NCBI GenBank assembly: GCA_965240325.2
Contig: OZ251238.1
Coordinates: forward strand, 992,001 to 1,056,000
Reading direction: 5' to 3'
Source of the DNA: Rebecca billardiae RCC1528
Lineage: Eukaryota; Protista; Haptophyta
DNA: 64,000 nucleotides
Part shown: positions 1 through 64,000 of the stretch, in pieces
How positions within the stretch are numbered: the first letter of the stretch is position 1
How the letters are laid out: each line of letters starts with the position of its first letter
Made by a program: the position numbers and the translations under genes
The notes under the pieces: generated by a model
What the model was told of the DNA's origin: nothing
Database searches by the model: none
What the model saw: only the letters and a program-made list of their open reading frames with translations

Positions 1-890
1 GCGTCCATCGGCCAGTACTGCACCTTCGCCTCGATCGCGCGCAGCACAGCCTCGTCGTCGCCCCCTTTGGTCGGCTTGGCGCGCGGCCGTGCGAACGCAG
101 CGGACGGCGCGTCCGCAGCGCGCGCACGGCCGAGCAGCTGCCGGCGCAACCGCACGTAGTCGCTGAGCCAGGCGGAGGTCTCGGCGCCGGCGAGGCGGAG
201 GCGCTTCGGCAGCCGCTTGCCGAGCGGGCAGTCCCGCCGATGCGGCACCCAGAAGTGCTCGCGCGCCCACTGGCCCAGGTCCGGCTCGGCAGCGCCGCCC
301 CGCGCCGCGCGGAGGCCGCGCGCCGTCGCGCACAGCTGGACGGCTCGCCTGCTCCAGTAGCGCGGGCGCGAGGCGTTGATGTGCTTGCTCCGGTACAAGT
401 TGCCCAGCCGGCGCGACTGCCGCTGCATCGACTCGCACTCCGAGCGCACCATCAGCCGCGCCTCGTCCACGCCCGCCGCCCACGGCAGCCTGAGGCTCGC
501 CGACTCGGCGCGCAGGAAGTTCTGGAAGCTGAGCACGCGCACGTGCGCGCGCAGCGAGCAGTCGGCGCCGCCGAGCGCCCAGTAGTCCTCGATGCGAGAG
601 ACCGAGACGGGCATGCGCATGGCGCCCGACCGGTCGTCCAGCGGCGAGTTCGGGCCCCAGTCCTTCATCCAGACCGCGCCCGCCGGCGGCAGCACCAGCG
701 TTCGGCCGGTCACGCACGCCATCTCTGCGGCGTAGAGCATGCCGTCGTAGACGTTGGTCAGCGCCCCGTGGTCGAGTTCGAAGAGGAGGTACTGCCCGGG
801 CGCCTCAGGCTCGCATGGCGACTCACCAGACGCGAGGACGCTCAGAGCCACAAGGAGCACAAGGGCGCGCGCGCCGTACGCCGCCATCAT
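1..890 (-). CDS. Secreted or Golgi O-fucosyltransferase-like protein; 5' part only, runs off the left edge
   Basis: Manual minus-strand translation from ATG 890 (not in the ORF track): MMAAYGARALVLLVALSVLASGESPCEPEAPGQYLLFELDHGALTNVYDGMLYAAEMACVTGRTLVLPP. This is a signal peptide followed by a G-x-x-N...RTLVLPP motif typical of GDP-fucose O-fucosyltransferases. Confidence 0.55.
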   Translation of the reverse strand, partial: MMAAYGARALVLLVALSVLASGESPCEPEAPGQYLLFELDHGALTNVYDGMLYAAEMACVTGRTLVLPPAGAVWMKDWGPNSPLDDRSGAMRMPVSVSRIEDYWALGGADCSLRAHVRVLSFQNFLRAESASLRLPWAAGVDEARLMVRSECESMQRQSRRLGNLYRSKHINASRPRYWSRRAVQLCATARGLRAARGGAAEPDLGQWAREHFWVPHRRDCPLGKRLPKRLRLAGAETSAWLSDYVRLRRQLLGRARAADAPSAAFARPRAKPTKGGDDEAVLRAIEAKVQYWPMD

Positions 891-1010
891 GGACCTCCGC
901 ACCTTTTCTCGCCGCCGAGTTTTGGTGACTTTGGTCCGCCCGAGCGTCGGACTTTCATCGCGCGACGAAAGATTTTTGCCTGCGGGGAAGCCTCCATCGT
1001 GTCCTCGTCG

Positions 1011-1592
1011 ATGACGATGACGAGCAGGCGACGCGCTAGCCGCGTCGTCGGCGCGCTGATGCTGGCGGCGGCGGGCGCGTGCCGCGCTCAGGCGCCGCCG
1101 GGGAGCGCAGGCGCGGCGTACGCGCGGTCCACGCCGGCCACACCCGCCGCCGGCCCATTCGCGCAGCTGCTCAAAGCGCGCAGGCTGCTCTCGCCGCCGT
1201 GCGTCGGCTGCGTGACGCAGTGCGCGACCGCGACGGCGTCCGAGACGTTCAGCCAGCCGGCCATGCGCGCGGTGGGCATGTTCGCATTCCGCCACCTCTT
1301 CTGGAACGAGGCGAAGGAGTGCGCCGAGTTCGGTGAGGGCCTCGCCCTCGTCTTCCGCAACCTGCGGCTGTGGCACTTGGCGGCGGTGTTTGCAAACTTC
1401 TATTCGCAGTGCGTCGACGCGTGCTACCGGCAGTGCCCGTACTGGGGCGTGCGCGCGAAGCGCGCGGCTCGGCTGCTCGCGGCGGAGGAGCAGTCGCACG
1501 ACTGGGCGTACAAGATCGGCCCGAGCTACGCGTGGGAGGAGCGGTTTGCCGAGCAGAAGCTCGGCGAGGTGCGCTCTCGGGCGCACGCCTGA
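1011..1592 (+). CDS. Hypothetical secreted Cys-rich protein
   Basis: C-terminal part of ORF 240..1592 from ATG 1011: hydrophobic leader VVGALMLAAAGACRA, then paired CxxCxxxC / CxxxCxxxC motifs (CVGCVTQC, CVDACYRQC) and a complex, protein-like composition. Confidence 0.6.
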   Translation: MTMTSRRRASRVVGALMLAAAGACRAQAPPGSAGAAYARSTPATPAAGPFAQLLKARRLLSPPCVGCVTQCATATASETFSQPAMRAVGMFAFRHLFWNEAKECAEFGEGLALVFRNLRLWHLAAVFANFYSQCVDACYRQCPYWGVRAKRAARLLAAEEQSHDWAYKIGPSYAWEERFAEQKLGEVRSRAHA

Positions 1593-2182
1593 TGCACAGA
1601 GCCGGCTGGCTGCCCATCGCCCCACGGAGGGGTCCTGCGCATCCGCACGACGGCCCAGGCAGCATCGAGAACGGGCCCTTTGGGCAGCCGCAGCCGCACG
1701 GCGTGGACCTTGCGCTCGCGGATCTTGATCCACCAATCCCTTACTTACCGCTGCGGCATATCTCCGATCAACTGCATTTACAACTTCAGCAGCAGCAGCC
1801 TTCTGCTCGCCGCCAGCACCGCCTGGCAGGCGCCCGCAGGCGCGGCGCGACGGACCTGCTTTGCGGCGCATGGCCGCCCATCGAGCTGCACCCGGGACGG
1901 GCAGACGGCGACATGCTGGCTGCTGCGCGGGTAGTCCGCTTCCACGCGACTGCGGGGGGTCGTCTCCGACGACGACTCGTCCTCGCGACTCGATGCCAGC
2001 AAATAAAATTGCTGCCGACGACGATCGACGAGATTTTCGCGCGTCCAAATAATTCGCGAAAAGAACACTGAAGCTGAAAAAGTCCGGCCGTTGAGCTGCG
2101 CGGCTCGCCGCGCGTTTGCTCACCGCGTGCGCGGCGCGCCTCGCGAGGGCTTGCCAGCGGGCATCAGCGTCGGCCAGCCGCC

Positions 2183-4715
2183 ATGATCGCTGGTGCGGCG
2201 CGGCGGCGGCGGCGGGAGCGCGGTGGCGGCGTGCCGAGCCGCGGCGCCTGAACCCCCGCGCGCGTGCGCGCCCCCACGCCCCACGCCCGCAGTCAACGTC
2301 AAGTGGGGCAAGCAGAAGTTCGAAAATGTCGAGGTGGACACGTCCGAATCGCCGCTGCTCTTCAAGACGCAGCTCTTCGCGCTCACTGGCGTGCCGGTCG
2401 AGCGGCAGAAGGTGATGGGGCTGAAGGGCGGGCAGCTGAAGGACGACACGGACTGGGCCACCGTCGGACTCAAGCCGGTGCGCGGCCTGGCCTCGCGCCG
2501 CGCGGCCTCCTCGTCCTGCTGCATGCACTGGACGCTCACGGCGTGCCACCCGCGCCCGTGCCGCGCGCGCGCGCGGCGCGCGCGGTGGCGCGAGCCGCGC
2601 AGGGCCAGACGGTGATGCTGATGGGCACGGCGGACAAGCTCCCCGACCCGCCGCCCGAGCCGACCAAGTTCGTCGAGGACATGCCCGAGGTCGTCGACGT
2701 CGCGGCCATGGAGAACCCGGCTGGCCTGCGCAACCTTGGCAACACGTGCTACCTCAACTCGAGCATGCAGGTGATCAAGGCGATCCCCGAGGTGTCGCAC
2801 GCGCTGCAGCGGTACGTGCCGGCGCAGGCGAACGAGCCGGGCGCCTCGCTCGTCCTCGCCACGCGCGAGCTCCTCGCCGAGCTCGACCGCTCGACCGCGG
2901 CGCGCGAGGTACTGCCGCTTCGGTTCGTGTCGACGTTTCGTCAACTCTTCCCGCGCTTCGCGGAGCAGGCGGAGAACGGCGCGTACGCGCAGCAGGACGC
3001 GGAGGTGCGCGGCGTGCCGTGCGCTGCGCGGGGCCCCGGCCGGCACGCGCGCGCGCTGACGGCGCGCGCGCCTCGCGTCGGGCGCGCCTTGCTGCGCGCC
3101 GCTGCGTGCGCGCGCACCGCTCCGTGCGCGCCCGGGTGCTCCGCAGGAGTGCTGGTCGCAGATCGTGGCGAACCTGAGCTCGCGCCTGCGGCTCGCCACC
3201 GGCGGCGAGCCATCCAACCTTGAGACCGCAGCCATGTCAACCGACGGCCTGCTCCAGGTGTGTGTGTGCGCGTGTGTATGCGTGTGTGTTGCATGAATGT
3301 GTGCGTTTGTGCGCGTGTGTGTGGCTGGAGGGCAAAGGCTGCGGGCCGGGCGCAGGGGGGAGGCCCGGTCGGTCCGCGCGCGCTCTGGGAGCGCGGGCTG
3401 GGTGGCTGCCCGCCGTGCGCGCCATGCCGTTCAGTCCGCGTGGGGAGGATGGATGGTGCTGGGCGCACACCCACACGCCCGCGGGACAGAAGCGGCGCGC
3501 GCGCCTTCCCCGTGGCGCCGTGCCGAAGAGAACCCCGCGACAGCTGGCCGCGCGCCCGGCCCTGTTGCGTCGCCTGTGCCCCTGCCGTGCCGTGGGCACG
3601 CGTGGGCGGCATGAGGCGGCGCGCGGCCGCGCGGTGCATCCGTGCGCCGCGCGGCCGGCCGCAGGGCCCACACACACTGCGGCGGGGCGTGCCACCGCCA
3701 CCGCGCGCCAGCCTGCCGCGCAAAGGGAGCGCGGCCGCGTGAGCTGCGGCGGCGGGCACGCGCCGCGCGCTGAGGGGCGTCTTCGTGGCGCCGCCCGCCC
3801 GCGCCGCCCGCGCCGCCGCGGCGTGCGCGCCCGCTCGCGCAGGACAACCTGGGAGACGTTCTCTTCGGCATCCAGATGACGTCGGAGCTCTCGTGCGAGG
3901 ACGCGCCCGACGAGCCGAAGCAGACGAGCACGGAGGCGCTGCGCAGGCTCTCGTGCCATCTCAAGCCGGGCACCGCGCACCTGTACAACGCGATCGAGGG
4001 GTCCCTGGAAGAATCGATCGAGAAGCACTCGCCCACCCTCGGCCGCGAGGCGTCGTACAAGAAGGTCTCGCGCATTGCGCGGCTGCCGCCCTACCTCTCC
4101 GTCCAGTTTGTACGCTTCGCGTGGCGCGCGGACTCGCAGAAGCGGTGCAAAGTTCTCAAAGAGATCTCGTTCCCGGACATGCTCGACCTGCGGAACCTTC
4201 TGGACCCTTCGCTGAAGAAGCGCGTGAACGGGCGATGGAAGGAGCTCGAGGTGGAGGCGGTGGGCTCCGCGCCCGCGGCGGCGCCCGCGGGCGGCAGCGC
4301 GGAGGCGATGGAGGTCGAGCGGGCGCCGGCCGCGGCGGGCGGCGCGTCGTCGTCCGAGCCGCAACTGCCGGCGCTCCCGCTGCCGCCCGCGGTGACTGCG
4401 CGCGACAACCTCACCGGCCGGTACGAGCTGTTCGCGATCGTCACGCACGAGGGCCGCACCGCCGAGGGCGGGCACTACGTCGCATGGGTCAAGCAGGACG
4501 ACGGCGGCTGGCTTGTCTTCGACGACGAGACGGTCGCGCGCGTCTCCGCCGACAAAATCAAGAAGCTGTACGGCGGCGGCGACTACCACATGGCCTACAT
4601 GTGCTTCTATCGGCACTCGACGAAGCTCGAGGATGACATCCGGGAGAGCGCGCGGCGCAGCGCGGGGCTGCCCACGCTCGGCGGCAAGCCGAGCGGCGCG
4701 GCGGACAAGGCATGA
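2183..4715 (+). CDS. USP14: Ubiquitin carboxyl-terminal hydrolase 14/UBP6 (UBL + USP); exons 2183-2192, 2293-2477, 2603-3004, 3147-3257, 3843-4715
   Basis: UBL VNVKWGKQKF...FKTQLFALTGVPVERQKVM; Cys box GLRNLGNTCYLNS; QQDAEECW across a splice junction; His box THEGRTAEGGHYVAW; GGGDYHMAY. GT-AG junctions keep the frame. Confidence 0.95.
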
Positions 4716-5786
4716 GGCGGTTGGCTGCGGGCGCGCGCCGGTCGGCTCTGCCGTGTCCGCCGCGCTGGCGAGCGTTTGCGGCGGCCCGACGGGCGCTGCC
4801 GGACGGAAGCTGAGGAGGCTGCGCGGGGCGCTGCCACCTCGGCAGTTGCGCTCGGGCCTGGGCACTGCCCCCGACGACGCGGCGTCCTGCGGCCCGGCTT
4901 GTGAGCCCTTGTCCGTCGGGCGAGGCCGGTGCCCGACCGGCGGTTAACTGAATGCGCTGCGCCAATTTCATCATGATCGAGTCACAAGGCCCGCCGGGCC
5001 CCGGCGCGGGCTGCAGGCTGCAAGTGAGTGCAAGCTTCTGGCATCGCCGGATGACGGGTTGTGTCATCGCGCGCAAGACGTCGACGATGACGCGCATCTC
5101 AATCTGACGAGCATATATAATTTATAATTTATTTTCATCATTATATATATAGCGCGCTAGAGCGAATAATATGAATAATAATGTACATCTGCTCGTGGCT
5201 AATCGCCACGCGATGATCATGATGATGATACATACTACATATAGCTAGTATAGGATTACTCCGATGATTAGCTACCGCACTGGCCGCTGGCACGGCGCGG
5301 CACCGCCGCGCATGTCGGCAAGTGCCTTCGTCAGGCCGGCCCCTGCGCCCCGAGCTGCGCGGGCGAGCCGGCCTCAACCGGCATGTGTCGCCCCCGCCCC
5401 ATATGATGTGTCGCATCTATACACCACGCAATCACGCGCGATACAGTAGCTTGAAGCGCTTGAGCAGCGCGCGCAGCGCGCGGACTGTGAGTGACTCACT
5501 GACTGTCGCGCCTTGTGAGTTGCACTGGCTAACATTCACAAGCTGCCTGGCCGACAGTCACATGCCAAACCACTACTTGTAGGAGCCAGGACGGCCCGGT
5601 TAACATCGAACTCTATAAACATGGACGCCCATCCGACAGCAAGAGTTGTCAGGATTCAAGCCCACGTGCCTGCCCGCGTGGCCCGCGACCGCCGTCGCAT
5701 GTTGGGCGGTCGCAAGTCGCGACTCACGTTGCCCGTTGGGTGCGCTGCAAGGGCGTTCCCGGGATCCTGCCACACGCTCCTGAAAA

Positions 5787-5813
5787 GCAAAGCCCCCGCT
5801 GCGGGGGCTTTGC
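5787..5813. repeat. Short GC-rich palindrome/hairpin
   Basis: GCAAAGCCCCCGC-T-GCGGGGGCTTTGC: 13-bp perfect inverted arms around one base. Confidence 0.85.
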
Positions 5814-5868
5814 CTTCCGGACTGGCGCTGCGGCAGTGGCGGCCGCCAACCCGGACTGCGGTGCACCA

Positions 5869-6770
5869 GCGCTTGGCGCGCGCGCGGCGCGGCGCGCTGC
5901 GGCCGTCGAGTTGCCATGCGAAGGCGGCGCGTTGCGTGCGTGGCATCGGAACGCTGCCGTGCTCCGCACTGCGCCCCGCAGCTCGCTCCTCGTCGACTTT
6001 GCTGCGCCTACGATCAGCGCGCACGCGAGCGTCGCCTCGGAATGAGCAGCCCGCGCCGGCCTCAGCCGTGAGCACCCGCCTGGCGCGCGATGCGATCAAC
6101 TCGGGGCACGAGCTGCGGCTGGGCGAGGAAGCATGTGCCTGCGCGCAAGCCGCGCCGCCTTGAGACACCGATCGTGAGCAGGGCAAGCACCTTGCACGCA
6201 ACTATTCTTCTTGCCCTTGCGCATTGTCGCGGTGTCCTTGAAAGGACTCCTTATCAGAGCAACTACTCAAGCAAGGCATGACGGCAGCCACGCGCGCATG
6301 CGATGCATAGATGTACACGAGTTGCTGTGCGCACACGCAACCCGAAGACTCCTATTCATCGCTTCAGGGCGCTCACGGTCTGTTGTTTCATCTCCACTGC
6401 ATGCAAGGCTCGTGCAGGCTGATCGGCATTCGTCGACAGCCGTCTGAAGCTGCATCAACGCGCACGATCGGTGTCTCAAGGCGGCGCGGCTTGCGCGCAG
6501 GCACATGTTTCCTCGCTCAGCCGCAGCTCGCGCCCCGAGTTGATCGCATCGCGCGCCAGGCGGGTGCTCACGGCTGAGGCCGGCGCGGGCTGCTCATTCC
6601 GAGGCGACGCTCGCGTGCGCGCTGATCGTAGGCGCAGCAAAGTCGACGAGGAGCGAGCTGCGGGGCGCAGTGCGGAGCACGGCAGCGTTCCGATGCCACG
6701 CACGCAACGCGCCGCCTTCGCATGGCAACTCGACGGCCGCAGCGCGCCGCGCCGCGCGCGCGCCAAGCGC
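5869..6770. repeat. Long inverted repeat (foldback): arms 5869-6176 and 6463-6770, spacer ~286 bp
   Basis: The arms are near-perfect reverse complements. ORFs 5656..6201(-) and 6471..6893(+) give almost identical peptides. Confidence 0.92.
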
Positions 6771-7297
6771 CCATCGACGCCAGCGCGCCTTCGGCGCCAA
6801 GCGCGTTTTCATTTTCCGCGCTTTGTTTTCGCGCGTGAGTTTTTATTGGCGCATGACCCGCGCGGGGAACGCCCCTGGAAGCGTCATCGATGAATAAAAC
6901 ATGAGCCGATATTCGTCGATCTTCCGCTCGGGATGACGTGAAGCTCTGGTGAGCAGTGGCAGGACTTGCTGCAGGCTCGTTAGGATGTCCTGGCCGTTCT
7001 CAGAATGTTCCCGACCGAGGCGAGAGCGAGGCGGGTTTTTTTCGCTCCGAGCACTGCCACGGACAAGGGCCTTGATTAAGAGCTGCGCAATACAGTTTAC
7101 TATGTTTTAACGTGCACACTTGGTTAAGGCGTATTGATGAGAGTAATCCATTTGTAGTATTTGGGCAGCTTGTAGCCGGTACCCGCCTCGGCGTGGCGGC
7201 CATCGAGACCACCCTCGGCCAATTGCGCGCGCAGCCCCACTGCGCGCGAGCTCGAGGCGCGCGAGGAGGAGCGCGCTCGGCCGGGCTGGGCGAGCGC

Positions 7298-9592
7298 ATG
7301 GCAGGAGCCCCGTCGATCTGGCACTACCGCGAGTGCGGCTGCACGGGCCAGCCGCTGCCGCTTCCGACCACCGTCGACTTTGGCGTCTGGGAGGCGCCGC
7401 CCTCGACCGCCGTGCGCGCGGGCGATGTGCACGTCACCAGCGGCAACATGGGCGAAGTGGACGCGGCGGCGCGGGCGGAGCTGGCCTCGCTCAAGGCCCA
7501 CGCGGGCTTCCGCCCGCTGCGCGTCATGTACCTCATCCCGCACCACAACCTGACGGGCGGGATGAAGATGATCATGGAGCACCTGCGCGAGCTGATGGAG
7601 CGCGGGCACCACGTGACGGCGGTGTACCGCGGCACGGCGGGCACGCCCGTGCTCCCGCCGTGGGCCACCTCCGCCCGCGTCAGCGCCGAGCTGCTCATCG
7701 ACGTCACCGAGTCGTACGACACGCTGCTGCGCCGGATGCGCCAATCGGTTGACGTCTGCCTAGTTGGGTATTTTACCCAGCTGGGTGAGCTGATGAATAT
7801 CTGGGCGCCGCTGCTGTACTGGGAGCAGGCGCGCGCGCGAGGCCCGCGCCCCCGCCGTCGACCGCGCCCTCGCCCGCCGCGCAGCAGCGCGACCGCGCCC
7901 GCGTGCGCCGCAAGGGGCGAGGCAGCTTGGCCGCGCGGCCGCCCTGGCCTGGCGCGGCCGGTGCGTTAGGCTGACTGACTGAGCTTGGCCTGTGTGTCCG
8001 GTGTGTCGTGCCCCGCCCCACCGCGCGCAGGGCCACGAGCACATCTTCGCGCAAGGACGCGAGCCCACGACCGCCTCGTTAGTGCGTGCCCACACACGCG
8101 TGCGCACGCCGGCGCTCGGACGCCAGTCCGGCTGTGGGAGGGAGCGCGCGGGCGGAGTGCAGCCGCGCCGCTCACGCGCCGCGCCGTGTGTTCCCGCGCG
8201 CGCGCCGTGCCCGCGTGCGTGCTGTGCGTGCGCGCGCGCCGTGCCCGCGCGCTCGCACAGGACGTGCTCTTCCACGCCACGATGAGCCGCGTGCCGTGCG
8301 CCCTCGCCGGCGTCTCCACCTACGTCCGCGACACGCTCGCGCTGCAGTTCAACCGCCGAGTCCGAATTATCCCGAACGCAATCGATGCAAATCGCTTCAG
8401 GCCGGCCGCGCCGCTGCAGGACCCGCTGCCGGGGAGCGTGCCGACGAGCTCGCTGCTGCACGACGCGCCGCCGCCCGGCGTGTCGCCCGCGCTCTCGCAG
8501 GGCACGCCGGCGCGCGTGCTGCTCGTGGGCAACCCGACGCAGGCGTTCAAAGGTGCGCACAATGACGCGCCGCCGCGTGCCGCGAGCGCTCGCGTGCGCG
8601 CGGCCTGCGCACACGCGCGCGTACAGTTGCGCGTACAGCTGTGCGCACGGTTGCGCGTGTGCGCGGCCAGCGCAGCCTGCTCCTGCGGAGCTTGCTGGCT
8701 TGCTTGCATGCCGTGCGGGAGCGAGCGAGAGTGCTCGCCCGCGGCAGCGCTCACCGCGCCGCGTCGCGCGCGCCCGCGCGCCTCGCCCGCGACCGCAGGT
8801 TGGGACGTCGCGCTGCAGGCGCTCAACAGCGTGCACGCCTCCGCGCCCGGGCTGCGCGTCACGTGGGTCTGCCAGTCGCAGCCGCAGGTGCAGGGCGTGC
8901 ACTTCCCCATCCAGTTCATCGTGAACCCGCCGCAGCACACGATTCCGGGGCTCTATGCGGCCGGACACGAGGTCTTCTTCTTCGCCTCACGCTTCGAGGC
9001 CTGGGGGATGCCTGTTCTTGAGGCGATGGCGTGCGGCGTGCCGCTCGTCACGACGCGCTGCTTCGGCGTCGACGACTTCTGCGTGCACATGCACAACTGC
9101 CTCATGGCGCCCACGCTCGACTGGACGCAGCTCTCGCGCCACGTGCTGCAGCTGCTGGCGAATCGCGCGCTCGCCGCGAGGCTCGCGTACAACGCGCGGC
9201 GCACGGCCGAGCGACTCACGTGGGCGCGCGCGGGCGACCAGCTTGAGGTCGCGCTGTACCGGACGGCCGCGTACTTCCGCACGCAGCCGCACCCGCCGAC
9301 CCCCTCGCCGGCACGCGCCGAGTGGGCGCCGCCGGCGCGGCAGGCGAGCGGCGGCGGCAACGGGGACGCGGGCCGCCCGGACGGCGACCACGACATGAGC
9401 CCAGGTGCCCACGGCGGGACACGCTCGGCGCACCGCGCCGACGAGCACTACCACCACCACCACCGCAGGCGGCACGACGACATCGGCGAGGGCGGGGCGG
9501 AGGAGGGCGGCGGCGCCGTGCTGCGCCACCAGCACCGGCGGCAGCAGCAGGGCGCCGCCTCGCGCGAGCTCGTCAGCGACCAGACAAGATAA
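7298..9592 (+). CDS. Glycosyltransferase family 4 (GT-B); exons ~7298-7828, 8031-8081, 8261-8552, 8799-9592; start uncertain
   Basis: PHHNLTGGMKMIMEH...GHHVT, YWEQ|GHEH, IIPNAIDANRF, KG|WDVAL and the GT4 E-x7-E signature FEAWGMPVLEAMACGVP. The first intron has a GC donor. Confidence 0.88.
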
Positions 9593-10411
9593 TCAGGCGC
9601 GGGCGCGCGCGCCCGGCGGCAGCGGCGTCGTTGTACTTGTAATCAACGATGCGCCGCGCGATGCGAGCATCAGCACGCGCCCCGCATGGCGACGCTGCTG
9701 CGAAGCTCCCTCTTCGCCGCCGGTCAGTTCTCGTCCGCTCTTAGGATCCTCCTCTCTCCAGCTCCTCCCCGTCGTTCTCCGTCCATCGTGGATCGCCTCA
9801 GCGATGACACGAGGTTGCCACTACGCCGTGTGCACCGCATCCGACGAGTGGCATGAATCAGTCGGCAAGCCGCGCAAGCTCTGAAAGCAGCGCGCTGACG
9901 ATGTGATGATGATATGATGACAATAATCGATATATTATTCAGCAGCAGCAGCAGCATGAGGCGTTGACCGCAGCAGCGTGCGTAGTCGTCATCATCGAGA
10001 TCATCGGCTGCTCGCTGATGACGTAGTTATTATTGTGGCGCGCCCGACGCTTCAACCGGACACTGACAGTCCGTGTCCGGTCCGACTCCGAGCGGTCGTC
10101 ATCGCCCCGGTAAGTAATATTGAGCGCGCGCATATATTGAGCGCAGTCGCAGTCGATCTTATTAGCGCGTTCTGCATATCGCGTCGATTGTCGTCGCGTC
10201 CGATCATCGATATCCCGAGGATGTATGTCATCTGATCTTATGACGACGATCTGCGCTGGCTCGGCTCGGCTGTCGCTGACCGCCAGACCGGGCGGCCACG
10301 TGAGCGCCTAGCGCGCCGGCCGGTTACGGCCGCGTCCTCTCCAGGCGCACGCCGCTGCAGCTGCGCGGGCGGGCCACGACCGCACGCCCGACCCCCCGGC
10401 GCCGGCGCCGC

Positions 10412-11246
10412 TCAGTCGAACATGGGCACCTTCTTGCCGCCGTCGCTGAAGAAGAGCGCGGCGCGGTCGACCGAGAACTGCTCCGCGATCAGCTCGGCGA
10501 GCGACTCCTTGAAGTCGCCCTGGATGTCGATGCAGTCGCCCTGCCCGGCCTTGCCTTTGACGACGGAGGAGCCGCACGAGAACTTCTTGCCGAACGCCTT
10601 CGCGGCGTCCGCCAGCTTCACGCCGTGGTGCTCGAGGCCCGAGACGGAGGTCACGAACTTGCGCTTATTGCGCTGCGAGATTGTAATCACGACTGGCTGC
10701 AGCTGCGACTTTGCCGCCTTCTTCTTGTCGCTCGCGGCGGGCGCGTCCTTGTCGTCGTCGGCGGCTGTCGGCTTCTTCGCCGTGCGCGCCTTGAGCGCGG
10801 CCGCGTCGGGCTCGCCCTCGAAGCGCAGCTTCGTCATCAGCGCGGTAATCTCATCTGCCAGGCCGGGACGCCAGGGGCATGCGCGTGGGCGAGCGCGCGC
10901 GCGCGACGGCCGAGCTCGTCGGGCGGGGGCGCGGCGGCGCACCAGTCGCGGTCACGTCGGGGAAGTGTGTCGCCCAGTTCGCCACCACCTGCTCCTTGCA
11001 CTTGTCGAACGTCGGCTGGAACTCGCAGTACTCAAGAGGGAGCGTGCACACTGCCACAGAGAGCCATCGTCGCACGCGGCGCGTGAGCGACCGCAGGGTG
11101 AGCGTTGCCCGCAGCGCCAGGGCTGTGCGCGGCGCGGCGTCTTGGCGCATACCCGTGCAGTAGATGGGCTTCACGCGCCCAGTGCGCGTCCCCTTCTCCG
11201 CCCCGTCATCTCCTTCCTCCCTCTCGTCGTCGTCTGCGTCCGCCAT
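10412..11246 (-). CDS. DENR: Density-regulated protein DENR/TMA22 (SUI1 domain), 2 introns
   Basis: Zinc site IYC..VCTLPLEYCEF...KC and SUI1 domain RNKRKFVTSVSGL...KKFSCGSSV...IDIQGD. Confidence 0.93.
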
Positions 11247-11496
11247 CCTCGCTCCCAGAGTCCCGGACGCAAAAGCACAGCAGTCGCGTGGCGCCGCGCC
11301 GGCAACCCGCCGCCGGCTGGAGCGACCAAGGCGGGCAGTGCACCAGCAAGCCGGTGGCAAGGACGGATCGAGCGGCGCCGCGCGCCTCGCGTGCAACGCG
11401 TGCGCGGCCTCAGCTTGAGGGATGACAGTGCGCGGCCTCAGCGCGGGCACGCACCGTCACGCGCGGGCACGCACCGTCCAGACACGCGGGCGCACG

Positions 11497-13035
11497 ATGC
11501 AGGGTCCGTCGAGGTCCAACGCGGCGAAGCTGCGCATGCTCGCGCTCGCGTACGCACTGTCAGCGGAGTTCGTGAGCACCCTGCCAGTGGGCGAGGGCAC
11601 GCCGCCGCTGCGCTCGGCGTCCGAGCACGTGCGCGCGCGTGCGCTTCTCGCTCTCGGGGACGAGCCACCGACGACGAGCGGCGCCGACGGCGCTGGGTGC
11701 GAGGGCGAAGCGTGCGGGCAGAAGCCAGGCGCGTCCACGTACATCGATGGCACCATCGCCGCACACCACATCGCCACGCGCGCGAATGCGGGAGGCGTGG
11801 CGATGGACGAATCGGCAGTGTCAGACAAGCGACTCGCCACTGCGAGATGCCTCCAGCGGGTGGGGCGGGACGACCAGGCGTTCGTCCTGTCGCCCGACAC
11901 GCCACTGGAGAAAGTCACGTTCGCGACGTCGGTGCTCCTCGCCCTGGCGGGCTTCATGTCCATGGGGTGGCTGGTGATGCGCGCGCCCGCCACGCGCAGC
12001 GCAACCTCGAGCGCCCTCCTGCTGCTTGGTGGCGCGCTGCTCGCGAGCGCCGACGGCGTGACGGACGTGCTGCTCGCGACCGAGTGGCTCCGGTGCGGCC
12101 ACACCGTCTGGGCGGCGATCGCGCTCAGCTGCGTCGGGCTGAACACGCTGGTGGCGCTCCTGGCCGAGGTGCTCAGGAGCTACATCAGCGGCGAGGGCTC
12201 GAGCTGGCGAGAGCGCGCCGGCGCGGCGCTGTCCAGCGTGCTTCAGCTTGGCGTGGTGCATGCGGCGGTGGTGCGCGTGTGGCGTGGCGAGCACATGGAC
12301 GTGAGCAAGGCAGGGCGCGTGCTCGAGCTCAAGCTGTTCGAGGTGGCGCTCGAGGCGGCGCCGCAGGTGTTCCTGCAGGGGTACGTGCTGCTGTGGCTGG
12401 GCGCGGGGCGCGCGTCGGCGCTGTCGTGGGTCTCGCTCGCCGTCTCCGTCGCGGGCATGAGCCTCGTGCTCGGCGATGTGCATGCCGGTATGATGGAGGC
12501 CGCAGGGTATGGCGGCGGGCGCGAGGGTCGGGTGTGTGAGGACGGCGCCAGGCACGTCGCAGCGCGCGCGCTGCCTCCGCTCGGCGTGGTGAGCCGCGCG
12601 CTGCCGATCGCGCTGTTCGGCTGCGCGTTCGGCAACTGGCTGGCGCCGACGCTGCTCGGCGCGTTCGCCGTGCTCGTCGCCCTCGATCGCTTCGCGCAGA
12701 GGTACCTATTGGCGTGGTGGTGTGGGCCGTGGGGCCAGGCCTTGTTCTACTCCTTCTTCCTCCTTGCGGCCACGCCCGTCGTGCAGCTGCACAGCGCCAG
12801 CAGCACCGCGCGAGGCGAGGCGCGCATGGTCGCATGGACCGCGGCGGTAGAGCTCGCCCTCACAGCCAGTGCCCTCGGCCTGCCGTCGCCCTGGCGCGCT
12901 GTGCAGCCGGCGGGCGTGCTGGCGGGCGCCGCGTGCGTGTTCGGCGTTTGCTGGCTGGGCCGGGTGGGCGCAGCTGTCGTGCTGCTGCGCGCCAAGGCGG
13001 AGAACGAGCGCGAGTGGCTGGCGGCGCTGCGCTGA
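11497..13035 (+). CDS. XK-related (Xkr scramblase-like) multi-pass membrane protein, copy 1
   Basis: Signal-like N-terminus, DGVTDVLLATEW, XK-family motif LKLFEVALEAAPQVFLQGY and many TM helices; intronless. Confidence 0.7.
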   Translation: MQGPSRSNAAKLRMLALAYALSAEFVSTLPVGEGTPPLRSASEHVRARALLALGDEPPTTSGADGAGCEGEACGQKPGASTYIDGTIAAHHIATRANAGGVAMDESAVSDKRLATARCLQRVGRDDQAFVLSPDTPLEKVTFATSVLLALAGFMSMGWLVMRAPATRSATSSALLLLGGALLASADGVTDVLLATEWLRCGHTVWAAIALSCVGLNTLVALLAEVLRSYISGEGSSWRERAGAALSSVLQLGVVHAAVVRVWRGEHMDVSKAGRVLELKLFEVALEAAPQVFLQGYVLLWLGAGRASALSWVSLAVSVAGMSLVLGDVHAGMMEAAGYGGGREGRVCEDGARHVAARALPPLGVVSRALPIALFGCAFGNWLAPTLLGAFAVLVALDRFAQRYLLAWWCGPWGQALFYSFFLLAATPVVQLHSASSTARGEARMVAWTAAVELALTASALGLPSPWRAVQPAGVLAGAACVFGVCWLGRVGAAVVLLRAKAENEREWLAALR

Positions 13036-13265
13036 CTGCTGCTACGAAGCCTTATACCGATCGGCAGTACTGGTGACAGTTGGGCTGTTGGCGGGCGTCG
13101 ATCTCGCCTGCCTGAGCTGTGTGCGTCTCTTATTCTTAGTAAACTGTCACGCCCGGAGTCCCGGACTCAGGTGCGGTCCGGCAAACCCCAGCCGGAGCAG
13201 TCCTGCCACTGGGCTCGCTGCCGCTGCGATCGCAGCTGAACGCGCTTCGGGACCATATCACCGAC

Positions 13266-13736
13266 ATGATGCACCGCGGCGTCGCGCTCGCGCTCTGCAT
13301 TGTGGTGGCGTCGCCTGCGCGGGTGAGCGCCCTGCGCTCACCTTCGGCGCTTCTTGGGAGCCGGCGTTCGTTCCTCGTCACGCTCTCCGGCCTCAGCCTT
13401 GCGTCATCGGCGCGCGCAGAGACGGCGCCCGTTCTGCGCGAGGGTGACGGTGCGCGGTGCGAGAACGGCTCCGGCGCCGCGTGCGAGGCCGCAGCGGACA
13501 GCGAGCTGATCAGGGAGCTGCAGGCGCGCTCAAAGGCGAACCGCGAGAAGAACGAGCGCGACGTGCGCCGACGGTGGGAGCGCAACGCCGGGTACGAGGA
13601 GTATTTCCAGGTTCTGGGCCAGAAGCTGGTCGAGGTGGAGGACGGCAAATACACGCTCGTGCCGGAGGCGGAGTACGCCAAGTTCGTCAAGGAGCAGCGG
13701 GCGGCGAAGGGCGCGGGCGCACCGGCGGGGCAGTGA
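13266..13736 (+). CDS. Thylakoid-lumen PsaN-like protein with signal/transit/Tat presequence
   Basis: Signal peptide, twin-Arg SRRSFL, hydrophobic stretch and ARA cleavage site. Mature part LIRELQARSKANREKNER...YEEYF resembles the PsaN-like family. Confidence 0.65.
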   Translation: MMHRGVALALCIVVASPARVSALRSPSALLGSRRSFLVTLSGLSLASSARAETAPVLREGDGARCENGSGAACEAAADSELIRELQARSKANREKNERDVRRRWERNAGYEEYFQVLGQKLVEVEDGKYTLVPEAEYAKFVKEQRAAKGAGAPAGQ

Positions 13737-13938
13737 CTGGAGTGCTCCGCATCTCGTTGTGACGTCCTCCTCCTTGGCCGGCTTGCATGATCCTGAGATG
13801 GCTCCAGTCGTGCTGAAGTGACGCCTGGTCATGGGATGGTGCCGTGCGCACGCATGTCGGAAGCCAGACTGCTATCACGCTGCATCATGATGATGACGAT
13901 GACAGCTCAGTTCATCAGATGGCCGATGACCATCAGCG

Positions 13939-13941
<3 letters not shown>

Positions 13942-13973
<32 letters not shown>
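13942..13973. repeat. (TA)n microsatellite between convergent genes
   Basis: Direct reading of the sequence. Confidence 0.95.
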
Positions 13974-13975
<2 letters not shown>

Positions 13976-14178
13976 CAATAATAATATATATATACTACGC
14001 ATACTGTACGCGACGACTGACCGGATATAATCATGTTCATTACTCAATAAGGGCGCACGGGACGAGTATAGTCCGGACGACCGACGCCACGGACGAGGCC
14101 TCGCGTCACGCGCCGCCGTCGCACTCTGAGTCTGACTCGTCAGACTCTGATGATTGCCGTGCCACCGATCGTCACGCA

Positions 14179-15594
14179 TCACCAGCCGCCGCCACCGAGG
14201 AGCGCGCACACGCGCTCGACATACGCGCGCTCCGCCCGCCCGATCACCGGAACGCCGTGGCGCCCGTCGCCGTGCCGCTCGTGCCGCTCGGCGAGATCGA
14301 CGCGCAGCAACACGAGGTTGCTCACCGAGAGCGGCCGCCGCCGGTCGTATCTCGCGAGCGCGAGATTGTGCACGCTCGAGTCGTACGGCTGCCCGCTCAC
14401 GGCGCAGCGCATCTGCCAGCCGGCGACCGCGACGAGCTCGGCGCCCTCGGGCGAGACCGCCGCCGCCGTCTCCTTCGGCGCGACGCCGAAGGCCGCCGCC
14501 TCGCGCTCGACGAGCCCAGCATGGAGCCGAGTCCGGAGCTTCCCGAGAATCCGGGGCGGCGGCTGCGGCGGCAGCGGCTGGCGGGCGAGCTGAGCCAGCG
14601 CGGCGAGGCACACCGCCTGGCCGATGCCCGCGACGGCGGCGGCGTGCATCGCCGCGAGCGCGGGCGGGGCCGAGGACGCCGCGCCCTCGGCGAGCGCCGC
14701 GCCCACGAGGGGCGCGAGCGGCTCCGCGCACATGAGCACGGGCGTGGCGCTCGCTGCTGCCGCGTACGCCGCACGCGTGGCGTCGTCGTCGTCGTCGCCG
14801 TCGTCGTCGCCGTCGTCGTCGCCGGTGCCGTCGCCTGTGCGGAGCGCGGCGTGCGTCGCGTGCACGAGCGCGTCCGTCGCGCAGCCGTCGGCGAGCGTGC
14901 TGTACAGCAGGCGCGTGAGGTCCGTGCGCAGCTCGCACTGCCCCACGCTCAGCGCGGCGACGCCCTCGCGCGCGCACGCGCGCATGAGCGCCGCGCGCCG
15001 CCCTGGCACCCTCTGGCAGTCAATGACGAGTGTGGGTGCGCCGAGCACGCAGCGGCGCATGGCCGCGGCGCCGCCTCGAGCGGCGGGCGCGGGCTCGGCG
15101 GGCTCGACGGCGGCGTCGAGCACCACCTCGATCTGCGCTGCTGGCACCGTCTGCAGCAGGTGCTCGCGAAGCACCTCGGCGCAGGGGCGGCCGAGATCGG
15201 CCATCTCGGCGACGGCGTCGGTGGCGAGCGACGCGCGCGAGACGCGCGCGGCGCTGACGAGGCGCACGCGGGGCACGCCGCCGCGCACGAGCATGTGTGC
15301 GACGTGCGTGCCCACGCCCGAGCCGAGGCCGACGACCACGACGAACGCCTCGCGCAGCCGTGCGTGCGCGCCCTCGCCGTGGAAGGCGCGAGAGCGCGAG
15401 AGCTGCTCGAGCATCAGCCCGCGCGCCTCGGCAGCCATTGTGCCCGGCCAGAGCGGCGGGAGGGGCGAGGCGTCGAGCGGGGGGTCGCTCAGCTCGGGCG
15501 GCGGTGGGTGCCGCCGCCGGCGCGCCCGCCGCGCGAGCGCCGCCAGCCCCGCCAGCCCCGCGAGCAGCGCGAGCCAACGGCGCGAGTCCGCCAT
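14179..15594 (-). CDS. ThiF/E1-like tRNA threonylcarbamoyladenosine dehydratase (TCD1/2-like), degenerate
   Basis: N-terminal anchor; EQLSRSRAFHGEGAHARLREAFVVVVGLGSGVGTHVAHMLVRGGV; C-terminal LARYDRRRPLSVSNLVLL...ERHE as in TCD1/2. Confidence 0.75.
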   Translation of the reverse strand: MADSRRWLALLAGLAGLAALARRARRRRHPPPPELSDPPLDASPLPPLWPGTMAAEARGLMLEQLSRSRAFHGEGAHARLREAFVVVVGLGSGVGTHVAHMLVRGGVPRVRLVSAARVSRASLATDAVAEMADLGRPCAEVLREHLLQTVPAAQIEVVLDAAVEPAEPAPAARGGAAAMRRCVLGAPTLVIDCQRVPGRRAALMRACAREGVAALSVGQCELRTDLTRLLYSTLADGCATDALVHATHAALRTGDGTGDDDGDDDGDDDDDATRAAYAAAASATPVLMCAEPLAPLVGAALAEGAASSAPPALAAMHAAAVAGIGQAVCLAALAQLARQPLPPQPPPRILGKLRTRLHAGLVEREAAAFGVAPKETAAAVSPEGAELVAVAGWQMRCAVSGQPYDSSVHNLALARYDRRRPLSVSNLVLLRVDLAERHERHGDGRHGVPVIGRAERAYVERVCALLGGGGW

Positions 15595-15782
15595 CGTGCA
15601 GCCCAGGGCGAGGGCGGGCGCCGTGGCAGGCTGGCAAGCCGGCTCGCTCGGCTGCGCATCGATTGCGCGCCGCGCGGCGCCACGCGAGGCGGCGAGCGTC
15701 GCGCGTCGGCGGCGCGCGCGTCGGCAGTGAGCGCTCGCGCCTCGGCCACGCACAGGCCGCCGCGCGAGCTCCCGCTCGGCCC

Positions 15783-18679
15783 ATGTCGATCTACCGCCCG
15801 CTCCTCGCGCCGTCGGAGGTGTCGCACTGCGCGGCCGGCGTGTTTGTCCGCGCGCGCGGCTCGCTCGGCGGCGTCGGGCACGCGGAGCAGCTCGCGCTCG
15901 CGCGCGCGAACGTGGTGGAGATCTACGGCGTGCAAGACGCGCACGCGCCGTCGCCCAGCCTCCGCCTCCTCGCGCGCGCCGAGCTGCATGGCACGATCGT
16001 GGGTCTGCACACGCTGCCGCGCCGCGCGGGCGCGGCCGCGGCCGCGTGCGACAGCCTGCTCGTGTGCGTGGCGGACGCGAAGGCGTCGGTGCTCGCGTAC
16101 GACCACGACGCGGGCGCCATCGCCACCTCGTGCTACTACGACCTCGAATCGCTGCGCGACACCGCGCTGCCGCTCGCGCCCGCGCCGCCGCCGCTCGCCG
16201 CGGTCGCGGCGCGCTCGCGCTGTGTAGTCCTTCTCGTGTACGGCCACGTCCTCGCCGTGCTGCGGCTGGGCGGCGGCGGCGGCGGCTCGTCGCGCGGCGG
16301 CGCGCTCGGAGCCGCCGGCGCGAGCGCCGCGCGCGCTGCGTCCGCGCGCGCGCGCGCGCGCGCGGCGGCGGGCAGCGCAGCCGCCGGGCCGCCCGGCGGC
16401 GGCGGCGGCGGCGGCGGCGCGGCGGCACCGGCGGCGCCGCCGCCCGCCGTCGGCCGGTGCGACGACTGGTACGCGCTGGACCTGCACGCATACAACGTGC
16501 GGCACGTGCGCGCGCTCGCCTTCCTCCACGGCTACTCCGAGCCCACGCTCGCCGTGCTCCATGAGCCGGTACAGAGCTGGGCGGGCCGCGCGCGCGCGCT
16601 GCACGCTACCTGCCAGGTGACGGCGCTTTCGATCTCGGCGCCGATCTCGATCTCGGCGCCGATCTCGATGGCGGGCGGCGCGGGCGCGGCGCGCGGCGCG
16701 AGCGCCGCCGCGGCGCGCCGCGCCGCCGTGCGCGTGTGGGAGTGGCGCGGGCTACCGCTGGACGCGCACGCGCTCCTGCCAGGACCCCCTCCGCTCGGCG
16801 GTGCTCTGGTTCTGAGCCAGAGCGCTGTGTTGCATGTGGGGCACGCGGGCGCGTTCGGCGTGGCGCTGAACGAGTACGCGCGCGGGCCGGTGGCGGCGGC
16901 GGCGGGGGCGCCGGCGGCGGACGACGCCGAGGAGCCCGCCGCCGCCGACGCCTCGGCGCCCGACGCCGCCGAGCCGCCGCTGCCGCTAGCGGAGCCAACG
17001 GCCTTTGGTGGCGCGGCGGCGGTGCCTCCGGTCGTGGTGGTCGCGCCGGTGGCGGTGCTGGCGGCGGCCGGCGGCGGCGGTGGTGCGGCACGTGGCGCGG
17101 CGGCGTCGCCCGTCGACCGGTACGTCCTCGGCGGGCGCGACGGCGCGCTGTACGAGCTCGTCGTCCGCGGCGACGGGCTCGGTGCGAACGCTATCGGCAT
17201 TCGTTCGCTCGCGCTCGCAGCACCGCTCTCGTGCGCGTGTGCGCTGCGCGCCGTGGCGCGCAGCGCGGCCGCGGCGCGGGAGGGCGCGACGCGGAGCCTG
17301 CTCTTCCTCGGCTCTCGGCACGGCGACTCGATGCTGCTCGGCGCGCAGCTCGAGCCGTGCGCCGACGCGCCGCGCCCCGCGCCGCGCCGCGCCGGCGCGC
17401 GTCCCGACGGCGGCGGCGGCGGCGACCCGCACGCGCGAGGTGACGGTTACGCCGACGGTTACGCCGACGGTTACGCCGGCGGTGACGGCGACGAGAGCGA
17501 CGCGAGCTACGACGCGCACAGCGCGGAGGAGCGCGCGCTGTACGCGCTCACCCCCGCCCCGCCCGGCCGCGCGCGCGCCGCGTGGCGCGCGGCCGCGCTC
17601 AGCCTGCGTTGCCTTGATGCCCTTTCGTGCGCAAGTCCCTTGGTGCACCTGAGCCTGGCCGGCGGGCGGCTGCCGGAGAGCGAGCGGCGGGCGGCGGCGG
17701 CGCTGGGTGCGCCGCGCGGCAGGCCGGCCGAGGCGATCGGCGCGTGCGGCCGCGGCGCGTACGGCGCCCTCGCGGTCGTCCACGCCTCCGTGCGCGCGCG
17801 CGTGCTCGCTTGTGTGCAGCTGGGGTCGACGATCGAAGGCGCGTGGTCGCTGCCACAGCGCGCGGAGCCGCGCGCGCGGCCGAGGCCGGCGCCGAGCAAG
17901 GCGGCGCGGGAGGAGGAGTGCGTCGGCGAGATGATGGAGGTCGACTTCGACCTGATCGAGAACGACGACGACGACGAGCTCGACGGCGGCGCCGGGCCGG
18001 GCGGCGGTGGGTCCAACGGCGCCGCACCACACGCGGCGGCGGCGCGTGGCGTCGGCGCGCGCGGCGTCGACCCTGAGCACCCGAACCCTAACCCTAACCC
18101 TAACCCCGAGCACCACGCGTTCCTCGTGCTGAGCGAGCCCGACGGCACGCGCGTGCTCGCGAGCCGCGCGGCCGAGCCCGGCGCCGACGGCGGCGCCCTG
18201 GACGAAGTCTCCGACGAGTCCGGCCTCGAGCAGTCCGGCCCGACGCTGGCTTGCGGTCCGGTGCTCGGCCGGGCGGCGGTCGTGCAGGCGGCGGCGCGCG
18301 GCGCGTCGCTACTCGTCGGCTCGAGCGTGCGGCACCGCGTGAGCTACGCGGAGCTGCGCGGCGGCGGCCGCCGCGCGCCCGCCTGCCCGCCCGCGGTGAG
18401 CGCGCGCATCTGCGACCCTTTCACACTGGTGCTTCTCGCAGATGGAACCGTGCTCTGTGTCGAAGCGACGGAGGCGGCGGAGGCGGCGGCGGAGGACGAG
18501 GCGGAGGGTGCAGCCGGCGGCTTCGGCGGCGGTGGCGCGGGCGCGGGCGGGGGGATGGCGCTGAGGCGCGTGGGCGCCGCCGAGCCCGCGGCGGGGGGCG
18601 TCACGGCCATCGCCCTGCACGCTGTGAGCGGCGCTGCCGCCGAGCGCTGGCTGGGCACTGGCGCGGGCGCCGGCTCGGC

Positions 18680-18714
<35 letters not shown>

Positions 18715-21700
18715 TGCATGGACCGTGCCCCGCCGCGGGCGCGCCGGCCGCCGCGTGCGCGGCCGATGAGCCGAGCTACGACCGCGCCTCGGCCGAGGAG
18801 GCGTGGCTGTACGACGTGGCGGAATCAAACCGCTTCGCCGACGGTGCCGGCGAATCGCACGTGAGTGCCGGCAGCGGCGCTGGCGGCGGCGCGGGCGGCG
18901 CGGCCGCGGCAGCCGCCTCGCTCTGCAACGGCGCGGCGGCCGAGAGCGCTGCTGCGAGGGCGGCGCTCAAGCGCAAGCGCCCCGCCTCGCCGCCGTCGGC
19001 CCCCGAGCCGGCGGCGCCGCGCGTGGTGCTGCGCGTGTGCGCGCACGCGAGCGGCGAGCTGCGCGTGTGCGCACTGCCCAGCGGCAATGGTGGCAGTCAG
19101 CCGCACTCCGAGCAGAGCCCAAATTTTGGCAGGCTGCTATTCCGCTGCCTCCCGTTCGCCTGGCTCCCGGAGGTGGTCGCGTGCGACGGCTCGTCCGACG
19201 AGGCGGCGGCGGCGGCCGCGGCGCTCGCCGTGACGGGCACGAGGCTCATCGACGACGAGGACGACGACGAGGAGGAGGGCGAAGGCTCTGCGGCGCCCGC
19301 GGCGGATGGCGCGCCGCCGCAGCCGCCCGGCGCGCCCGCGGCCGCCGCCTCTGCGCTCGTGCGCGCGCGCGGCGGCGCGGGCGCGCCGACGGCGAGCGCC
19401 GCGCCCGGCGTCGCCGCCGCCACCGCCGCCGCGTGCCCGCCGCCGCACGTCGTCGAGGTCTGCCTCAGCGAGCTCGGTGGCGGCGGCGGCGGGAAGGGCG
19501 GCGCGCGCGCCGAGCCGGCCGTGACGGTGCTGTGCGCGCGCGTGCGACCGGACGGCTTGTCGGACGGCGCCTGCGACCAGCTGGCGGTCTTCATGCAGTT
19601 TGAGATCGAGCCGGCGGCGCCGGCGGGCGCGACGAGCGCCGCCGCGAGCGCCGCCGCCGCCGCCGGCCGCGCGCCCGTGCCCGCGCTGCCCGGCGCCGCC
19701 ATCCGCTTCCGGCGCGTGCCCGAGCAGACAGAGGGCGTGCCAGCGGACGCGGCCGCTGCCGCGGCGTGGAGCGCGGCGCGCGCGCACGGCGGCGGCGCGG
19801 GCGGCGGCGCGGCGCGGCGCGGCGCGCCGCCGGCTCGGTTCCCGCTGAGCCCGGCGGCGGCGGGCGCGACGCTGCACCAGCTCGACGCGGGCGTGAACGG
19901 CGCGGACGTGGGCGGCGGCGCGTGCGTGCTCGTCGGCGGCCTGTGCCCTCGCCTCATTCTCGCGCTGCGCGGCGCCGTGCGCCTCGTCTCGCTCCGGCTC
20001 CCGGACTGCAGCGCCGCCATCACCGCCGCCGCGTCTCTGCACGGGCCGGGCTGCGCGCGCGGCGTCGCGATCGGCGACGCGAGCGGCGCGCTGCGGCTGT
20101 GCCAGCTGCCCGCGGTGGGCGGCGGCAGCGCGCTCGACGTCGACGACGATCCAACTGCCAGCCATTCCGAGCCGCCGCCGCGCCGCGCGCCGCTGCCGAG
20201 CTCAAGCCTCGAGATCCGAGGCGGGATTGTGACGAGGATCCCGCTCGGCTGCACGCCGCACCTGCTCGCGAGCGTGCCGCCCGCGGGCGTCGTGGCCGTC
20301 GCGGTCTCGTCGCAGGTGCACGCCGCGCCGGCGAGCGGCGCCAAGGCGGCGCGCGCGGACGAGAAGGCTGGCGCGACCGCGACGGGTGGCGACGGCGCCG
20401 CCGCCGCCGACGGCAGTGCCGAGCCGCCCGCCGAGCCGGCGCAGCCTGAGGATGGCGGCGGCACCGGCGGCGGCGCCGCGGCCGCGCCGCGCTTGCCGCC
20501 GGAGCCGAGCGAGGCGTACGAGCTGCGCCTCTTCTGCGCGCAGAGCTGGGAGATGCTAGACAACCGACGGCTGGGCGCGGACGAGTGGGCGCTAGCGCTC
20601 AAGGTGCGTAGGGTGGGGCCGCCGCCGCGCGCCCGAGCTCGGAGGCGTGGGTGAGGGCTGGGGCGGGTGGCGGAGGGCCGCCGTCGCGCGCCCGCGCTCG
20701 GAGGCCCGTGCGCATGCGCCGTCTGAGCGCGCGCGCGCGCACAAGTGGCGCGTGCTGCGCTGCGGGTTAGCTGGCCACGCACCGCGCGCCCCTCGGCTGT
20801 TTAGCCCTAGTGGCGCGCACACCTCGCCCGTCCGAGCGCTCCGGGGCCCGCGCCGCCCCGCGTCCGGTACCCCCCCGCGCGCCTGTGCGCCCTGTGCGCA
20901 CGCCCGCGTGGCGCCCTCGTGCCCCGCCCTCCGCGCGAGGGCCGTCTTCGAGCAAACCCGCGCCGCGCCGCCGCCCGCGTGCGCCGACCGACCGCGCGGC
21001 CGCCGCCGCCGCCGCGCCGCCACCCCCGTTCGCGCGCGCAGGCGGTGCAGCTGAAAGTGCTTCCGCGCGTCGACGTGTTCCGAAGGGGGCGCATGCGCGC
21101 GTCGCAGGCGCGCGTGCCCGCGCGCACGCTGCTCGCGCTCGCCACCGGCCAGAGCCGGGCGGAGGACAAGGCGGCCAACGGTCGCCTGTTGCTCTTCGCC
21201 GTGGTGCCGGCTGAGTCGGACGCGGCGGCGGACCGCGCCGAGCGGACGACGAGCGTGGCCGCCGCGCGCGCGGCGGAGGCGGGCGGCGGCGGCGGCGACG
21301 ACGGCGGCGATGAGGGTGCCGCCGACGCCGACGGCGCGACGTCGGGCGCGCGAGACGGCGCCGCGGACGGCGCTGACGGCGCGTCTGCCGAGGCAGTGTG
21401 CTCGGTGCGCGCCGCGCCAGTCGCTCCGACAGTTGACGCCAGCCACGCGCTCGGCGGCGTCGGCGGCTCGCACGCCGCCGCGCTCGGCGGCGGAAGCGCC
21501 CCGCGCACCGCGGGCGGCGGCGCGGACGACGCAGCACACCGCGCCGCCGGCGGCAGCCCCGCCGCCGCCGCCGCCGCCGAGCCCGCGGCCGCGGCGCCGA
21601 TCTCGCGGGGCCGGTGTCGGCTCCAGCTGGTATGCACGCACGCACTCCGCGCGCCAGTCACCGCGCTCACGCCGATGCTAGGGATGCTGCTGGCCGCCGT

Positions 21701-22966
21701 CGGCACGCGGCTCATTCTGTATGCGCTCCGCGAAGACCAGCCGCCGCAGCCGGGCGGCGCGGCGGCCGCGGCGGCCGCGGCGGCGCGCGCGCGCCGCGCG
21801 GCGGGCGGCGCGGGTGGCGGCGGCGGCGGCGGCGAGGCAGACGACGGCGGCGGCGCGCCGGCGGCGGGCGTTCTCTCATCGCTCGAGCCGGTCGGCATCT
21901 TCGACGCGGCGTTCTACACAACCGCGCTCTCGGCCATCAAGAACTACGTCCTGGTCGCCGACGCCGTCCGCGCCGTGCGGCTGCTCGTGTGGCGGGAGGG
22001 CGCGCTCACCTTCGAGCTGGTCGCGGCGGATTCTCGCCGGCTCTCGGCAGTTTCCGGAGAGTTCCTCGTGGTGTGTGCGCGCACGCACACGCGCGCGCGC
22101 GCCGCGCCTGCCTGCCGGGGGCGCTGCTGGGTGCCGCACACACGCGCGCGCGCGCCGCGCCTGTCTGCCGGGGGCGCTGCTGGGTGCCTGCCGGCTGCGC
22201 GCGCGCGAGCACTCTTGCGCGCGCGCCGCGTGCCGCGCACGCGCCCGCCGCGCCCGCCGAGTGCCGCTGCGCACGCGCCCACCGCCCGCCCTCGATGGAG
22301 GTGGGCTCTCTCTCACTCGCGCGCTCGCTCGCTCACTCGGCCTGCTCGGGTGTGTCTCGCGCCGCGCCACGGCCCAACGCCCCCCAACGCCGCCTCCGCC
22401 CGCAGGACGGCCGGACTGTCACGCTGGCGCTGACGGAGGGCGCGCGCTGCGTGCACCTCCTCGGCTTCTCGCGCCACGGCGACGAGGGCGCGGGCGGGCA
22501 GCGCCTGCTGCCGCGCGCGTCCGCCCACCTCGGCGCGATTGGATCGACAATTCTGCGCGTTCAGCTGCCGCGGCTCCCGCCGCCGCGCGCGCCGCCGGGC
22601 GCGCTCGCGCCGCCGCCGCCGCCGCCGCGGTACGGCGCGCTCGTGGCGCTGAGCGACGGCGGGCTGCTGGGCCTCTGCCCGCTCGACGCGCCCGTCTTCC
22701 GCCGGCTCGCGCTGCTGCAGGAGAAGCTCGTGCGCGCGCTGCCACACGCGGGCGCGCTGCACCCGCGCGCTTACCGCGCGCAGCGCACCGCCGCCGCGTC
22801 GGCCGCGCAGCTCAGCGCCACGCTCGATGGCCACCTGCTCAGCGCGTACGCGCTGCTGCCGATCGGCGCCCAGGAGCGGCTGGCGCGGCAGATCGGCACG
22901 CACAGCACGCGGCTGCTCGCAGACCTCGCCGAGGCGGCGGCCATCGCGCCGCGCCTCTTCGGGTGA
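15783..22966 (+). CDS. CPSF1: Cleavage and polyadenylation specificity factor subunit 1 (CPSF160); exons 15783-20603, 21042-22070, 22406-22966
   Basis: DSLLVCVADAKASV, FLHGYSEPTLAVLHEP..SWAGR, LFLGSRHGDSML, CGRGAYGALAV, IKNYVLVADA, FRRLALLQ...GALHPRAYR...LDGHLL. Contains many Gly/Ala insertions. Confidence 0.92.
18085..18106 (+). repeat. Telomere-like (AACCCT)n repeat inside the CPSF1 exon
   Basis: aaccctaaccctaaccctaacc, translated in frame as a (PN)n tract. Confidence 0.85.
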
Positions 22967-22975
22967 TGACGACGT

Positions 22976-23043
22976 ACTCTGATGATGATCGACTCTGATG
23001 ATGATCGACTCTGATGATGATCGACTCTGATGATGATCGACTC
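22976..23043. repeat. 16-bp tandem repeat (ACTCTGATGATGATCG) x4 just after the CPSF1 stop
   Basis: Four exact copies plus a partial fifth. Confidence 0.93.
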
Positions 23044-23157
23044 AGCGACTCTGATGGGCGGTGCGGCGACGCACGCGCTCTGGCCCCGCTCGACTACGCT
23101 GGGTGGCTGGCTCTGATGAGGCCCTGCCGCGTATGGCTGGGCGCCGGGGCCTACTGT

Positions 23158-25096
23158 TAGCCTGGTCCATCCCGATTTTCGCCAGTGAAAAAGCCTTTTT
23201 CGGATTTTGGGCGCCTCATTTCTCCCGATTTTTCTCGTCGCTCGTCGCGCTCGTCAAAAATCGCCACCGGCCGTCCGACGGCTCGCCGCGACGAAGGTCG
23301 GGAAGGGGCTCGAGAGCCTCGACTGGACGACTGCGCCGCCTCATGTCAGGTGTAGTGCTGGACACATCGTTCGGGTGCCCCGGTGGTGTGCGTGCACACC
23401 TTGAGCGACATGTCTGCGTTGCTTCCGCCGCCCGCGGTCCGTCGCCAGGTCGACTTCTCGCCCGACGGCGCGCGTCGAACGCTCACCTGCTGGGTTACGC
23501 CGTGCCTTCGAGAAGGGGCACCTCCGGGAATATGCGCGGCACGCGACGGCTCGCATGGGGCACCGCCTACCCCTAGCATGTACTCGATGCCACCACCAGC
23601 TTTGGGCGCGCTGCGCATCGCCAACGCTTCATGCGGCCAGTCCCGTCACGTTTGCGCATGGGTCGTCCTGAGCGGCGGCTGTCGATTTGTGCTCCTCGTG
23701 GAGCTGTATGACGGGCTGGTGGCGAGCAGGATGGCTCGCCTTGCGGGGCTGGGTGTGTACAGTCGCAGTGTAGTGGCTGCCGGCTGACTCCCATCGCCTG
23801 GGTGCTGCTTTACCGTCATGGCCTTTGCTGCGAGCACAAGGTCGAGGATCGTACCGCGGTCTGTGAGGCAGAGTCGACGGAGTCGTCGCTTGAAGATGGT
23901 TGAGAGCGCTCATACGTCTTCCTTGGTGTCGTGCGGCTACTCCAGCACGCAAGGCTCGCGCTCTGGCACGTGTTTGGTGTCCATGGGTGGCACATTGTGC
24001 CATTCGGGTGGCTCGGAAGCACGTGCTCGGGTGTCTTTCCCGTTTACGCGCGGTGGGCCAAGCCACCACGCATGGCCAGAGCATGTCATGGCACGCAGAG
24101 GGTGCCCATGAACGATCCCCACCCCGGTGGTGGCCGGAGGCGCACTCGAAGCGGCCGCATCGTCACCCGCGGATCACATCAGTCCGCCGTTGAGGCTGTC
24201 GGGCGAGCAAAGACGTGCGATCTGACCCTTGGACGAGCAGCTAGAACCGCGATTATGCCTCATCTAAGGACGCACATGTCGTCGTTGTAGGCAGTACTGA
24301 TGCCCCAAGTGAAAGGGCGGGCGTGGCACGCGACTAGACAGCTTGAATGACTCGATGCACGCCGCCATGGACACGCGATCCGGATCCGTTGCGAACCTGC
24401 CGTGTGGCTCACGGCGGCGCGCGTTGTGCCGCAGATCGGCCAGTCGCCACGCAGGAGATGGTCTTCAGACCAGGTCCAGCACCTGACCGACTGCCGCACG
24501 CCTGGCCGGGTGGGAGTCCGGCCCTCTTCTTGTCTGCAGGAGTGCGCGGAAGGCCAGGCGGAGCCTCGTCCGACCACTGCACCCCGAGCGCCGCACTAAT
24601 CGTGCAGCCTGGGACAGCTACCCACCTATGGCGAATATGTAAAGACATAGTGGCATTGTAATTATACAGGTCCAGACCTCATATTTATGCGGGTACATTG
24701 CCCATACCATGCGGGTACAAATGGGTAATATAGTCGATCTTGCAGTAGTTGAGTACGGCCACTTGCGCACAGACCACAGCCCATCCTAATGGCCTGTACC
24801 AAGGTTCATGCTCGCCTCGACGTACGCCAATAAGTAAGTTCGTGCGTTTGGGCTCATTTCGGCTAAGTACTTACCCACATTCAGACTGACGATTCTCTAT
24901 GTGTCCGTAGTTGTCCGCGGCGCGCGCGCGCGCGCTCACGACGGGCCGCGGATGCGATTTTTAGGCCGAAACTTTTGCTCCGCCCGGGCTGGGTCCATTT
25001 AATGCGCTGTTTCCGGGTGTGAGCGCGTGCCTAGGGCCCCGCATTCATTTGGCGATAAAATCCCCGAAAGTGCTCCAGTGCGTTTGGACCAGGCTA
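23158..25096. mobile_element. Non-autonomous TIR DNA transposon (1,939 bp)
   Basis: Perfect 12-bp TIRs TAGCCTGGTCCA...TGGACCAGGCTA, flanked on both sides by the 7-bp direct repeat CTACTGT (23151-23157, 25097-25103). GC is lower and no transposase is recognisable. Confidence 0.85.
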
Positions 25097-25330
25097 CTAC
25101 TGTCGTGACCGACGCCTATACCGTTGACATGCGCAGTGACGTGGGCAGTGGGCGCACGTCGTCGCACGATGGCGGCTGCCTGACAGTCATATAGTGAAAT
25201 GGCGCCCTTTATACAATCATTATGGGGGTAATGGGGGAAAAGTACGCGCAAGACTCAGCATGATTAGCATGACGATATCATATCTGATCGCGTTGTACTT
25301 GTCAGGCGCGGCGGCGGATCAAGCTGCCTC

Positions 25331-26248
25331 TCAGTAGTAGTCCAAGCCCATACTCCTGCGAACAGCCTCGTACGCCGTGCCGAACATGGCAAACGTCGGG
25401 CCGATGCGCATGAACAGCGGCCACCAGCCGCGCATGAAGCCCATCGGCCCCTCGGTGCGCGCGATCGACAGCGCGCACTCGCCGGCGTGCGCGTAGTGGA
25501 TCCCGCGGTTGGGCGCGCTCTGGAACTCCGTCATGACGCGGTCGGCGGGGCACGAGGCGGTGACGGCGAGCAGCGCGGCCCAGATCGACCCGACCAGGTG
25601 CAGCGCCGGCCCCTCGCGCATCAGCCCGCGCCGCTTCAGTCCGGTCTTTGCGCCGTCGTACCCGGCGAGGTGACCCATGGAGAGCAGCGAGCCGCGGACG
25701 ACGAGCGCCGACGAGCCGCGCAGGAGCGCGAGCGGGCCGCCGGTGCGCACGGCGTGGGAGAAGACGGAGGGCATGCCGCCCGAGAACACCGGCTTCTCGC
25801 CCACGCGCGCGCCCGTGACAAAGAGCCCCGTGCGCGCGTCCACGCGCCCCGCCTCTGCCTGCAGCTGCGTCTTGGCGAGGAAGAACGGCGTTGAGAGGAA
25901 AAAAGAGATGGCGCCGGCGAGGAGCCCGCCCGCGGCCATGGTCATGGGGTCCTTTCCCCGCGATGACGCCAGCGCGTCGCGGATCGGCGGGTACACGCCG
26001 ACCCGCACGCCCCCGCACGTGAAGACGGCGAGCACGTTCGAGCCGATGCCGGGCAGCCACAGCCCGCGCAAGAGCCCCTCCTCGCGCACGATCAGGCGGA
26101 AGTAGCCCCACAGGCCGCCGGCGCTGGGGGCGGCGTCGGGAAGGACCTGCCACCGCACGCGCAGGCAGTCGAGCGGGTTGGTCACCGCGACGATCGCCGA
26201 GCTCACGCTGCCCGAGGCCACGATGTTCGTCGCGATCGAATCCCGCAT
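25331..26248 (-). CDS. Mitochondrial carrier (SLC25; UCP/dicarboxylate-oxoglutarate carrier-like)
   Basis: Three carrier repeats (PLDCLRVRWQ, PFFLAKTQLQ, PADRVMTEFQ), EGLLRGLW and EGPMGFMRGWWPLFMRIGP; ~305 aa. Confidence 0.92.
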   Translation of the reverse strand: MRDSIATNIVASGSVSSAIVAVTNPLDCLRVRWQVLPDAAPSAGGLWGYFRLIVREEGLLRGLWLPGIGSNVLAVFTCGGVRVGVYPPIRDALASSRGKDPMTMAAGGLLAGAISFFLSTPFFLAKTQLQAEAGRVDARTGLFVTGARVGEKPVFSGGMPSVFSHAVRTGGPLALLRGSSALVVRGSLLSMGHLAGYDGAKTGLKRRGLMREGPALHLVGSIWAALLAVTASCPADRVMTEFQSAPNRGIHYAHAGECALSIARTEGPMGFMRGWWPLFMRIGPTFAMFGTAYEAVRRSMGLDYY

Positions 26249-26279
26249 GCTGAGCCTGACTGAGCAGGCCTGCCTTTCA

Positions 26280-26846
26280 GGGGCGTTGCGCCAGCTGGAC
26301 AAACGCCTTCCGGTCTTTTCGATCTGCGCTTTTCAAAACGAAATGTTCTGCGCCATGTCCAACGGCAAAGCGCGGCGGATGGCGGCTTCGCCGCCGCATG
26401 GGCGGGCGATGGCCGTTGCCCGCATAAAACGTGCGTCGGAGGCACGGAAGCGGGCAGATGGCGCGTCGCACGCGTCGTGGAACTCGGTCGCGACGCTCGC
26501 CAGCCTCAGCGCGCGCGGCGAAGCCACGTCCATGGGCGCCCAGCGTGCAGGCGGCCCGGTCACGCCGCTCGGCCGCAGCGACCGGCCTCGCACGCGTCCT
26601 TGCCGCGCGAAAGGGCATCCCAGCTGCGGTCATTCGACTTGTGCGTCAGGAGCAGCGTGCCAGCTAGCCGACGCGCACGCACCGCGAGCTGCACGGCGTG
26701 CGCAAACGTAGCCCGCCGAGCGTGCGCCGATGCGGCACAGCGGGAGAGGGCCCCGATCCGAAGGCGACTCTCGTCAGAGGCCCTCCGTAGCTTCGTGATC
26801 TACGAAAGCTAGCGTCCTCGCGTTTGTCCAGCTGGCGCAACGCTCC
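26280..26846. repeat. MITE-like segment bounded by a 24-bp perfect inverted repeat
   Basis: GCGTTGCGCCAGCTGGACAAACGC at 26283-26306 and its reverse complement at 26820-26843; no clear TSD. Confidence 0.6.
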
Positions 26847-27361
26847 GCGTCCAGCGGCACTCTCATCCCGGATCAACTCTCGCGGCGGACGTGTCGGTGC
26901 GGTCAGGGAGTTCGGCCCCCCTGCTGAGCAACCAGGACGGCCACTCGGCGGGTTTGATTCTACGAGAAGGATTCGAAATCTCGGAATACCCCCATATCCC
27001 CATGTTTCGTCAGTACCGTTTGCTACCTTTTAAAATTCCCCTTTATAACGGGCTCCGGGTGATCAGGCTGGCGGCCGAAGCCTCCAGCCCTACCCTGGCC
27101 AGCCCCCAACCAACCACCACCCTCACCCAACCTCAAACCACTGACCGAGACACCTAGTGTCTTGACACCACTCCACTGTGGACAGCCCGCCTCCAGAGGG
27201 GGCGGGGGTATGCCATTGCCAACAGCATACGAGCCCAACACTGTGGGGTGGTCCCAGGTACAAGCAGTGTACGGCCTTGCAATTCAAGATCATCGAGTTT
27301 GAGCCGAGTCGGCAGCAGGGGCACCCCCTAGGGTGCCCCAGTGTGGGCAGAGGGCCAGCCA

Positions 27362-30300
27362 CTAGCCGATCCCTGCGCGGGGAAGGGAGCTGAGGGGACT
27401 GTCATCGAGCCCAGTAGCTGGGCAGGGGTCTGGGCCACTGGCCCTGGCAGCGAGGCGCCTGTATTTCACTCGTGCAGCTATGGAGGCAGAGGGGGTCATG
27501 TCAGACATGTGTGCTACATCGGGCATCAAGTCCGGGCGTGGGCAGCTGTAGGAAGCAAGCAAAGTGGTGGCGATGGCTAATACGCCTGGGGATGTGTCGT
27601 TCGCTCGCCTCTTCCTGCTGCGCTGTGCAGGGGGTAGCGTGCTCCGCTGCGGCACATTTGCCTGGCGGGGTGGGCAGTGTCGTTTGGGCGGGGGGCTGTC
27701 CTGCTGCGCTTGACTAGGAGGAGGCAGCCCGCGCCTGGGGGCTGCCGGTGGCCTGGCAGAGCCAGCAGGCGGCTGTGCGGCCTGCTGTCCAGTGTCTGAC
27801 TGTGTAAGGTCGCTGTGAGCTCCGTTACCAGTGTGACTGCCAGCAGCCGGGTCTGCCTCCATCTCAGGGCCCCCATGTGTCAACATATTGTCCGGCGGAC
27901 CCACATTGCTGCGAGCCAGCGGGGTGGCATATTGGAGCGGCCATGCCACAAGAGGTGTGGCAGGCTGCAGAGGCCACGCAATCACCATAGGGAGGGGGCG
28001 AGCACGCTGAAGGGGCCACGCCTGCGAGAGTGACTGGGGGCGCACGTGGTGACCGCGCGCTATGGGCTGGTGCAGGTTGGCCTGCCCCGCGCCTGCCTGC
28101 CAGCCCTGGCCAGCCTGGGCAGGGGGTTGCTGCTGGATGACAGGTGGTCCTTGCAACTGATTATTCATGGCAATCGCCCCTCCTGGGCCTGCCTGTGCCT
28201 GTGGGGGTGGGGGCTGCCCCCCTGGGCCGTGCCCAGGCGGCGGCCGAAGCTCCCTGGCATGTCGAAGGAGACGTCCTGCCTTCGACAGCTGGGAGTCCAC
28301 GTCCTTGCGGGCCTGCATGATGCCTAGCCCTGCCTTCAGTAAGGCCACGTGCATGGTCCTGCCGAGATGCACGTTGCCCCCCACAGTGGTCTTCAGTGTG
28401 CTGGGCACCCTGCCCATGAGAGCAGCCCCAGAGCACACGTGACGTGCCAAGTTCCATGCTGCAGCCTGTCCCTGCATGAATGGCTCAATTACATGCGATA
28501 CGCTTCTGGCAGCAGCCATTCGGTAGGCATCGACCTCAGGGCACTCAGAGAAGAGGTGGTGCTCAGTATCTGGCGCTGGATGTAGCAGTGGAGCATGATC
28601 GCAGAGGGGGCAGGCATCGCTAAATGCCGCCCCCGACTGGAATCGCACAGAGAGCAACGTCGGGTCTCGCAAGGCAGCAGGCTGCAGGAACTCATATCCG
28701 TGGTGGAGTATGTAGTAGGCAGGCACAGTGTTGGCCTGCCAGGTCCGTAGTACGCCAGTGGAGGCCTCTGGCCACACGCCGGTCCATTCACCCACCAAGT
28801 CACAGCTGGACTTGGTGACTTGCAGGTGGGTTGCCCTTTGTGATAGCACACTGTCATACACAAGGGGCTTGATTCGGCCTGCCACTGGCTCTCCATCGGC
28901 CAGCTGTACCATTGCATGGGAACCCGCATTTGGGTGGCCACCTCTCTTGTGAGTCACACAGGGGGTTGCGGGGTCAGAGCAGCAGAGCTTGGCCCCCGCA
29001 TCGCTGCATGCGTTGAGCAGGGTTTTGGGGTTCATCCCTGCTTGGCGCAAAGCCGCCACACTGTGTTGGCTGACAGTGCAGTGCTGGTCCCCCGGGTTGT
29101 GTGTGAGGCTGAGGTGTCGCGCAGCAGCATCGTCAGCAGAGTGCGCCTTGACATGCTCGAATGAAGTGGTGCTGCCATGCCGCAAGCGGCGCCAGCCCAC
29201 CAGGCTCATGACCCTGGCGATGTATGGGGCGTACGCGTGGTGCCCCTGCCGAAGCCGTCGGTCCCAGGGGTCGTTTTGCCACATTTCGGCGGCCTTTACC
29301 ATTTCCTGCAGGTCAGTGCACACCAGCAGGTTGGCGGTGGGGTCTATCTGCACCAATGCATCTGTGATGGCCATGAATTCGGCTGGGCCTGGTGCCTGGT
29401 GCCCCGCGAACTTGGAGCAATACACATGCACAGGGGCAGTGTAATTGTTGCCGTTGAAGAAGGAAAAGGCACACGCGGCCTGCCCGTTCTCTGCATCGAA
29501 TGAGCCGTCCGTGGCCACCATTAGCATGCCAGGCACAGGAAGTGCAGGCAGATGGCGGGGATTGGGTGGATCACAGACAGTACGCTTGGCGGCAGGCACG
29601 TGCCCCAGGTACCTGTAGTAGCTCTGGTCGGTCAGGACTGCCCTCAGCATATCCCTCACTGCCAGTATCACCGCCGGGCGGGACCTATGTGGCAGTGAGG
29701 ACAGCTCCGCATAGAACGCAGTGGAGACCATCTGTCTTGGTGGCTGTTGCATGAGCACACCTAGCAACACGTGCTGGGTACCGTCCACCAGTGAGTGCTC
29801 GATCCGGCTGAGCATCTCTCCGTTCGCGTCAGGAAGGCCGTGTGGTGCCAAGCAGGGGAGGGCAGCTGCCCCTGGCATTGCGGCGAGTCTTGTATATGCC
29901 CTGTGGGTCCGGTTTGTGGCCAGCATCCCGAGCCCGGGGGCCAGCTGCTGCATCAGCTTGCTGCCGAGATTCACTTCGGATGGGAGCAGTGCCCACCCCA
30001 TGCGTCGTACAGAATTTCTCCCGGTGACGATGGTGGAGGCAAATGTAGAGGCGCCGCGTACGCGCGCCCGTGCTGGGTGCTCTACTGATTGCAGGGCACC
30101 CATGGCTGCCATGGACGTGCGCGCACATAGCCCACGTGGGTCATCTGCCAGGAAGTGGTAGTACGCGTGTGCCTGGACACTCTCCAGGTGCGCATGTAGA
30201 TTGATGAGGCCTAGGCCCAGGAACTGGGGAGGAAAGCACGCTGCCTCGTATGCGATGCGCCCTGGCAGGGCAGCACTCCTGACCACTGGCTCCACCATGA

Positions 30301-33300
30301 GGCTTTGCAGCTGGTTGAGTCTGCCCCTGGACATGCCAACCACCTCGTAGAAGTAGAATAATATCGACGTGACATCCCACACAGTGAGCAGCTTTTTGGT
30401 CTCGGTGCAGCAGTCAGCTGCCTGCACCCGCGCGGCGGCTTTGGCCACTCTGGCCTTGAGACTGGCGAACATCCTGTCAGTTGCCAGATGAATGTTGGTC
30501 ACCACCCCTGCATACGTGAAGTATTCGCCATCCTGCAACGTGTCTATGAGAGCAGCTTGTCCAGTTGCCCTGTTGATGACCTGTATTGGGTCCACCTGTG
30601 CGTGCCCAGGGGGCACATACACTGCCACCTTGGATTTGGGGTAGTTGGGCTCCATATCATAGTACCACAAAAAGTCGACGAGGTCCTGCATCATGGCTGT
30701 GATGTCTGCTCTGCTGTGCGCGTACAAATTGATATCGTCCATGATAGCAGTGGCCACCACTGTCACCTGCCCTGCAGCAGCGTCCGCGTCGTCTGAGCTG
30801 CATTTGGACTGTACATGGTACCCGCCATGCCTGCTCTTCAGGTACCTGAGGAACATGTTGATGAACAGGCAGAACTTAGTGGAGCTAGCAGGGTCCCCTT
30901 GCTTCGTGCCACACCGTAAGCGTACACTATCAGTGGGCCCATATGGCGTCCTCACCACCACATCATGCCCCTCTCCTAAGGAGCGCATGAGGGTATAAAA
31001 CATGGCTGGGTACCCATGGCTGCGGAAGCCATCCTCAATGCCTTGGTATGGCACAGAGTCGAAGGCTTTTTGAATGTCCATCAGTGCACAAAACAGCGTG
31101 CGCCGGGAACGGTGTGCATCGGCCACCACATTGGCAAAGACAGCGACTTGCTGTACCACTTGCCCACCCTCTCTGCTGGCAGCCTGTTCCGGCTCGATTA
31201 GCCTGAGCCTGTCGGACGCAGCTTGCATGACGTTGTTTTGGTGTCTTGCCATGATTTTGTACACCACACTGTTGAGTGCTATGCCCCTGTAATTCCCGAG
31301 CACGTGCATATCCCCGTGCTTGTGTAGTGAGACAACCTCCCCTTGCTGGAGTCCGTCCAGAAGAGTCCCTGTCGCGTACATGACTGCGCAGAGATTAGAT
31401 ATAATAGTGGCGATCGGGCCAGGGTGTCCTGTCCCCTGTCCCCTGGCTGCCCCCTGCTGGGCACCAGTCTGCTGTGCAGCGTGCTGCCTGTGTGTGCGCG
31501 TGCCGCTTGGCAGTACAGGCTCGTCGCGCTCGGCATGGTGGCCTTCCAAGAGCTTGAGTACATTGTACTGTATGCCATCTGGACCAGGTGCCGAGTTGCC
31601 TCCCACCTCAGATGTGATGATGTGCCGTATTTGCGCGGGGGTGGGTGGCGTTCCGAGGGCGGTGACATATGCGTCCCCCGGATCAGTATGCCATGCGGCC
31701 CTAATGTCGTGCCACATATGACCTCCAGCGTGCCAAGGAGGCCTGCCCCCGGGCCGAGTGTATTGTCGCTCCAGAAGGCCCTGGTAGTGCCCCCTGTACT
31801 CCGATTTCACATCGTCAACGCTGGTGGCCAGTGCCCCATCGCTCCTTCTGACGATGGTAGGCAGTGTGATGGGGTCCTTGGCATACACCATGACACGCAA
31901 TTTATGCGAGTTCTTTTTGGTCTCAACCTTGACTTTGGCGAACCACGCCCTCTTTTGTTCCTCGGCCTGCTGCTGCCACACAGCTTTCACTTGCGCGCGG
32001 CTCGTCCTGCATTGCTGCTGCACGATTTGTCTCCAGCGCTGGTGGGACAGAAATGGCCCTACCGGCACCTGTCCGTGAGGCCCCATTGCCACTTGTATCC
32101 AGTGCTGGGACTGTGCAGCTCCAGTGCCCCAGGTCCGCTCGTACCTGCGCACTGCTCTGCGCACTGCTGGACCAGCTGGCAGCCCAGCAGCTGCTCTGTT
32201 AGCCAGAATATCGCCTGCATGCAGCGCAGCAGAAGCAGCATCTGCTTTGGATTTGTGTTGACCCGCTGCTGCGCCCGCTGTGGCTGGTCGGATCTTCAGG
32301 GGCGTGTCTGGTTGTCCGTCATATACACTGGGTTGCTCCAGTACAGTTGCCATGTCCCTGGTGGCCAGTGTGGTCAGGTGTCTCAGCGTTGTCAGCGCAG
32401 TGGCTGCTGTCGTCACCAGCGAAGGTTGCACCAGCATATGTGCCGGCACTGGGGCCTCAGCAAAGTCCGCAATGTGTAGTGGCAGGCCCTCCATCCACAT
32501 CGCAAGCAGCTGTTTGGCTTTATTCCAGTCAGGTGACGTCTTTCCCAGGTCCACGCGTATGTGCCTGGGAGGTTGCACTGGTGAGGCCAGTACTGCAGCA
32601 GCGCCGCGCAGTGCCACCGAGTGAATCCGGCCATATATTGGGACGTGTGCTCCTGGCATTCGCAGGGTGGCCTTTTCCGATATGTCCATGTGTCCGGTGT
32701 GCCCAACTGTGTCCATGTTGGAGAATATGTAGTCAATCACAGATCGATCCGCCCCATTGCCGTCCTCCCTGTGTGCAGTGATGAATGTGGGCCTTTCGAG
32801 CGTGTCCCATCGTGTGGTGCTGGGTATTTGGTTGAAGAGGTGGTCAGCGTCTGTCATGTATGTGCGGAACACTACCTTGGGGGTAGCCCCCTCCCCTGCG
32901 TTGCTGTCGTGCATGTGCCCATTTCCATCGCATGCTACCAATTGCAGCCTGGCAGCATGCCTGGCTACGTGCACAGCATGAGTCCGCATGTTGCCAGCTG
33001 TGGGAAGGCCTATGCATGTGCCTGTACGAAGGTGGTTGACTATGTGTGGAAGCAGCAGGTGCTGCCGTTCCTCATCATGCGGGTTGTAGAAGCAGCACAC
33101 CCACATGGGGACAGCCTGCCCATTGCCCCTGCAGAGCGTGATTTCACCCGAAATGATGTGCCCTGCCAGCTCTGGGTATAGTATTTCCCTGCCTCTGCAC
33201 ACACTGTTGAGGTGGAGCGATTTGGGTGCACCCACGTGTGCCTTGCGTACCAGGATGGCACACCCGGCCCTGGCACCTTTTTCGCCCTTGCGCCTGTCGC

Positions 33301-33583
33301 GGGCGTGCTCTGCATGTACTGTGTACTCCGGGAACGACTTGGCCCACCGCACTACCTGATGCGCAGGCATTTGGGTCTCCACCAAAAAGACAATATCAGG
33401 TGTCCCCACTGCTCGAATCCAAGTGGCGATGTCGTCCCGCCGGACAGAGGGGTCAGCCCCACCTGCTCCCCCAACATTGCAGTATGCATACGAGATGTCA
33501 GCATGGCTGTATTGGTAGCCCTGCTGCATTGGCGCTGCTGCTGCACCAGCAACACCTGGGCCTGCATCACCCTGTCCTATCAT
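27362..33583 (-). CDS. LINE ORF2: AP endonuclease, reverse transcriptase, RNase H, CCHC zinc knuckle (2073 aa)
   Basis: EN: YCNVGG, FLVET, FYNP, CDGN, IDYIF, GAHVP. RT: SAPGPDGI, NYRGIAL, DIQKAFDSV, GTKQGDPAS, IMDD. RNase H: ATDGS, AEFMAI, CTD, HVKAHS, NACSD. Zinc: CPLC...DTEHHLFSEC. Confidence 0.95.
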   Translation of the reverse strand: MIGQGDAGPGVAGAAAAPMQQGYQYSHADISYAYCNVGGAGGADPSVRRDDIATWIRAVGTPDIVFLVETQMPAHQVVRWAKSFPEYTVHAEHARDRRKGEKGARAGCAILVRKAHVGAPKSLHLNSVCRGREILYPELAGHIISGEITLCRGNGQAVPMWVCCFYNPHDEERQHLLLPHIVNHLRTGTCIGLPTAGNMRTHAVHVARHAARLQLVACDGNGHMHDSNAGEGATPKVVFRTYMTDADHLFNQIPSTTRWDTLERPTFITAHREDGNGADRSVIDYIFSNMDTVGHTGHMDISEKATLRMPGAHVPIYGRIHSVALRGAAAVLASPVQPPRHIRVDLGKTSPDWNKAKQLLAMWMEGLPLHIADFAEAPVPAHMLVQPSLVTTAATALTTLRHLTTLATRDMATVLEQPSVYDGQPDTPLKIRPATAGAAAGQHKSKADAASAALHAGDILANRAAAGLPAGPAVRRAVRRYERTWGTGAAQSQHWIQVAMGPHGQVPVGPFLSHQRWRQIVQQQCRTSRAQVKAVWQQQAEEQKRAWFAKVKVETKKNSHKLRVMVYAKDPITLPTIVRRSDGALATSVDDVKSEYRGHYQGLLERQYTRPGGRPPWHAGGHMWHDIRAAWHTDPGDAYVTALGTPPTPAQIRHIITSEVGGNSAPGPDGIQYNVLKLLEGHHAERDEPVLPSGTRTHRQHAAQQTGAQQGAARGQGTGHPGPIATIISNLCAVMYATGTLLDGLQQGEVVSLHKHGDMHVLGNYRGIALNSVVYKIMARHQNNVMQAASDRLRLIEPEQAASREGGQVVQQVAVFANVVADAHRSRRTLFCALMDIQKAFDSVPYQGIEDGFRSHGYPAMFYTLMRSLGEGHDVVVRTPYGPTDSVRLRCGTKQGDPASSTKFCLFINMFLRYLKSRHGGYHVQSKCSSDDADAAAGQVTVVATAIMDDINLYAHSRADITAMMQDLVDFLWYYDMEPNYPKSKVAVYVPPGHAQVDPIQVINRATGQAALIDTLQDGEYFTYAGVVTNIHLATDRMFASLKARVAKAAARVQAADCCTETKKLLTVWDVTSILFYFYEVVGMSRGRLNQLQSLMVEPVVRSAALPGRIAYEAACFPPQFLGLGLINLHAHLESVQAHAYYHFLADDPRGLCARTSMAAMGALQSVEHPARARVRGASTFASTIVTGRNSVRRMGWALLPSEVNLGSKLMQQLAPGLGMLATNRTHRAYTRLAAMPGAAALPCLAPHGLPDANGEMLSRIEHSLVDGTQHVLLGVLMQQPPRQMVSTAFYAELSSLPHRSRPAVILAVRDMLRAVLTDQSYYRYLGHVPAAKRTVCDPPNPRHLPALPVPGMLMVATDGSFDAENGQAACAFSFFNGNNYTAPVHVYCSKFAGHQAPGPAEFMAITDALVQIDPTANLLVCTDLQEMVKAAEMWQNDPWDRRLRQGHHAYAPYIARVMSLVGWRRLRHGSTTSFEHVKAHSADDAAARHLSLTHNPGDQHCTVSQHSVAALRQAGMNPKTLLNACSDAGAKLCCSDPATPCVTHKRGGHPNAGSHAMVQLADGEPVAGRIKPLVYDSVLSQRATHLQVTKSSCDLVGEWTGVWPEASTGVLRTWQANTVPAYYILHHGYEFLQPAALRDPTLLSVRFQSGAAFSDACPLCDHAPLLHPAPDTEHHLFSECPEVDAYRMAAARSVSHVIEPFMQGQAAAWNLARHVCSGAALMGRVPSTLKTTVGGNVHLGRTMHVALLKAGLGIMQARKDVDSQLSKAGRLLRHARELRPPPGHGPGGQPPPPQAQAGPGGAIAMNNQLQGPPVIQQQPPAQAGQGWQAGAGQANLHQPIARGHHVRPQSLSQAWPLQRARPLPMVIAWPLQPATPLVAWPLQYATPLARSNVGPPDNMLTHGGPEMEADPAAGSHTGNGAHSDLTQSDTGQQAAQPPAGSARPPAAPRRGLPPPSQAQQDSPPPKRHCPPRQANVPQRSTLPPAQRSRKRRANDTSPGVLAIATTLLASYSCPRPDLMPDVAHMSDMTPSASIAARVKYRRLAARASGPDPCPATGLDDSPLSSLPRAGIG

Positions 33584-34427
33584 CAGTGCTTGCGCAGCAG
33601 CCGCATACTATATCATCTGTGAGTGTACCCGACTGTGGCCTCACTTTGAGACCTGCAGGTTGGACATGCCTGCCTTTTTTACGGCGGCCCGCCGGCTGAC
33701 TGATAGTGTCTGGGACATGGGGGCCTGCCCGCATGTACTGCAAGTGCATAGTGCATTCTCCTTTCTTGTCACTGTCAGTCACTGTGCGCTTGTTGAGTAC
33801 GCTGGGCACAGGGTGTGTCTGGAGACGTCCCTCGGACCCGGTGAAGGTGGTACGACCGGGACCGCTAGTCCCGGTCGCCCCTTGGCGCGAGGCAGAGCCG
33901 CTAGCTCCGCCCCTGCCGTCAAAGCAGTTGTGGCAGGTGATGTTGGCCTTGGTCTCATCAATGCGTTCGTTGAGCATGTTGGCCGTAGTGTGCGTGGGGA
34001 GAGTGCCCGCGCCATCGGTGGGGGTGGGGCGACCGGGACCGCTAGCCCCGGTCGCCCCTTGGCGCGAGGCAGAGCCGCGAGCTCCGCCCCTGCCATCAGA
34101 GAGGTTGCTGCCGGTCATGTCTGCCTTGGTCTCATCAATGCGTTCGTTGAGCATGTTGGTCGCAGTGTGCGTGGGGCGAGTGCCCGCGCCACCGGTGGGA
34201 GTGGGGCGACCGGGACCACTAGCCCAGGTCGTCCCCTGGCGCGAGGCAGAGCCGCGAGCTCCGCCCCTGCCATCAGAGAGGTTGCTGCCGGTCATGTCGG
34301 CCGTGTGCTCGGCCCATACGACATTGTGCCGTTCATCGTCTGGGAGGTCGGTGTGCACCGTAGGCGTCGGTGCGTGTTGTGACTCGTCGACGTCCATGCC
34401 GTCTACGACACCCTGCGCGGACGTCAC
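33567..34427 (-). CDS. LINE ORF1 C-terminal remnant
   Basis: Directly upstream of ORF2 with a 17-nt overlap; the frame stays open to ~34545 with no ATG there; contains 59-aa repeats. Confidence 0.6.
   Translation of the reverse strand: MTSAQGVVDGMDVDESQHAPTPTVHTDLPDDERHNVVWAEHTADMTGSNLSDGRGGARGSASRQGTTWASGPGRPTPTGGAGTRPTHTATNMLNERIDETKADMTGSNLSDGRGGARGSASRQGATGASGPGRPTPTDGAGTLPTHTTANMLNERIDETKANITCHNCFDGRGGASGSASRQGATGTSGPGRTTFTGSEGRLQTHPVPSVLNKRTVTDSDKKGECTMHLQYMRAGPHVPDTISQPAGRRKKGRHVQPAGLKVRPQSGTLTDDIVCGCCASTDDRTG
33790..34300. repeat. 177-bp tandem repeat, about 3 copies, in ORF1
   Basis: Anchor cgaccgggacc at 33853, 34030 and 34207. Confidence 0.9.
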
Positions 34428-34611
34428 GCCCGGCGCCCGCCACGCCGGGGTGCCTCGCGCGCGTGCGTGCAGGGGGGCGGCTGGGGTAACTGACGATGGG
34501 GTCGGCTCGTGCGTACTTGGCGTCTCCGAAACTGTATGATGACATCACCGGTTACTTACAAGAAAATCTGTGCACTGGGTTCAGGCCAAACCCTCATTTC
34601 CACCCGGCACG

Positions 34612-37600
34612 ATGGGCTTCCACCCGACCCTCCTACCCGGCCCAACGCCATCGGCGGGGCGGCGCCGTACGTCCGGCGTGGCCGACCGCTTCGGGCACGC
34701 TGTGTCGCGCGCCGCACGTCGGGCGCTCCGCTTGCCGGCCAAAGCCGTCACCGTCGCGCCCGAGCCCGCCGAGCCTGACGGCGGCGCGGGTGGCCACAGC
34801 CCGCCGAGCACGCCGCCGGCGCACGCGCGGCGCGGCATCCTGCGCGCCGACGGCGGCGGGGCCGGCCGGCGGCACCACGCGCACAAGCGCGTCAAGTGGC
34901 GCGCTGTGGTCGTGGGCGACGACGTCGCCGACCAGGAGCGCCGCGAGAAGGCCGAGGCCCAGCTCGAGCTGCGCGAGCGGCTCGCCCGGCTCGAGCGCTG
35001 GTCTCAGATCGCGCGCCTGCCGGCGCTCACGTACGAGGAGCTGCTGATCCCGGTGCGCGTGGCGCTGCCCGGCCTGGTGATGGAGCACGCGTTCCCGATC
35101 CTGCTCGACGTGATCGTCGACGTGTACGAGCTCGTGTGGATGCTCAACTCGATCCGCGTGCAGCAGGGCCGCCGGCTGACACGGCAGGAGCAGCAGCAGC
35201 AGCAGCCGGCGCGCGCGGGCGCGGAGGGCGCGGAGGCCGAGGTGCGCGCGGCGGCGGCGAGCGGGGACTACACGCGGTGGCGGATCGCGCGCGACCTCGG
35301 CGTGATCGCCCTGCTCCACGCCGGCCGCGCCCTCTACCTCACCACCGGGCGCATCGAGCTGTTCACCGCCGCCCAGCTTTTCCGGTGCCTGAAAGTCCGG
35401 GACCTTCTTGCCTACATGAAGCAGATCAACAGCGACCTCTCGACGAACGTGACCTTCCTCGCGGTGCGCGCGCGCGCGCCCGGCGCCGCGGCCCGGCCCG
35501 CTGGGTCGCCGCCCGGCCGGCCGGCCCTCCCGCCGGGCCGTCACGCGAGGGTGTGCCTGCGAGCGCGCGCGCGGCCGCGCTGCTGGCTCATTCGTGCGCG
35601 CGTGGGCGCGCGCGCGTCCGTCCGATGGGCCTGCTGTGCGGAGGGCAGGTGTACAAGTTCGCGCTCGTGCTGGTCTCGGTGCCGCACTGGGTCGCGTGCA
35701 TCTGGTGGGTGCTCACCGAGCTGCTCCCCGAGGGCGAGCCGCTCGCGCTTCCCTCGTGGTCGGCACAATTCGAAGTGCAAACGGGAAATCCGAAAATGAA
35801 TCCGACCGGAGCGCAGGGCCACCAGCACTACCTGCTCTCGCTGTACATGGCGTGGGCGGGGGTGAGCGCGATGGGGTACGGCTCGATCGTGCTCGTGGCC
35901 AAGCGCGAGATCCTCTTCGCCGTCTTTGTCGGCGTCGTCCAGATCGTGCGCGCGCCGCACGGCGCGCGCGCATGCGCGGCCGTGGCGGCGCGCGCACGGG
36001 GCGCGCGCGCGCTCGCGCGCCGCCCCCCCTTCTGATGAGGCCCGCGGCTGCGCCCTCCCGCGGCGCCGGCGTGGCAGGTGTTCTACGCGTTCGTGCTCGG
36101 CACCCTCTTCCACTACCTCGTGCGCGTCGACGAGAACACCGTGCACTTCAAGGAGCTGATGCGCGCGGTCGAGAAGTACACATCCGAGCGCGCGCTGCCG
36201 GACGAGCTGCGCGCTCGGATCAGCGCGCACTTCGCCTTCCAGGTGCGCTCGGTGCGCGGGTTGGGGTTGGGGTTGGGGTTCGGGTCGCGCGCGGATCAGC
36301 GCGCACTTTGCGCTCCAGGTGCGCTCGGTGCGCGGGAGGAAGGGGCGCGCGGGGCGTGGGCGCGGCGTGGCGCCGGCGTGGCGGCGGTGCCACTCGCCGA
36401 GCGGAGCGGAGTGCTGCGGCGCGGCGCCGGGCACGAGGCCCGTGCGTGCCTGCGCATCCGGCGAGCGCGCGCCGCGCGCCGCCAGCGCTGACACCCCAGA
36501 GCCTCTGTCGCGCGCGGCGGCCGCCGCGCCGCGCGCCCCCGGTGCCCGCGCTCCCGCGCCGCGCGTCCGCAGCACTCGAAGCACGCGTCGGGCACCGAGC
36601 AGATCTTCCGGCAGATGCCGCTCTCACTGCGCACGGAGGTGGCGCTCGAGCAGCACTCGATCCAGCTCGTGAGCACGTGGCTCCTGTTCGGGTGCACGCC
36701 CCAGTTCCTGCACCACATCGCGCTGCACCTGCGCGAGCGGTTCGTGCTGCCGCGGGAGACGCTGTTCAAGCGCGGCGACGGGAGCACCGAGCTGCTCTGG
36801 TGCGTGGGCGGCGCGCTGCACGTGAGCAAGGCCGAGCAGCACATCGCCACGGTGCGCTCGGACATCGGGCCGGGCCAGATAGTAGGCGAGATTGCGTTCG
36901 TGGTGGGGGTGCCGCAGCCGTACACGGTGGCCGCGACGGCCGCGGGCGAGGTGACGCTGCTCGTGCTGAGTACGCGGGCGTACGAGGACACACTCGGCGC
37001 GTTCCCCGAGCAGGCGGAGCGCATCCTGCACACGCTGCTCCGCCGCTTCGGCCTCGACAAGTCCGGCGAGGAGTCCGGTGCGGACGCGCCCGGCGTCGAC
37101 CTGAGCACGCTCGACGACGACGAGGCGCGCGAGTTCCGCGCGCTCCAGGCGACGATCCGGACTGCGATCATCGAGCGGAACGAGGAGCAGCACTTCCAGA
37201 TGGCGCACGCCGTGCTGTCGAACGACACGGAGGCGGTGCGCGCGCTCGCCGCGCGCGGGCTCGACCCTGACATCCGCTCGTATGATGGGCGCTCCGTGCT
37301 GCACCTCGCGTCGCGAGATGGCAATCTGGGTTTAGTCAGGCTGCTCGCGCAGCTCGGCGCGGACGTGCACGCCGCCGATCGGTTCGGGAGCACGCCGATG
37401 CGTGAGGCGGTGGCGCACGGGCGCGCGGACGTGGCGGACGAGCTCGCGCGCCACGGCGCGCTCCTTCGACTTGAGCACCCGGCCGCGGCCGTGCACGGCG
37501 CCGCGCGCGCCGCCGACCTCGAGCAGCTGCGTATTCTGATTAGCCACGGCGCCGACATCAACGCGCGAGACCACGACCGGCGCGTGGCGCTGCACATCGC

Positions 37601-40316
37601 GGCGGAGCGGGGGACGCTCAAGCTGGCGGAGTACCTGCTCGCCGGCCTCGCCGACGTCGGCGCGCAGGACCGCTGGGGCCGCACGCCACTCGACGAGGCG
37701 ATTGAGCGGCGCTTCACGCTCGTGGCTCAGCTGCTCAAGCGCAAGTCGGCGCCGTCGTCGCGCGCCGCGCTCGGCCATCGGCTGCGCGACGCGGCGGCGG
37801 CGGGCGACGCGCGCGAGATCCGCTTCCTGCTGGAGATGTGCGCGCCGATTGACGAAACCGACTACGACCTGCGCACGCCGCTGCACTACGCCGTCGGCGC
37901 CGGCTCTCTCTGCGCCGTGCAGCTGCTTGCTGCCAGCATGGCCGACGTGTCGCGCGCCGACCGCTGGGGCGCGAGCGCGCTCGTGCTCGCGCTGCGGACC
38001 GAGCGCCTCGCGCTCGCGGCGGTGCTCGCGCACACGGGCGGCGCCGAGCTCGTGCCCGGCCTCCCGGACGACGGGCTGCTCCGCGAGGCCCTCGAGCGCG
38101 CCCTCGAGCTGCGCGTCCGCTCGATCAACGCAATCATCCACGCGCGCGCGCAGGCGCGGCGGCGCGCGGCGGCGCGCACGCTCGCTGTCTCGCACGAGGT
38201 CGAGCTCGAGCTGACGAATCTCGCGCAGGAGATGCGCGGGCTCGAGCGCGCGCAGGGGCAGCTGTTCAGGCTGCTCGGCCGGCACGTGGACGCGTGGGTG
38301 AACGAGTGTGCGTGCCGCCCCGCCCGCCCGCCGCGCGCGCGCGCGCGCGCGCGCCGCGCGCGACGGCCGTGTGCTCGCGCTGTCTGCGCGCCGCGCGCGC
38401 CAATCGGCGCCCGCGCGCGCGCGCGCGCGCCCGGCGCGCGCTCGCGCAGACGCGGTGGAGGACGAGGACGAGGACGAGGACGACGCCCTGAGCGCGTCGA
38501 GCGGCTCGCTGGCCGAGCTCTCCGACGACGGCTCCGCGTCGGACGGCGGCGCCGGTACGCCGCGGTCTGTTGGTTTCGCGCGCGTCGACGGCGGCGGCGG
38601 CGGCACGGGCGGCGGCGGCGGCGGCGCGGGCGGCGGCGCGGGCGGCGGCGAGGGCGGCGGCGAGGGCGGCGGCGCGCGCGTCGGCAAGGAGGGCGGCGGC
38701 GCGGCCGCCGAGGCCGAGCCCATCGCCGCGCAGAACCAGTTCATCAAGCTGATGCTGCAGCTGCCACGCGCCGAGTCGGGCCTATGCGCGATGCGCGAGC
38801 TCTTCCGCAAGCAATTTGGGCCCGAGCGTTTCGGCGGGCTGCCCGGGCCGGTGCGGCGGCATCGCGAGGACTTGGCGCTGCGCCGGCTGCTGCGGGAGGA
38901 CCTGTACCTCTCCGAGCCCGCGGCGCACCAGATCGCGCTCGAGATCTATGCCGAGCTCGCCCGACTGCTGCTGATGCCCGCGCCCTCGCGCGCCGCGCAT
39001 GATGAGGCGTTGCGCGAGGCGGCGGCCGCGGCCGCCGCCTCCGCGGCGGGCGCGCCGGCCGACGCGGCGGGCGGCGGCGGCGGCGGCGGCGGCGGCGCGG
39101 AGCCACCGACCTCGGTGGCGGCGGCGGTGGCGGCGGCCGGCGCCGCGGCCGGCGCCGCGGGCGCGCGCGCGCGCTCGCCGCCCGGCGCGCACGCGCGCCA
39201 GCCGCGCCACGGGCAGTCTCACGCCAGGCGGCCCGCGCGCAAGCTGAGCGGCGGCGGCGGCGGCGGCGGCGGCGGCCGCTCGGCCAAGCCCAAGTTCGAC
39301 AAGGCGAGGGCGGTGCGCGAGATGCTGCGCCACTCGGCGCACACGGGCTCGACGCTCGTGCGGCTGGCGAAGCTGGCGCACGGCGCGCCGCTGGAGACAG
39401 TCGGAGCGGACGCGGGCAGCGGCGCGGGCGAGCACGTGGTCAGCCTCGGAGAGTTCCGGGAAAGTATCGCGCCGGCCGTGTTCGCTTCGGAGCTGGGGCA
39501 CGTGATTTTGTTCTGCTCGCCCACGCTGCTGCACTCGCTGCGCGACCGGCACGCGCGCGCGGGGCGGCCGTGGCTCGCGGGCGCGGCGGGCGCGGGCTCG
39601 CTCGATGACAGAGAGCGTGTGTGGCGCGGCTTCGGCCTCTCGCCCGGACCGCTCCGATTCCGGACGCAGCGCGGCTCCGCGAGCGTTGGCGCTTCGCCGG
39701 AGGGCGGGCGGCGCGGCGCGGCGGGGCTGGGCTCGCCGGCCGCGCCGCGGCAGGGGCTAGCACGCCCGTCGTCGCTGCTCTCGGCCGGCGGCGCGGCGCA
39801 GGTGTCCAACGGGTACCGGCGCAGGCGTCGAACTGATGATCCCTCGCTGCCCTTCGGCGCGCGCGTGCCGCCGGCGGTGACAGCCGCGCCGGTCTCGCCG
39901 GAGCAGGAGGGCTCGGGCGAGGCTGACGCGTCGGCGGAGCGCGCGCCCGCGCAGGGCCGGCGGGCACGGCGCTGGACGGGCGACCCGTCGGCGCCGCCGC
40001 CCGCGTGGGCGCGCGAGCTCGCCGCACGCTCGCGTGCCCATCTGCTCGATCCTCCGACGCTGCCGCCTGCGGCCGGCGCCGACGCGGACGCGGAGCCAGC
40101 AGCCGAGCCGGGCGCGACAGCGCGCTCGGCCGGCGGCACGACCGATGACTCGGCCGGCGCGACGCCGCGCGCGTCCGGCCGGCGCTCGCGGCGCTGGACG
40201 GGCGACCCGGCGTCGCTGCCGCCCGCGTGGGCGCGCGAGCTCGTCGCGGCGCGCTCGCGCGCGCTCGACCCGCCCTCGCCGCCGCCGCTGCCCGTCGGTG
40301 GCTCCAGCCCCAACAT

Positions 40317-40354
<38 letters not shown>

Positions 40355-43300
40355 ATGAGGCGAGTGGACGGCTGTGCGCGCCGCCGCCGCCGATGCCGAC
40401 CGGCGCGTCGTCCCCCGAGCTCGTGCGAGCGGCCGAGCCGGGCGGCAGCGGCGGGGGCGGCAGCGGCGCCGGGCAGCGGCGGCAGCGCTCCTCCTTCTTC
40501 GGCGCGGGCGCGAGCCCCGGCGGCCGCGACGTGGCGCGGCGCCCGTCAAGGCTGCTGCACAGGGCGGCGGACCGCGCCGCCGCCGCCGCCGCCGCCACGC
40601 CCGCGCACGACTCCTCCGCGTGTGCGGCGGCGGAGGCGGCAGACGTGGACGAGACTCAACACTCTGCCGAGAGCCTCCACCGGCGCCGTGAGCTGCGCGC
40701 CGCCATCGCCGAGTCGATCCACGTGATCGCCGCGCTCTTCGCGTACTGCGACAAGCGCGGCAGCGCGGCCGTGCGCATGCGCGACGTGCGCGCTCTGCAG
40801 TCGACCGTCGGCGACGCGAGCTCGGGCGAGATCAAGGCGCTGATCGCGACGCTGGTGGACACGTCGCGATCGCTCGGCCGGCCGCTGCTCGCGCCCGCGA
40901 CGGCCGGCGCCGCCGCCGCCGCCGCCGCCGCGGAGGTGCGCCTCGACCCGATGGCGCTCGCACGGCCGCTGCCGCCGGCGGGCGGCGCGCAGCAGGCCGC
41001 CGCCGGGCGAGTCGGCGGCGGCGCGGCGCCGGGCGCGCGCGCGGAAAGCGGCGGCGGCGGCGCGGTGCAGCCCGCGCAAGGAAAGTCTCGGGACGCGCCG
41101 GCGGTCGCGGTGGCCAGCGCGGCTGCGCCCGGCGGCGGGCCAGCCGGCACCGCGCCCACCACAGGCCTCGACGCCCCGGGCGCCACCTCCGACGCCCCCA
41201 CCGCCGCCGCGCTCGAGGGCCCTCTATTCCCCGCGACACTGAGCAAGATGCGGAGCAATGGCGGCGGCGGCGCGGCGGGTGGTGGGGCGGGGAGCGCGCC
41301 ACACCGGGGTGGCGGCACGGCGGACGTCGGCGCGAGCGTCGAGCGTACGCCCGCCCCGCCGCCCGGCGCCGCCACCCCGGCCGCCGCCGCGTCGTCCGCC
41401 TCGGCGCAGCCCGGCTCGGCGCAGTCCTGCTCGGCACAGCCCGGCTCGGCACAGCCCGGCTCGGCGCAGCCCGGCTCGCCAGGCGGCGGCGAATCGCGGG
41501 TCGGCCGTCGGCGGCGCAGCAGCGCGGGCGGCATTGAAGGGATCGAAGGGCTGCGGACGAAGCAGCGCGCGCCCAAGGAGATGAGCGAGGCCGCCTTCTT
41601 CCTCGGCGTCGCCACCTGGATCCTGACCGAGGCCTCGGAGACCGAGCCGGAACCGGAGGCGGCGGCGGGCGGCGCGGCGGACGCGGCGGACGGCGGTGAG
41701 GCGCCGTCGACGGCGGTGCCGACGGCCGCCAGGGGCGGCGGCAGCGGAGGCGGCGTGTCCGAGCGGCGCGCCGACGGGGGCGGCGGGAGTGCCAGCACGG
41801 CGGGCGCCGCGCGGCCAGCCGCCCCGCCCGCCCCGCCCCGGCTTTCGCTCGACGCAGTGCACCGGGCGGCCGGCGCCGCCGCCGCGCCGCCGCCAGAGCC
41901 AAGGGCGGCGGGCGGCGGCGGCGGCGGCGCAGCGGGCGCGCACGACGCGTCGCACCCCACGCACAGCTTCGACGGCGGCGCGTCCGCGGCCGAGCGCGGC
42001 GCGCCCCCGGACGACGCCGCGTCCGCCGACGCCGCGCTCCTCGCCAACCTGACCACCGCGGGCGCTTACACCGCGCTGGCGGACGCGCTTGAGCAAAGGT
42101 TGGACGCTCGCCGAATGGTGTCCGAGGACGCGGTGCGGTTGGCGACGCTTGTGGCGCTCGTGCACGCGATCGTGACGCTGCCGCCCGGCGTGACGAGCGC
42201 GCACATCGAGCGCTGGTGCGCCGCGGAGCTCGGGCTCACGCTCGCGCGCGACGGCGAGGCGGCGGCTGCGAGCGGCCGGCCGCAGCCGCAGCCGCAGCCG
42301 CCGTCGCCGCAGCGGGCGGCGGGCGGCGGCGCGGTGGCGGGCGGCGGCGCACCGGGCTCCGGCGCGGGCGGTGTCGCGGGCGAGGACGGCGGCGCGGAGG
42401 CGGCGCCGCGCGCCACGTGGGGCGCGCTGCTCCGCCAGCTGCGCGCCGCCGCCCTCGCGCTCCGCGAGGAGGGCGCGCGGCCGCGGCGCGCCGCGCGCCT
42501 CTCCGCGGCCGCGGCGACTCGCAGCGCGTATCGCACGCGCGCGACGTTGCTCTCGGCGCTCGGGGTGCGCGTGCCCGAGCGCAAGCTGCTGCCCGGCGAG
42601 GACGGCGGCGCGGGGATGCCCTGGTACCTCATCTCCGCCTCCTCCCGCGCCGCACGCGCGCTCCGCCGCATCTTCCTCCTCATCTCGCTGTGGGATTTTT
42701 TAATGCTCCCGCTCGAATTATCGTTCTGGCACGCTGCGCGGCACGTGCCGGCGTTCGGCTGGGTGCAGCTGGGGATCGACGCGTGGCTGATCCTGCACAT
42801 CGCGCTGCGCTTCCACACGACGTACGTCAACGACAACTCCGTCGAGGTCACCGCGCCCAAGCTGCTGCGCTGGTGCGCGCCGCGCGCGCGCGCGCGCGCG
42901 CGCGCATGCGCCAATGCGCAGCGCTCGCGCCCGGCGCATTGGCGCGCGCGCGCGCGCGCTCGACAGCAGCCCGCGGCCCTCCCCACGCCCCGCCCCGCCC
43001 CGCGCGCACAGGCACTACATGCAGGGCGACTTTGCGCTCGACATCTTCGCCGCGTGGCCGCACAACCTCCTCGCCCTCGCGCTCGGCGCGCGGCCTATCG
43101 TCGTCGTGCTGCTGCGGCTCACTCGGCTAGTGAACACGCGCTACCTCAGCGCCGCGTTCGGCGCGTGGCGGCGCTCGCTCGCGGACGACGACCTGTCGAG
43201 CGGGATCCTGGCGTACGTGGCCGGTCTGCTCGTCTTCACGCACGTGTGCGCGTGCGTCTTCAACGTGCTCGGCAACTCGGAGATTGCAATCTCGGCGCTC

Positions 43301-46300
43301 GGCGTGACGTGGACGCAAGTGTTTGACGGCTTCGAGGCGTCAGTCGGCGGCTCGCACGGCGCGCTCTCGCCGCTGGACGAGCTGGTGTCGCACTACCTCG
43401 TGTCGTACTTCTACTGCCTCGCGATCATCTCCGCCCTCGGCATCGCGCAGGTGCCCGCCAACTTTGTGGAGACCGTCGCGTACATCGTAATGGCCTCGTG
43501 CAACATGACTGTGTTCGCGTGGGCGGTCGGCGGCGTGTCGGGGCTAGTGATGCGGCTGGACGAGGAGACGGTGAAGAAGCGGGCGCAGCTCGAGCTGGTG
43601 AACTCGTACATCCGGCACATCGACGTGCCGCCCGAGCTCAAGGCGCGCCTCCGCCTCTTCTTCACGCAGCGGCTTCAGACGGCGTCGCTCTCGTCCGTGA
43701 GCGCCGAGCAGGTGTACGCGCAGCTGCCGATGGCGCTGGCGATGGAGGTGGCGACGCACACGAACCGCACGCTGGTGGGCGGCGCGGCGCTGCTGCGCGG
43801 CTGCTCCGCCGCCTTCCTCGACCGCCTCTCCGCCGCGCTCAAGGAGCGCGAGCTCGACGCCGAGGCGGTCGTCTTCCGCGCGGGCGAGGCGTGTGCGGAG
43901 CTCCTGCTGATCGCGTCCGGTGCGATCGAGGTGCTCCCGGACTCGGAGGAGCCCGAGGAGGCGCCGCTCGACGAGGGCGTCCTCGGCGAGCTGCTCATCG
44001 CCGGCGACACCGTCGGCGACGTGGCCTTCGCCTTTGGTGCGCGCGACGTCAACGCGCCGCGCGCAGCCGCGCCCGGCCGCCCTCGCCGAGCGCGCTGCGC
44101 CGGGGGCTCACGGCCCGCGCGCGCGCGCGCGCGCGCCCTGCGCGCGCGCGCACGCATGCAGGCATCCGACACATCAGCTCGGCGCGCGTGATGCGCGGCG
44201 CGAACGCGTCGGTCTTCTCGCTGCGGATGGGCGCGTACCGCGAGCTGCTCAAGGCCTTCCCCTCGCAGGAGGACTTCGTCATGGAGAATGCGATGCGCGC
44301 ATACGAGGGTGCGCGCGCGTGGCCGTTACGTGACCGTTACGTGGCCGTTACGTGGCCGTTACGCGCACGCGCGCTCGCGGCGCACTGAGGGCGCGCGCGG
44401 CGCACGACGTCACCCGCGCTCGCGCGCGCGCCCCGTCGCCCGCAGGCTCGCTCACCTCCCGCTCCAAGATGTCCTCGCGCTCGCTCGGCAGCTCGGCGCC
44501 AGGCTCGCCCGCAGGCTCCGTCCGTTCTGACGGCGCTCTGAGCGCGCCTAGTGCTGGCGGAGGCGCGGCGATGTCGGCTATTGCGTCGGACGGCGGCGGC
44601 GCCGGCGCCGCCGGCGGCGCGGGGCAGCAGCACGACGAGCTGCGCAACGTGCAGAAGATCCTCGCGGTGGCGAAGCGGAAGCGCACGCAGCTGCACCACG
44701 CGCGCCTCTGCTCCGCCTGCGCCAAGGGCGACGCCGACAAGGTGGGTAGGCTACTTTTTGCATCGGCGGAGGCGGTGGTGGACTTGGCTGACGGAATGGG
44801 TCGGCGCGCGCTGCACCTTGCGGCGTGCGGCGGCTCGGCGCAGGTGGTGCGGCTGCTGCTCGGCGCGAGGGCGGAGCCGAGCGCGGAGGACGAGCGCGGC
44901 GTGACGCCGCTCACCGAGGCGCTCACGCACGCCCACGCGCAGGTCGCTCAAATCCTCGAGGCGGCGGGCGCACGACACGGCTCCAACCGGACCGCCGCCG
45001 GCGGCGAAGGCGGCCTCGCCGAGCGCGCGTGCCTCGCGGGCGCGAGCGCGGACGGCGCGGCGGAGCTGCGCCGGATGGTGGCGTACGGCGCGGACGTGGG
45101 CGTGCGCGGCGCGGACGGGCGCACCGCGCTGCACCTCGCCGCGGCCGAGGGCCACCTCGCCAACGCCGCCCTGCTGCTTGACGCGCGCGCCGACGCGTGC
45201 GCAGTCGACGCGCGCGGCCGAACGGCGCTCGCGGAGGCCGTGGCTGCGAGGCACGACGACGTGGCCGCGCTGCTGCTCGAGCACGGCGGCTCGCTGGGCT
45301 CGCTCGACGCGCCGCGCGCGCTGTGCGAGGCCGCGGCCGCCGACGACGTCGCGCAGCTCGCGCGCCTCCTCCGCTTCCGCTGCGAGATCAACTCGGCGGA
45401 CGAGCATGGGCGCACAGCCCTGCACCTCGCGGCCTCCTGCGCCCATGTCACCGCCGCCAACTTTTTGCTGCAGGCGGCGCCGGGCGTCGTCGCGGTGAAC
45501 GCGGAGGACTGGCAGGGGTGCACGCCGCTGGACGACGCGGTGCGGGTGGAGGCGGGGGCCGAGCCCGTGCTCAGCACGCTGCTCGGCGCGCACGGCGCGC
45601 GCCGCGGCTCTCGACGCCCGAGCCCGCGGGGCGGCGGCGGCGGCGCGGGCGCGGGCGCGGCGGCGGCGGCGGCGACGACGACGGCGGTGGCTTCGGCTTC
45701 GGCCGCCGCGGCGGCGACGGAGGACGAGCCGGACCTGGAGGAGCGGATCATCGCGCAGGAGGCCGCGGTGATCGGCGCGCGCGAGGCGCTCCTCGCGCGC
45801 GTGCTCGCCGTGCGCGAGTGGACGCGCGCCGAGCGCGACGCGACTGGCCGGCTGCGCGCGCTCGTCGACCGCGCGCTAGCGCTCGAGCGCGAGCGCGGCG
45901 CTGTGCTGGCGGACGAGCTGCCGGAGCTGTGGGAGGGGATCTTCGAGTTCGCCGAGGCGCACTACCTGTGGCACGGCGCGGCGCTCAAGACGGTGCAGCC
46001 CGCGCTCGAGGAGTGGCAGGCCGAGGCGGCGGCGTACGCGCACGCCGCCGCGCGCGTCGTCAGTGAGAAGGTTCGAGCGCGCGCCGTGCGCCGCGCGCCG
46101 TTGTGCCGCGCGCAGCGCGTGCGCGATGATTCGCGAGCGGGGGGCGGAGCCGGCCGCGCGCACACGCCGCCCGCGCCGCGAGCTCACGCGCCCGCGGCGC
46201 CTCTGCCCCAACACCTCCCATCGCCCTCCATGGCCGGCACAGCTCGCCGAGCTCCTGCGCTGCCACGACACGGGCGCGCGGCCGGTCGAGCGCCTGTACG

Positions 46301-46473
46301 AGGTCACCTTCAGAAAGCCGGCGAGCAGCGCCCACCGCGGCTCGAGCGGCCGGCTCGCTGAGCTGATCGAGGCGGGCGGTGATATCGACGGGCGTGCGAG
46401 GCGGGGCGGCGGGGCGGCGGGGCGCTCGGGGAAGCGGGCAGCGCGCCCGGCCATCGCGCGGTACACCATGTAA
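34612..46473 (+). CDS. Giant (~3,499 aa) tandem Shaker/SKOR-like channel, 2 x [6TM-cNBD-ankyrin]; exons 34612-35463, 35649-35945, 36078-36242, 36573-38307, 38450-42872, 43012-44036, 44162-44308, 44446-46070, 46243-46473
   Basis: Module 1: pore SAMGYG, C-linker LPDELRARI..HF, cNBD VGEIAFVVGVPQPYTV, ankyrins (YDGRSVLHLA, DRWGRTPL). Module 2: LWDFLMLP...RFHTTY...HYMQGDFALD, pore SALGIAQ, cNBD, ankyrins. Eight GT-AG introns give 10,500 nt in frame. Confidence 0.8.
44318..44363. repeat. 11-bp tandem repeat (CGTGGCCGTTA) x4 within an intron
   Basis: Direct reading; one copy has a G>A change. Confidence 0.85.
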
Positions 46474-46948
46474 GCTAGCTGAGCCGCGTCACGGCAGCGG
46501 GCGGGCGGCTAGCAGCATTCGTGCGCGCCATTGTTTTGCTTACGAGTTCTACGGTCGATCGATATACATCAATATGTGTATGCCTCGCGTCGATATATCG
46601 ATCGTCGACATGGATGGCACGCCCCGCTGGCGGCGCCGGCAGGGCCCGGACGGGCGGGGCCGCGGGGCGGCCCGCCGCACCTGAGGTACACTAACTTGAC
46701 ACTCCTTGAGAGAAAAGCCGCCGCCTGCCTTCTGTGAAAGTGTATGTGCGTGACGCCCAGCATGCGCCGGCGGTCGTCGAGTGGAAGACGCGCGGCCTGT
46801 GCCGCAGCCAGCACGAGGAAGAATCCACCGACGCGAGCGACGGCTGCCGCCACCATTGTCACTCACATCGCCAACCGATCACGCGAAGCCACAGTTACAG
46901 TTTCGTCGAGTGACACGTTTACGGTTACAGTACTCGTCGAGGTGTACG

Positions 46949-47578
46949 ATGATTGCCGCCGGCGTCGTGCTGCTGTGCCTTGCGACGTCCGCGTCGCTGG
47001 CGCCAGCGCGCCAGCCGCAGCCCCGAACCGCAGCGCACGGCCTCGGCCGGCGAGACGCTGCGGCCCGACTCGCTGCCGCCGCGGCGGCGCTCTCCTACGC
47101 GCCGCCATCCGCGCGCGCCGCCCAGAACTTTGACGACAGCCAGTTCAGCACGCTGCCGTCAGGCGTCCAGGTCGCGGACGTGAAGGTGGGCACGGGGCCG
47201 ACGCCGCGCGAGGGCGAGCGCGTGCGCATCGACTACGTCATGTTCACCACCGGCGCGCGCTACGGCGCGAAGATCTACTCCACGCGGGACGACCCGAGCT
47301 CCGAGCCGTTCACGTTTGCGCTCGGCAAGCCCGGCACGATCGCAGGGCTGTCTGACGCGGTCGCCGGCATGCGGGCCGGCGGCGTGCGCCGCGCGGTGAT
47401 CCCCGCGAGCCGCGGGTACACGGCGTACGACCTGCAGCCGCAGCCGCCCGAGTTCGGCGCGTTCCAGCGCTTCAAGAACATCTACCTCAACGAGAACAGG
47501 CCGTACCAGCCAGACCTCGTGCTCGACATCAAGCTGTTCGGCCCGCGGGACGCGCCGCGCGCCGCCGCGTCGGAATGA
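46949..47578 (+). CDS. Thylakoid-lumen FKBP-type peptidyl-prolyl isomerase
   Basis: Signal peptide, twin-Arg GRRD, ARA site, then SGVQVADVKVGTG...PFTFALG...IAGL..AVAGMRAGGVRRAVIPASRGY. Confidence 0.9.
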   Translation: MIAAGVVLLCLATSASLAPARQPQPRTAAHGLGRRDAAARLAAAAAALSYAPPSARAAQNFDDSQFSTLPSGVQVADVKVGTGPTPREGERVRIDYVMFTTGARYGAKIYSTRDDPSSEPFTFALGKPGTIAGLSDAVAGMRAGGVRRAVIPASRGYTAYDLQPQPPEFGAFQRFKNIYLNENRPYQPDLVLDIKLFGPRDAPRAAASE

Positions 47579-47967
47579 CTACAATAATATGCGCGTATGT
47601 ATATGCGGCGCCACTACTGCGCTATATATATATGTAAAATGTATATGCGCCAGCAGCAGCAGTACGTACGTCGAGTATTGTACGTGCACCGCATCAGCAG
47701 CGCATGCGCGCATGTCGGATGCGCCGTGCGCGCAAATATCAGCATCATCGGCAGCAGATCCGGATCGCCCTGCGCCCCGGTCCCCGCCGCAGGTCGTCCC
47801 GGATATCGCCCGCCTTATTATCGGCCTGACACTGCGCCTCCGCGGCGCGGTAGTCCGAGTCATCAGCACCACGTCGTCCGAGCACGTCCCGAACCGCTGC
47901 GCACGTGCGCCGCTACGACGCTTGACGATGCTGCTGCCGCTGCCAAGGCTGCTGCCTGCTGCCGGCG

Positions 47968-49238
47968 GCCTCATCGCCACCATCGGCATCTGCCGGCCGA
48001 CGAAGCTCTGCCTGCGCCGCCGCCGCACCGCGACGACTGCCGTCAGTAGCGGCGCCCGCGCCCGGCGCGGCCTCGGCATTCCCCTCATCCGCCGCGCCCG
48101 TTGGCGGGCGATGCTCGCCGTCGAGCGCGGCGCCGAGAATCGGCAGCTCGCGCGAGAGGGAGGCGGGCAGGCTGAAGTGCCCGTGCCCGTCCTGCATGCT
48201 CTCGATCGAGCGGCGCACCGAGAGCACGCACCCGTCCGTCAGCGCGAAGCCCGGAATCTGCTTGCTGACATTCCGCTTCGGCGCAGTGGGTGGTGGGCCG
48301 GCCGAGGGCGAGCCGTCAGCCATCGTCCGGCATCACGCGGCTCTCGATCTCCTTGAGCACGTGCTGCAGCTCCTTGGCCAGCGGCGGGTCGGACTTGAAG
48401 TGGCGGACGAGCTCCTGCGCGTTCTCGCGCATGTGCTTCAGCGGCGGCGACAAGAAGGGCGAGCCGCTCGCCGCGCTGCGATCGTCGCGGAGGAGCTTGA
48501 GTATTACGTCCATCGCGAGGACGGCCTGCGTCGGGTTGTCGTACTTGCTCAGCAGCCTCGCCAGCATCACGAGCGAGGAGAAGGTGGTCTGTGTGCTGAG
48601 CCAGATGCGCGCCTTGTCCGTCTCGACGAAGCGGATGAGGAGCTGCAGCGCCTTGATGCGCACGGCGGCATGCTCACCGTTGTCGTCGAGGTGCGCCCAC
48701 GCCACGCTGAGCGCGGCGAGGTGCGCCTCCTCCGCCACCAGCTCGTCCGTGTACCCACTCGCGGCGAGCCGGTGCATCACCTGCAGCAGGTGGCGCTGCG
48801 TGTCCGGCTCGGAGGACTCGCTGAGGGTGGTGACGAGCACGCCCACCCAGCGGCTCTGCACGAGCATCGAGGGGACGGTGGGGCGGAGCAGCATGCGCCC
48901 GAGCTCGAAGGCCGCGCGAGGCTTGTCGCCGCCGACGAGCGAGAGCTCATTCATCCACCGGCGGAGCGCCTCATCGCCACCATCGGCATCTGCCGGCCGA
49001 CGAAGCTCCGCCTGCGCCGCCGCCGCACCGCGACGACCGCCGTCAGTAGCGGCGCCCGCGCCCGGCGCGGCCTCGGCATTCCCCTCATCCGCCGCGCCCG
49101 TCGGCGGGCGATGCTCGCCGTCGAGCGCGGCGCCGAGAATCGGCAGCTCGCGCGAGAGGGAGGCGGGCAGGCTGAAGTGCCCGTGCCCGTCCTGCAGGCT
49201 CTCGATCGAGCGGCGCACTGAGAGCACGCACCCGTCCG
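47968..49238. repeat. 271-bp direct repeat: 47968-48238 and 48968-49238
   Basis: Near-identical copies (about 5 substitutions), offset by exactly 1,000 bp. Confidence 0.92.
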
Positions 49239-49246
49239 CGAGCTCC
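48316..49246 (-). CDS. ARM/HEAT-like helical coding exon; 5' connection unresolved
   Basis: Acceptor ttcag|GAG followed by an amphipathic helical peptide (LLQVMHRLAASG, IKALQLLIRF, VLAMDVILKLL); likely donor near 49401. Confidence 0.55.
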
Positions 49247-49334
49247 TGAAGGAACGCAGCGCCGCCCGCCTGCGCCGGCGACGGCCTGCGCTCGCGCGGG
49301 CGCGGGCGCGGGGGTCCCCGCCGCCCCGGATCGA

Positions 49335-51261
49335 TCAGCCTCGCGCGCTCGCCGTGGGCGCGCGCTCGCCGCGCGGCGGCGGCGGCGCGGCGCGCTCGCA
49401 CCTGCCAGTGATTGGATGCGGCGGGGCGCCAAGGGACAGACCTCCTCCGCTCCGTCCGTCTGACTGCTCCGCGTCTGACCAAGGGTGTCCTTGGTCCGAC
49501 AGCCCGGCGTCTGCCGTTGGCCGTAGGGCCGGCGAGGTCGACGCATCCTGCGACGGTGGCGGCGGCGGTGTGAGGAGAATGGTGGCGGGGGCGAAGCCGC
49601 CACCGACGGGCGTGCCGGCGGACTCGGCGCCGCCACCGCCGCCGGGCGTGAGCGCTGCAGGAGTCACGCCACCGACTGCTGCATCCATGCCGCCGTTCGC
49701 GCCCGCGCGTGCGCCGCGTGCCTCGCCGCCGCTGCGGCCGCGCGCCGCGGACGGTGTCGCAGCCGTCGCCGGCGGGCCGCCGAACCCGCGGTGGTGGTGG
49801 TGCCGGTGCCCCGCGCCGGGCGTCGGCGTCGTGCCCGAGTTGGCGCGCGAGATGCGCTCAGCGGCCTTGTATGAAATCACCGCCGCCGCCACGACCATTG
49901 GCCCAATCAGAACTCCCGACGCTCCGAACGAGATCAGTCCGAGGAAGATTGAGATTGAAGTGACGTACGGGTGCACGAGCTGCAGGGAGGAGCTGGCGGG
50001 TGCGGCCGGGCGGCACGGCGCAGGCGGCGTGGCGCAGCGGTGGGCGCGGGCTGCCCGCGCCGAGCCGCGCGCGCGTGCCACACGCCGCGGGCGCGCGCGC
50101 GCGCGTGCATGCTCCCGCGCGCGCCACGCGTGCGCCGCGCGCGCGCGCGCGCGCGCACCCGAGGATGCGCTCGACGCACGACTCGGTCGTGTACACGCAG
50201 AGCCCGTAGAAGAACGCGCCCTGCAGCAGCCGCCCGCGCACCAGCACGAGGTGCGCCGCCCACGGCAGCGCGAGGCTCTTCGTGGAAGTTACCGGGAACA
50301 CGCCGACCAGCGCGGCCGTCACGGTCGCCACGTGTAGAAAAGGCAACGCGAACGCCCAGTGCAGCGCGTACACCACCGCGCCGTGCGCGAGGCCGGAGGA
50401 GACCGGGATCACGATCACGTCGTGCACGACGCACTGCGAAGCGCGCGCCGCCGGCGCCGGCGCGCGAGGAGGGGAACGCCGCGCCGCGCACGTTGGCGGC
50501 GCGCGCCGCCGGCGCCGGCGCGCACGGAGGCGTGTCTTGCCTCGCCTCGCACGGCCGCGCGCGAGGGGCACGGCTCACAGGGCACCCGCTGCGCGAGGTG
50601 CGTGCACGCGCGCTTCCACGAGGTGCGCGCGCGCGGGAGAGCCGGCGCGCCGCGCGGGGGCGCCGCGCAGCACCTGCAAGTCCCGCAGCAGCTCGCGCCG
50701 CGCCGCCTCGGCCGCTGGGAGCACGGAAACAGCCAGAGCGAGCCACGAGCGCTCGAGCCGGAGTAAATAAAAAAGGGCCGTGAGGAAAAAGACCGCCTTG
50801 AAGAAGGCGTCGGAGGCGGAGGACATGAGCGTGAGCGCCGTGGACAGCAGCGTGCCGCCCACCTGCGGCCGGCGGCGCGCGGTTGCGGCGGCGGCGCGGG
50901 TTGGCGGCGGGGGCGGCGCGCGGTGGCGGTGGCGGTGATGCGCCAGGCGGTTGGGCGCGCGGGCGGCAGCAGGCGCAGCGTGCGCGCGGCCGGCCGTGCG
51001 TAGACCAGGGCACAGGGCGGCCGGCACAACAGCCACGCGCGCGCGCGCGCGCGCGACGCCACGCGGCGCGCACCGCTGACGCGCCGCCGGCGATGGCGAA
51101 CGCCACAGCTCTAAGCTGGTCCGCCCGCTGCGCGGCGAGGCTGGCCAGCTCCGCGCGCAGCTCCGCAAATGACGCACCGCCCGCGCCGCTCGCAGAGAAC
51201 GCCTCACTGACGCTCGCCGAGAGCACCGCCGCCTTGTGCGCCAGCCGGTGCAGGAGGCCTT

Positions 51262-51299
<38 letters not shown>

Positions 51300-51792
51300 T
51301 GCACCGGCGACGACAGCGTGAGCGCCGGCTGCTGCGTCGCCTCGCCGTCGATGCCGGTCAGCCCGGCCGAATCGGACGGCACAGCCTCCACGGCTGCTTG
51401 GGTGTGAATGGTGCTGGGCGGCGGTGGCACCGCCGCGGACGCGCCGGCTGGGCGCGACCACCGCCCCCGCCGCGCACTCCCGCACTCCTGGGCGCCGCCA
51501 CGCCCCGCATCAGGCCTGCCGAGCAGCCGACGCCACCAGCGCACGCGGCAGCCGCGCTCCGCGCCTCCGTTCGCGCCGCCTGCAGCGGCAGGTGCCGCTG
51601 CGCCGCTCGCGCCGCCGCGCCGCTCGGCGCCGCTCGGCGCGGCACCACCGCCGGACGACCCAGGCTCGGCGCCACCGGGCGCTGCCGGCGGGGACGTGCC
51701 CGCTGCCCCGGCGGCATGCGCGCGCGCCGTTGCCCCGCCCTCGTTCGCAGGCAGCGACGACCCCGAGCGTGCGCCCGCGCCGCCCGGAGCCG

Positions 51793-51829
<37 letters not shown>

Positions 51830-52843
51830 GCTCTGCGGCAGCTGCTGCAACGAGTACTGCCACTCGGCGGGCACGACCGCGGCGATCATCGCGTCGAGCG
51901 CCGGCGCCCAGACCGACGCATTCGCCACGCCGAGGTACGCGAGCAGCGGCTCCGACTGGACGATGGCTCCACCGCCGGCCGAGGCCGCGCCCGGCGCCGC
52001 TGCCGCAGCTGCTGAACCAGCTCGGCCGTGCACGCCGCCGCCAGGCTCGGCCGCGGTGCGGTTGAGCGCGTCGAGCACGTGCGGCACGTGGTGCGCGCCG
52101 AACACGCCGCTCGCGTCCACCGCGGCGATCAGCGACGCCGCCGCCGCGACGAGCGGCGACGGCGGCGGCGTGCCATCCGGCAACACAAGCGCCGCATCCG
52201 CGTCCGCGCCGGCGGCGGCGGCGAGCGCGCCGCCGCCGCCGTTCGCGCGCTGCGCGGCGGCGGCGGCCTCGCCGACGAGGGTGAGCACCGACTCGCGCCA
52301 CTCGGCGAGCAGCCAGTCCACCGCCTGCGACGCCTCGCTCACGCACTGCACCGCGAAGAACACCGTGGCGAACGCCGCGACTAGCACGAGACCGGTGAGC
52401 AACGTCAGAGTCACGAGCGAATGCGCAGAGACGACGCGCCGCGCGCCGACGCAGCAGAGCACGAAGACGGCGGCGGAGACGAGGAGCGAGATCGCCACGA
52501 GCGCACCCAGCCACGGCGCCGCGAGCAGCACGCCCAGCGCGCCCGCGCTCGCGCCCAGCCACACGCGCGCCGAGCGCTCGCCCGCCCGCGGCAGCGCCAG
52601 GGAGATCGCGCGCACCGGGCCGACGGTGACGGTGGCGTGGACGGCGCGCAGCAGCAGCTCCTTGCTCGGGCGCAGCGCCTCGCTGATCAGCAGCGCGTAC
52701 AGCAGCGGGCCGAAGTACGGCGCGAACAGGTACACGTTCAGGTACATGAGCGCGAGCAGCAGCAGTGCGAGAACGTTGCCGAGCGCGTGCGCGATCGCGA
52801 GGTCGGCGAGCGAGAGCGGGCGCGAGGCGGCGGAGGAGACCAT
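49335..52843 (-). CDS. TMEM245 / AI-2E-like multi-pass membrane protein; exons 52843-51074, 50862-50674, 50433-50159, ~49991-49335
   Basis: N-terminal YLFAPYFGPLLYALLISEALRP, VFFLTALFYLL and C-terminal HPYVTSISIFLGLISFGASGVLIGP resemble TMEM245. The 3' end is uncertain. Confidence 0.75.
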
Positions 52844-53794
52844 GCCGCCGGCTACGCGCGCGGCGCCGCGGGCCGACGCGCGCCGGACACCGGTGTGCGA
52901 CGACAACGACGCTCGCGGAGTGGGGCAGCGCCGACGACCGAGGACGACGCGCGGCCGGAGGTGCAAGCAGTACAGTAGCGAGTAGCGTGATGGCTGCGGC
53001 GGCGGCGGCGGCGGCCCTTTCACCGGACGACGCGCGGCCGGAAAATGACACCGAAGGAATGCGTGCACCATAACCGCGCGCGCGTCGCGCTCCTTCTGGC
53101 GATCCGGTGTTTACGATAGGCGGATGCAGGGGTTGCCTGGGGCCGCCAGTCGCCACGGGGGGGGGCAGGGCGGCGAGGCAGCGCCCGCCCGGCAGCACAT
53201 CGCCCCCCCCGTGGACGCTGACTCAAGCCGCACCCACCCCAGCGCGGCGATCCCACGCCAGGGAGGGCGGGCGGGAGGCGGAGGAGCGCCGCTGGCTGTC
53301 CGTGAGTGTGCCGGCGCCGCCGCGGCCTGCCGCCCGGGGGCCCCGGGCCCGGGCGGGGCCGCTGTGCTCAGGCGTCGGCCGGGGCAGGGTGCGCCGGGGG
53401 GCAGTCGCGGCGGAAGCGGTCGGCTGCACGACGTGGGCTGCCCTGACCGGCCCCGAAGGTGCGCCTGTCGCGCCGAGGGTCGGCCCTCCTGCAGGTACGC
53501 TCACTTTCCGCTTGGTACCCGCGCCGCAAAGGCGAGCTGCTTCCGACTCACATCTCGTCACCGTGCGGTCACTCCGGCGATGCCGCTGCGAGCGCCGAGC
53601 CCGCGTCCGGCCAGGTATACGCCCACCTAGCGGGGAGGGGCACGGGCGGCGGCGGAGCAGCGACGCGGCAGTCATAACGCGATAACCGCCGCGGACTGCC
53701 AAACCCACCACTCCCGTCGCGTCGGCCATCGCCCCGAAACCCCGCCCCGTTTGCTCACTGTGCCGATTGAGCATGCGCGCATCACTGCTCAGCC

Positions 53795-55426
53795 TCAGAC
53801 GAGGAGGGCGAGCCCCTCGCCATACCGCTGCGCTTTGTCGCGCAGCAGCACGGCAGCTGCCCCCAGCCGTCCCAGCCAGCACATGCTAAACACGCACGCG
53901 GCGCCCGACAGCAGCCCCGCCGGCTGCGCGGCGCGCCAGGCCGACGGCGCGCCGAGTGCCGTGGCGGCGAGCGAAAACTCGACCGCAGCCGTCCACGCGA
54001 CGATGCGCGCCTCGCCCAGCGTGGTGGTGCCGTCGCCTAACTCCAGCATCGGCGCGGCCGCGTAGAGGAGGAGGCAGCTCGCCACGGCCACGGCCCACGC
54101 CTCGCACCCCTCCTCGCGCTGAAGCGCAAAGCGCGCGAGCGCGACGAGCACGGCGAACGCGCCGGGCAGAAGGAGCGCCAGCCAGTTGCCGAACGCGCAG
54201 CCGAACAGCGCGATCGGCAGCGCGCGGCTCACCACGCCGAACAGACCGAGCGCGCGCGCCGCCCGTCGCGTGCCGCCGCCGCCATCCCAGTCCAGGCCCT
54301 CGAGCCCGTCGCCATGGCCGCCCGCGGGGCGCATGTGCGCGTCGCCGAGCACGAGGCTCATGCCCGCAACCGAGACGGCGAGCGAGACCCACGACAGCGC
54401 CGACGCGCGCCCCGCGCCCAGCCACAGCAGCACGTACCCCTGCACGAACACCTGCGGCGCCGCCTCGAGCGCCACCTCGAACAGCCTCAGGCGGACCAGG
54501 CTCTGCGCGTCCACCGGGCGCGCGCGCTCCCCCTCCCACACGCGCACCACCGCCGCGTGCACCGTGCCGAGCTGCAGCACGCTCGACACGGCCGCCCCGC
54601 CGCGCGCGAGCAGGCTCGAGCCCTCACCTGGGATGAAGCCCCGCGCCGCACCGAAGATGAGCGCCGCCAGCGTGTTCAGCCCGACGCAGCTGAGCGCGAT
54701 CGCCGCCCAGACGGTGTGGCCGCACCGGAGCCACTCGGTCGCGAGTAGCAGGTCCGTCACGCCGTCGGCGCTCGCGAGCAGCGCGCCGCCCAACTGGACG
54801 GCCGCCTTCTTCCGGGCGTCCCGCCAGCCCGCGCGGTACACCAGTCCAGCTATCAACGCCGAGCCCGCCACGGCCACAAGCACCACCGCCGCAAATCCGA
54901 GCTTCTCCGACGACGTGCCGGGTGAGCGCATGAAGGCCTGGGTGTCCCGGCCCACGCGCTGGAGGCACAGCGCGGCCTCGAGGCGCTCGTCCGACGGCGC
55001 AGGCCCGAGCGTTGCATCCTCGGCCGGCGCCGCGCCAGCCTCTGCACCGCCGCCCGCTGCCAGCGTCTCGTCCGCCTCAGCCGCCGCCTCAGCAGCGCCC
55101 TCGTCGCCCTCCGTGCCGTTCAGTGCCGCGCCGGGCGCATGCGCAACGCGTACGCCGGCATCATCGGCTGCGATAGCACCGCTCTCTGTGCGCGCCGACA
55201 CGTCTGACGCCAGCGCGCATCCGCCGCCCTCGCACCCAGCGCCGTCGGCGCCGCTCGTCGTCGGTGGCTCGTCCCCGAGAGCGAGAAGCGCACGCGCGCG
55301 CACGTGCTCGGACGCCGAGCGCAGGGGCGGCGTGCTCTGGCCATGCAGCAGGGCAATTCCACACGTAGTGGGCAGCGCGCACACAACAAGCGCGAGTTTC
55401 GCCGCGCCAGGCCTCGACGGGCGCAT
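53795..55426 (-). CDS. XK-related multi-pass membrane protein, copy 2
   Basis: Paralogue of 11497-13035, sharing DGVTDLLLATEWLRCGH and LFEVALEAAPQVF.QGY. Confidence 0.7.
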   Translation of the reverse strand: MRPSRPGAAKLALVVCALPTTCGIALLHGQSTPPLRSASEHVRARALLALGDEPPTTSGADGAGCEGGGCALASDVSARTESGAIAADDAGVRVAHAPGAALNGTEGDEGAAEAAAEADETLAAGGGAEAGAAPAEDATLGPAPSDERLEAALCLQRVGRDTQAFMRSPGTSSEKLGFAAVVLVAVAGSALIAGLVYRAGWRDARKKAAVQLGGALLASADGVTDLLLATEWLRCGHTVWAAIALSCVGLNTLAALIFGAARGFIPGEGSSLLARGGAAVSSVLQLGTVHAAVVRVWEGERARPVDAQSLVRLRLFEVALEAAPQVFVQGYVLLWLGAGRASALSWVSLAVSVAGMSLVLGDAHMRPAGGHGDGLEGLDWDGGGGTRRAARALGLFGVVSRALPIALFGCAFGNWLALLLPGAFAVLVALARFALQREEGCEAWAVAVASCLLLYAAAPMLELGDGTTTLGEARIVAWTAAVEFSLAATALGAPSAWRAAQPAGLLSGAACVFSMCWLGRLGAAAVLLRDKAQRYGEGLALLV

Positions 55427-56108
55427 CTTTGGGGATGTCGGCTTGTGATTGTGCGCCACGCCGGCACCGATGCCTCTGCTTACCGTACAGCGGCCTGCAC
55501 GACTGCGTAGGCCGGCGAGGCCGCGTGATGCCTGCGCTAGCGATGGTCTCGTCCAGCACACGCCCAGCCCGCGCCGTGGAGTTGCGTTGCGAGCCCGCCC
55601 ACCTCCCGAGGGAAGAGGCGCCTCGCCGCCGGGCCGGCCGCCGGCGAATTCGAGAATGGCGGCGATGAACTACGGCGCTTTCGCGGCAACGCGTGTCGTT
55701 AAATCATAGAATGGGTCTGCCGTTTGTCCGGCCGTTTTTTTTTGCTTTGCAAGTGCATGGCATCGCCCGGCGGCCGGCCCGGGACGCAATGCCATCCGGA
55801 CATCCCGCGGGCTAGCTACAGCAGTTTACTAAGAATAAGAGACGCACACAGCTCAGGCAGGCGAGATTACAGTATCGCTGCGTGTCATCCGGCACTCCCG
55901 AGCAGCTCTACTCATCATCAGGAATAAGTGGCATAGCCATCATCATTAGCAGAGATCAGTGCCGCAGCGAGTGCACTTTGTGCGGGCGACGCGACGATGA
56001 CCATCAGTCCATCAGGGCGGGCCCCGGTGCCCGGACCCGGCGTGTCACCGTGTGCACGCGGCCTGGCGCATTAAGGCCGCATCAAGCAGGGAGGCGACGC
56101 GCGTTCAA

Positions 56109-56342
56109 TTATACGGCTGATCTCGTTTGGCCGTCGGCGGCGGCGGGCGTGTTCGTCAGCGCGGCTCTCACCAGCGGCAGGTACTCCCGGACCGTCCGGT
56201 TGAACGCGGAGATGGTGGCGAGCTCGACGGTCCGCTTGAGCGCCTCGCGCACGGCGGGGTCCTCCTCGACCGTGGCGTACATCACGTGGAACGTATCGAT
56301 CGCGGAGACGAGCGCGTGGCCGCGGTCCTCGGCGCCGCCCTC

Positions 56343-56377
<35 letters not shown>

Positions 56378-59300
56378 GCGCGCTCACGCTCACCACCTCC
56401 ACGTCCTCGAGCCGGTTGCCCATCGCGCGCCAGATGTACATCTCGGCGACGCAGCGGCTGCGGTCGGCGACGGAGGGTCCGGCGAGCAGCAGCAGCCGGC
56501 GCGAGCGCGCCATGTACACGGGCACGTGCGAGAGCCGCTCGATGGGAAGGAGCGAAGGGTCTGCGCACAGCACGTCGAGCCACGCGCGCGGCGGCCGGCC
56601 CTCGCGCGCCTCGAAGCCGGCCGCCCACGCGCGGAGCGCGGCGATCCGGCCCGCCGCCGAGTCCTCGCGCGCGTGCACGACATACGCGTCCGCGACCGGG
56701 AGCTCGGCCGCGGCGCCGCCGGCCTCCGCGCCGCGCGCGCCGCCCACGCGCGCCGTGCTCTCGACGAGCGAGAGAGCGCTGCTGGGCGCAGCCACGCCGG
56801 CCCCCGGCGAGCGCGGCCCGCCCGCGGCCGCGCGCGGCGCGCGCGCAGACGCATCCGCACTCGCCGGGCCCGAGTCGCGCCGGCCCAGCACGCCGGGGGA
56901 GGCTCGCGAGGTGGACGCGCGCGGCGCCACGGCCGAGCTGCGCATCGAGCTGAGGGAATCTCGCGAAGAGACCGCGCTGGAGCCGCGCTCGAGCCGCGCG
57001 CCCGCCGCGGGGGAGGGGCGCACGGAGGCGGAGCCGAAGGATTCGCGCGACGACACGGCGCTGGAGCCGCGCTCGAGCCGCGAGCCCGCACCCGGCGACA
57101 TGCGCAGAGATGCGAAGCCGATGGAATCGCGCGACGACAGCACGCCCGAGCCTTGCTCCAGTCGCGAGCCCGCAAACGGCGACAGGCGCGCCGAGGAGGA
57201 CCCTCGGGAGAAGCGCGAGCTCGGGCTCGGAGACTTGCGCAGCGAGGCCACGGAGTCCCACGGCGTGACGGTCGCGCTCGAGCGGAGCGATGCGGCCGCG
57301 AGCCAGCGCGACGCCGCCGAGGGCGAGCTCCCTCCAGAGCCGATCAGCGAGCCACTGCCGCCGCCGGGCACGGGGGTCAGGCGCGGCTGGCGCGCCGGGC
57401 GTGTCGCGCGCCGCGCGCGCACGAGCGCGGTCAGGCTGTCGCGCGAGCTCATGCGCGCCTCGGTGAGCGCGTCGAGCGTTTGCGCGTCGAGGCTCGCCGT
57501 CTCGAACGATCGCAGGGCCTCGCGCGCGAGCTGCGCCGCGTCCACCTCGCGCTCACGATCGCCGTACCCAAGCAGCGGCGCGATGGAGGCGGCGGGCCCC
57601 GCGGATGCGACCGCCTGCGCGATGGCCGCGCGCGCGCGCCGCCGGAACGCGGCCGAGAGCATGCACGTGCCGATGGCGACGGAGGTGGCCGAGCTCGCGC
57701 CGACGATCGGGTACAGCCACGCCGAGCGCACGGCCGCCAGCCCCGAGACGAGCGCCCACGCGACGTTGTACGCATCCATCAGCCCGTGGAGCGCCGTCCA
57801 CAGCCCGGTGGTCGTCCAGAGGGCGTCGAGCAGCCTCGCGCTGCTGCGCCAGCGCGCGGGCACGAGCACGAGCAGCATCACGGCCCACAGCCCCACGTAC
57901 TCGACGATGCGCCCCGCGGCGTTCGCCACGCCCGCGCCGTGGTACAGGCGGGCGGGCCGCGCCCCGCCGTCTGCGAGCGAGTACGGGTCCTGGTAGGAGT
58001 CCGGGTCTTTTTCGAGCAGGACTGCGAGGTGCGGGATGTACACGAGGCAGCCGTAGAAAATGGCGAGGGTGCCCACGCTGCCGCCGAAGAAGAGCATGCG
58101 CGCGCGCATGCCGTCGGAGCAGGGCAGCGCGAGCAGGCTCACCAGAACGCCCGCCTGCACAAGCAGCGTGTACACGTGCGAGCGCGCGGCGAACTCGTCG
58201 TCCAGCTCATATAGCACAGATGCGTTGGGCGCGCCGCTGTGCCGCCGACCGGTGTGCTCGCTGTCGAGCAGGTAGCCGCCGCTCGAGGCCGCGACGAGGA
58301 GCACGCCCGCGACGGAGTACGCGCGCGAGAGCCCCAGCAGGTGGCGCCGCGCGCTGCCCACGCTCGCCTCGAGCTGAGATTCGATCTCTGCCGCGCTCAG
58401 CGCGCGCGCGCCGTCGCCCGAAGGCTCGCTCGGCCGCACGAGCAGCTGAGATGCCACGCGCGTGCGGTCGTGCGAGGCGGGCAGGGCCGCGCCGCGCGCG
58501 CGACGCCGCGAGGGCGTCGACCAGTCGCCCATCGCGTCGTCGTCGCCGCCGCCCGCGCCCACGCGAGCGCCCGCGCCCGCGCCCGAAGCCGCGAGCGCGA
58601 CTGTCCCCCGCGTCAGCACGACGACATCGTGATACGCATCTCGCAGCGCGTTGAGCACGTGGCCGAGCTCGAGCGTGTGCTCCGCGCCGATGTAGAGCAG
58701 GTGCGCGTCCGCGCCGCCGCTCACCGCGCCGCGCGAGCCGGCCGCGCCGCCGGAGCCGCCCCCGGACCCCAGCGGCACGCGCACCGGACGCGCCTCCGCC
58801 TCCATCGTGCCCGAAATGTCCGGGAGAACAGACATGAGCGCGAGCACGTCGTACGGCTTGACGAAGCCGTCGAGGAGGTCGCGGATGGGCGCGGTCGCGT
58901 CCAGGCTCGCGTACCCCCGCCGCTCGAACTCCGCGCCGCCCACGCCGCAGAACGTCTCGAAGTACCACTGCTTCGTGCAGCGCGCGGGCAGCTCGCCCGC
59001 GCACAGACGGCGCCACAGGCCCTCCAGCCCAAGGTGCTGCGCGTCCGCGAGGTAGCGCATGACGGGGCAGTCCGTGCGCGCCGCGAAGCTCTTCGCGAGC
59101 TGCATGGGCAGCATCGGCACCGCGTGCCGGCTCACCACGCGCAGGCGCACGCCGCGCGAGAAGCAGAAGTCGTACACGGCCTGCGCCGCCTCTGGATCGA
59201 AGCCGTTGTTGACGGACGAGTCGGCGCGCCAGCCGTGCGCCGCCGACGGGTCGCGCTCGAGGCCCCCCTGCACGGCCACGGTGTGCACGCGGCCCGCGAC

Positions 59301-59729
59301 GAGGTCGGGCCTCGCCCGGATGGCCTCGGCCAGGTCGCGCAGCGACGAGATGCACACGATCCTGAGCGAGTGCGGCGCGGCCGCGACCAGCGTGCGCTCC
59401 AGCAGCTGTGCGCCGCGCAAAATCGCCGAGTCCGGGACGGAGGCGTAGCCCGAGAGGAGGTACTCGTGGGGCATCGGCGCGTACGGCTGAGCGCCCTCCT
59501 CCCCCGCGCCCACGGGCACGTCGGACGCCGCCACGTGGTCCAGGAGGCACCGCGCGAGGCGCGCGCGCGCCTGCGCCTGCTGCCCGCCGTTGGCAATCAC
59601 CGCCCGCAGCGACACGCGACCGCGCTTGTGCTGCGTCGCCGCGACGAGCAAAGCCTTCGCGTCGTCAGGGTCGGGACCCAAATCCGTGATGAGGACGAGC
59701 GGGAACGCGCGCGACCTGCGCGTCCACAT
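56109..59729 (-). CDS. Fusion protein: XopQ/HopQ1-like nucleoside-hydrolase domain, multi-TM region, Ser/Arg linker, TIR-like domain (alternative ATG 59894)
   Basis: NH-like: LITDLGPDPDD, QGG...SVNNGFD, YLADAQHLGLEGLW, WYFETF, YDVLAL. About 6 hydrophobic helices. TIR-like: DAYVVHAREDS...WLDVLC...VPVYMARSRRLLLLAGPSVADRSRCVAE. Confidence 0.8.
56950..57190 (-). repeat. 84-bp (28-aa) degenerate coding repeat, about 3 copies
   Basis: AGSRLEQGSGVLSSRDS / AGSRLERGSSAVSSRES / AGARLERGSSAVSSRDS. Confidence 0.8.
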
Positions 59730-61501
59730 GGTCCAACCAGGGCTGGATACGGCTTCCAGCCCTCCCCGCAGCCGAGCGCGAGGCTCGCCCGCCAAAAGCC
59801 CCCCCCCCGCCCCTCCACAACGCACCGCGGGCGGGGTGGCGGGTAAAACCACGTATATCAGCACTAAAGTAGCGGTGGTAGCCGCCGTATTCATTGTATG
59901 GATCACTGAGTACTACAATAGTACTGTGCGCAAATGAACAGGATCTGAGAAGGGAGAATCTTTGAAAAGCAGCACGCCGGTAAGGTAGCCCGGTCGGTAC
60001 TGGCGGTTGGGAATCTCCAATATCAATACTACAGGACCACCCTGGACTACAGTTTACAGTACGTACAGGCAAGGGCCGTGGTACAGGTACATGGTCAACC
60101 GGCGCTAACCGGAACTAAAGCTGGGTGGCTCGGGTGGCGCCCCCGGACTCGGGTGGCCCAATGGCGGCCGCCCGGCAAGCGCACCTTGCCTACTTGTGGG
60201 TACTCAAAGTCGCGACGTCATCACCGGTTCGTCCGTCGGGGTAGATGGCGGGCAAGTAAACACCGATTGAAAGGGCATGCCGCATGCGCCGCTTGTGCTG
60301 CTCTTTGCACGGGTGGTATTATAAGGACTCCACGGACAAGCGGCGCTCAGACCCAACAACAGTGCGTCACGTCGCGCATATTGCTGTTTCGAGCGGCCCT
60401 GGTTCGGACGCTTGCTGTGGAGCACAGCCTTTCCAGCCCTTATTACATCAATGCGGCGCCTGGCGGCTCAATGCCGAGGTGACAAGGGGCTCCAGGCCTA
60501 GCGGGAGAGAGATGGACTGAGTGATCCGGACGCAGATGGCAGATCGATTACAGCACCTGTGCCGAGCTCGGCGAGGGCAGATGTTGGCCTGCCTAGAAGT
60601 CTACGTAATATAACTTGGATGGGCGCGACCCTGACGCGCATGGCACCTATCATGACCGCGCATGGTCCTACTTACCGCCCTGAGTACTGCCACGCCCACC
60701 CGGGTGGGCCATCCGTCACTCATCAGACAACATGCAGACATCACTCCGGCGCACCGCGTGCTGACCAAACTACATCAGATAAAAACAGCCTGCAGACTGG
60801 TTTACACGTTACAATAGTAGTTATCCGATTTAACGACGCGGCACAGGTCCGTGTTCACTTCCTTACCTAATATTTTAATTTAGTTTGTTATTGTAATACA
60901 GCGCTTCGCAGTACTCGCGCTTAAAGCCATTCCGCCGGCCGATTCGATCGCGGTGCACGCCATGCTCTGCCACCAACGCCGACTTCGTGGACGACCATCG
61001 GGCACTGCCGCCGACGAATCAGGAGACATGCGTCGTCCTACCTGTGTCGTTAAATCATAGAACTTTTTGAGTACATCAGCTGAGCCATAACAACATAGCT
61101 AGTAATCGGCGAGCTAGGAATTAAAACCGCCTCCGATGACTCTGCTCGTAGATAGATAGATACCTGGAAGAAGTCGCCAATCGCCGGTCTCGCTAGATAC
61201 GACCACTTGCCATGTCACCCCTGTGCACTGAGTGACAAGGCGACTCACAGGTCGGTGGACGCCGGACGTACTACTGGAGTACTGACTGTACTGCCACTCC
61301 TGATCAACAACCCTGAGCAAGAATCTGAGTAACTCTCCAGGGACCTACTAGTGTAAGTGAACCGTACTTGGCATAATTATTCGGCTGGCGATTCAGATTC
61401 AGACGCAGTTGCACATAATAGGCCTACTGTACACGTATTCAATACTACATATACGTCGTTACTGGCAGTACAGTCAAAAGAGTCAGTCCAGTGTGATTAT
61501 A

Positions 61502-62014
61502 CAGGCAATCGCGGGCAATAAGGAGCTGTCACGTTAAGAAACTGGGGCTTGCTATCTGCGGATCTGGCCTAGAAACTGAGGCTAGCGATTGGCTGGTTCG
61601 CTATACGCATAGTCACACGAAGAAACCGGGACTACGTCGTCCCGGCTGACGAGTGGTCCACCGAGGGGCGAGGGCGGCGAGGCGCAGTCGGCCCGTCGGG
61701 GACGCGGCGCGCGGCCCGACTACGAGTACAGGCCATTTCCCGACTTCTCCTGATGACTGACTCCTGGCCAGTGCACCGCAGCATCCATGCAACATCATGC
61801 CAGATTTGCTCCAAAAGGCCCAAAATTTTCGTCGGCCTCGCCGGCCGGGCCTAAAGACTCAGCGGGGGGCTCTGCCCCCCTGCGCCCCCCGCGCCTGCGC
61901 GGCGGGCGGACCTAGCTAAGAAACTGAGACTCCGTAGGCGCTCGGGCTACCGAACGGCTAAGAAACCGAGGCTAGCCGTGAGATCTCTGACTTCTTATTG
62001 CCCGCGATTGCCTG
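61502..62014. mobile_element. Tc1/mariner-type MITE (513 bp)
   Basis: Perfect 21-bp TIR CAGGCAATCGCGGGCAATAAG flanked by TA on both sides; internal AAGAAACYGRGRCT direct repeats; non-coding. Confidence 0.85.
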
Positions 62015-63903
62015 TATGTCGAATCAATGCGACAGCAGCACAACACCTGATCCGCCGTGAGTACAGCTGAATAATCCATTATTATTAAATGGCATGCGTG
62101 TGCAGCTGCTCGTTTATTTATAGTTCAGTCGTCAGCAGCTTCTGTCCTGCCCGTATTAATTACGCGATAACAGTCAGAATTAGGCACGCCGTACTCGGTA
62201 ATGCGACTACGCTGCGTGATATTTTAAAAAGCCTGCATCTCTAGTCACTGGGACCATGGGCATGGTCGGACTGGCTTCGTCTGGCATCCGCATGGTGCAT
62301 GCTGACGTCATCTATGAACTATCGCAGCATCATGTATTCTGTGAGGTGCGCTGCTCGTCCGCGCCACTCCGCGAGAATCAGCCAATGACGGCAGTACAGC
62401 CGCTGATCCTTGGCTGAAGGTTTCGCGGCGAGTGGCGGCAATCAGGCGCACCGCACGATGCATTGTTGTGCCCACGGAATGCGCATGCAATGGAAGCAGT
62501 GGACCAGGCAGCTGCGCCGCCTAGCCCTCGTCATGGAAGAATGCCACCTGCGCGGAAGGCATGGGCGATGGTGACGCAAGCGCATTGGCAATGAGAAAGC
62601 GCGGTGCCCCAGCTTCCCGCGCGGTGCGGTCTGCGCACACACCTGTCTGCACAGAGGTGGTGGAGGTACATTCCCACCCCCTATCGCGTGACATCTAGCA
62701 CCGGAGATGCTCAGCCGCTCGAGTGAGTGGTAGACCGTCTCCGAGCTGCACCGTCGGGCATTGTTGTCGTGTGCTGCGCATCTTGCAGCGACGTCCAAAG
62801 TCGACAGCGACGCGACATGCGGACGCTGGTGGTGGTAGGTGTTGGTCTCGTCGAGCCCCTCACGGATGCGCGCGTCGCTATCGGCACTTGCCCAGGCGAC
62901 AGGCCCAGGAGCCGCTCCGCCGCCGTCATCCGCATGCATCGAAACCTCGGTGGGCCGTCTCGCCGCCGACGAAGGCCGTGTCCGCCCTTTTGGCCGGTGG
63001 CCAACCGGATTTCCCACCGAAGTCATTATTACGGGCGGCACAGTTTAGTCAAGTACGACTCTTCGGCCGCAGGGCGCATCAAACCGGCATCAAACTCCTT
63101 TTGCCCAACTCCTTTTCGACGATCAACCGAGGTGAATCATTCAAGTTCAATTCTGTGAACCGTGCAGGAAGACGGCTTCTGCGCAATGTTCTGGCCTTCT
63201 GGATCCTCGCGTGACTAAATCTGGTGAGAAAAGCTACTACTGTACCGTATAGAGGGGGGTTGGAACTCACCGTTGGAAGTTGGCGCCCAGCGCTCACTTT
63301 CACTTGCTCATCAGTTCACAGTTGCCAGACGGGCCAGGCGAACTAAATAAACGCCGTCGAAAATTATCAGACTGCCTTATCACAGCAGGCTGGCATTGGC
63401 CATTGCCGCGCGCCGCCCCTCACTCGCCGTCACTCGGGCCCGTCAGGCGGCTCATAACCAATATACATATAATTGCGACGGCAGTGCCGCGCCCCGGCCC
63501 CGGGCCCCGTGGCTGCCGGCCGCGATTGCGGCGCGCGCATTGTCGATTCACATGTCACGATTGTGCGGGCGTCGTCGTCGACGTCGGCCCGCGGCCGGGG
63601 CCCAGGCCCCGAGCCCGGCGAGTCCGGCCGGACGGCCGGCCGCCGCGCAGGCTGACTGGCGTCGCACCGTCATAATCTATAGGCCTAGCACTGAGACTCT
63701 GCATGAGACATGAGTGGCTATGCATCGGAAGGTCAGCCTTGAAGTAGATTTAGTAGGGGACGTCCAGCACTCGCAGCAGTCGCTCAGGCACCGATAGAGT
63801 CGTACTCGTAAGTCGAAATCTAATTAATTAATATCGTATATGAGCAGTACAGCTGAATATGTGGATCCGGATCCGACACTTTCAACCGTATCCGCGACTC
63901 TCA

Positions 63904-63908
<5 letters not shown>

Positions 63909-64000
<92 letters not shown>
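63909..64000. repeat. (AT)n microsatellite running off the window end
   Basis: Direct reading of the sequence. Confidence 0.98.

Follow-up and report, generated by a model that had tools for sequence, protein, structure and literature searches.

A haptophyte gene predicted to encode two tandem CNBD-ankyrin channel modules with mismatched selectivity filters

The window, the whole 64,000-nucleotide stretch of Rebecca billardiae DNA analysed here, carries a candidate channel gene on its forward strand at 34612-46473. We observe an ORF of 10,500 nt that runs through nine exons and eight introns from an ATG at 34612 to a TAA at 46471-46473 and encodes 3,499 aa plus the stop, bearing out the nine in-frame exons and ~3,500 aa proposed by a sequence-only reading. 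The encoded order is that of two 6TM, C-linker, CNBD-like and ankyrin modules with ~1,390 aa between them. Using single exons or uninterrupted paralogue ORFs as search queries, we assigned the features as follows.

Exon 1, 34612..35463, + strand: N-terminus, conserved H-K-R-V-K-W motif and module 1 S1-S4; begins at the ATG, GC3 signal in frame 1, P0001 residues 64-262 on 34831-35460 (tblastn), alignment to paralogues whose AF2 model has S1-S4.
Exon 2, 35649..35945, + strand: S5, turret, pore helix, filter 1 (SAMGYG, 35865-35882) and first half of S6; from translation, a Pfam Ion_trans_2 match (E 0.0028, under the curated cutoff) and continuity with the exon 1 equivalent in intronless paralogues.
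Exon 3, 36078..36242, + strand: second half of S6 (FYAFVLGTLFHYL) and start of the C-linker; 51-71% identity to paralogues, where it is contiguous with the exon 2 equivalent.
Exon 4, 36573..38307, + strand: end of the C-linker, CNBD-like domain (~36738-36989) with phosphate-binding cassette GEIAFVVGVPQPYTVAA, ankyrin repeats (~37210-38010) and a helical tail to WVNE; Pfam cNMP_binding (32.4 bits) and Ank families, SKOR 376-731 in one stretch (E 9e-45).
Intron 4, 38308..38449, + strand: 142 nt, GTGCGT...CAG, phase 1, 90% GC; joint of module 1 and linker.
Exon 5, 38450..42872, + strand: 4,423 nt; linker rich in Ala, Gly, Arg and Pro that contains the conserved islands 38728-38991, 39478-39564, 40693-40875 and 42091-42243; module 2 S1-S2 follow (42619-42870).
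Exon 6, 43012..44036, + strand: S3-S4 (LLRLTRLVNTRY), S5, pore helix, filter 2 (SALGIAQVPAN, 43430-43462), S6, C-linker and first part of CNBD-like domain 2.
Exon 7, 44162..44308, + strand: remainder of CNBD-like domain 2, with cassette ...GDVAFAFG/IRHISSARV; tblastn with P0001 residues 2139-2187 and with P0006 (61% identity).
Exon 8, 44446..46070, + strand: Ser/Gly-rich spacer, module 2 ankyrin repeats (~44690-45530) and helical C-terminal region; Pfam Ank_2 (109.9 bits) and related families, P0001 residues 2187-2654 (tblastn); atypical donor GTTCGA at 46071.
Exon 9, 46243..46473, + strand: conserved C-terminal motif VERLYEVTFRKP, tail and TAA; P0001 residues 2671-2699 on 46237-46323 (tblastn), the motif also being C-terminal in P0001, P0002 and P0006.

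Seven of the eight introns have GTGCG(C/T)...CAG borders and the last has GTTCGA...CAG. A canonical GTGAG donor at 46063 was tried for this last intron and has no in-phase acceptor; because of this and of the homology to the P0001 C-terminus we retained the junction 46070/46243, the least certain splice of the gene. The equivalents of exons 1, 2 and 3 run seamlessly in intronless paralogues, which supports the splice sites there. Exon 5 keeps a single frame without a stop through 4.4 kb at a third-position GC (GC3) of 0.85-0.97, and its open run of 1,473 codons was equalled in none of 500 shuffles. That so long an open frame is a chance product of 80% GC is ruled out by the GC3 phase, the shuffles and homology. 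At the joint, the GC3 signal of the module 1 frame (frame 0) fades near 38300, with the next frame 0 stop only at 39000-39002, and the signal moves to frame 1 at ~38350 and is unbroken to 42870. The frame is regained by the splice 38307/38450, which yields WVNE-Y-AVEDEDED; the corresponding stretch in homologue P0006 is WINEYAVEEEED.

Homologues of 2,650-2,730 aa are collinear over the whole locus, including the linker islands and this splice junction; P0001, P0004 and P0006 follow it from 34831 to 46323 by tblastn with an identical Pfam order. P0004 is an MMETSP transcript and P0019, P0022 and P0023 come from Rhodelphis transcriptome data; P0001 and P0006 are presumably transcripts too, their JGI/IMG source contigs of 8.2-8.4 kb being almost all ORF. 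Within the same genome, paralogue L012:326-8365 encodes both modules in a single ATG-started ORF of 2,680 aa. Given the GC3 continuity, the splice-restored frame without a stop, the collinear homologues and the single-ORF paralogues, it is highly probable that the locus is one intact nuclear gene of a GC-rich alga, not two, predicted to encode a single covalent tandem of two diverged CNBD-superfamily subunits.

A Pfam scan of the ORFs found two sets of cNMP_binding and ankyrin repeats. The proposal that each channel domain would appear twice held for these families, and single transmembrane exons gave only sub-threshold matches to Ion_trans_2 (E 0.0028) and Ion_trans (E 0.075), so that it is homologues, PDB matches and models that identify them as channel segments. 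In module 2, exon 6 matched hERG (E 2e-16), SKOR (E 6e-14) and also SthK in the PDB, and phmmer returned 2,538 matches with tandem proteins on top. The S1-S2 region of this module has a weak Ion_trans match and aligns to the Ion_trans regions of homologues. Its AF2 model (pLDDT 78.8) has a pore helix that ends directly before SALGIAQ, with pLDDT 80-86 at the pore-helix-then-loop, and the best Foldseek matches are hERG, SKOR and CNGA1. The voltage-sensor-like domain of module 1 is weakly hydrophobic with R/K/R in S4; S2 alone in exon 1 clearly passes the hydropathy threshold, S1 and S3 being weak. We modelled its S1-S6 on an intronless paralogue 42-56% identical to the window protein; the model (pLDDT 82.8) has S1-S6, with AKT1 as the best Foldseek match (316 of 348 columns aligned). 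TM-scores for both module models are modest, at 0.36-0.54. The module 1 CNBD additionally matches SKOR and SthK. Both modules thus carry the CNBD-superfamily features of S1-S6 with a P-loop, a C-linker and a CNBD fold, and Pfam, the hERG and SKOR matches and AF2 with Foldseek agree on the two SKOR/AKT-like 6TM-CNBD-ankyrin modules first proposed from the sequence.

The cassette that binds the cyclic-nucleotide phosphate is altered in both. Module 1 has PQPYTV in place of the P-R-x-A-T type, and SKOR reads IPQPYTV at the aligned place. In module 2, alignment puts a Lys of paralogue L012 where HCN4 has Arg, and the window protein, placed by eye, has Ser at the HCN phosphate-binding Arg position. 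The canonical cyclic-nucleotide contact, the cassette Arg, therefore appears to be absent from both modules. Over both C-terminal regions the Pfam scan of ORFs gave no KHA match at E<=0.01, and the conserved C-terminal motif LERLYE-x-TFRKP is different from KHA.

The linker has about the length first estimated (~1,400 aa), but it is not wholly low-complexity as had been supposed: at least four islands are conserved in paralogues and orthologues, collinear with the L011 and L012 ORFs and with P0001, P0004, P0006, P0008 and P0151. Together they probably make up a domain with a regulatory or scaffolding role. No Pfam domain was found in the linker, and a protein homologue search with the linker exon returned no relatives, low-complexity words having swamped 8,000 candidates. 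The island at 40693-40875 looks EF-hand-like by eye, with several canonical Ca2+-ligand positions not kept.

Translation agrees with the asymmetric filters proposed for the two modules, SAMGYG at 35865-35882 and SALGIAQ at 43430-43450, and a census across the family reinforces the asymmetry. All 27 module 1 pores keep G-Y in a G-Y-(G/A/T/V) pattern, 20 of them as GYG. The 42 module 2 pores have the consensus (T/S)xLG-aliphatic-x-Q-x-P-x-N, in which Gly and Pro are invariant (42/42 each), Asn is present in 36 and Gln in 35; Tyr occurs in none, and the second Gly is missing in 37. Since G-I-A of filter 2 aligns to G-F-G of hERG, the Tyr and second Gly were lost by substitution. The loss of YG had been likened to that in CNG channels; the loss stands and the likeness does not, CNG filters having a two-residue deletion. 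Across the 42 paralogues and other species, the pore helix, Gly143, Gln146, Pro148, Asn150 and S6 of module 2 are strongly conserved. Among the sequences compared here, mismatched filters are the rule for the family, with both types strictly conserved.

We count ~39 tandem loci in the 72-Mb genome. At 38 of the 41 other module 2 loci, a module 1 match lies 4.5-7.3 kb upstream on the same strand, in many cases within one open frame. Relatives were found in Diacronema, Rhodelphis, Cymbomonas and Bryopsis, and we place the window gene with these and the MMETSP sequences in an ankyrin-bearing tandem family, in which each module groups with its counterpart and the linker islands and C-terminal motif are collinear. 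In our tree, the two modules separate: module 1 forms one clade (SH-aLRT 100) and module 2 another (95) with parallel sub-branching, the window exons sitting in haptophyte sub-clades (97). The parallel branching suggests tight co-evolution of the two modules. Three relatives, P0002 (1,773 aa), P0151 (1,977 aa) and P0010 (1,715 aa), start inside the linker and have module 2 only; they could represent either incomplete assemblies or genuine proteins with module 2 alone, and P0002 is likely truncated because it shares a 90% cluster with the longer P0151. The window gene is not a unique case but one member of a large, old family across haptophytes, green algae and Rhodelphis.

We propose that two chains would come together as a single pore of four modules, 1 and 2 in alternation, by analogy with TPC and K2P channels. 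The resulting filter would combine two K+-type strands with two strands keeping the first glycine only, and such a mixed filter may relax K+ selectivity towards that of a less selective cation pore. Gating by voltage and the CNBD-like/ankyrin ring would be more likely than by cAMP or cGMP, because both cyclic-nucleotide domains are without the phosphate-binding Arg. Alternating CNBD-ankyrin units would also hard-wire the C2 cytoplasmic arrangement that a GORK cryo-EM report (PMC12742848) describes as a C4-to-C2 symmetry reduction. We put the whole reading, a tandem gene with an alternating pore of relaxed selectivity, at a probability of roughly 0.55; the alternating-pore mechanism has in our judgement about an even chance. 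It is a more tentative suggestion that haptophyte-type algae, together with Rhodelphis and some green algae, depend on a large class of obligate two-fold channels not described before, in which a K+-type strand alternates with G-aliphatic-x-Q-x-P-x-N and selectivity and gating are unlike those of any characterised CNBD channel. If that were true, the family, with its ~39-gene expansion in a 72-Mb genome, would account for much of the cell's equipment for electrical and ionic signalling.

Other assemblies would be compatible with a linker as long as ~1,390 residues. Four chains could pair like with like, so that four copies of module 1 make a K+-type pore and four of module 2 a second pore, with the linker as tether. 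The disordered Ala/Gly/Pro/Arg stretches would suffice to part the modules, either of which is a complete S1-S6, C-linker, CNBD-like and ankyrin unit, and plant Shaker modules are known to tetramerise alone. We nevertheless regard two separate pores as unlikely, as the well-studied tandem 6TM and 2TM channels (TPC, K2P, CNGK, Nav/Cav) all make one pore (established knowledge; PMC7576140), a conducting homotetramer with G-aliphatic-x-Q filters has no known precedent, and the parallel branching speaks for modules that evolve together.

The altered filter of module 2 could also mark it as a regulatory pseudo-channel, a sensor or scaffold, with module 1 conducting alone or with other subunits. Pore helix or filter deletions in three paralogues (L035, L036 and L038) fit this, as do the universal loss of Tyr and the frequent loss of the second Gly, and silent regulatory Shaker subunits such as AtKC1 exist (PDB titles). 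However, the strong conservation of the module 2 pore helix, filter residues and S6 points to selection on the pore loop, and AF2 keeps the pore-helix-then-loop geometry with good pLDDT, making a non-conducting module 2 quite doubtful. Least of all do we expect the modules to be made mainly apart, as ordinary tetramers or heteromers, through a promoter in the 4.4-kb exon and/or retention of intron 4, which would leave frame 0 open to 39002 and give a module-1-only protein: the relatives that begin in the linker would fit, but the GC3 signal in frame 1 is continuous, P0006 has kept the junction peptide, relatives have full-length single transcripts, the two modules of intronless paralogues share one ORF uninterrupted by a stop, and P0002 is likely truncated.

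Concatemers are usually built by biophysicists to study channels with two of four K+-type filter strands. Here, one genome would hold ~39 natural examples in which a GY(G/A) strand is permanently paired with a conserved strand that lacks GYG. The scaffold is a close relative of plant SKOR, GORK and AKT1, whose structures have been solved by cryo-EM. Work on the family could reveal how two-fold symmetric filters set selectivity, whether the C4-to-C2 break of plant Shaker cytoplasmic rings can be hard-wired, and by what means marine algae of ecological importance manage K+ and cation flux.

Among known systems, SKOR, GORK and AKT1 have the same order of S1-S6, C-linker, CNBD-like domain and ankyrin repeats, and SKOR shares the PQPYTV cassette with module 1, which aligns at SKOR 376-731. 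Plant Shaker subunits differ in having one module and four identical filters, whereas the window gene has two modules in one frame. Their filter is T-x-GYGD; SAMGYGS of module 1 keeps GYG with different flanks, and SALGIAQ of module 2 does not match. They have no counterpart of module 2, and the KHA domain, a plant Shaker feature, gave no Pfam match at E<=0.01 in the ORFs of the window gene. The sperm CNGK (tetraKCNG) channels likewise join CNBD-channel repeats covalently in one pore-forming chain, but with four repeats against two here and in a separate part of the tree; four-stretch proteins of this kind are among our weaker matches, and inspection of two four-repeat matches revealed no ankyrin motifs. 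In TPC and K2P channels it is established that a dimer of two-repeat chains makes a two-fold pore with two different filter strands. These are unrelated subfamilies without CNBD or ankyrin, and the analogy is one of principle only.

The closest precedent was missing, along with the ~39 paralogues and the wider family, from the known channels listed in the sequence-only reading. Two-repeat tandem CNBD channels were reported in 2020 from oomycetes and dinoflagellates (PMC7576140), like the window gene from sequence alone. They too have two 6TM-CNBD repeats per chain, and their repeats fall in separate clades, implying specialisation. Unlike the window family, in which Tyr is absent from every second filter, they have TVGYG-like filters in both repeats; that report never mentions ankyrin and includes no haptophyte tandem channels. 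In our tree, the two-repeat proteins of stramenopiles (Bicosoecida, Platysulcus) are placed in the opposite half from the window family, which suggests that the tandem arose independently. The literature we searched contains no account of an ankyrin-bearing tandem channel. The window family goes beyond the 2020 channels in its two ankyrin domains, its long linker with islands and its non-GYG second filter: two-repeat tandem CNBD channels were already known, and the ankyrin-bearing, filter-mismatched version is new.

The coding frame of the channel gene is sharply marked by GC content at the third codon position (GC3) in a region of 70-82% GC, and each of its switches falls precisely at a place that allows a GT...AG intron. 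Using GC3 frame and introns together, we modeled the following exons.

34612-35463, forward strand, exon 1
35649-35945, forward strand, exon 2
36078-36242, forward strand, exon 3
36573-38307, forward strand, exon 4
38450-42872, forward strand, exon 5
43012-44036, forward strand, exon 6
44162-44308, forward strand, exon 7
44446-46070, forward strand, exon 8
46243-46473, forward strand, exon 9

These splice in frame into a CDS of 10,500 nt (3,499 aa and TAA), as the sequence-only reading had proposed, and the filter positions it gave are exact on translation: SAMGYG at 35865-35882 (filter 1, module 1) and SALGIAQ at 43430-43450 (filter 2, module 2). Seven of the eight introns start with GTGCG(C/T) and end with CAG. 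Searches and folds used single exons or uninterrupted paralogue ORFs. Most of the introns contain (GC)n runs and are 78-90% GC; intron 3 (36243-36572) holds, at ~36295-36330, a stretch nearly identical to the final ~25 nt of exon 3 and its GTGCGC donor, and intron 7 (44309-44445) has an 11-nt tandem repeat (gtggccgttac). On the reverse strand, a 2,073-aa ORF at 27362-33583 with Exo_endo_phos and RVT_1 domains and only ~57% GC represents a LINE-type retrotransposon, which stops 1 kb before the gene start.

Judged from sequence, modules 1 and 2 belong to one gene, on which five independent observations agree. In frame 0, which encodes module 1, the GC3 signal is gone at ~38300 and the first stop comes only at 39002, while frame 1 from ~38350 has a GC3 of 0.85-0.97 and is stop-free for 4.4 kb. 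The phase 1 intron 38308-38449 (GTGCGT...CAG) connects the two frames, yielding the junction peptide WVNE-Y-AVEDEDED, and the homologous database protein P0006 has WINEYAVEEEED at the equivalent place. The exon 5 open run of 1,473 codons was reached in 0 of 500 shuffles. P0006 (2,730 aa) and two further homologues, P0001 (2,704 aa) and P0004 (2,647 aa), align collinearly over 34831-46323, linker islands included, with alignment ends that coincide with the modeled splice sites and a Pfam order of pore, cNMP and ankyrin, a long gap, then Ion_trans, cNMP and ankyrin. P0004 derives from an MMETSP transcript, and the Rhodelphis marinus transcriptome supplies three more homologues, P0019, P0022 and P0023. 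The same Pfam order is found in two same-genome paralogues that carry both modules in single uninterrupted ORFs, L012:326-8365 (ATG-started, 2,680 aa) and L011:263-8197 (2,645 aa). Equivalents of exons 1, 2 and 3 run seamlessly in intronless paralogues, validating the exon 1/2 and 2/3 junctions. The rival reading that the two halves are expressed separately is improbable in view of the GC3 phase, the conserved junction peptide, the collinear homologues and the two-module paralogue ORFs, which bear out the single gene claimed earlier.

The linker had been described as low-complexity. This holds for its composition (Ala 22%, Gly 16%, Arg 9%, Pro 9%) but not for four conserved islands within it, which match paralogues and orthologues with their order kept.

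38728-38991, forward strand, linker island 1
39478-39564, forward strand, linker island 2
40693-40875, forward strand, linker island 3
42091-42243, forward strand, linker island 4

A Pfam scan of the linker in the window protein and homologues named none of the four; island 40693-40875 offers a lead, resembling by eye an EF-hand pair that lacks several canonical ligand positions.

We find that one chain contains two complete yet different CNBD-type channel units, in agreement with the sequence-only reading. For module 2, exon 6 matches hERG (2e-16), SKOR (6e-14) and also SthK from S3 through the CNBD, and SALGIAQ pairs residue for residue with hERG S-V-G-F-G-N. In an AF2 model of exon 6 (alignment of 26 paralogues, pLDDT 78.8), S3-S6 are present and residues 120-139 form a pore helix that stops directly ahead of the filter, and Foldseek matched the model to hERG, SKOR, CNGA1, TAX-4, SthK and AKT1 over ~340 columns. 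The last part of exon 5 (42619-42870) encodes S1-S2, which match the Ion_trans regions of homologues. In module 1, the exon for the CNBD and ankyrin repeats gives one unbroken alignment to SKOR 376-731 (9e-45), with a phosphate-binding cassette, GEIAFVVGVPQPYTVAA, like SKOR's IPQPYTV. Because the S1-S4 region of module 1 is poorly hydrophobic and gave no hit in a Pfam scan, we instead folded the matching region of L099, an intronless paralogue that shares 42-56% identity with the window exons, with window exons 1-3 as separate alignment rows. This model contains S1-S6 (pLDDT 82.8, pTM 0.73) and matches AKT1 best (316/348 columns aligned); six TM helices in module 1 are thus supported via alignment to the L099 model, not its own. 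The canonical phosphate-binding Arg is, by sequence, absent from both cyclic-nucleotide domains: module 1 carries the SKOR-type cassette, and where HCN4 has Arg, the module 2 cassette has Lys in L012 and, by eye, Ser in the window.

Besides the window's own locus, the 72-Mb assembly (41 contigs) has 41 loci of module-2 type that share 40-57% identity with it; in 38 of the 41, a module-1-type match on the same strand lies upstream at a distance of 4.5-7.3 kb, giving ~39 tandem genes with the window gene counted. When pore regions were aligned to one profile, Gly-Tyr was present in all 27 module-1 pores (GYG 20, GYA 5, GYT or GYV 2). The 42 module-2 pores all keep the first Gly and Pro at +5, and none has the Tyr, which is replaced by an aliphatic residue; the second Gly is found in only 5, Gln at +3 in 35 and Asn at +7 in 36. 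The pattern also occurs in homologues outside this genome (for example P0001, SMGYG and TALGIAQVP; P0004, ALGYG and TTLGMESMP). Since the 27 module-1 and 42 module-2 pores keep to this pattern, the mismatch is a conserved rule and not single-copy decay, extending the proposed asymmetry to the whole family.

Eight loci (L100, L102, L103, L109, L110, L116, L117 and L010) have an apparent intron inside the module-1 pore helix, right after YMAWAGMT, which the window gene lacks, and the window gene has introns missing from intronless paralogues; intron gain or loss seems active within the family. Two module-2-type units, 44% identical (G000:C8:1488362-1489399 and G000:C8:1555387-1556400), lie in open frames of 12,933 and 13,615 aa, with no module-1 match listed nearby in the genome module search; they could belong to genes of giant size, or the frames may be open only because of the high GC. 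CNBD-type or Kv-type modules outside the tandem family, at L055 (G000:C32:598864-600188), L092 and L098 (both G000:C10), have the canonical filters TVGYGD, TIGYGD and TVGYGE.

In a quick-search tree of 78 modules, the two modules separate: all module-1 units form one clade (SH-aLRT 100), and module-2 units form another with module-2-like single hits (95). Sub-branching is parallel in the two clades, and the window exons fall in sub-clades shared with Diacronema lutheri proteins (97). Named relatives are D. lutheri KAG8466681.1 and KAG8464917.1, Rhodelphis marinus, Cymbomonas tetramitiformis KAK3264010.1 and Bryopsis sp. GMH40854.1; stramenopile two-repeat proteins (Bicosoecida, Platysulcus) are placed in the tree's other half. 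Diacronema is the nearest relative with a name, in keeping with the haptophyte label. In P0005 (2,567 aa; 8.5-kb JGI/IMG contig), four domains of PAS_9/LOV type, with the motif NCRFLQG, stand together with an RGS domain where module 1 would be; after them come linker islands and then an Ion_trans-cNMP-ankyrin unit of module-2 type. The protein is possibly a light-sensor-channel fusion, or else a duplicated or chimeric assembly, to which an exact repeat of its N-terminal block points.

For assembly, the well-established two-pore channels (TPC) and K2P channels offer an analogy: two chains would build a common pore in which module 1 alternates with module 2. K+ selectivity would then be relaxed, as only two of the strands are GYG and the other two keep just the first Gly. 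Each S4 has ~three basic residues, from which we infer voltage-dependent gating, and the channel may be gated by voltage and the CNBD-like/ankyrin ring rather than by cAMP or cGMP. Alternation of unlike CNBD-ankyrin units could fix the two-fold arrangement that PMC12742848 reports for the GORK tetramer. Less probable rivals to the single alternating pore are that each complex has two segregated pores, or that module 2 does not conduct.

Two-repeat tandem CNBD channels were first reported in dinoflagellates and oomycetes and not found in other groups (Pozdnyakov et al. 2020, PMC7576140); those have TVGYG-like filters in both repeats, with ankyrin unmentioned. The window protein has two CNBD-channel repeats in common with them but differs in its ankyrin units and non-GYG second filter, and a full-text literature search returned no account of an ankyrin-bearing tandem or of a GYG/non-GYG filter pair. 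The two-repeat CNBD tandem is already known, and the ankyrin-bearing form with mismatched filters is new; added here are a nine-exon model for the window gene, the genome-wide ~39-locus census, a filter rule that holds across the family, the conserved islands in the linker and two AF2 models.

Follow-up and report, generated by a model that had tools for sequence, protein, structure and literature searches.

The locus at 56109–59729 raises the question of whether the haptophyte Rebecca billardiae carries a XopQ/HopQ1-like hydrolase, a membrane bundle and a TIR-like domain in one polypeptide chain, and what such a chain might do. The window, which is the whole stretch of DNA that was analysed, measures 64,000 nucleotides; coordinates refer to it, and all features described here lie on the minus strand. 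The coding region begins with an ATG at 59729, ends with a stop codon at 56109–56111 and comprises 1206 codons plus the stop in a single exon. The codon-position composition gives a GC3 of at least 0.82 in all 40-codon windows from residue 11 to residue 1206, and values of 0.5–0.7 on both flanks. Within the coding region the range is 0.82–1.00, and the strong position bias continues unbroken across all linkers in this frame only. This uninterrupted signal, lower on the flanks, points to a single exon and shows no trace of an intron, and it bears out the earlier note, which had read the sequence as a single intronless frame. The local DNA is 70–80% GC, and long open frames occur on every strand.

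The in-frame opening extends upstream of the ATG to 59906, where GC3 is 0.64 as against at least 0.9 within the coding sequence, and the relatives start 5–25 residues ahead of the first motif. For both reasons, 59729 is likely to be the start codon. A longer N-terminus, starting from an in-frame ATG at 59894 and adding a hydrophobic, signal-like stretch, was considered and is contradicted by the same two observations. No signal peptide was found in the Rebecca protein or its relatives, and a search of the window for further copies of the hydrolase, the bundle or the TIR-like domain found none.

The N-terminal domain comprises residues 9–370 (58620–59705) and adopts, by its Pfam, PDB and NCBIfam matches, a nucleoside-hydrolase fold of the XopQ/HopQ1 type. 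The Pfam family IU_nuc_hydro is matched above its gathering score of 34.2 bits, the whole protein scoring 42.7 bits and the isolated domain 46.1. The best PDB matches are the XopQ structures 7jlu_B, 4kl0 and 4p5f, at E values of approximately 1e-23 over residues 11–305, whereas the best canonical hydrolase reaches 2e-5. Among the NCBIfam models the top match is NF041355 (XopQ) at 96.9 bits, compared with 26.3 bits for UriH. The equivalog cut-off of NF041355 is 500 bits, and the domain at 96.9 bits is thus not a XopQ effector proper. The motifs that had been singled out earlier are all located in the translation: TDLGPDPDD (59687–59661), NNGFD (59210–59196), AQHLGLEGLW (59042–59013), WYFETF (58967–58950) and YDVLAL (58853–58836). 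The first contains a non-canonical calcium-binding motif, D16-x3-D20-x-D22-D23 (59661–59684), which corresponds to the DXXXDXDD type described for HopQ1 (PMC6019455) and differs from the canonical DXDXXXDD. Its four aspartates are kept in 13–14 of 14 relatives. D20 aligns with D120 of XopQ and is retained in all 14 relatives having a residue at that column. Asp294 (codon at 58848–58850) aligns in the PDB alignment with D399, the second catalytic aspartate of XopQ; the corresponding XopQ chain residues, 133 and 412, are separated by 279 positions, as are D120 and D399, which supports this assignment. An aspartate occupies the column in 13 of 15 aligned sequences, which comprise 14 relatives and the Rebecca protein. 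On sequence, the domain belongs to the XopQ/HopQ1-like (HLP) branch, away from the canonical hydrolases, as the earlier note had held.

The type III effectors XopQ, HopQ1 and RipB of plant-pathogenic bacteria (4kl0, 4p5f, 7jlu) share with the algal domain the nucleoside-hydrolase fold, the DXXXDXDD Ca2+ motif and both catalytic aspartates. The algal protein, in contrast, comes from a eukaryote, is anchored in a membrane, carries a TIR-like domain in the same chain and is no effector. At its start, the alignment pairs XopQ chain residue 124 with residue 11 of the algal protein, so that only 10 residues stand ahead of the aligned core and the secretion/targeting region is absent. HopQ1-like proteins of haptophytes and heterokonts have been reported to form a distinct clade (Piechocki et al. 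2018, PMC6019455), and the Rebecca N-terminal domain fits that description. That study covered the hydrolase domain alone; transmembrane regions, TIR domains and domain architecture are unmentioned. XopQ itself has been reported to hydrolyse 2',3'-cAMP/cGMP, as the earlier note states. A 2026 preprint reports that XopQ cleaves 2'cADPR, a TIR product and signal in plants, to ADPR very efficiently and specifically; mutants of D120 and D399 (e.g. D120N) are inactive, with cleavage of 2'cADPR abolished, and a crystal structure holds ADPR in the pocket. Since XopQ is highly substrate-specific and the identity to it is modest, the predicted substrate of the algal domain could differ from 2'cADPR. 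The suggestion that the domain might be an integrated decoy finds no support: its catalytic residues are conserved across the family, and it resembles the effector enzyme itself and no host target, which makes a decoy unlikely.

A Gly/Ala-rich low-complexity linker (residues 371–445; 58395–58619), identified by composition and unaligned to XopQ, leads into a six-helix membrane bundle (residues 446–708; 57606–58394) recognized from hydropathy and an AlphaFold model. The hydrophobic cores comprise residues 467–488, 517–538, 546–572, 604–626, 636–662 and 672–696. The six hydrophobic and helical segments span 58331–57642, where about six transmembrane helices had been anticipated. The model of residues 431–790 has a pLDDT of 82.9, rising above 90 through the bundle, and shows a compact arrangement of six long helices. 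The loop charges (+6 for the cytosolic side, −4 for the opposite one) favour an N-in/C-in topology, which would make this a polytopic membrane protein with both soluble domains in the cytosol. Compared with PDB folds, the bundle gave no meaningful match (best E 0.15, with GPCRs, BAR domains and designed bundles mixed); a word-indexed sequence search with the bundle found nothing, and NCBIfam has no model matching either the bundle or the C-terminal domain. Following the bundle is a conserved juxtamembrane helical segment (residues 709–790; 57360–57605), defined by the conserved columns of family alignment A2. The invariant or near-invariant columns of that alignment run from R696, in the last transmembrane helix, to P782, and the segment also lies upstream of the C-terminal domain in distant relatives. 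A Ser-rich linker (residues 791–1009; 56703–57359), probably disordered by its composition, connects the segment to the C-terminal domain. Its GC3 of 0.82–0.93 marks it as coding.

The C-terminal domain comprises residues 1010–1195 (56145–56702) and, according to the model, the fold matches and the family alignment, is TIR/HET-like with a helical C-terminal extension and a poly-Gly loop. The earlier note had placed a TIR-like domain at approximately 56690–56390; the TIR-like character stands, but the domain is larger than was proposed. Its model has a pLDDT of 87.8 and contains four rather than five clear strands. When it was compared with the PDB by Foldseek, the best 50 matches were all TIR domains, with E values of 1e-3 to 0.1 and TM-scores of 0.31–0.51, which is consistent with a TIR domain but weak. 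The top viral fold match is a TIR/WD40 protein. A family profile searched against the PDB retrieved the TIR domains of TLR15 and TLR2 at E values of 0.03–0.04. In Pfam, with TIR, TIR_2 and HET included, the Rebecca domain has no match, and the relatives remain below threshold: their best TIR_2 score is 22.3 bits against a cut-off of 28 and their best TIR score 15.9 against 21.3. The sub-threshold TIR_2 alignments are collinear and near full length. Sub-threshold likeness to HET is seen in 7 of 22 distant relatives (best score 17.8 bits against 22.5) and is confined to profile positions of about 29–64, the central conserved block. Taken together, the models are consistent with a TIR-type α/β fold for the C-terminal domain, although the matches are weak.

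The motif CVAE (56453–56442) contains Glu1096 (codon at 56442–56444), a candidate catalytic residue that had been picked out from the sequence. Family alignments A1 and A4 place this residue opposite the Glu that the corresponding motif carries in the TIR domains of TLR15, TLR2 and RPS4. Glu1096 lies after the third strand, at what we take to be the catalytic site by analogy with plant and SARM1 TIR domains. Glu occupies this column in 111 of 147 family members (76%), so that around 24% have no Glu, and in at least 90% of the sequences in alignment A4. In the hydrolase-fused subset it is found in 20 of 24, the Rebecca protein included. Where Trp usually precedes Cys-x-x-Glu, the Rebecca protein has Arg.

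Enzymatic TIR domains (RUN1/RPP1/RPS4, SARM1, Thoeris ThsB and SPARTA TIR-APAZ) are the best fold matches and, in RPS4, share the Glu. Against this, the TM-scores are low, the Pfam scores of the algal family are sub-threshold, the algal domain is longer between the second and third strands, and a helical extension replaces the last strand. The fungal HET domain (PF06985) has been reviewed as TIR-related with unproven activity. Likeness to it appears in the distant relatives described above, while the Rebecca domain itself gives none. The algal domain is also C-terminal to a membrane bundle and falls outside fungal NLR or HET architectures.

The order of the three parts is not confined to this locus. 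In at least 20 other cluster representatives, the hydrolase is followed by 4–7 hydrophobic segments and then by the TIR-like domain; the named carriers are Pavlovales only. An exact-sequence look-up of the Rebecca protein matched no record. The closest relatives are approximately 52% identical, and Pavlovales are among them. Two of the three-part relatives are transcript-derived: P0023 is an open reading frame of an MMETSP transcript, and P0001 comes from a transcript-like contig of 3.3 kb. As the same order is seen in relatives from transcript assemblies, the fusion of hydrolase, bundle and TIR-like domain is a genuine single protein, encoded by one gene and not two. No paper describing a XopQ-like/TIR-like fusion was found in the literature. 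The hydrolase clade in haptophytes is already known (PMC6019455); the apparently new part is its fusion to the bundle and the TIR-like domain.

The wider family is larger still. The C-terminal domain is present in 1043 cluster representatives (clusters at 50% identity), and a profile search with alignment A1 found 8 further proteins, none with a Pfam annotation. The hydrolase was matched in 25 of the 154 proteins gathered, 22 of them within the 87 family members of at least 400 residues; most members have no hydrolase domain. Among the 64 long hydrolase-free members, no other recurrent partner domain was found. The core unit of the family appears to be the bundle plus the TIR-like domain, with the hydrolase an accessory probably gained in one subfamily.

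How might these parts work together? We favour a signal generator of the TIR type that is anchored in the membrane, carries its own XopQ-type hydrolase and acts as a self-limiting unit, and give this reading a probability of approximately 0.45. The TIR/HET-superfamily domain, through Glu1096, would break down NAD+ to generate a signal derived from ADP-ribose upon oligomerization in the membrane. The XopQ-family domain would hydrolyse a ribosyl linkage in the TIR product, as XopQ does on 2'cADPR. With the maker of a signal tethered to its breaker, the pulse could be self-limiting or thresholded; alternatively, the arrangement could amount to a processing step. The six-helix bundle would be the membrane anchor and the probable sensor or relay of a trigger, and the Ser-rich linker may serve as a flexible tether. 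The idea of a writer and an eraser in one chain is strengthened by the cleavage of 2'cADPR by XopQ. That the two predicted enzyme domains share a pathway is suggested by the fusion itself. From sequence and models, we infer that the protein may have an enzymatic function and a role in immunity.

A recurrent natural fusion of a XopQ-type and a TIR-type domain in a eukaryote provides independent "Rosetta stone" evidence for one shared pathway, and it hints at what eukaryotic HopQ1-like proteins, reported in 2018 (PMC6019455), may do natively. A self-limiting nucleotide-signalling unit of this kind would be new for eukaryotes. The locus is also relevant to the question of whether HET/TIR-like domains act as enzymes beyond plants, animals and bacteria, and it reveals a large unannotated family of six-helix membrane bundles with TIR/HET-like domains, the C-terminal domain being spread over the more than 1000 clusters described above. 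A wider and more doubtful proposal is that ADP-ribose nucleotides made by TIR domains act as membrane-associated signals in haptophytes, and perhaps in other protists. The protein family would then combine generator, membrane sensor or effector and XopQ-type off-switch in one chain, eukaryotic XopQ-like hydrolases would be endogenous regulators of TIR signals, and bacterial XopQ would derive from them or mimic them.

Type VI Thoeris is a known pairing of a TIR protein making 2'cADPR and a membrane protein, ThsG. Like the arrangement proposed for the algal protein, it has a TIR-type generator and a membrane component, and its signal is the substrate of XopQ. It is, however, bacterial, consists of two proteins and has no hydrolase, whereas the algal protein is one chain with a hydrolase. 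This system invites a different reading, in which a nucleotide produced by the TIR-like domain is sensed, through binding, by the XopQ-like domain, and this binding gates the bundle as a pore or channel, leading to ion flux or cell death; the protein would then be a eukaryotic counterpart of type VI Thoeris. The coupling of a 2'cADPR-making TIR to a membrane effector in that system speaks for it, as do the conserved core of bundle and TIR-like domain in a large family, the confident model of the bundle as a compact unit of six long helices, and the ADPR held in the XopQ pocket in the crystal. However, the fused family keeps both catalytic aspartates and its Ca2+ motif, which fits turnover better than mere binding, and the hydrolase that would do the sensing is absent from most family members. 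The bundle has no fold match among channels, and the PADLOC 2023 models, a library that predates ThsG, matched neither the hydrolase nor the bundle nor the TIR-like domain at E values up to 10. We consider this reading unlikely.

An equally unlikely reading is that the two ends are functionally unrelated: the TIR/HET domain would be a non-enzymatic interaction or death-fold module, and the hydrolase a ribonucleoside-type enzyme for membrane-linked salvage or some other non-TIR substrate. Adaptor roles have been described for many animal TIR domains, and fungal HET activity is still unproven. The family members without Glu and the scores of the C-terminal domain under the Pfam thresholds point the same way. 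The type of the hydrolase argues against it, being that of XopQ and not that of salvage enzymes. Moreover, the hydrolase is the sole known domain that recurs with the family, at the frequencies given above, and Glu1096 is retained in most of the hydrolase-fused subset, the Rebecca protein included.

That two or three adjacent genes were read through by chance in GC-rich DNA, or that an intron was retained in the Ser-rich stretch, is largely refuted and highly improbable: long open frames on all strands at 70–80% GC and a Ser-rich linker unaligned to the nearest relative would allow it, but the unbroken GC3 signal through the linkers and the identical order of parts in the other representatives, transcript-derived ones included, speak against it. 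The linker is much shorter in that nearest relative, P0001. Enrichment of RxxS phospho-motifs in the Rebecca linker was considered and set aside, with 4 observed and 7.0 expected. As the earlier note had proposed, the linker is rich in Ser and repetitive: 57 of the 211 residues counted (residues 790–1000) are Ser (27%), and a tandem repeat at 56947–57198, with a period of 84 bp and 3.0 copies, encodes three 28-residue repeats.

The gene at 56109-59729 (minus strand) encodes a XopQ-like hydrolase (aa 9-370), a membrane bundle (aa 446-708) and a TIR-like domain (aa 1010-1195) in one protein of 1206 residues. Both soluble domains are of known kinds; their combination, and the family defined by the bundle plus the TIR-like domain, appear to be undescribed. 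The earlier note knew of no such architecture, and a full-text literature search aimed at this fusion likewise found no describing paper. Proteins of the family are annotated in the databases solely as hypothetical proteins.

Pfam assigns residues 15-213 to IU_nuc_hydro with a score over threshold. The top three matches among solved structures are all XopQ (7jlu_B, 4kl0_A and 4p5f_A; E ~1e-23, aa 11-305), whereas the best canonical nucleoside hydrolase reaches just 2e-5. The NCBIfam model for XopQ scores 96.9 bits and that for UriH 26.3 bits, in agreement with the XopQ/HopQ1-like assignment made from the first reading. Since 96.9 bits is far under the XopQ equivalog cut-off of 500, the domain is a XopQ relative and not an orthologue. 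Its Ca2+ motif follows the HopQ1 pattern, DXXXDXDD, and not the classical DXDXXXDD (PMC6019455). Haptophyte and heterokont HopQ1-like hydrolases have been known as an algal clade since 2018, in a description that is silent on their architecture (PMC6019455).

XopQ has been reported to hydrolyze 2',3'-cAMP/cGMP in vitro, as the earlier note stated. A June 2026 preprint describes how XopQ turns 2'cADPR, a product of TIR domains, into ADPR at an efficiency near the diffusion limit, an activity abolished by D120N and by D399N. In the structure-hit alignment, residues 133 and 412 of the XopQ chain are the sole Asp pair with the spacing of D120/D399 (279); the algal residues at these positions are D20 and D294. 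D20 is kept in all 14 relatives with a near-complete domain, and of the 15 sequences aligned (these 14 and the window protein), 13 have Asp in the D294 column.

Taken alone, the C-terminal domain matched no Pfam family. An exhaustive HMMER search found it in 1043 cluster representatives (E ≤1e-3), where the C-terminal end is its usual location in long proteins. When a 30-member profile was compared with the PDB, the TLR15/TLR2 TIR domain was the top match (E 0.04, two collinear motifs), and a second profile, built from members further removed, gave the same top match (E 0.027). Scanned singly, 22 distant members gave matches to TIR_2 in eight cases (best 2e-4, 22.3 bits, nearly the full profile), to HET in seven and to TIR in two, all under the curated cut-offs. 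The confident AlphaFold model (pLDDT 87.8, pTM 0.84) shows four clear strands and a helical extension. The 50 PDB folds most similar to it are all TIR domains, which bears out the fold first proposed, though the similarity is weak (E 1e-3 to 0.1, TM 0.31-0.51). They include SPARTA TIR-APAZ, RUN1, RPV1, RPP1, SNC1 and L6/L7, as well as MyD88, MAL, TRIF, SARM1, ThsB and AbTir. Because of these weak matches and the four strands with a helical extension, we file the modeled domain in the TIR/HET superfamily, and in no curated family.

The only low-confidence stretch within this model is a run of ten Gly in a loop (aa 1121-1130), encoded by (CGC)15 at 56333-56377. A fold search of a viral library ranked a Tetraselmis virus 1 TIR/WD40 protein first and, behind it, deoxyribosyltransferase-like proteins, whose fold belongs to the same class. 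TIR-fold proteins of alga-infecting giant viruses, a Chrysochromulina ericina virus 'Toll-like receptor' also among them, are thus found among the best viral matches and hint at TIR-type signalling in alga-virus conflicts.

The candidate catalytic residue of the TIR-like domain is Glu1096 (codon 56442-56444, minus strand), at the start of the helix following the third strand. Family alignments place it against the Glu of the equivalent motif of TLR and RPS4 TIR domains, a position established as catalytic in plant and SARM1 TIR domains. Glu is found at this position, that of the Glu first noted in CVAE, in 111 of 147 family members and in 20 of the 24 hydrolase-fused sequences, window protein included. 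An integrated decoy, also suggested earlier, is unlikely given the conserved catalytic residues.

Our preferred reading, with a probability of roughly 0.45, is that the membrane-anchored TIR-type domain would generate a nucleotide, which the tethered XopQ-type hydrolase would degrade or process. The two algal domains would then be active on a shared substrate, and the protein may have an immune or cell-death role.

Six long helices, in line with the first count of about six, emerge from hydropathy and from an AlphaFold model of aa 431-790 (pLDDT 82.9 overall, >90 across the bundle), for which 14 relatives supplied the alignment rows. Foldseek found no meaningful PDB match for the bundle (best E 0.15, TM ≤0.37), and Pfam, PADLOC and NCBIfam gave none. 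Even-numbered loops carry a charge of +6 and odd-numbered loops -4, and neither the window protein nor its relatives have a signal peptide; both features favor an N-in/C-in topology, in which the two soluble domains would be cytosolic. The bundle is followed directly by a conserved juxtamembrane helical segment (aa 709-790) and then by a Ser-rich linker of ~220 residues with three 28-aa repeats, which is far shorter in the closest relative. That the protein might instead be a sensor-gated pore, by analogy with type VI Thoeris, seems unlikely to us.

We screened 154 proteins, the best 150 representatives of the C-terminal domain and four earlier matches. The XopQ-like domain was matched in 25 of them, 22 of which are among the 87 family members of at least 400 aa. 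The architecture recurs elsewhere: 20 relatives have the complete order of hydrolase, 4-7 hydrophobic segments and TIR-like domain, and named members come from Diacronema lutheri and Pavlovales sp. CCMP2436. In most long hydrolase-free members the domain is still preceded by 3-6 hydrophobic segments, and no other known domain is recurrent among 64 of these proteins. The core unit is therefore probably the bundle plus the TIR-like domain, with the XopQ-like hydrolase as its sole recurrent known partner. Functionally unrelated ends, with the TIR/HET module non-enzymatic, seem to us as unlikely as the sensor-gated pore. One relative (P0003, Diacronema lutheri KFE25_004819) has the XopQ-like domain and membrane region, but its model as annotated lacks a TIR-like domain; either truncated subfamily members exist or the gene model is incomplete.

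Another relative, P0023, is an ORF from an MMETSP transcript, and P0001 (52% identity to the window protein over aa 11-773 and aa 995-1191) occupies an entire 3288-nt transcript-like contig. The three parts are therefore expressed as one message in relatives. In the window, the open frame runs from 59906 to 56109 on the minus strand, and the ATG at 59729 is the likely start codon by sequence: GC3 is 0.64 over the 59 codons upstream versus 0.9-1.0 within the gene, and relatives start just 5-25 residues ahead of the first motif. In 40-codon windows, GC3 stays at 0.82-1.00 from aa 11 to aa 1206, Gly/Ala-rich and Ser-rich linkers included, and is down to 0.5-0.7 directly beyond the coding region. 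The gene is thus a single unbroken coding exon of 1206 codons, intact and intronless as first read, and every motif quoted then was found in place in the translation. A read-through artefact is highly improbable. The many further long ORFs overlapping the locus are a by-product of its 70-80% GC.

The window comes from a eukaryotic nuclear genome. Immediately downstream of the fusion gene, also on the minus strand, is an XK-related ORF for a polytopic membrane protein (53795-55561; PF09815, 29.9 bits), a separate gene, since GC3 falls between the two. There are four other long ORFs, at 15297-20654 (+), 38308-43326 (+), 44352-46361 (+) and 49934-53071 (-): one has RSE1/DDB1/CPSF1 beta-propellers, one ankyrin repeats, and two (1672 and 1045 aa) had no Pfam match. 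A LINE-type non-LTR retroelement ORF of 2073 aa (27362-33583, minus strand), with endonuclease/exonuclease/phosphatase and reverse-transcriptase domains, lies within a lower-GC stretch (0.58-0.66). Upstream of the fusion gene, the window ends in a lower-GC region (0.56) with a perfect (AT)n microsatellite (63909-64000).
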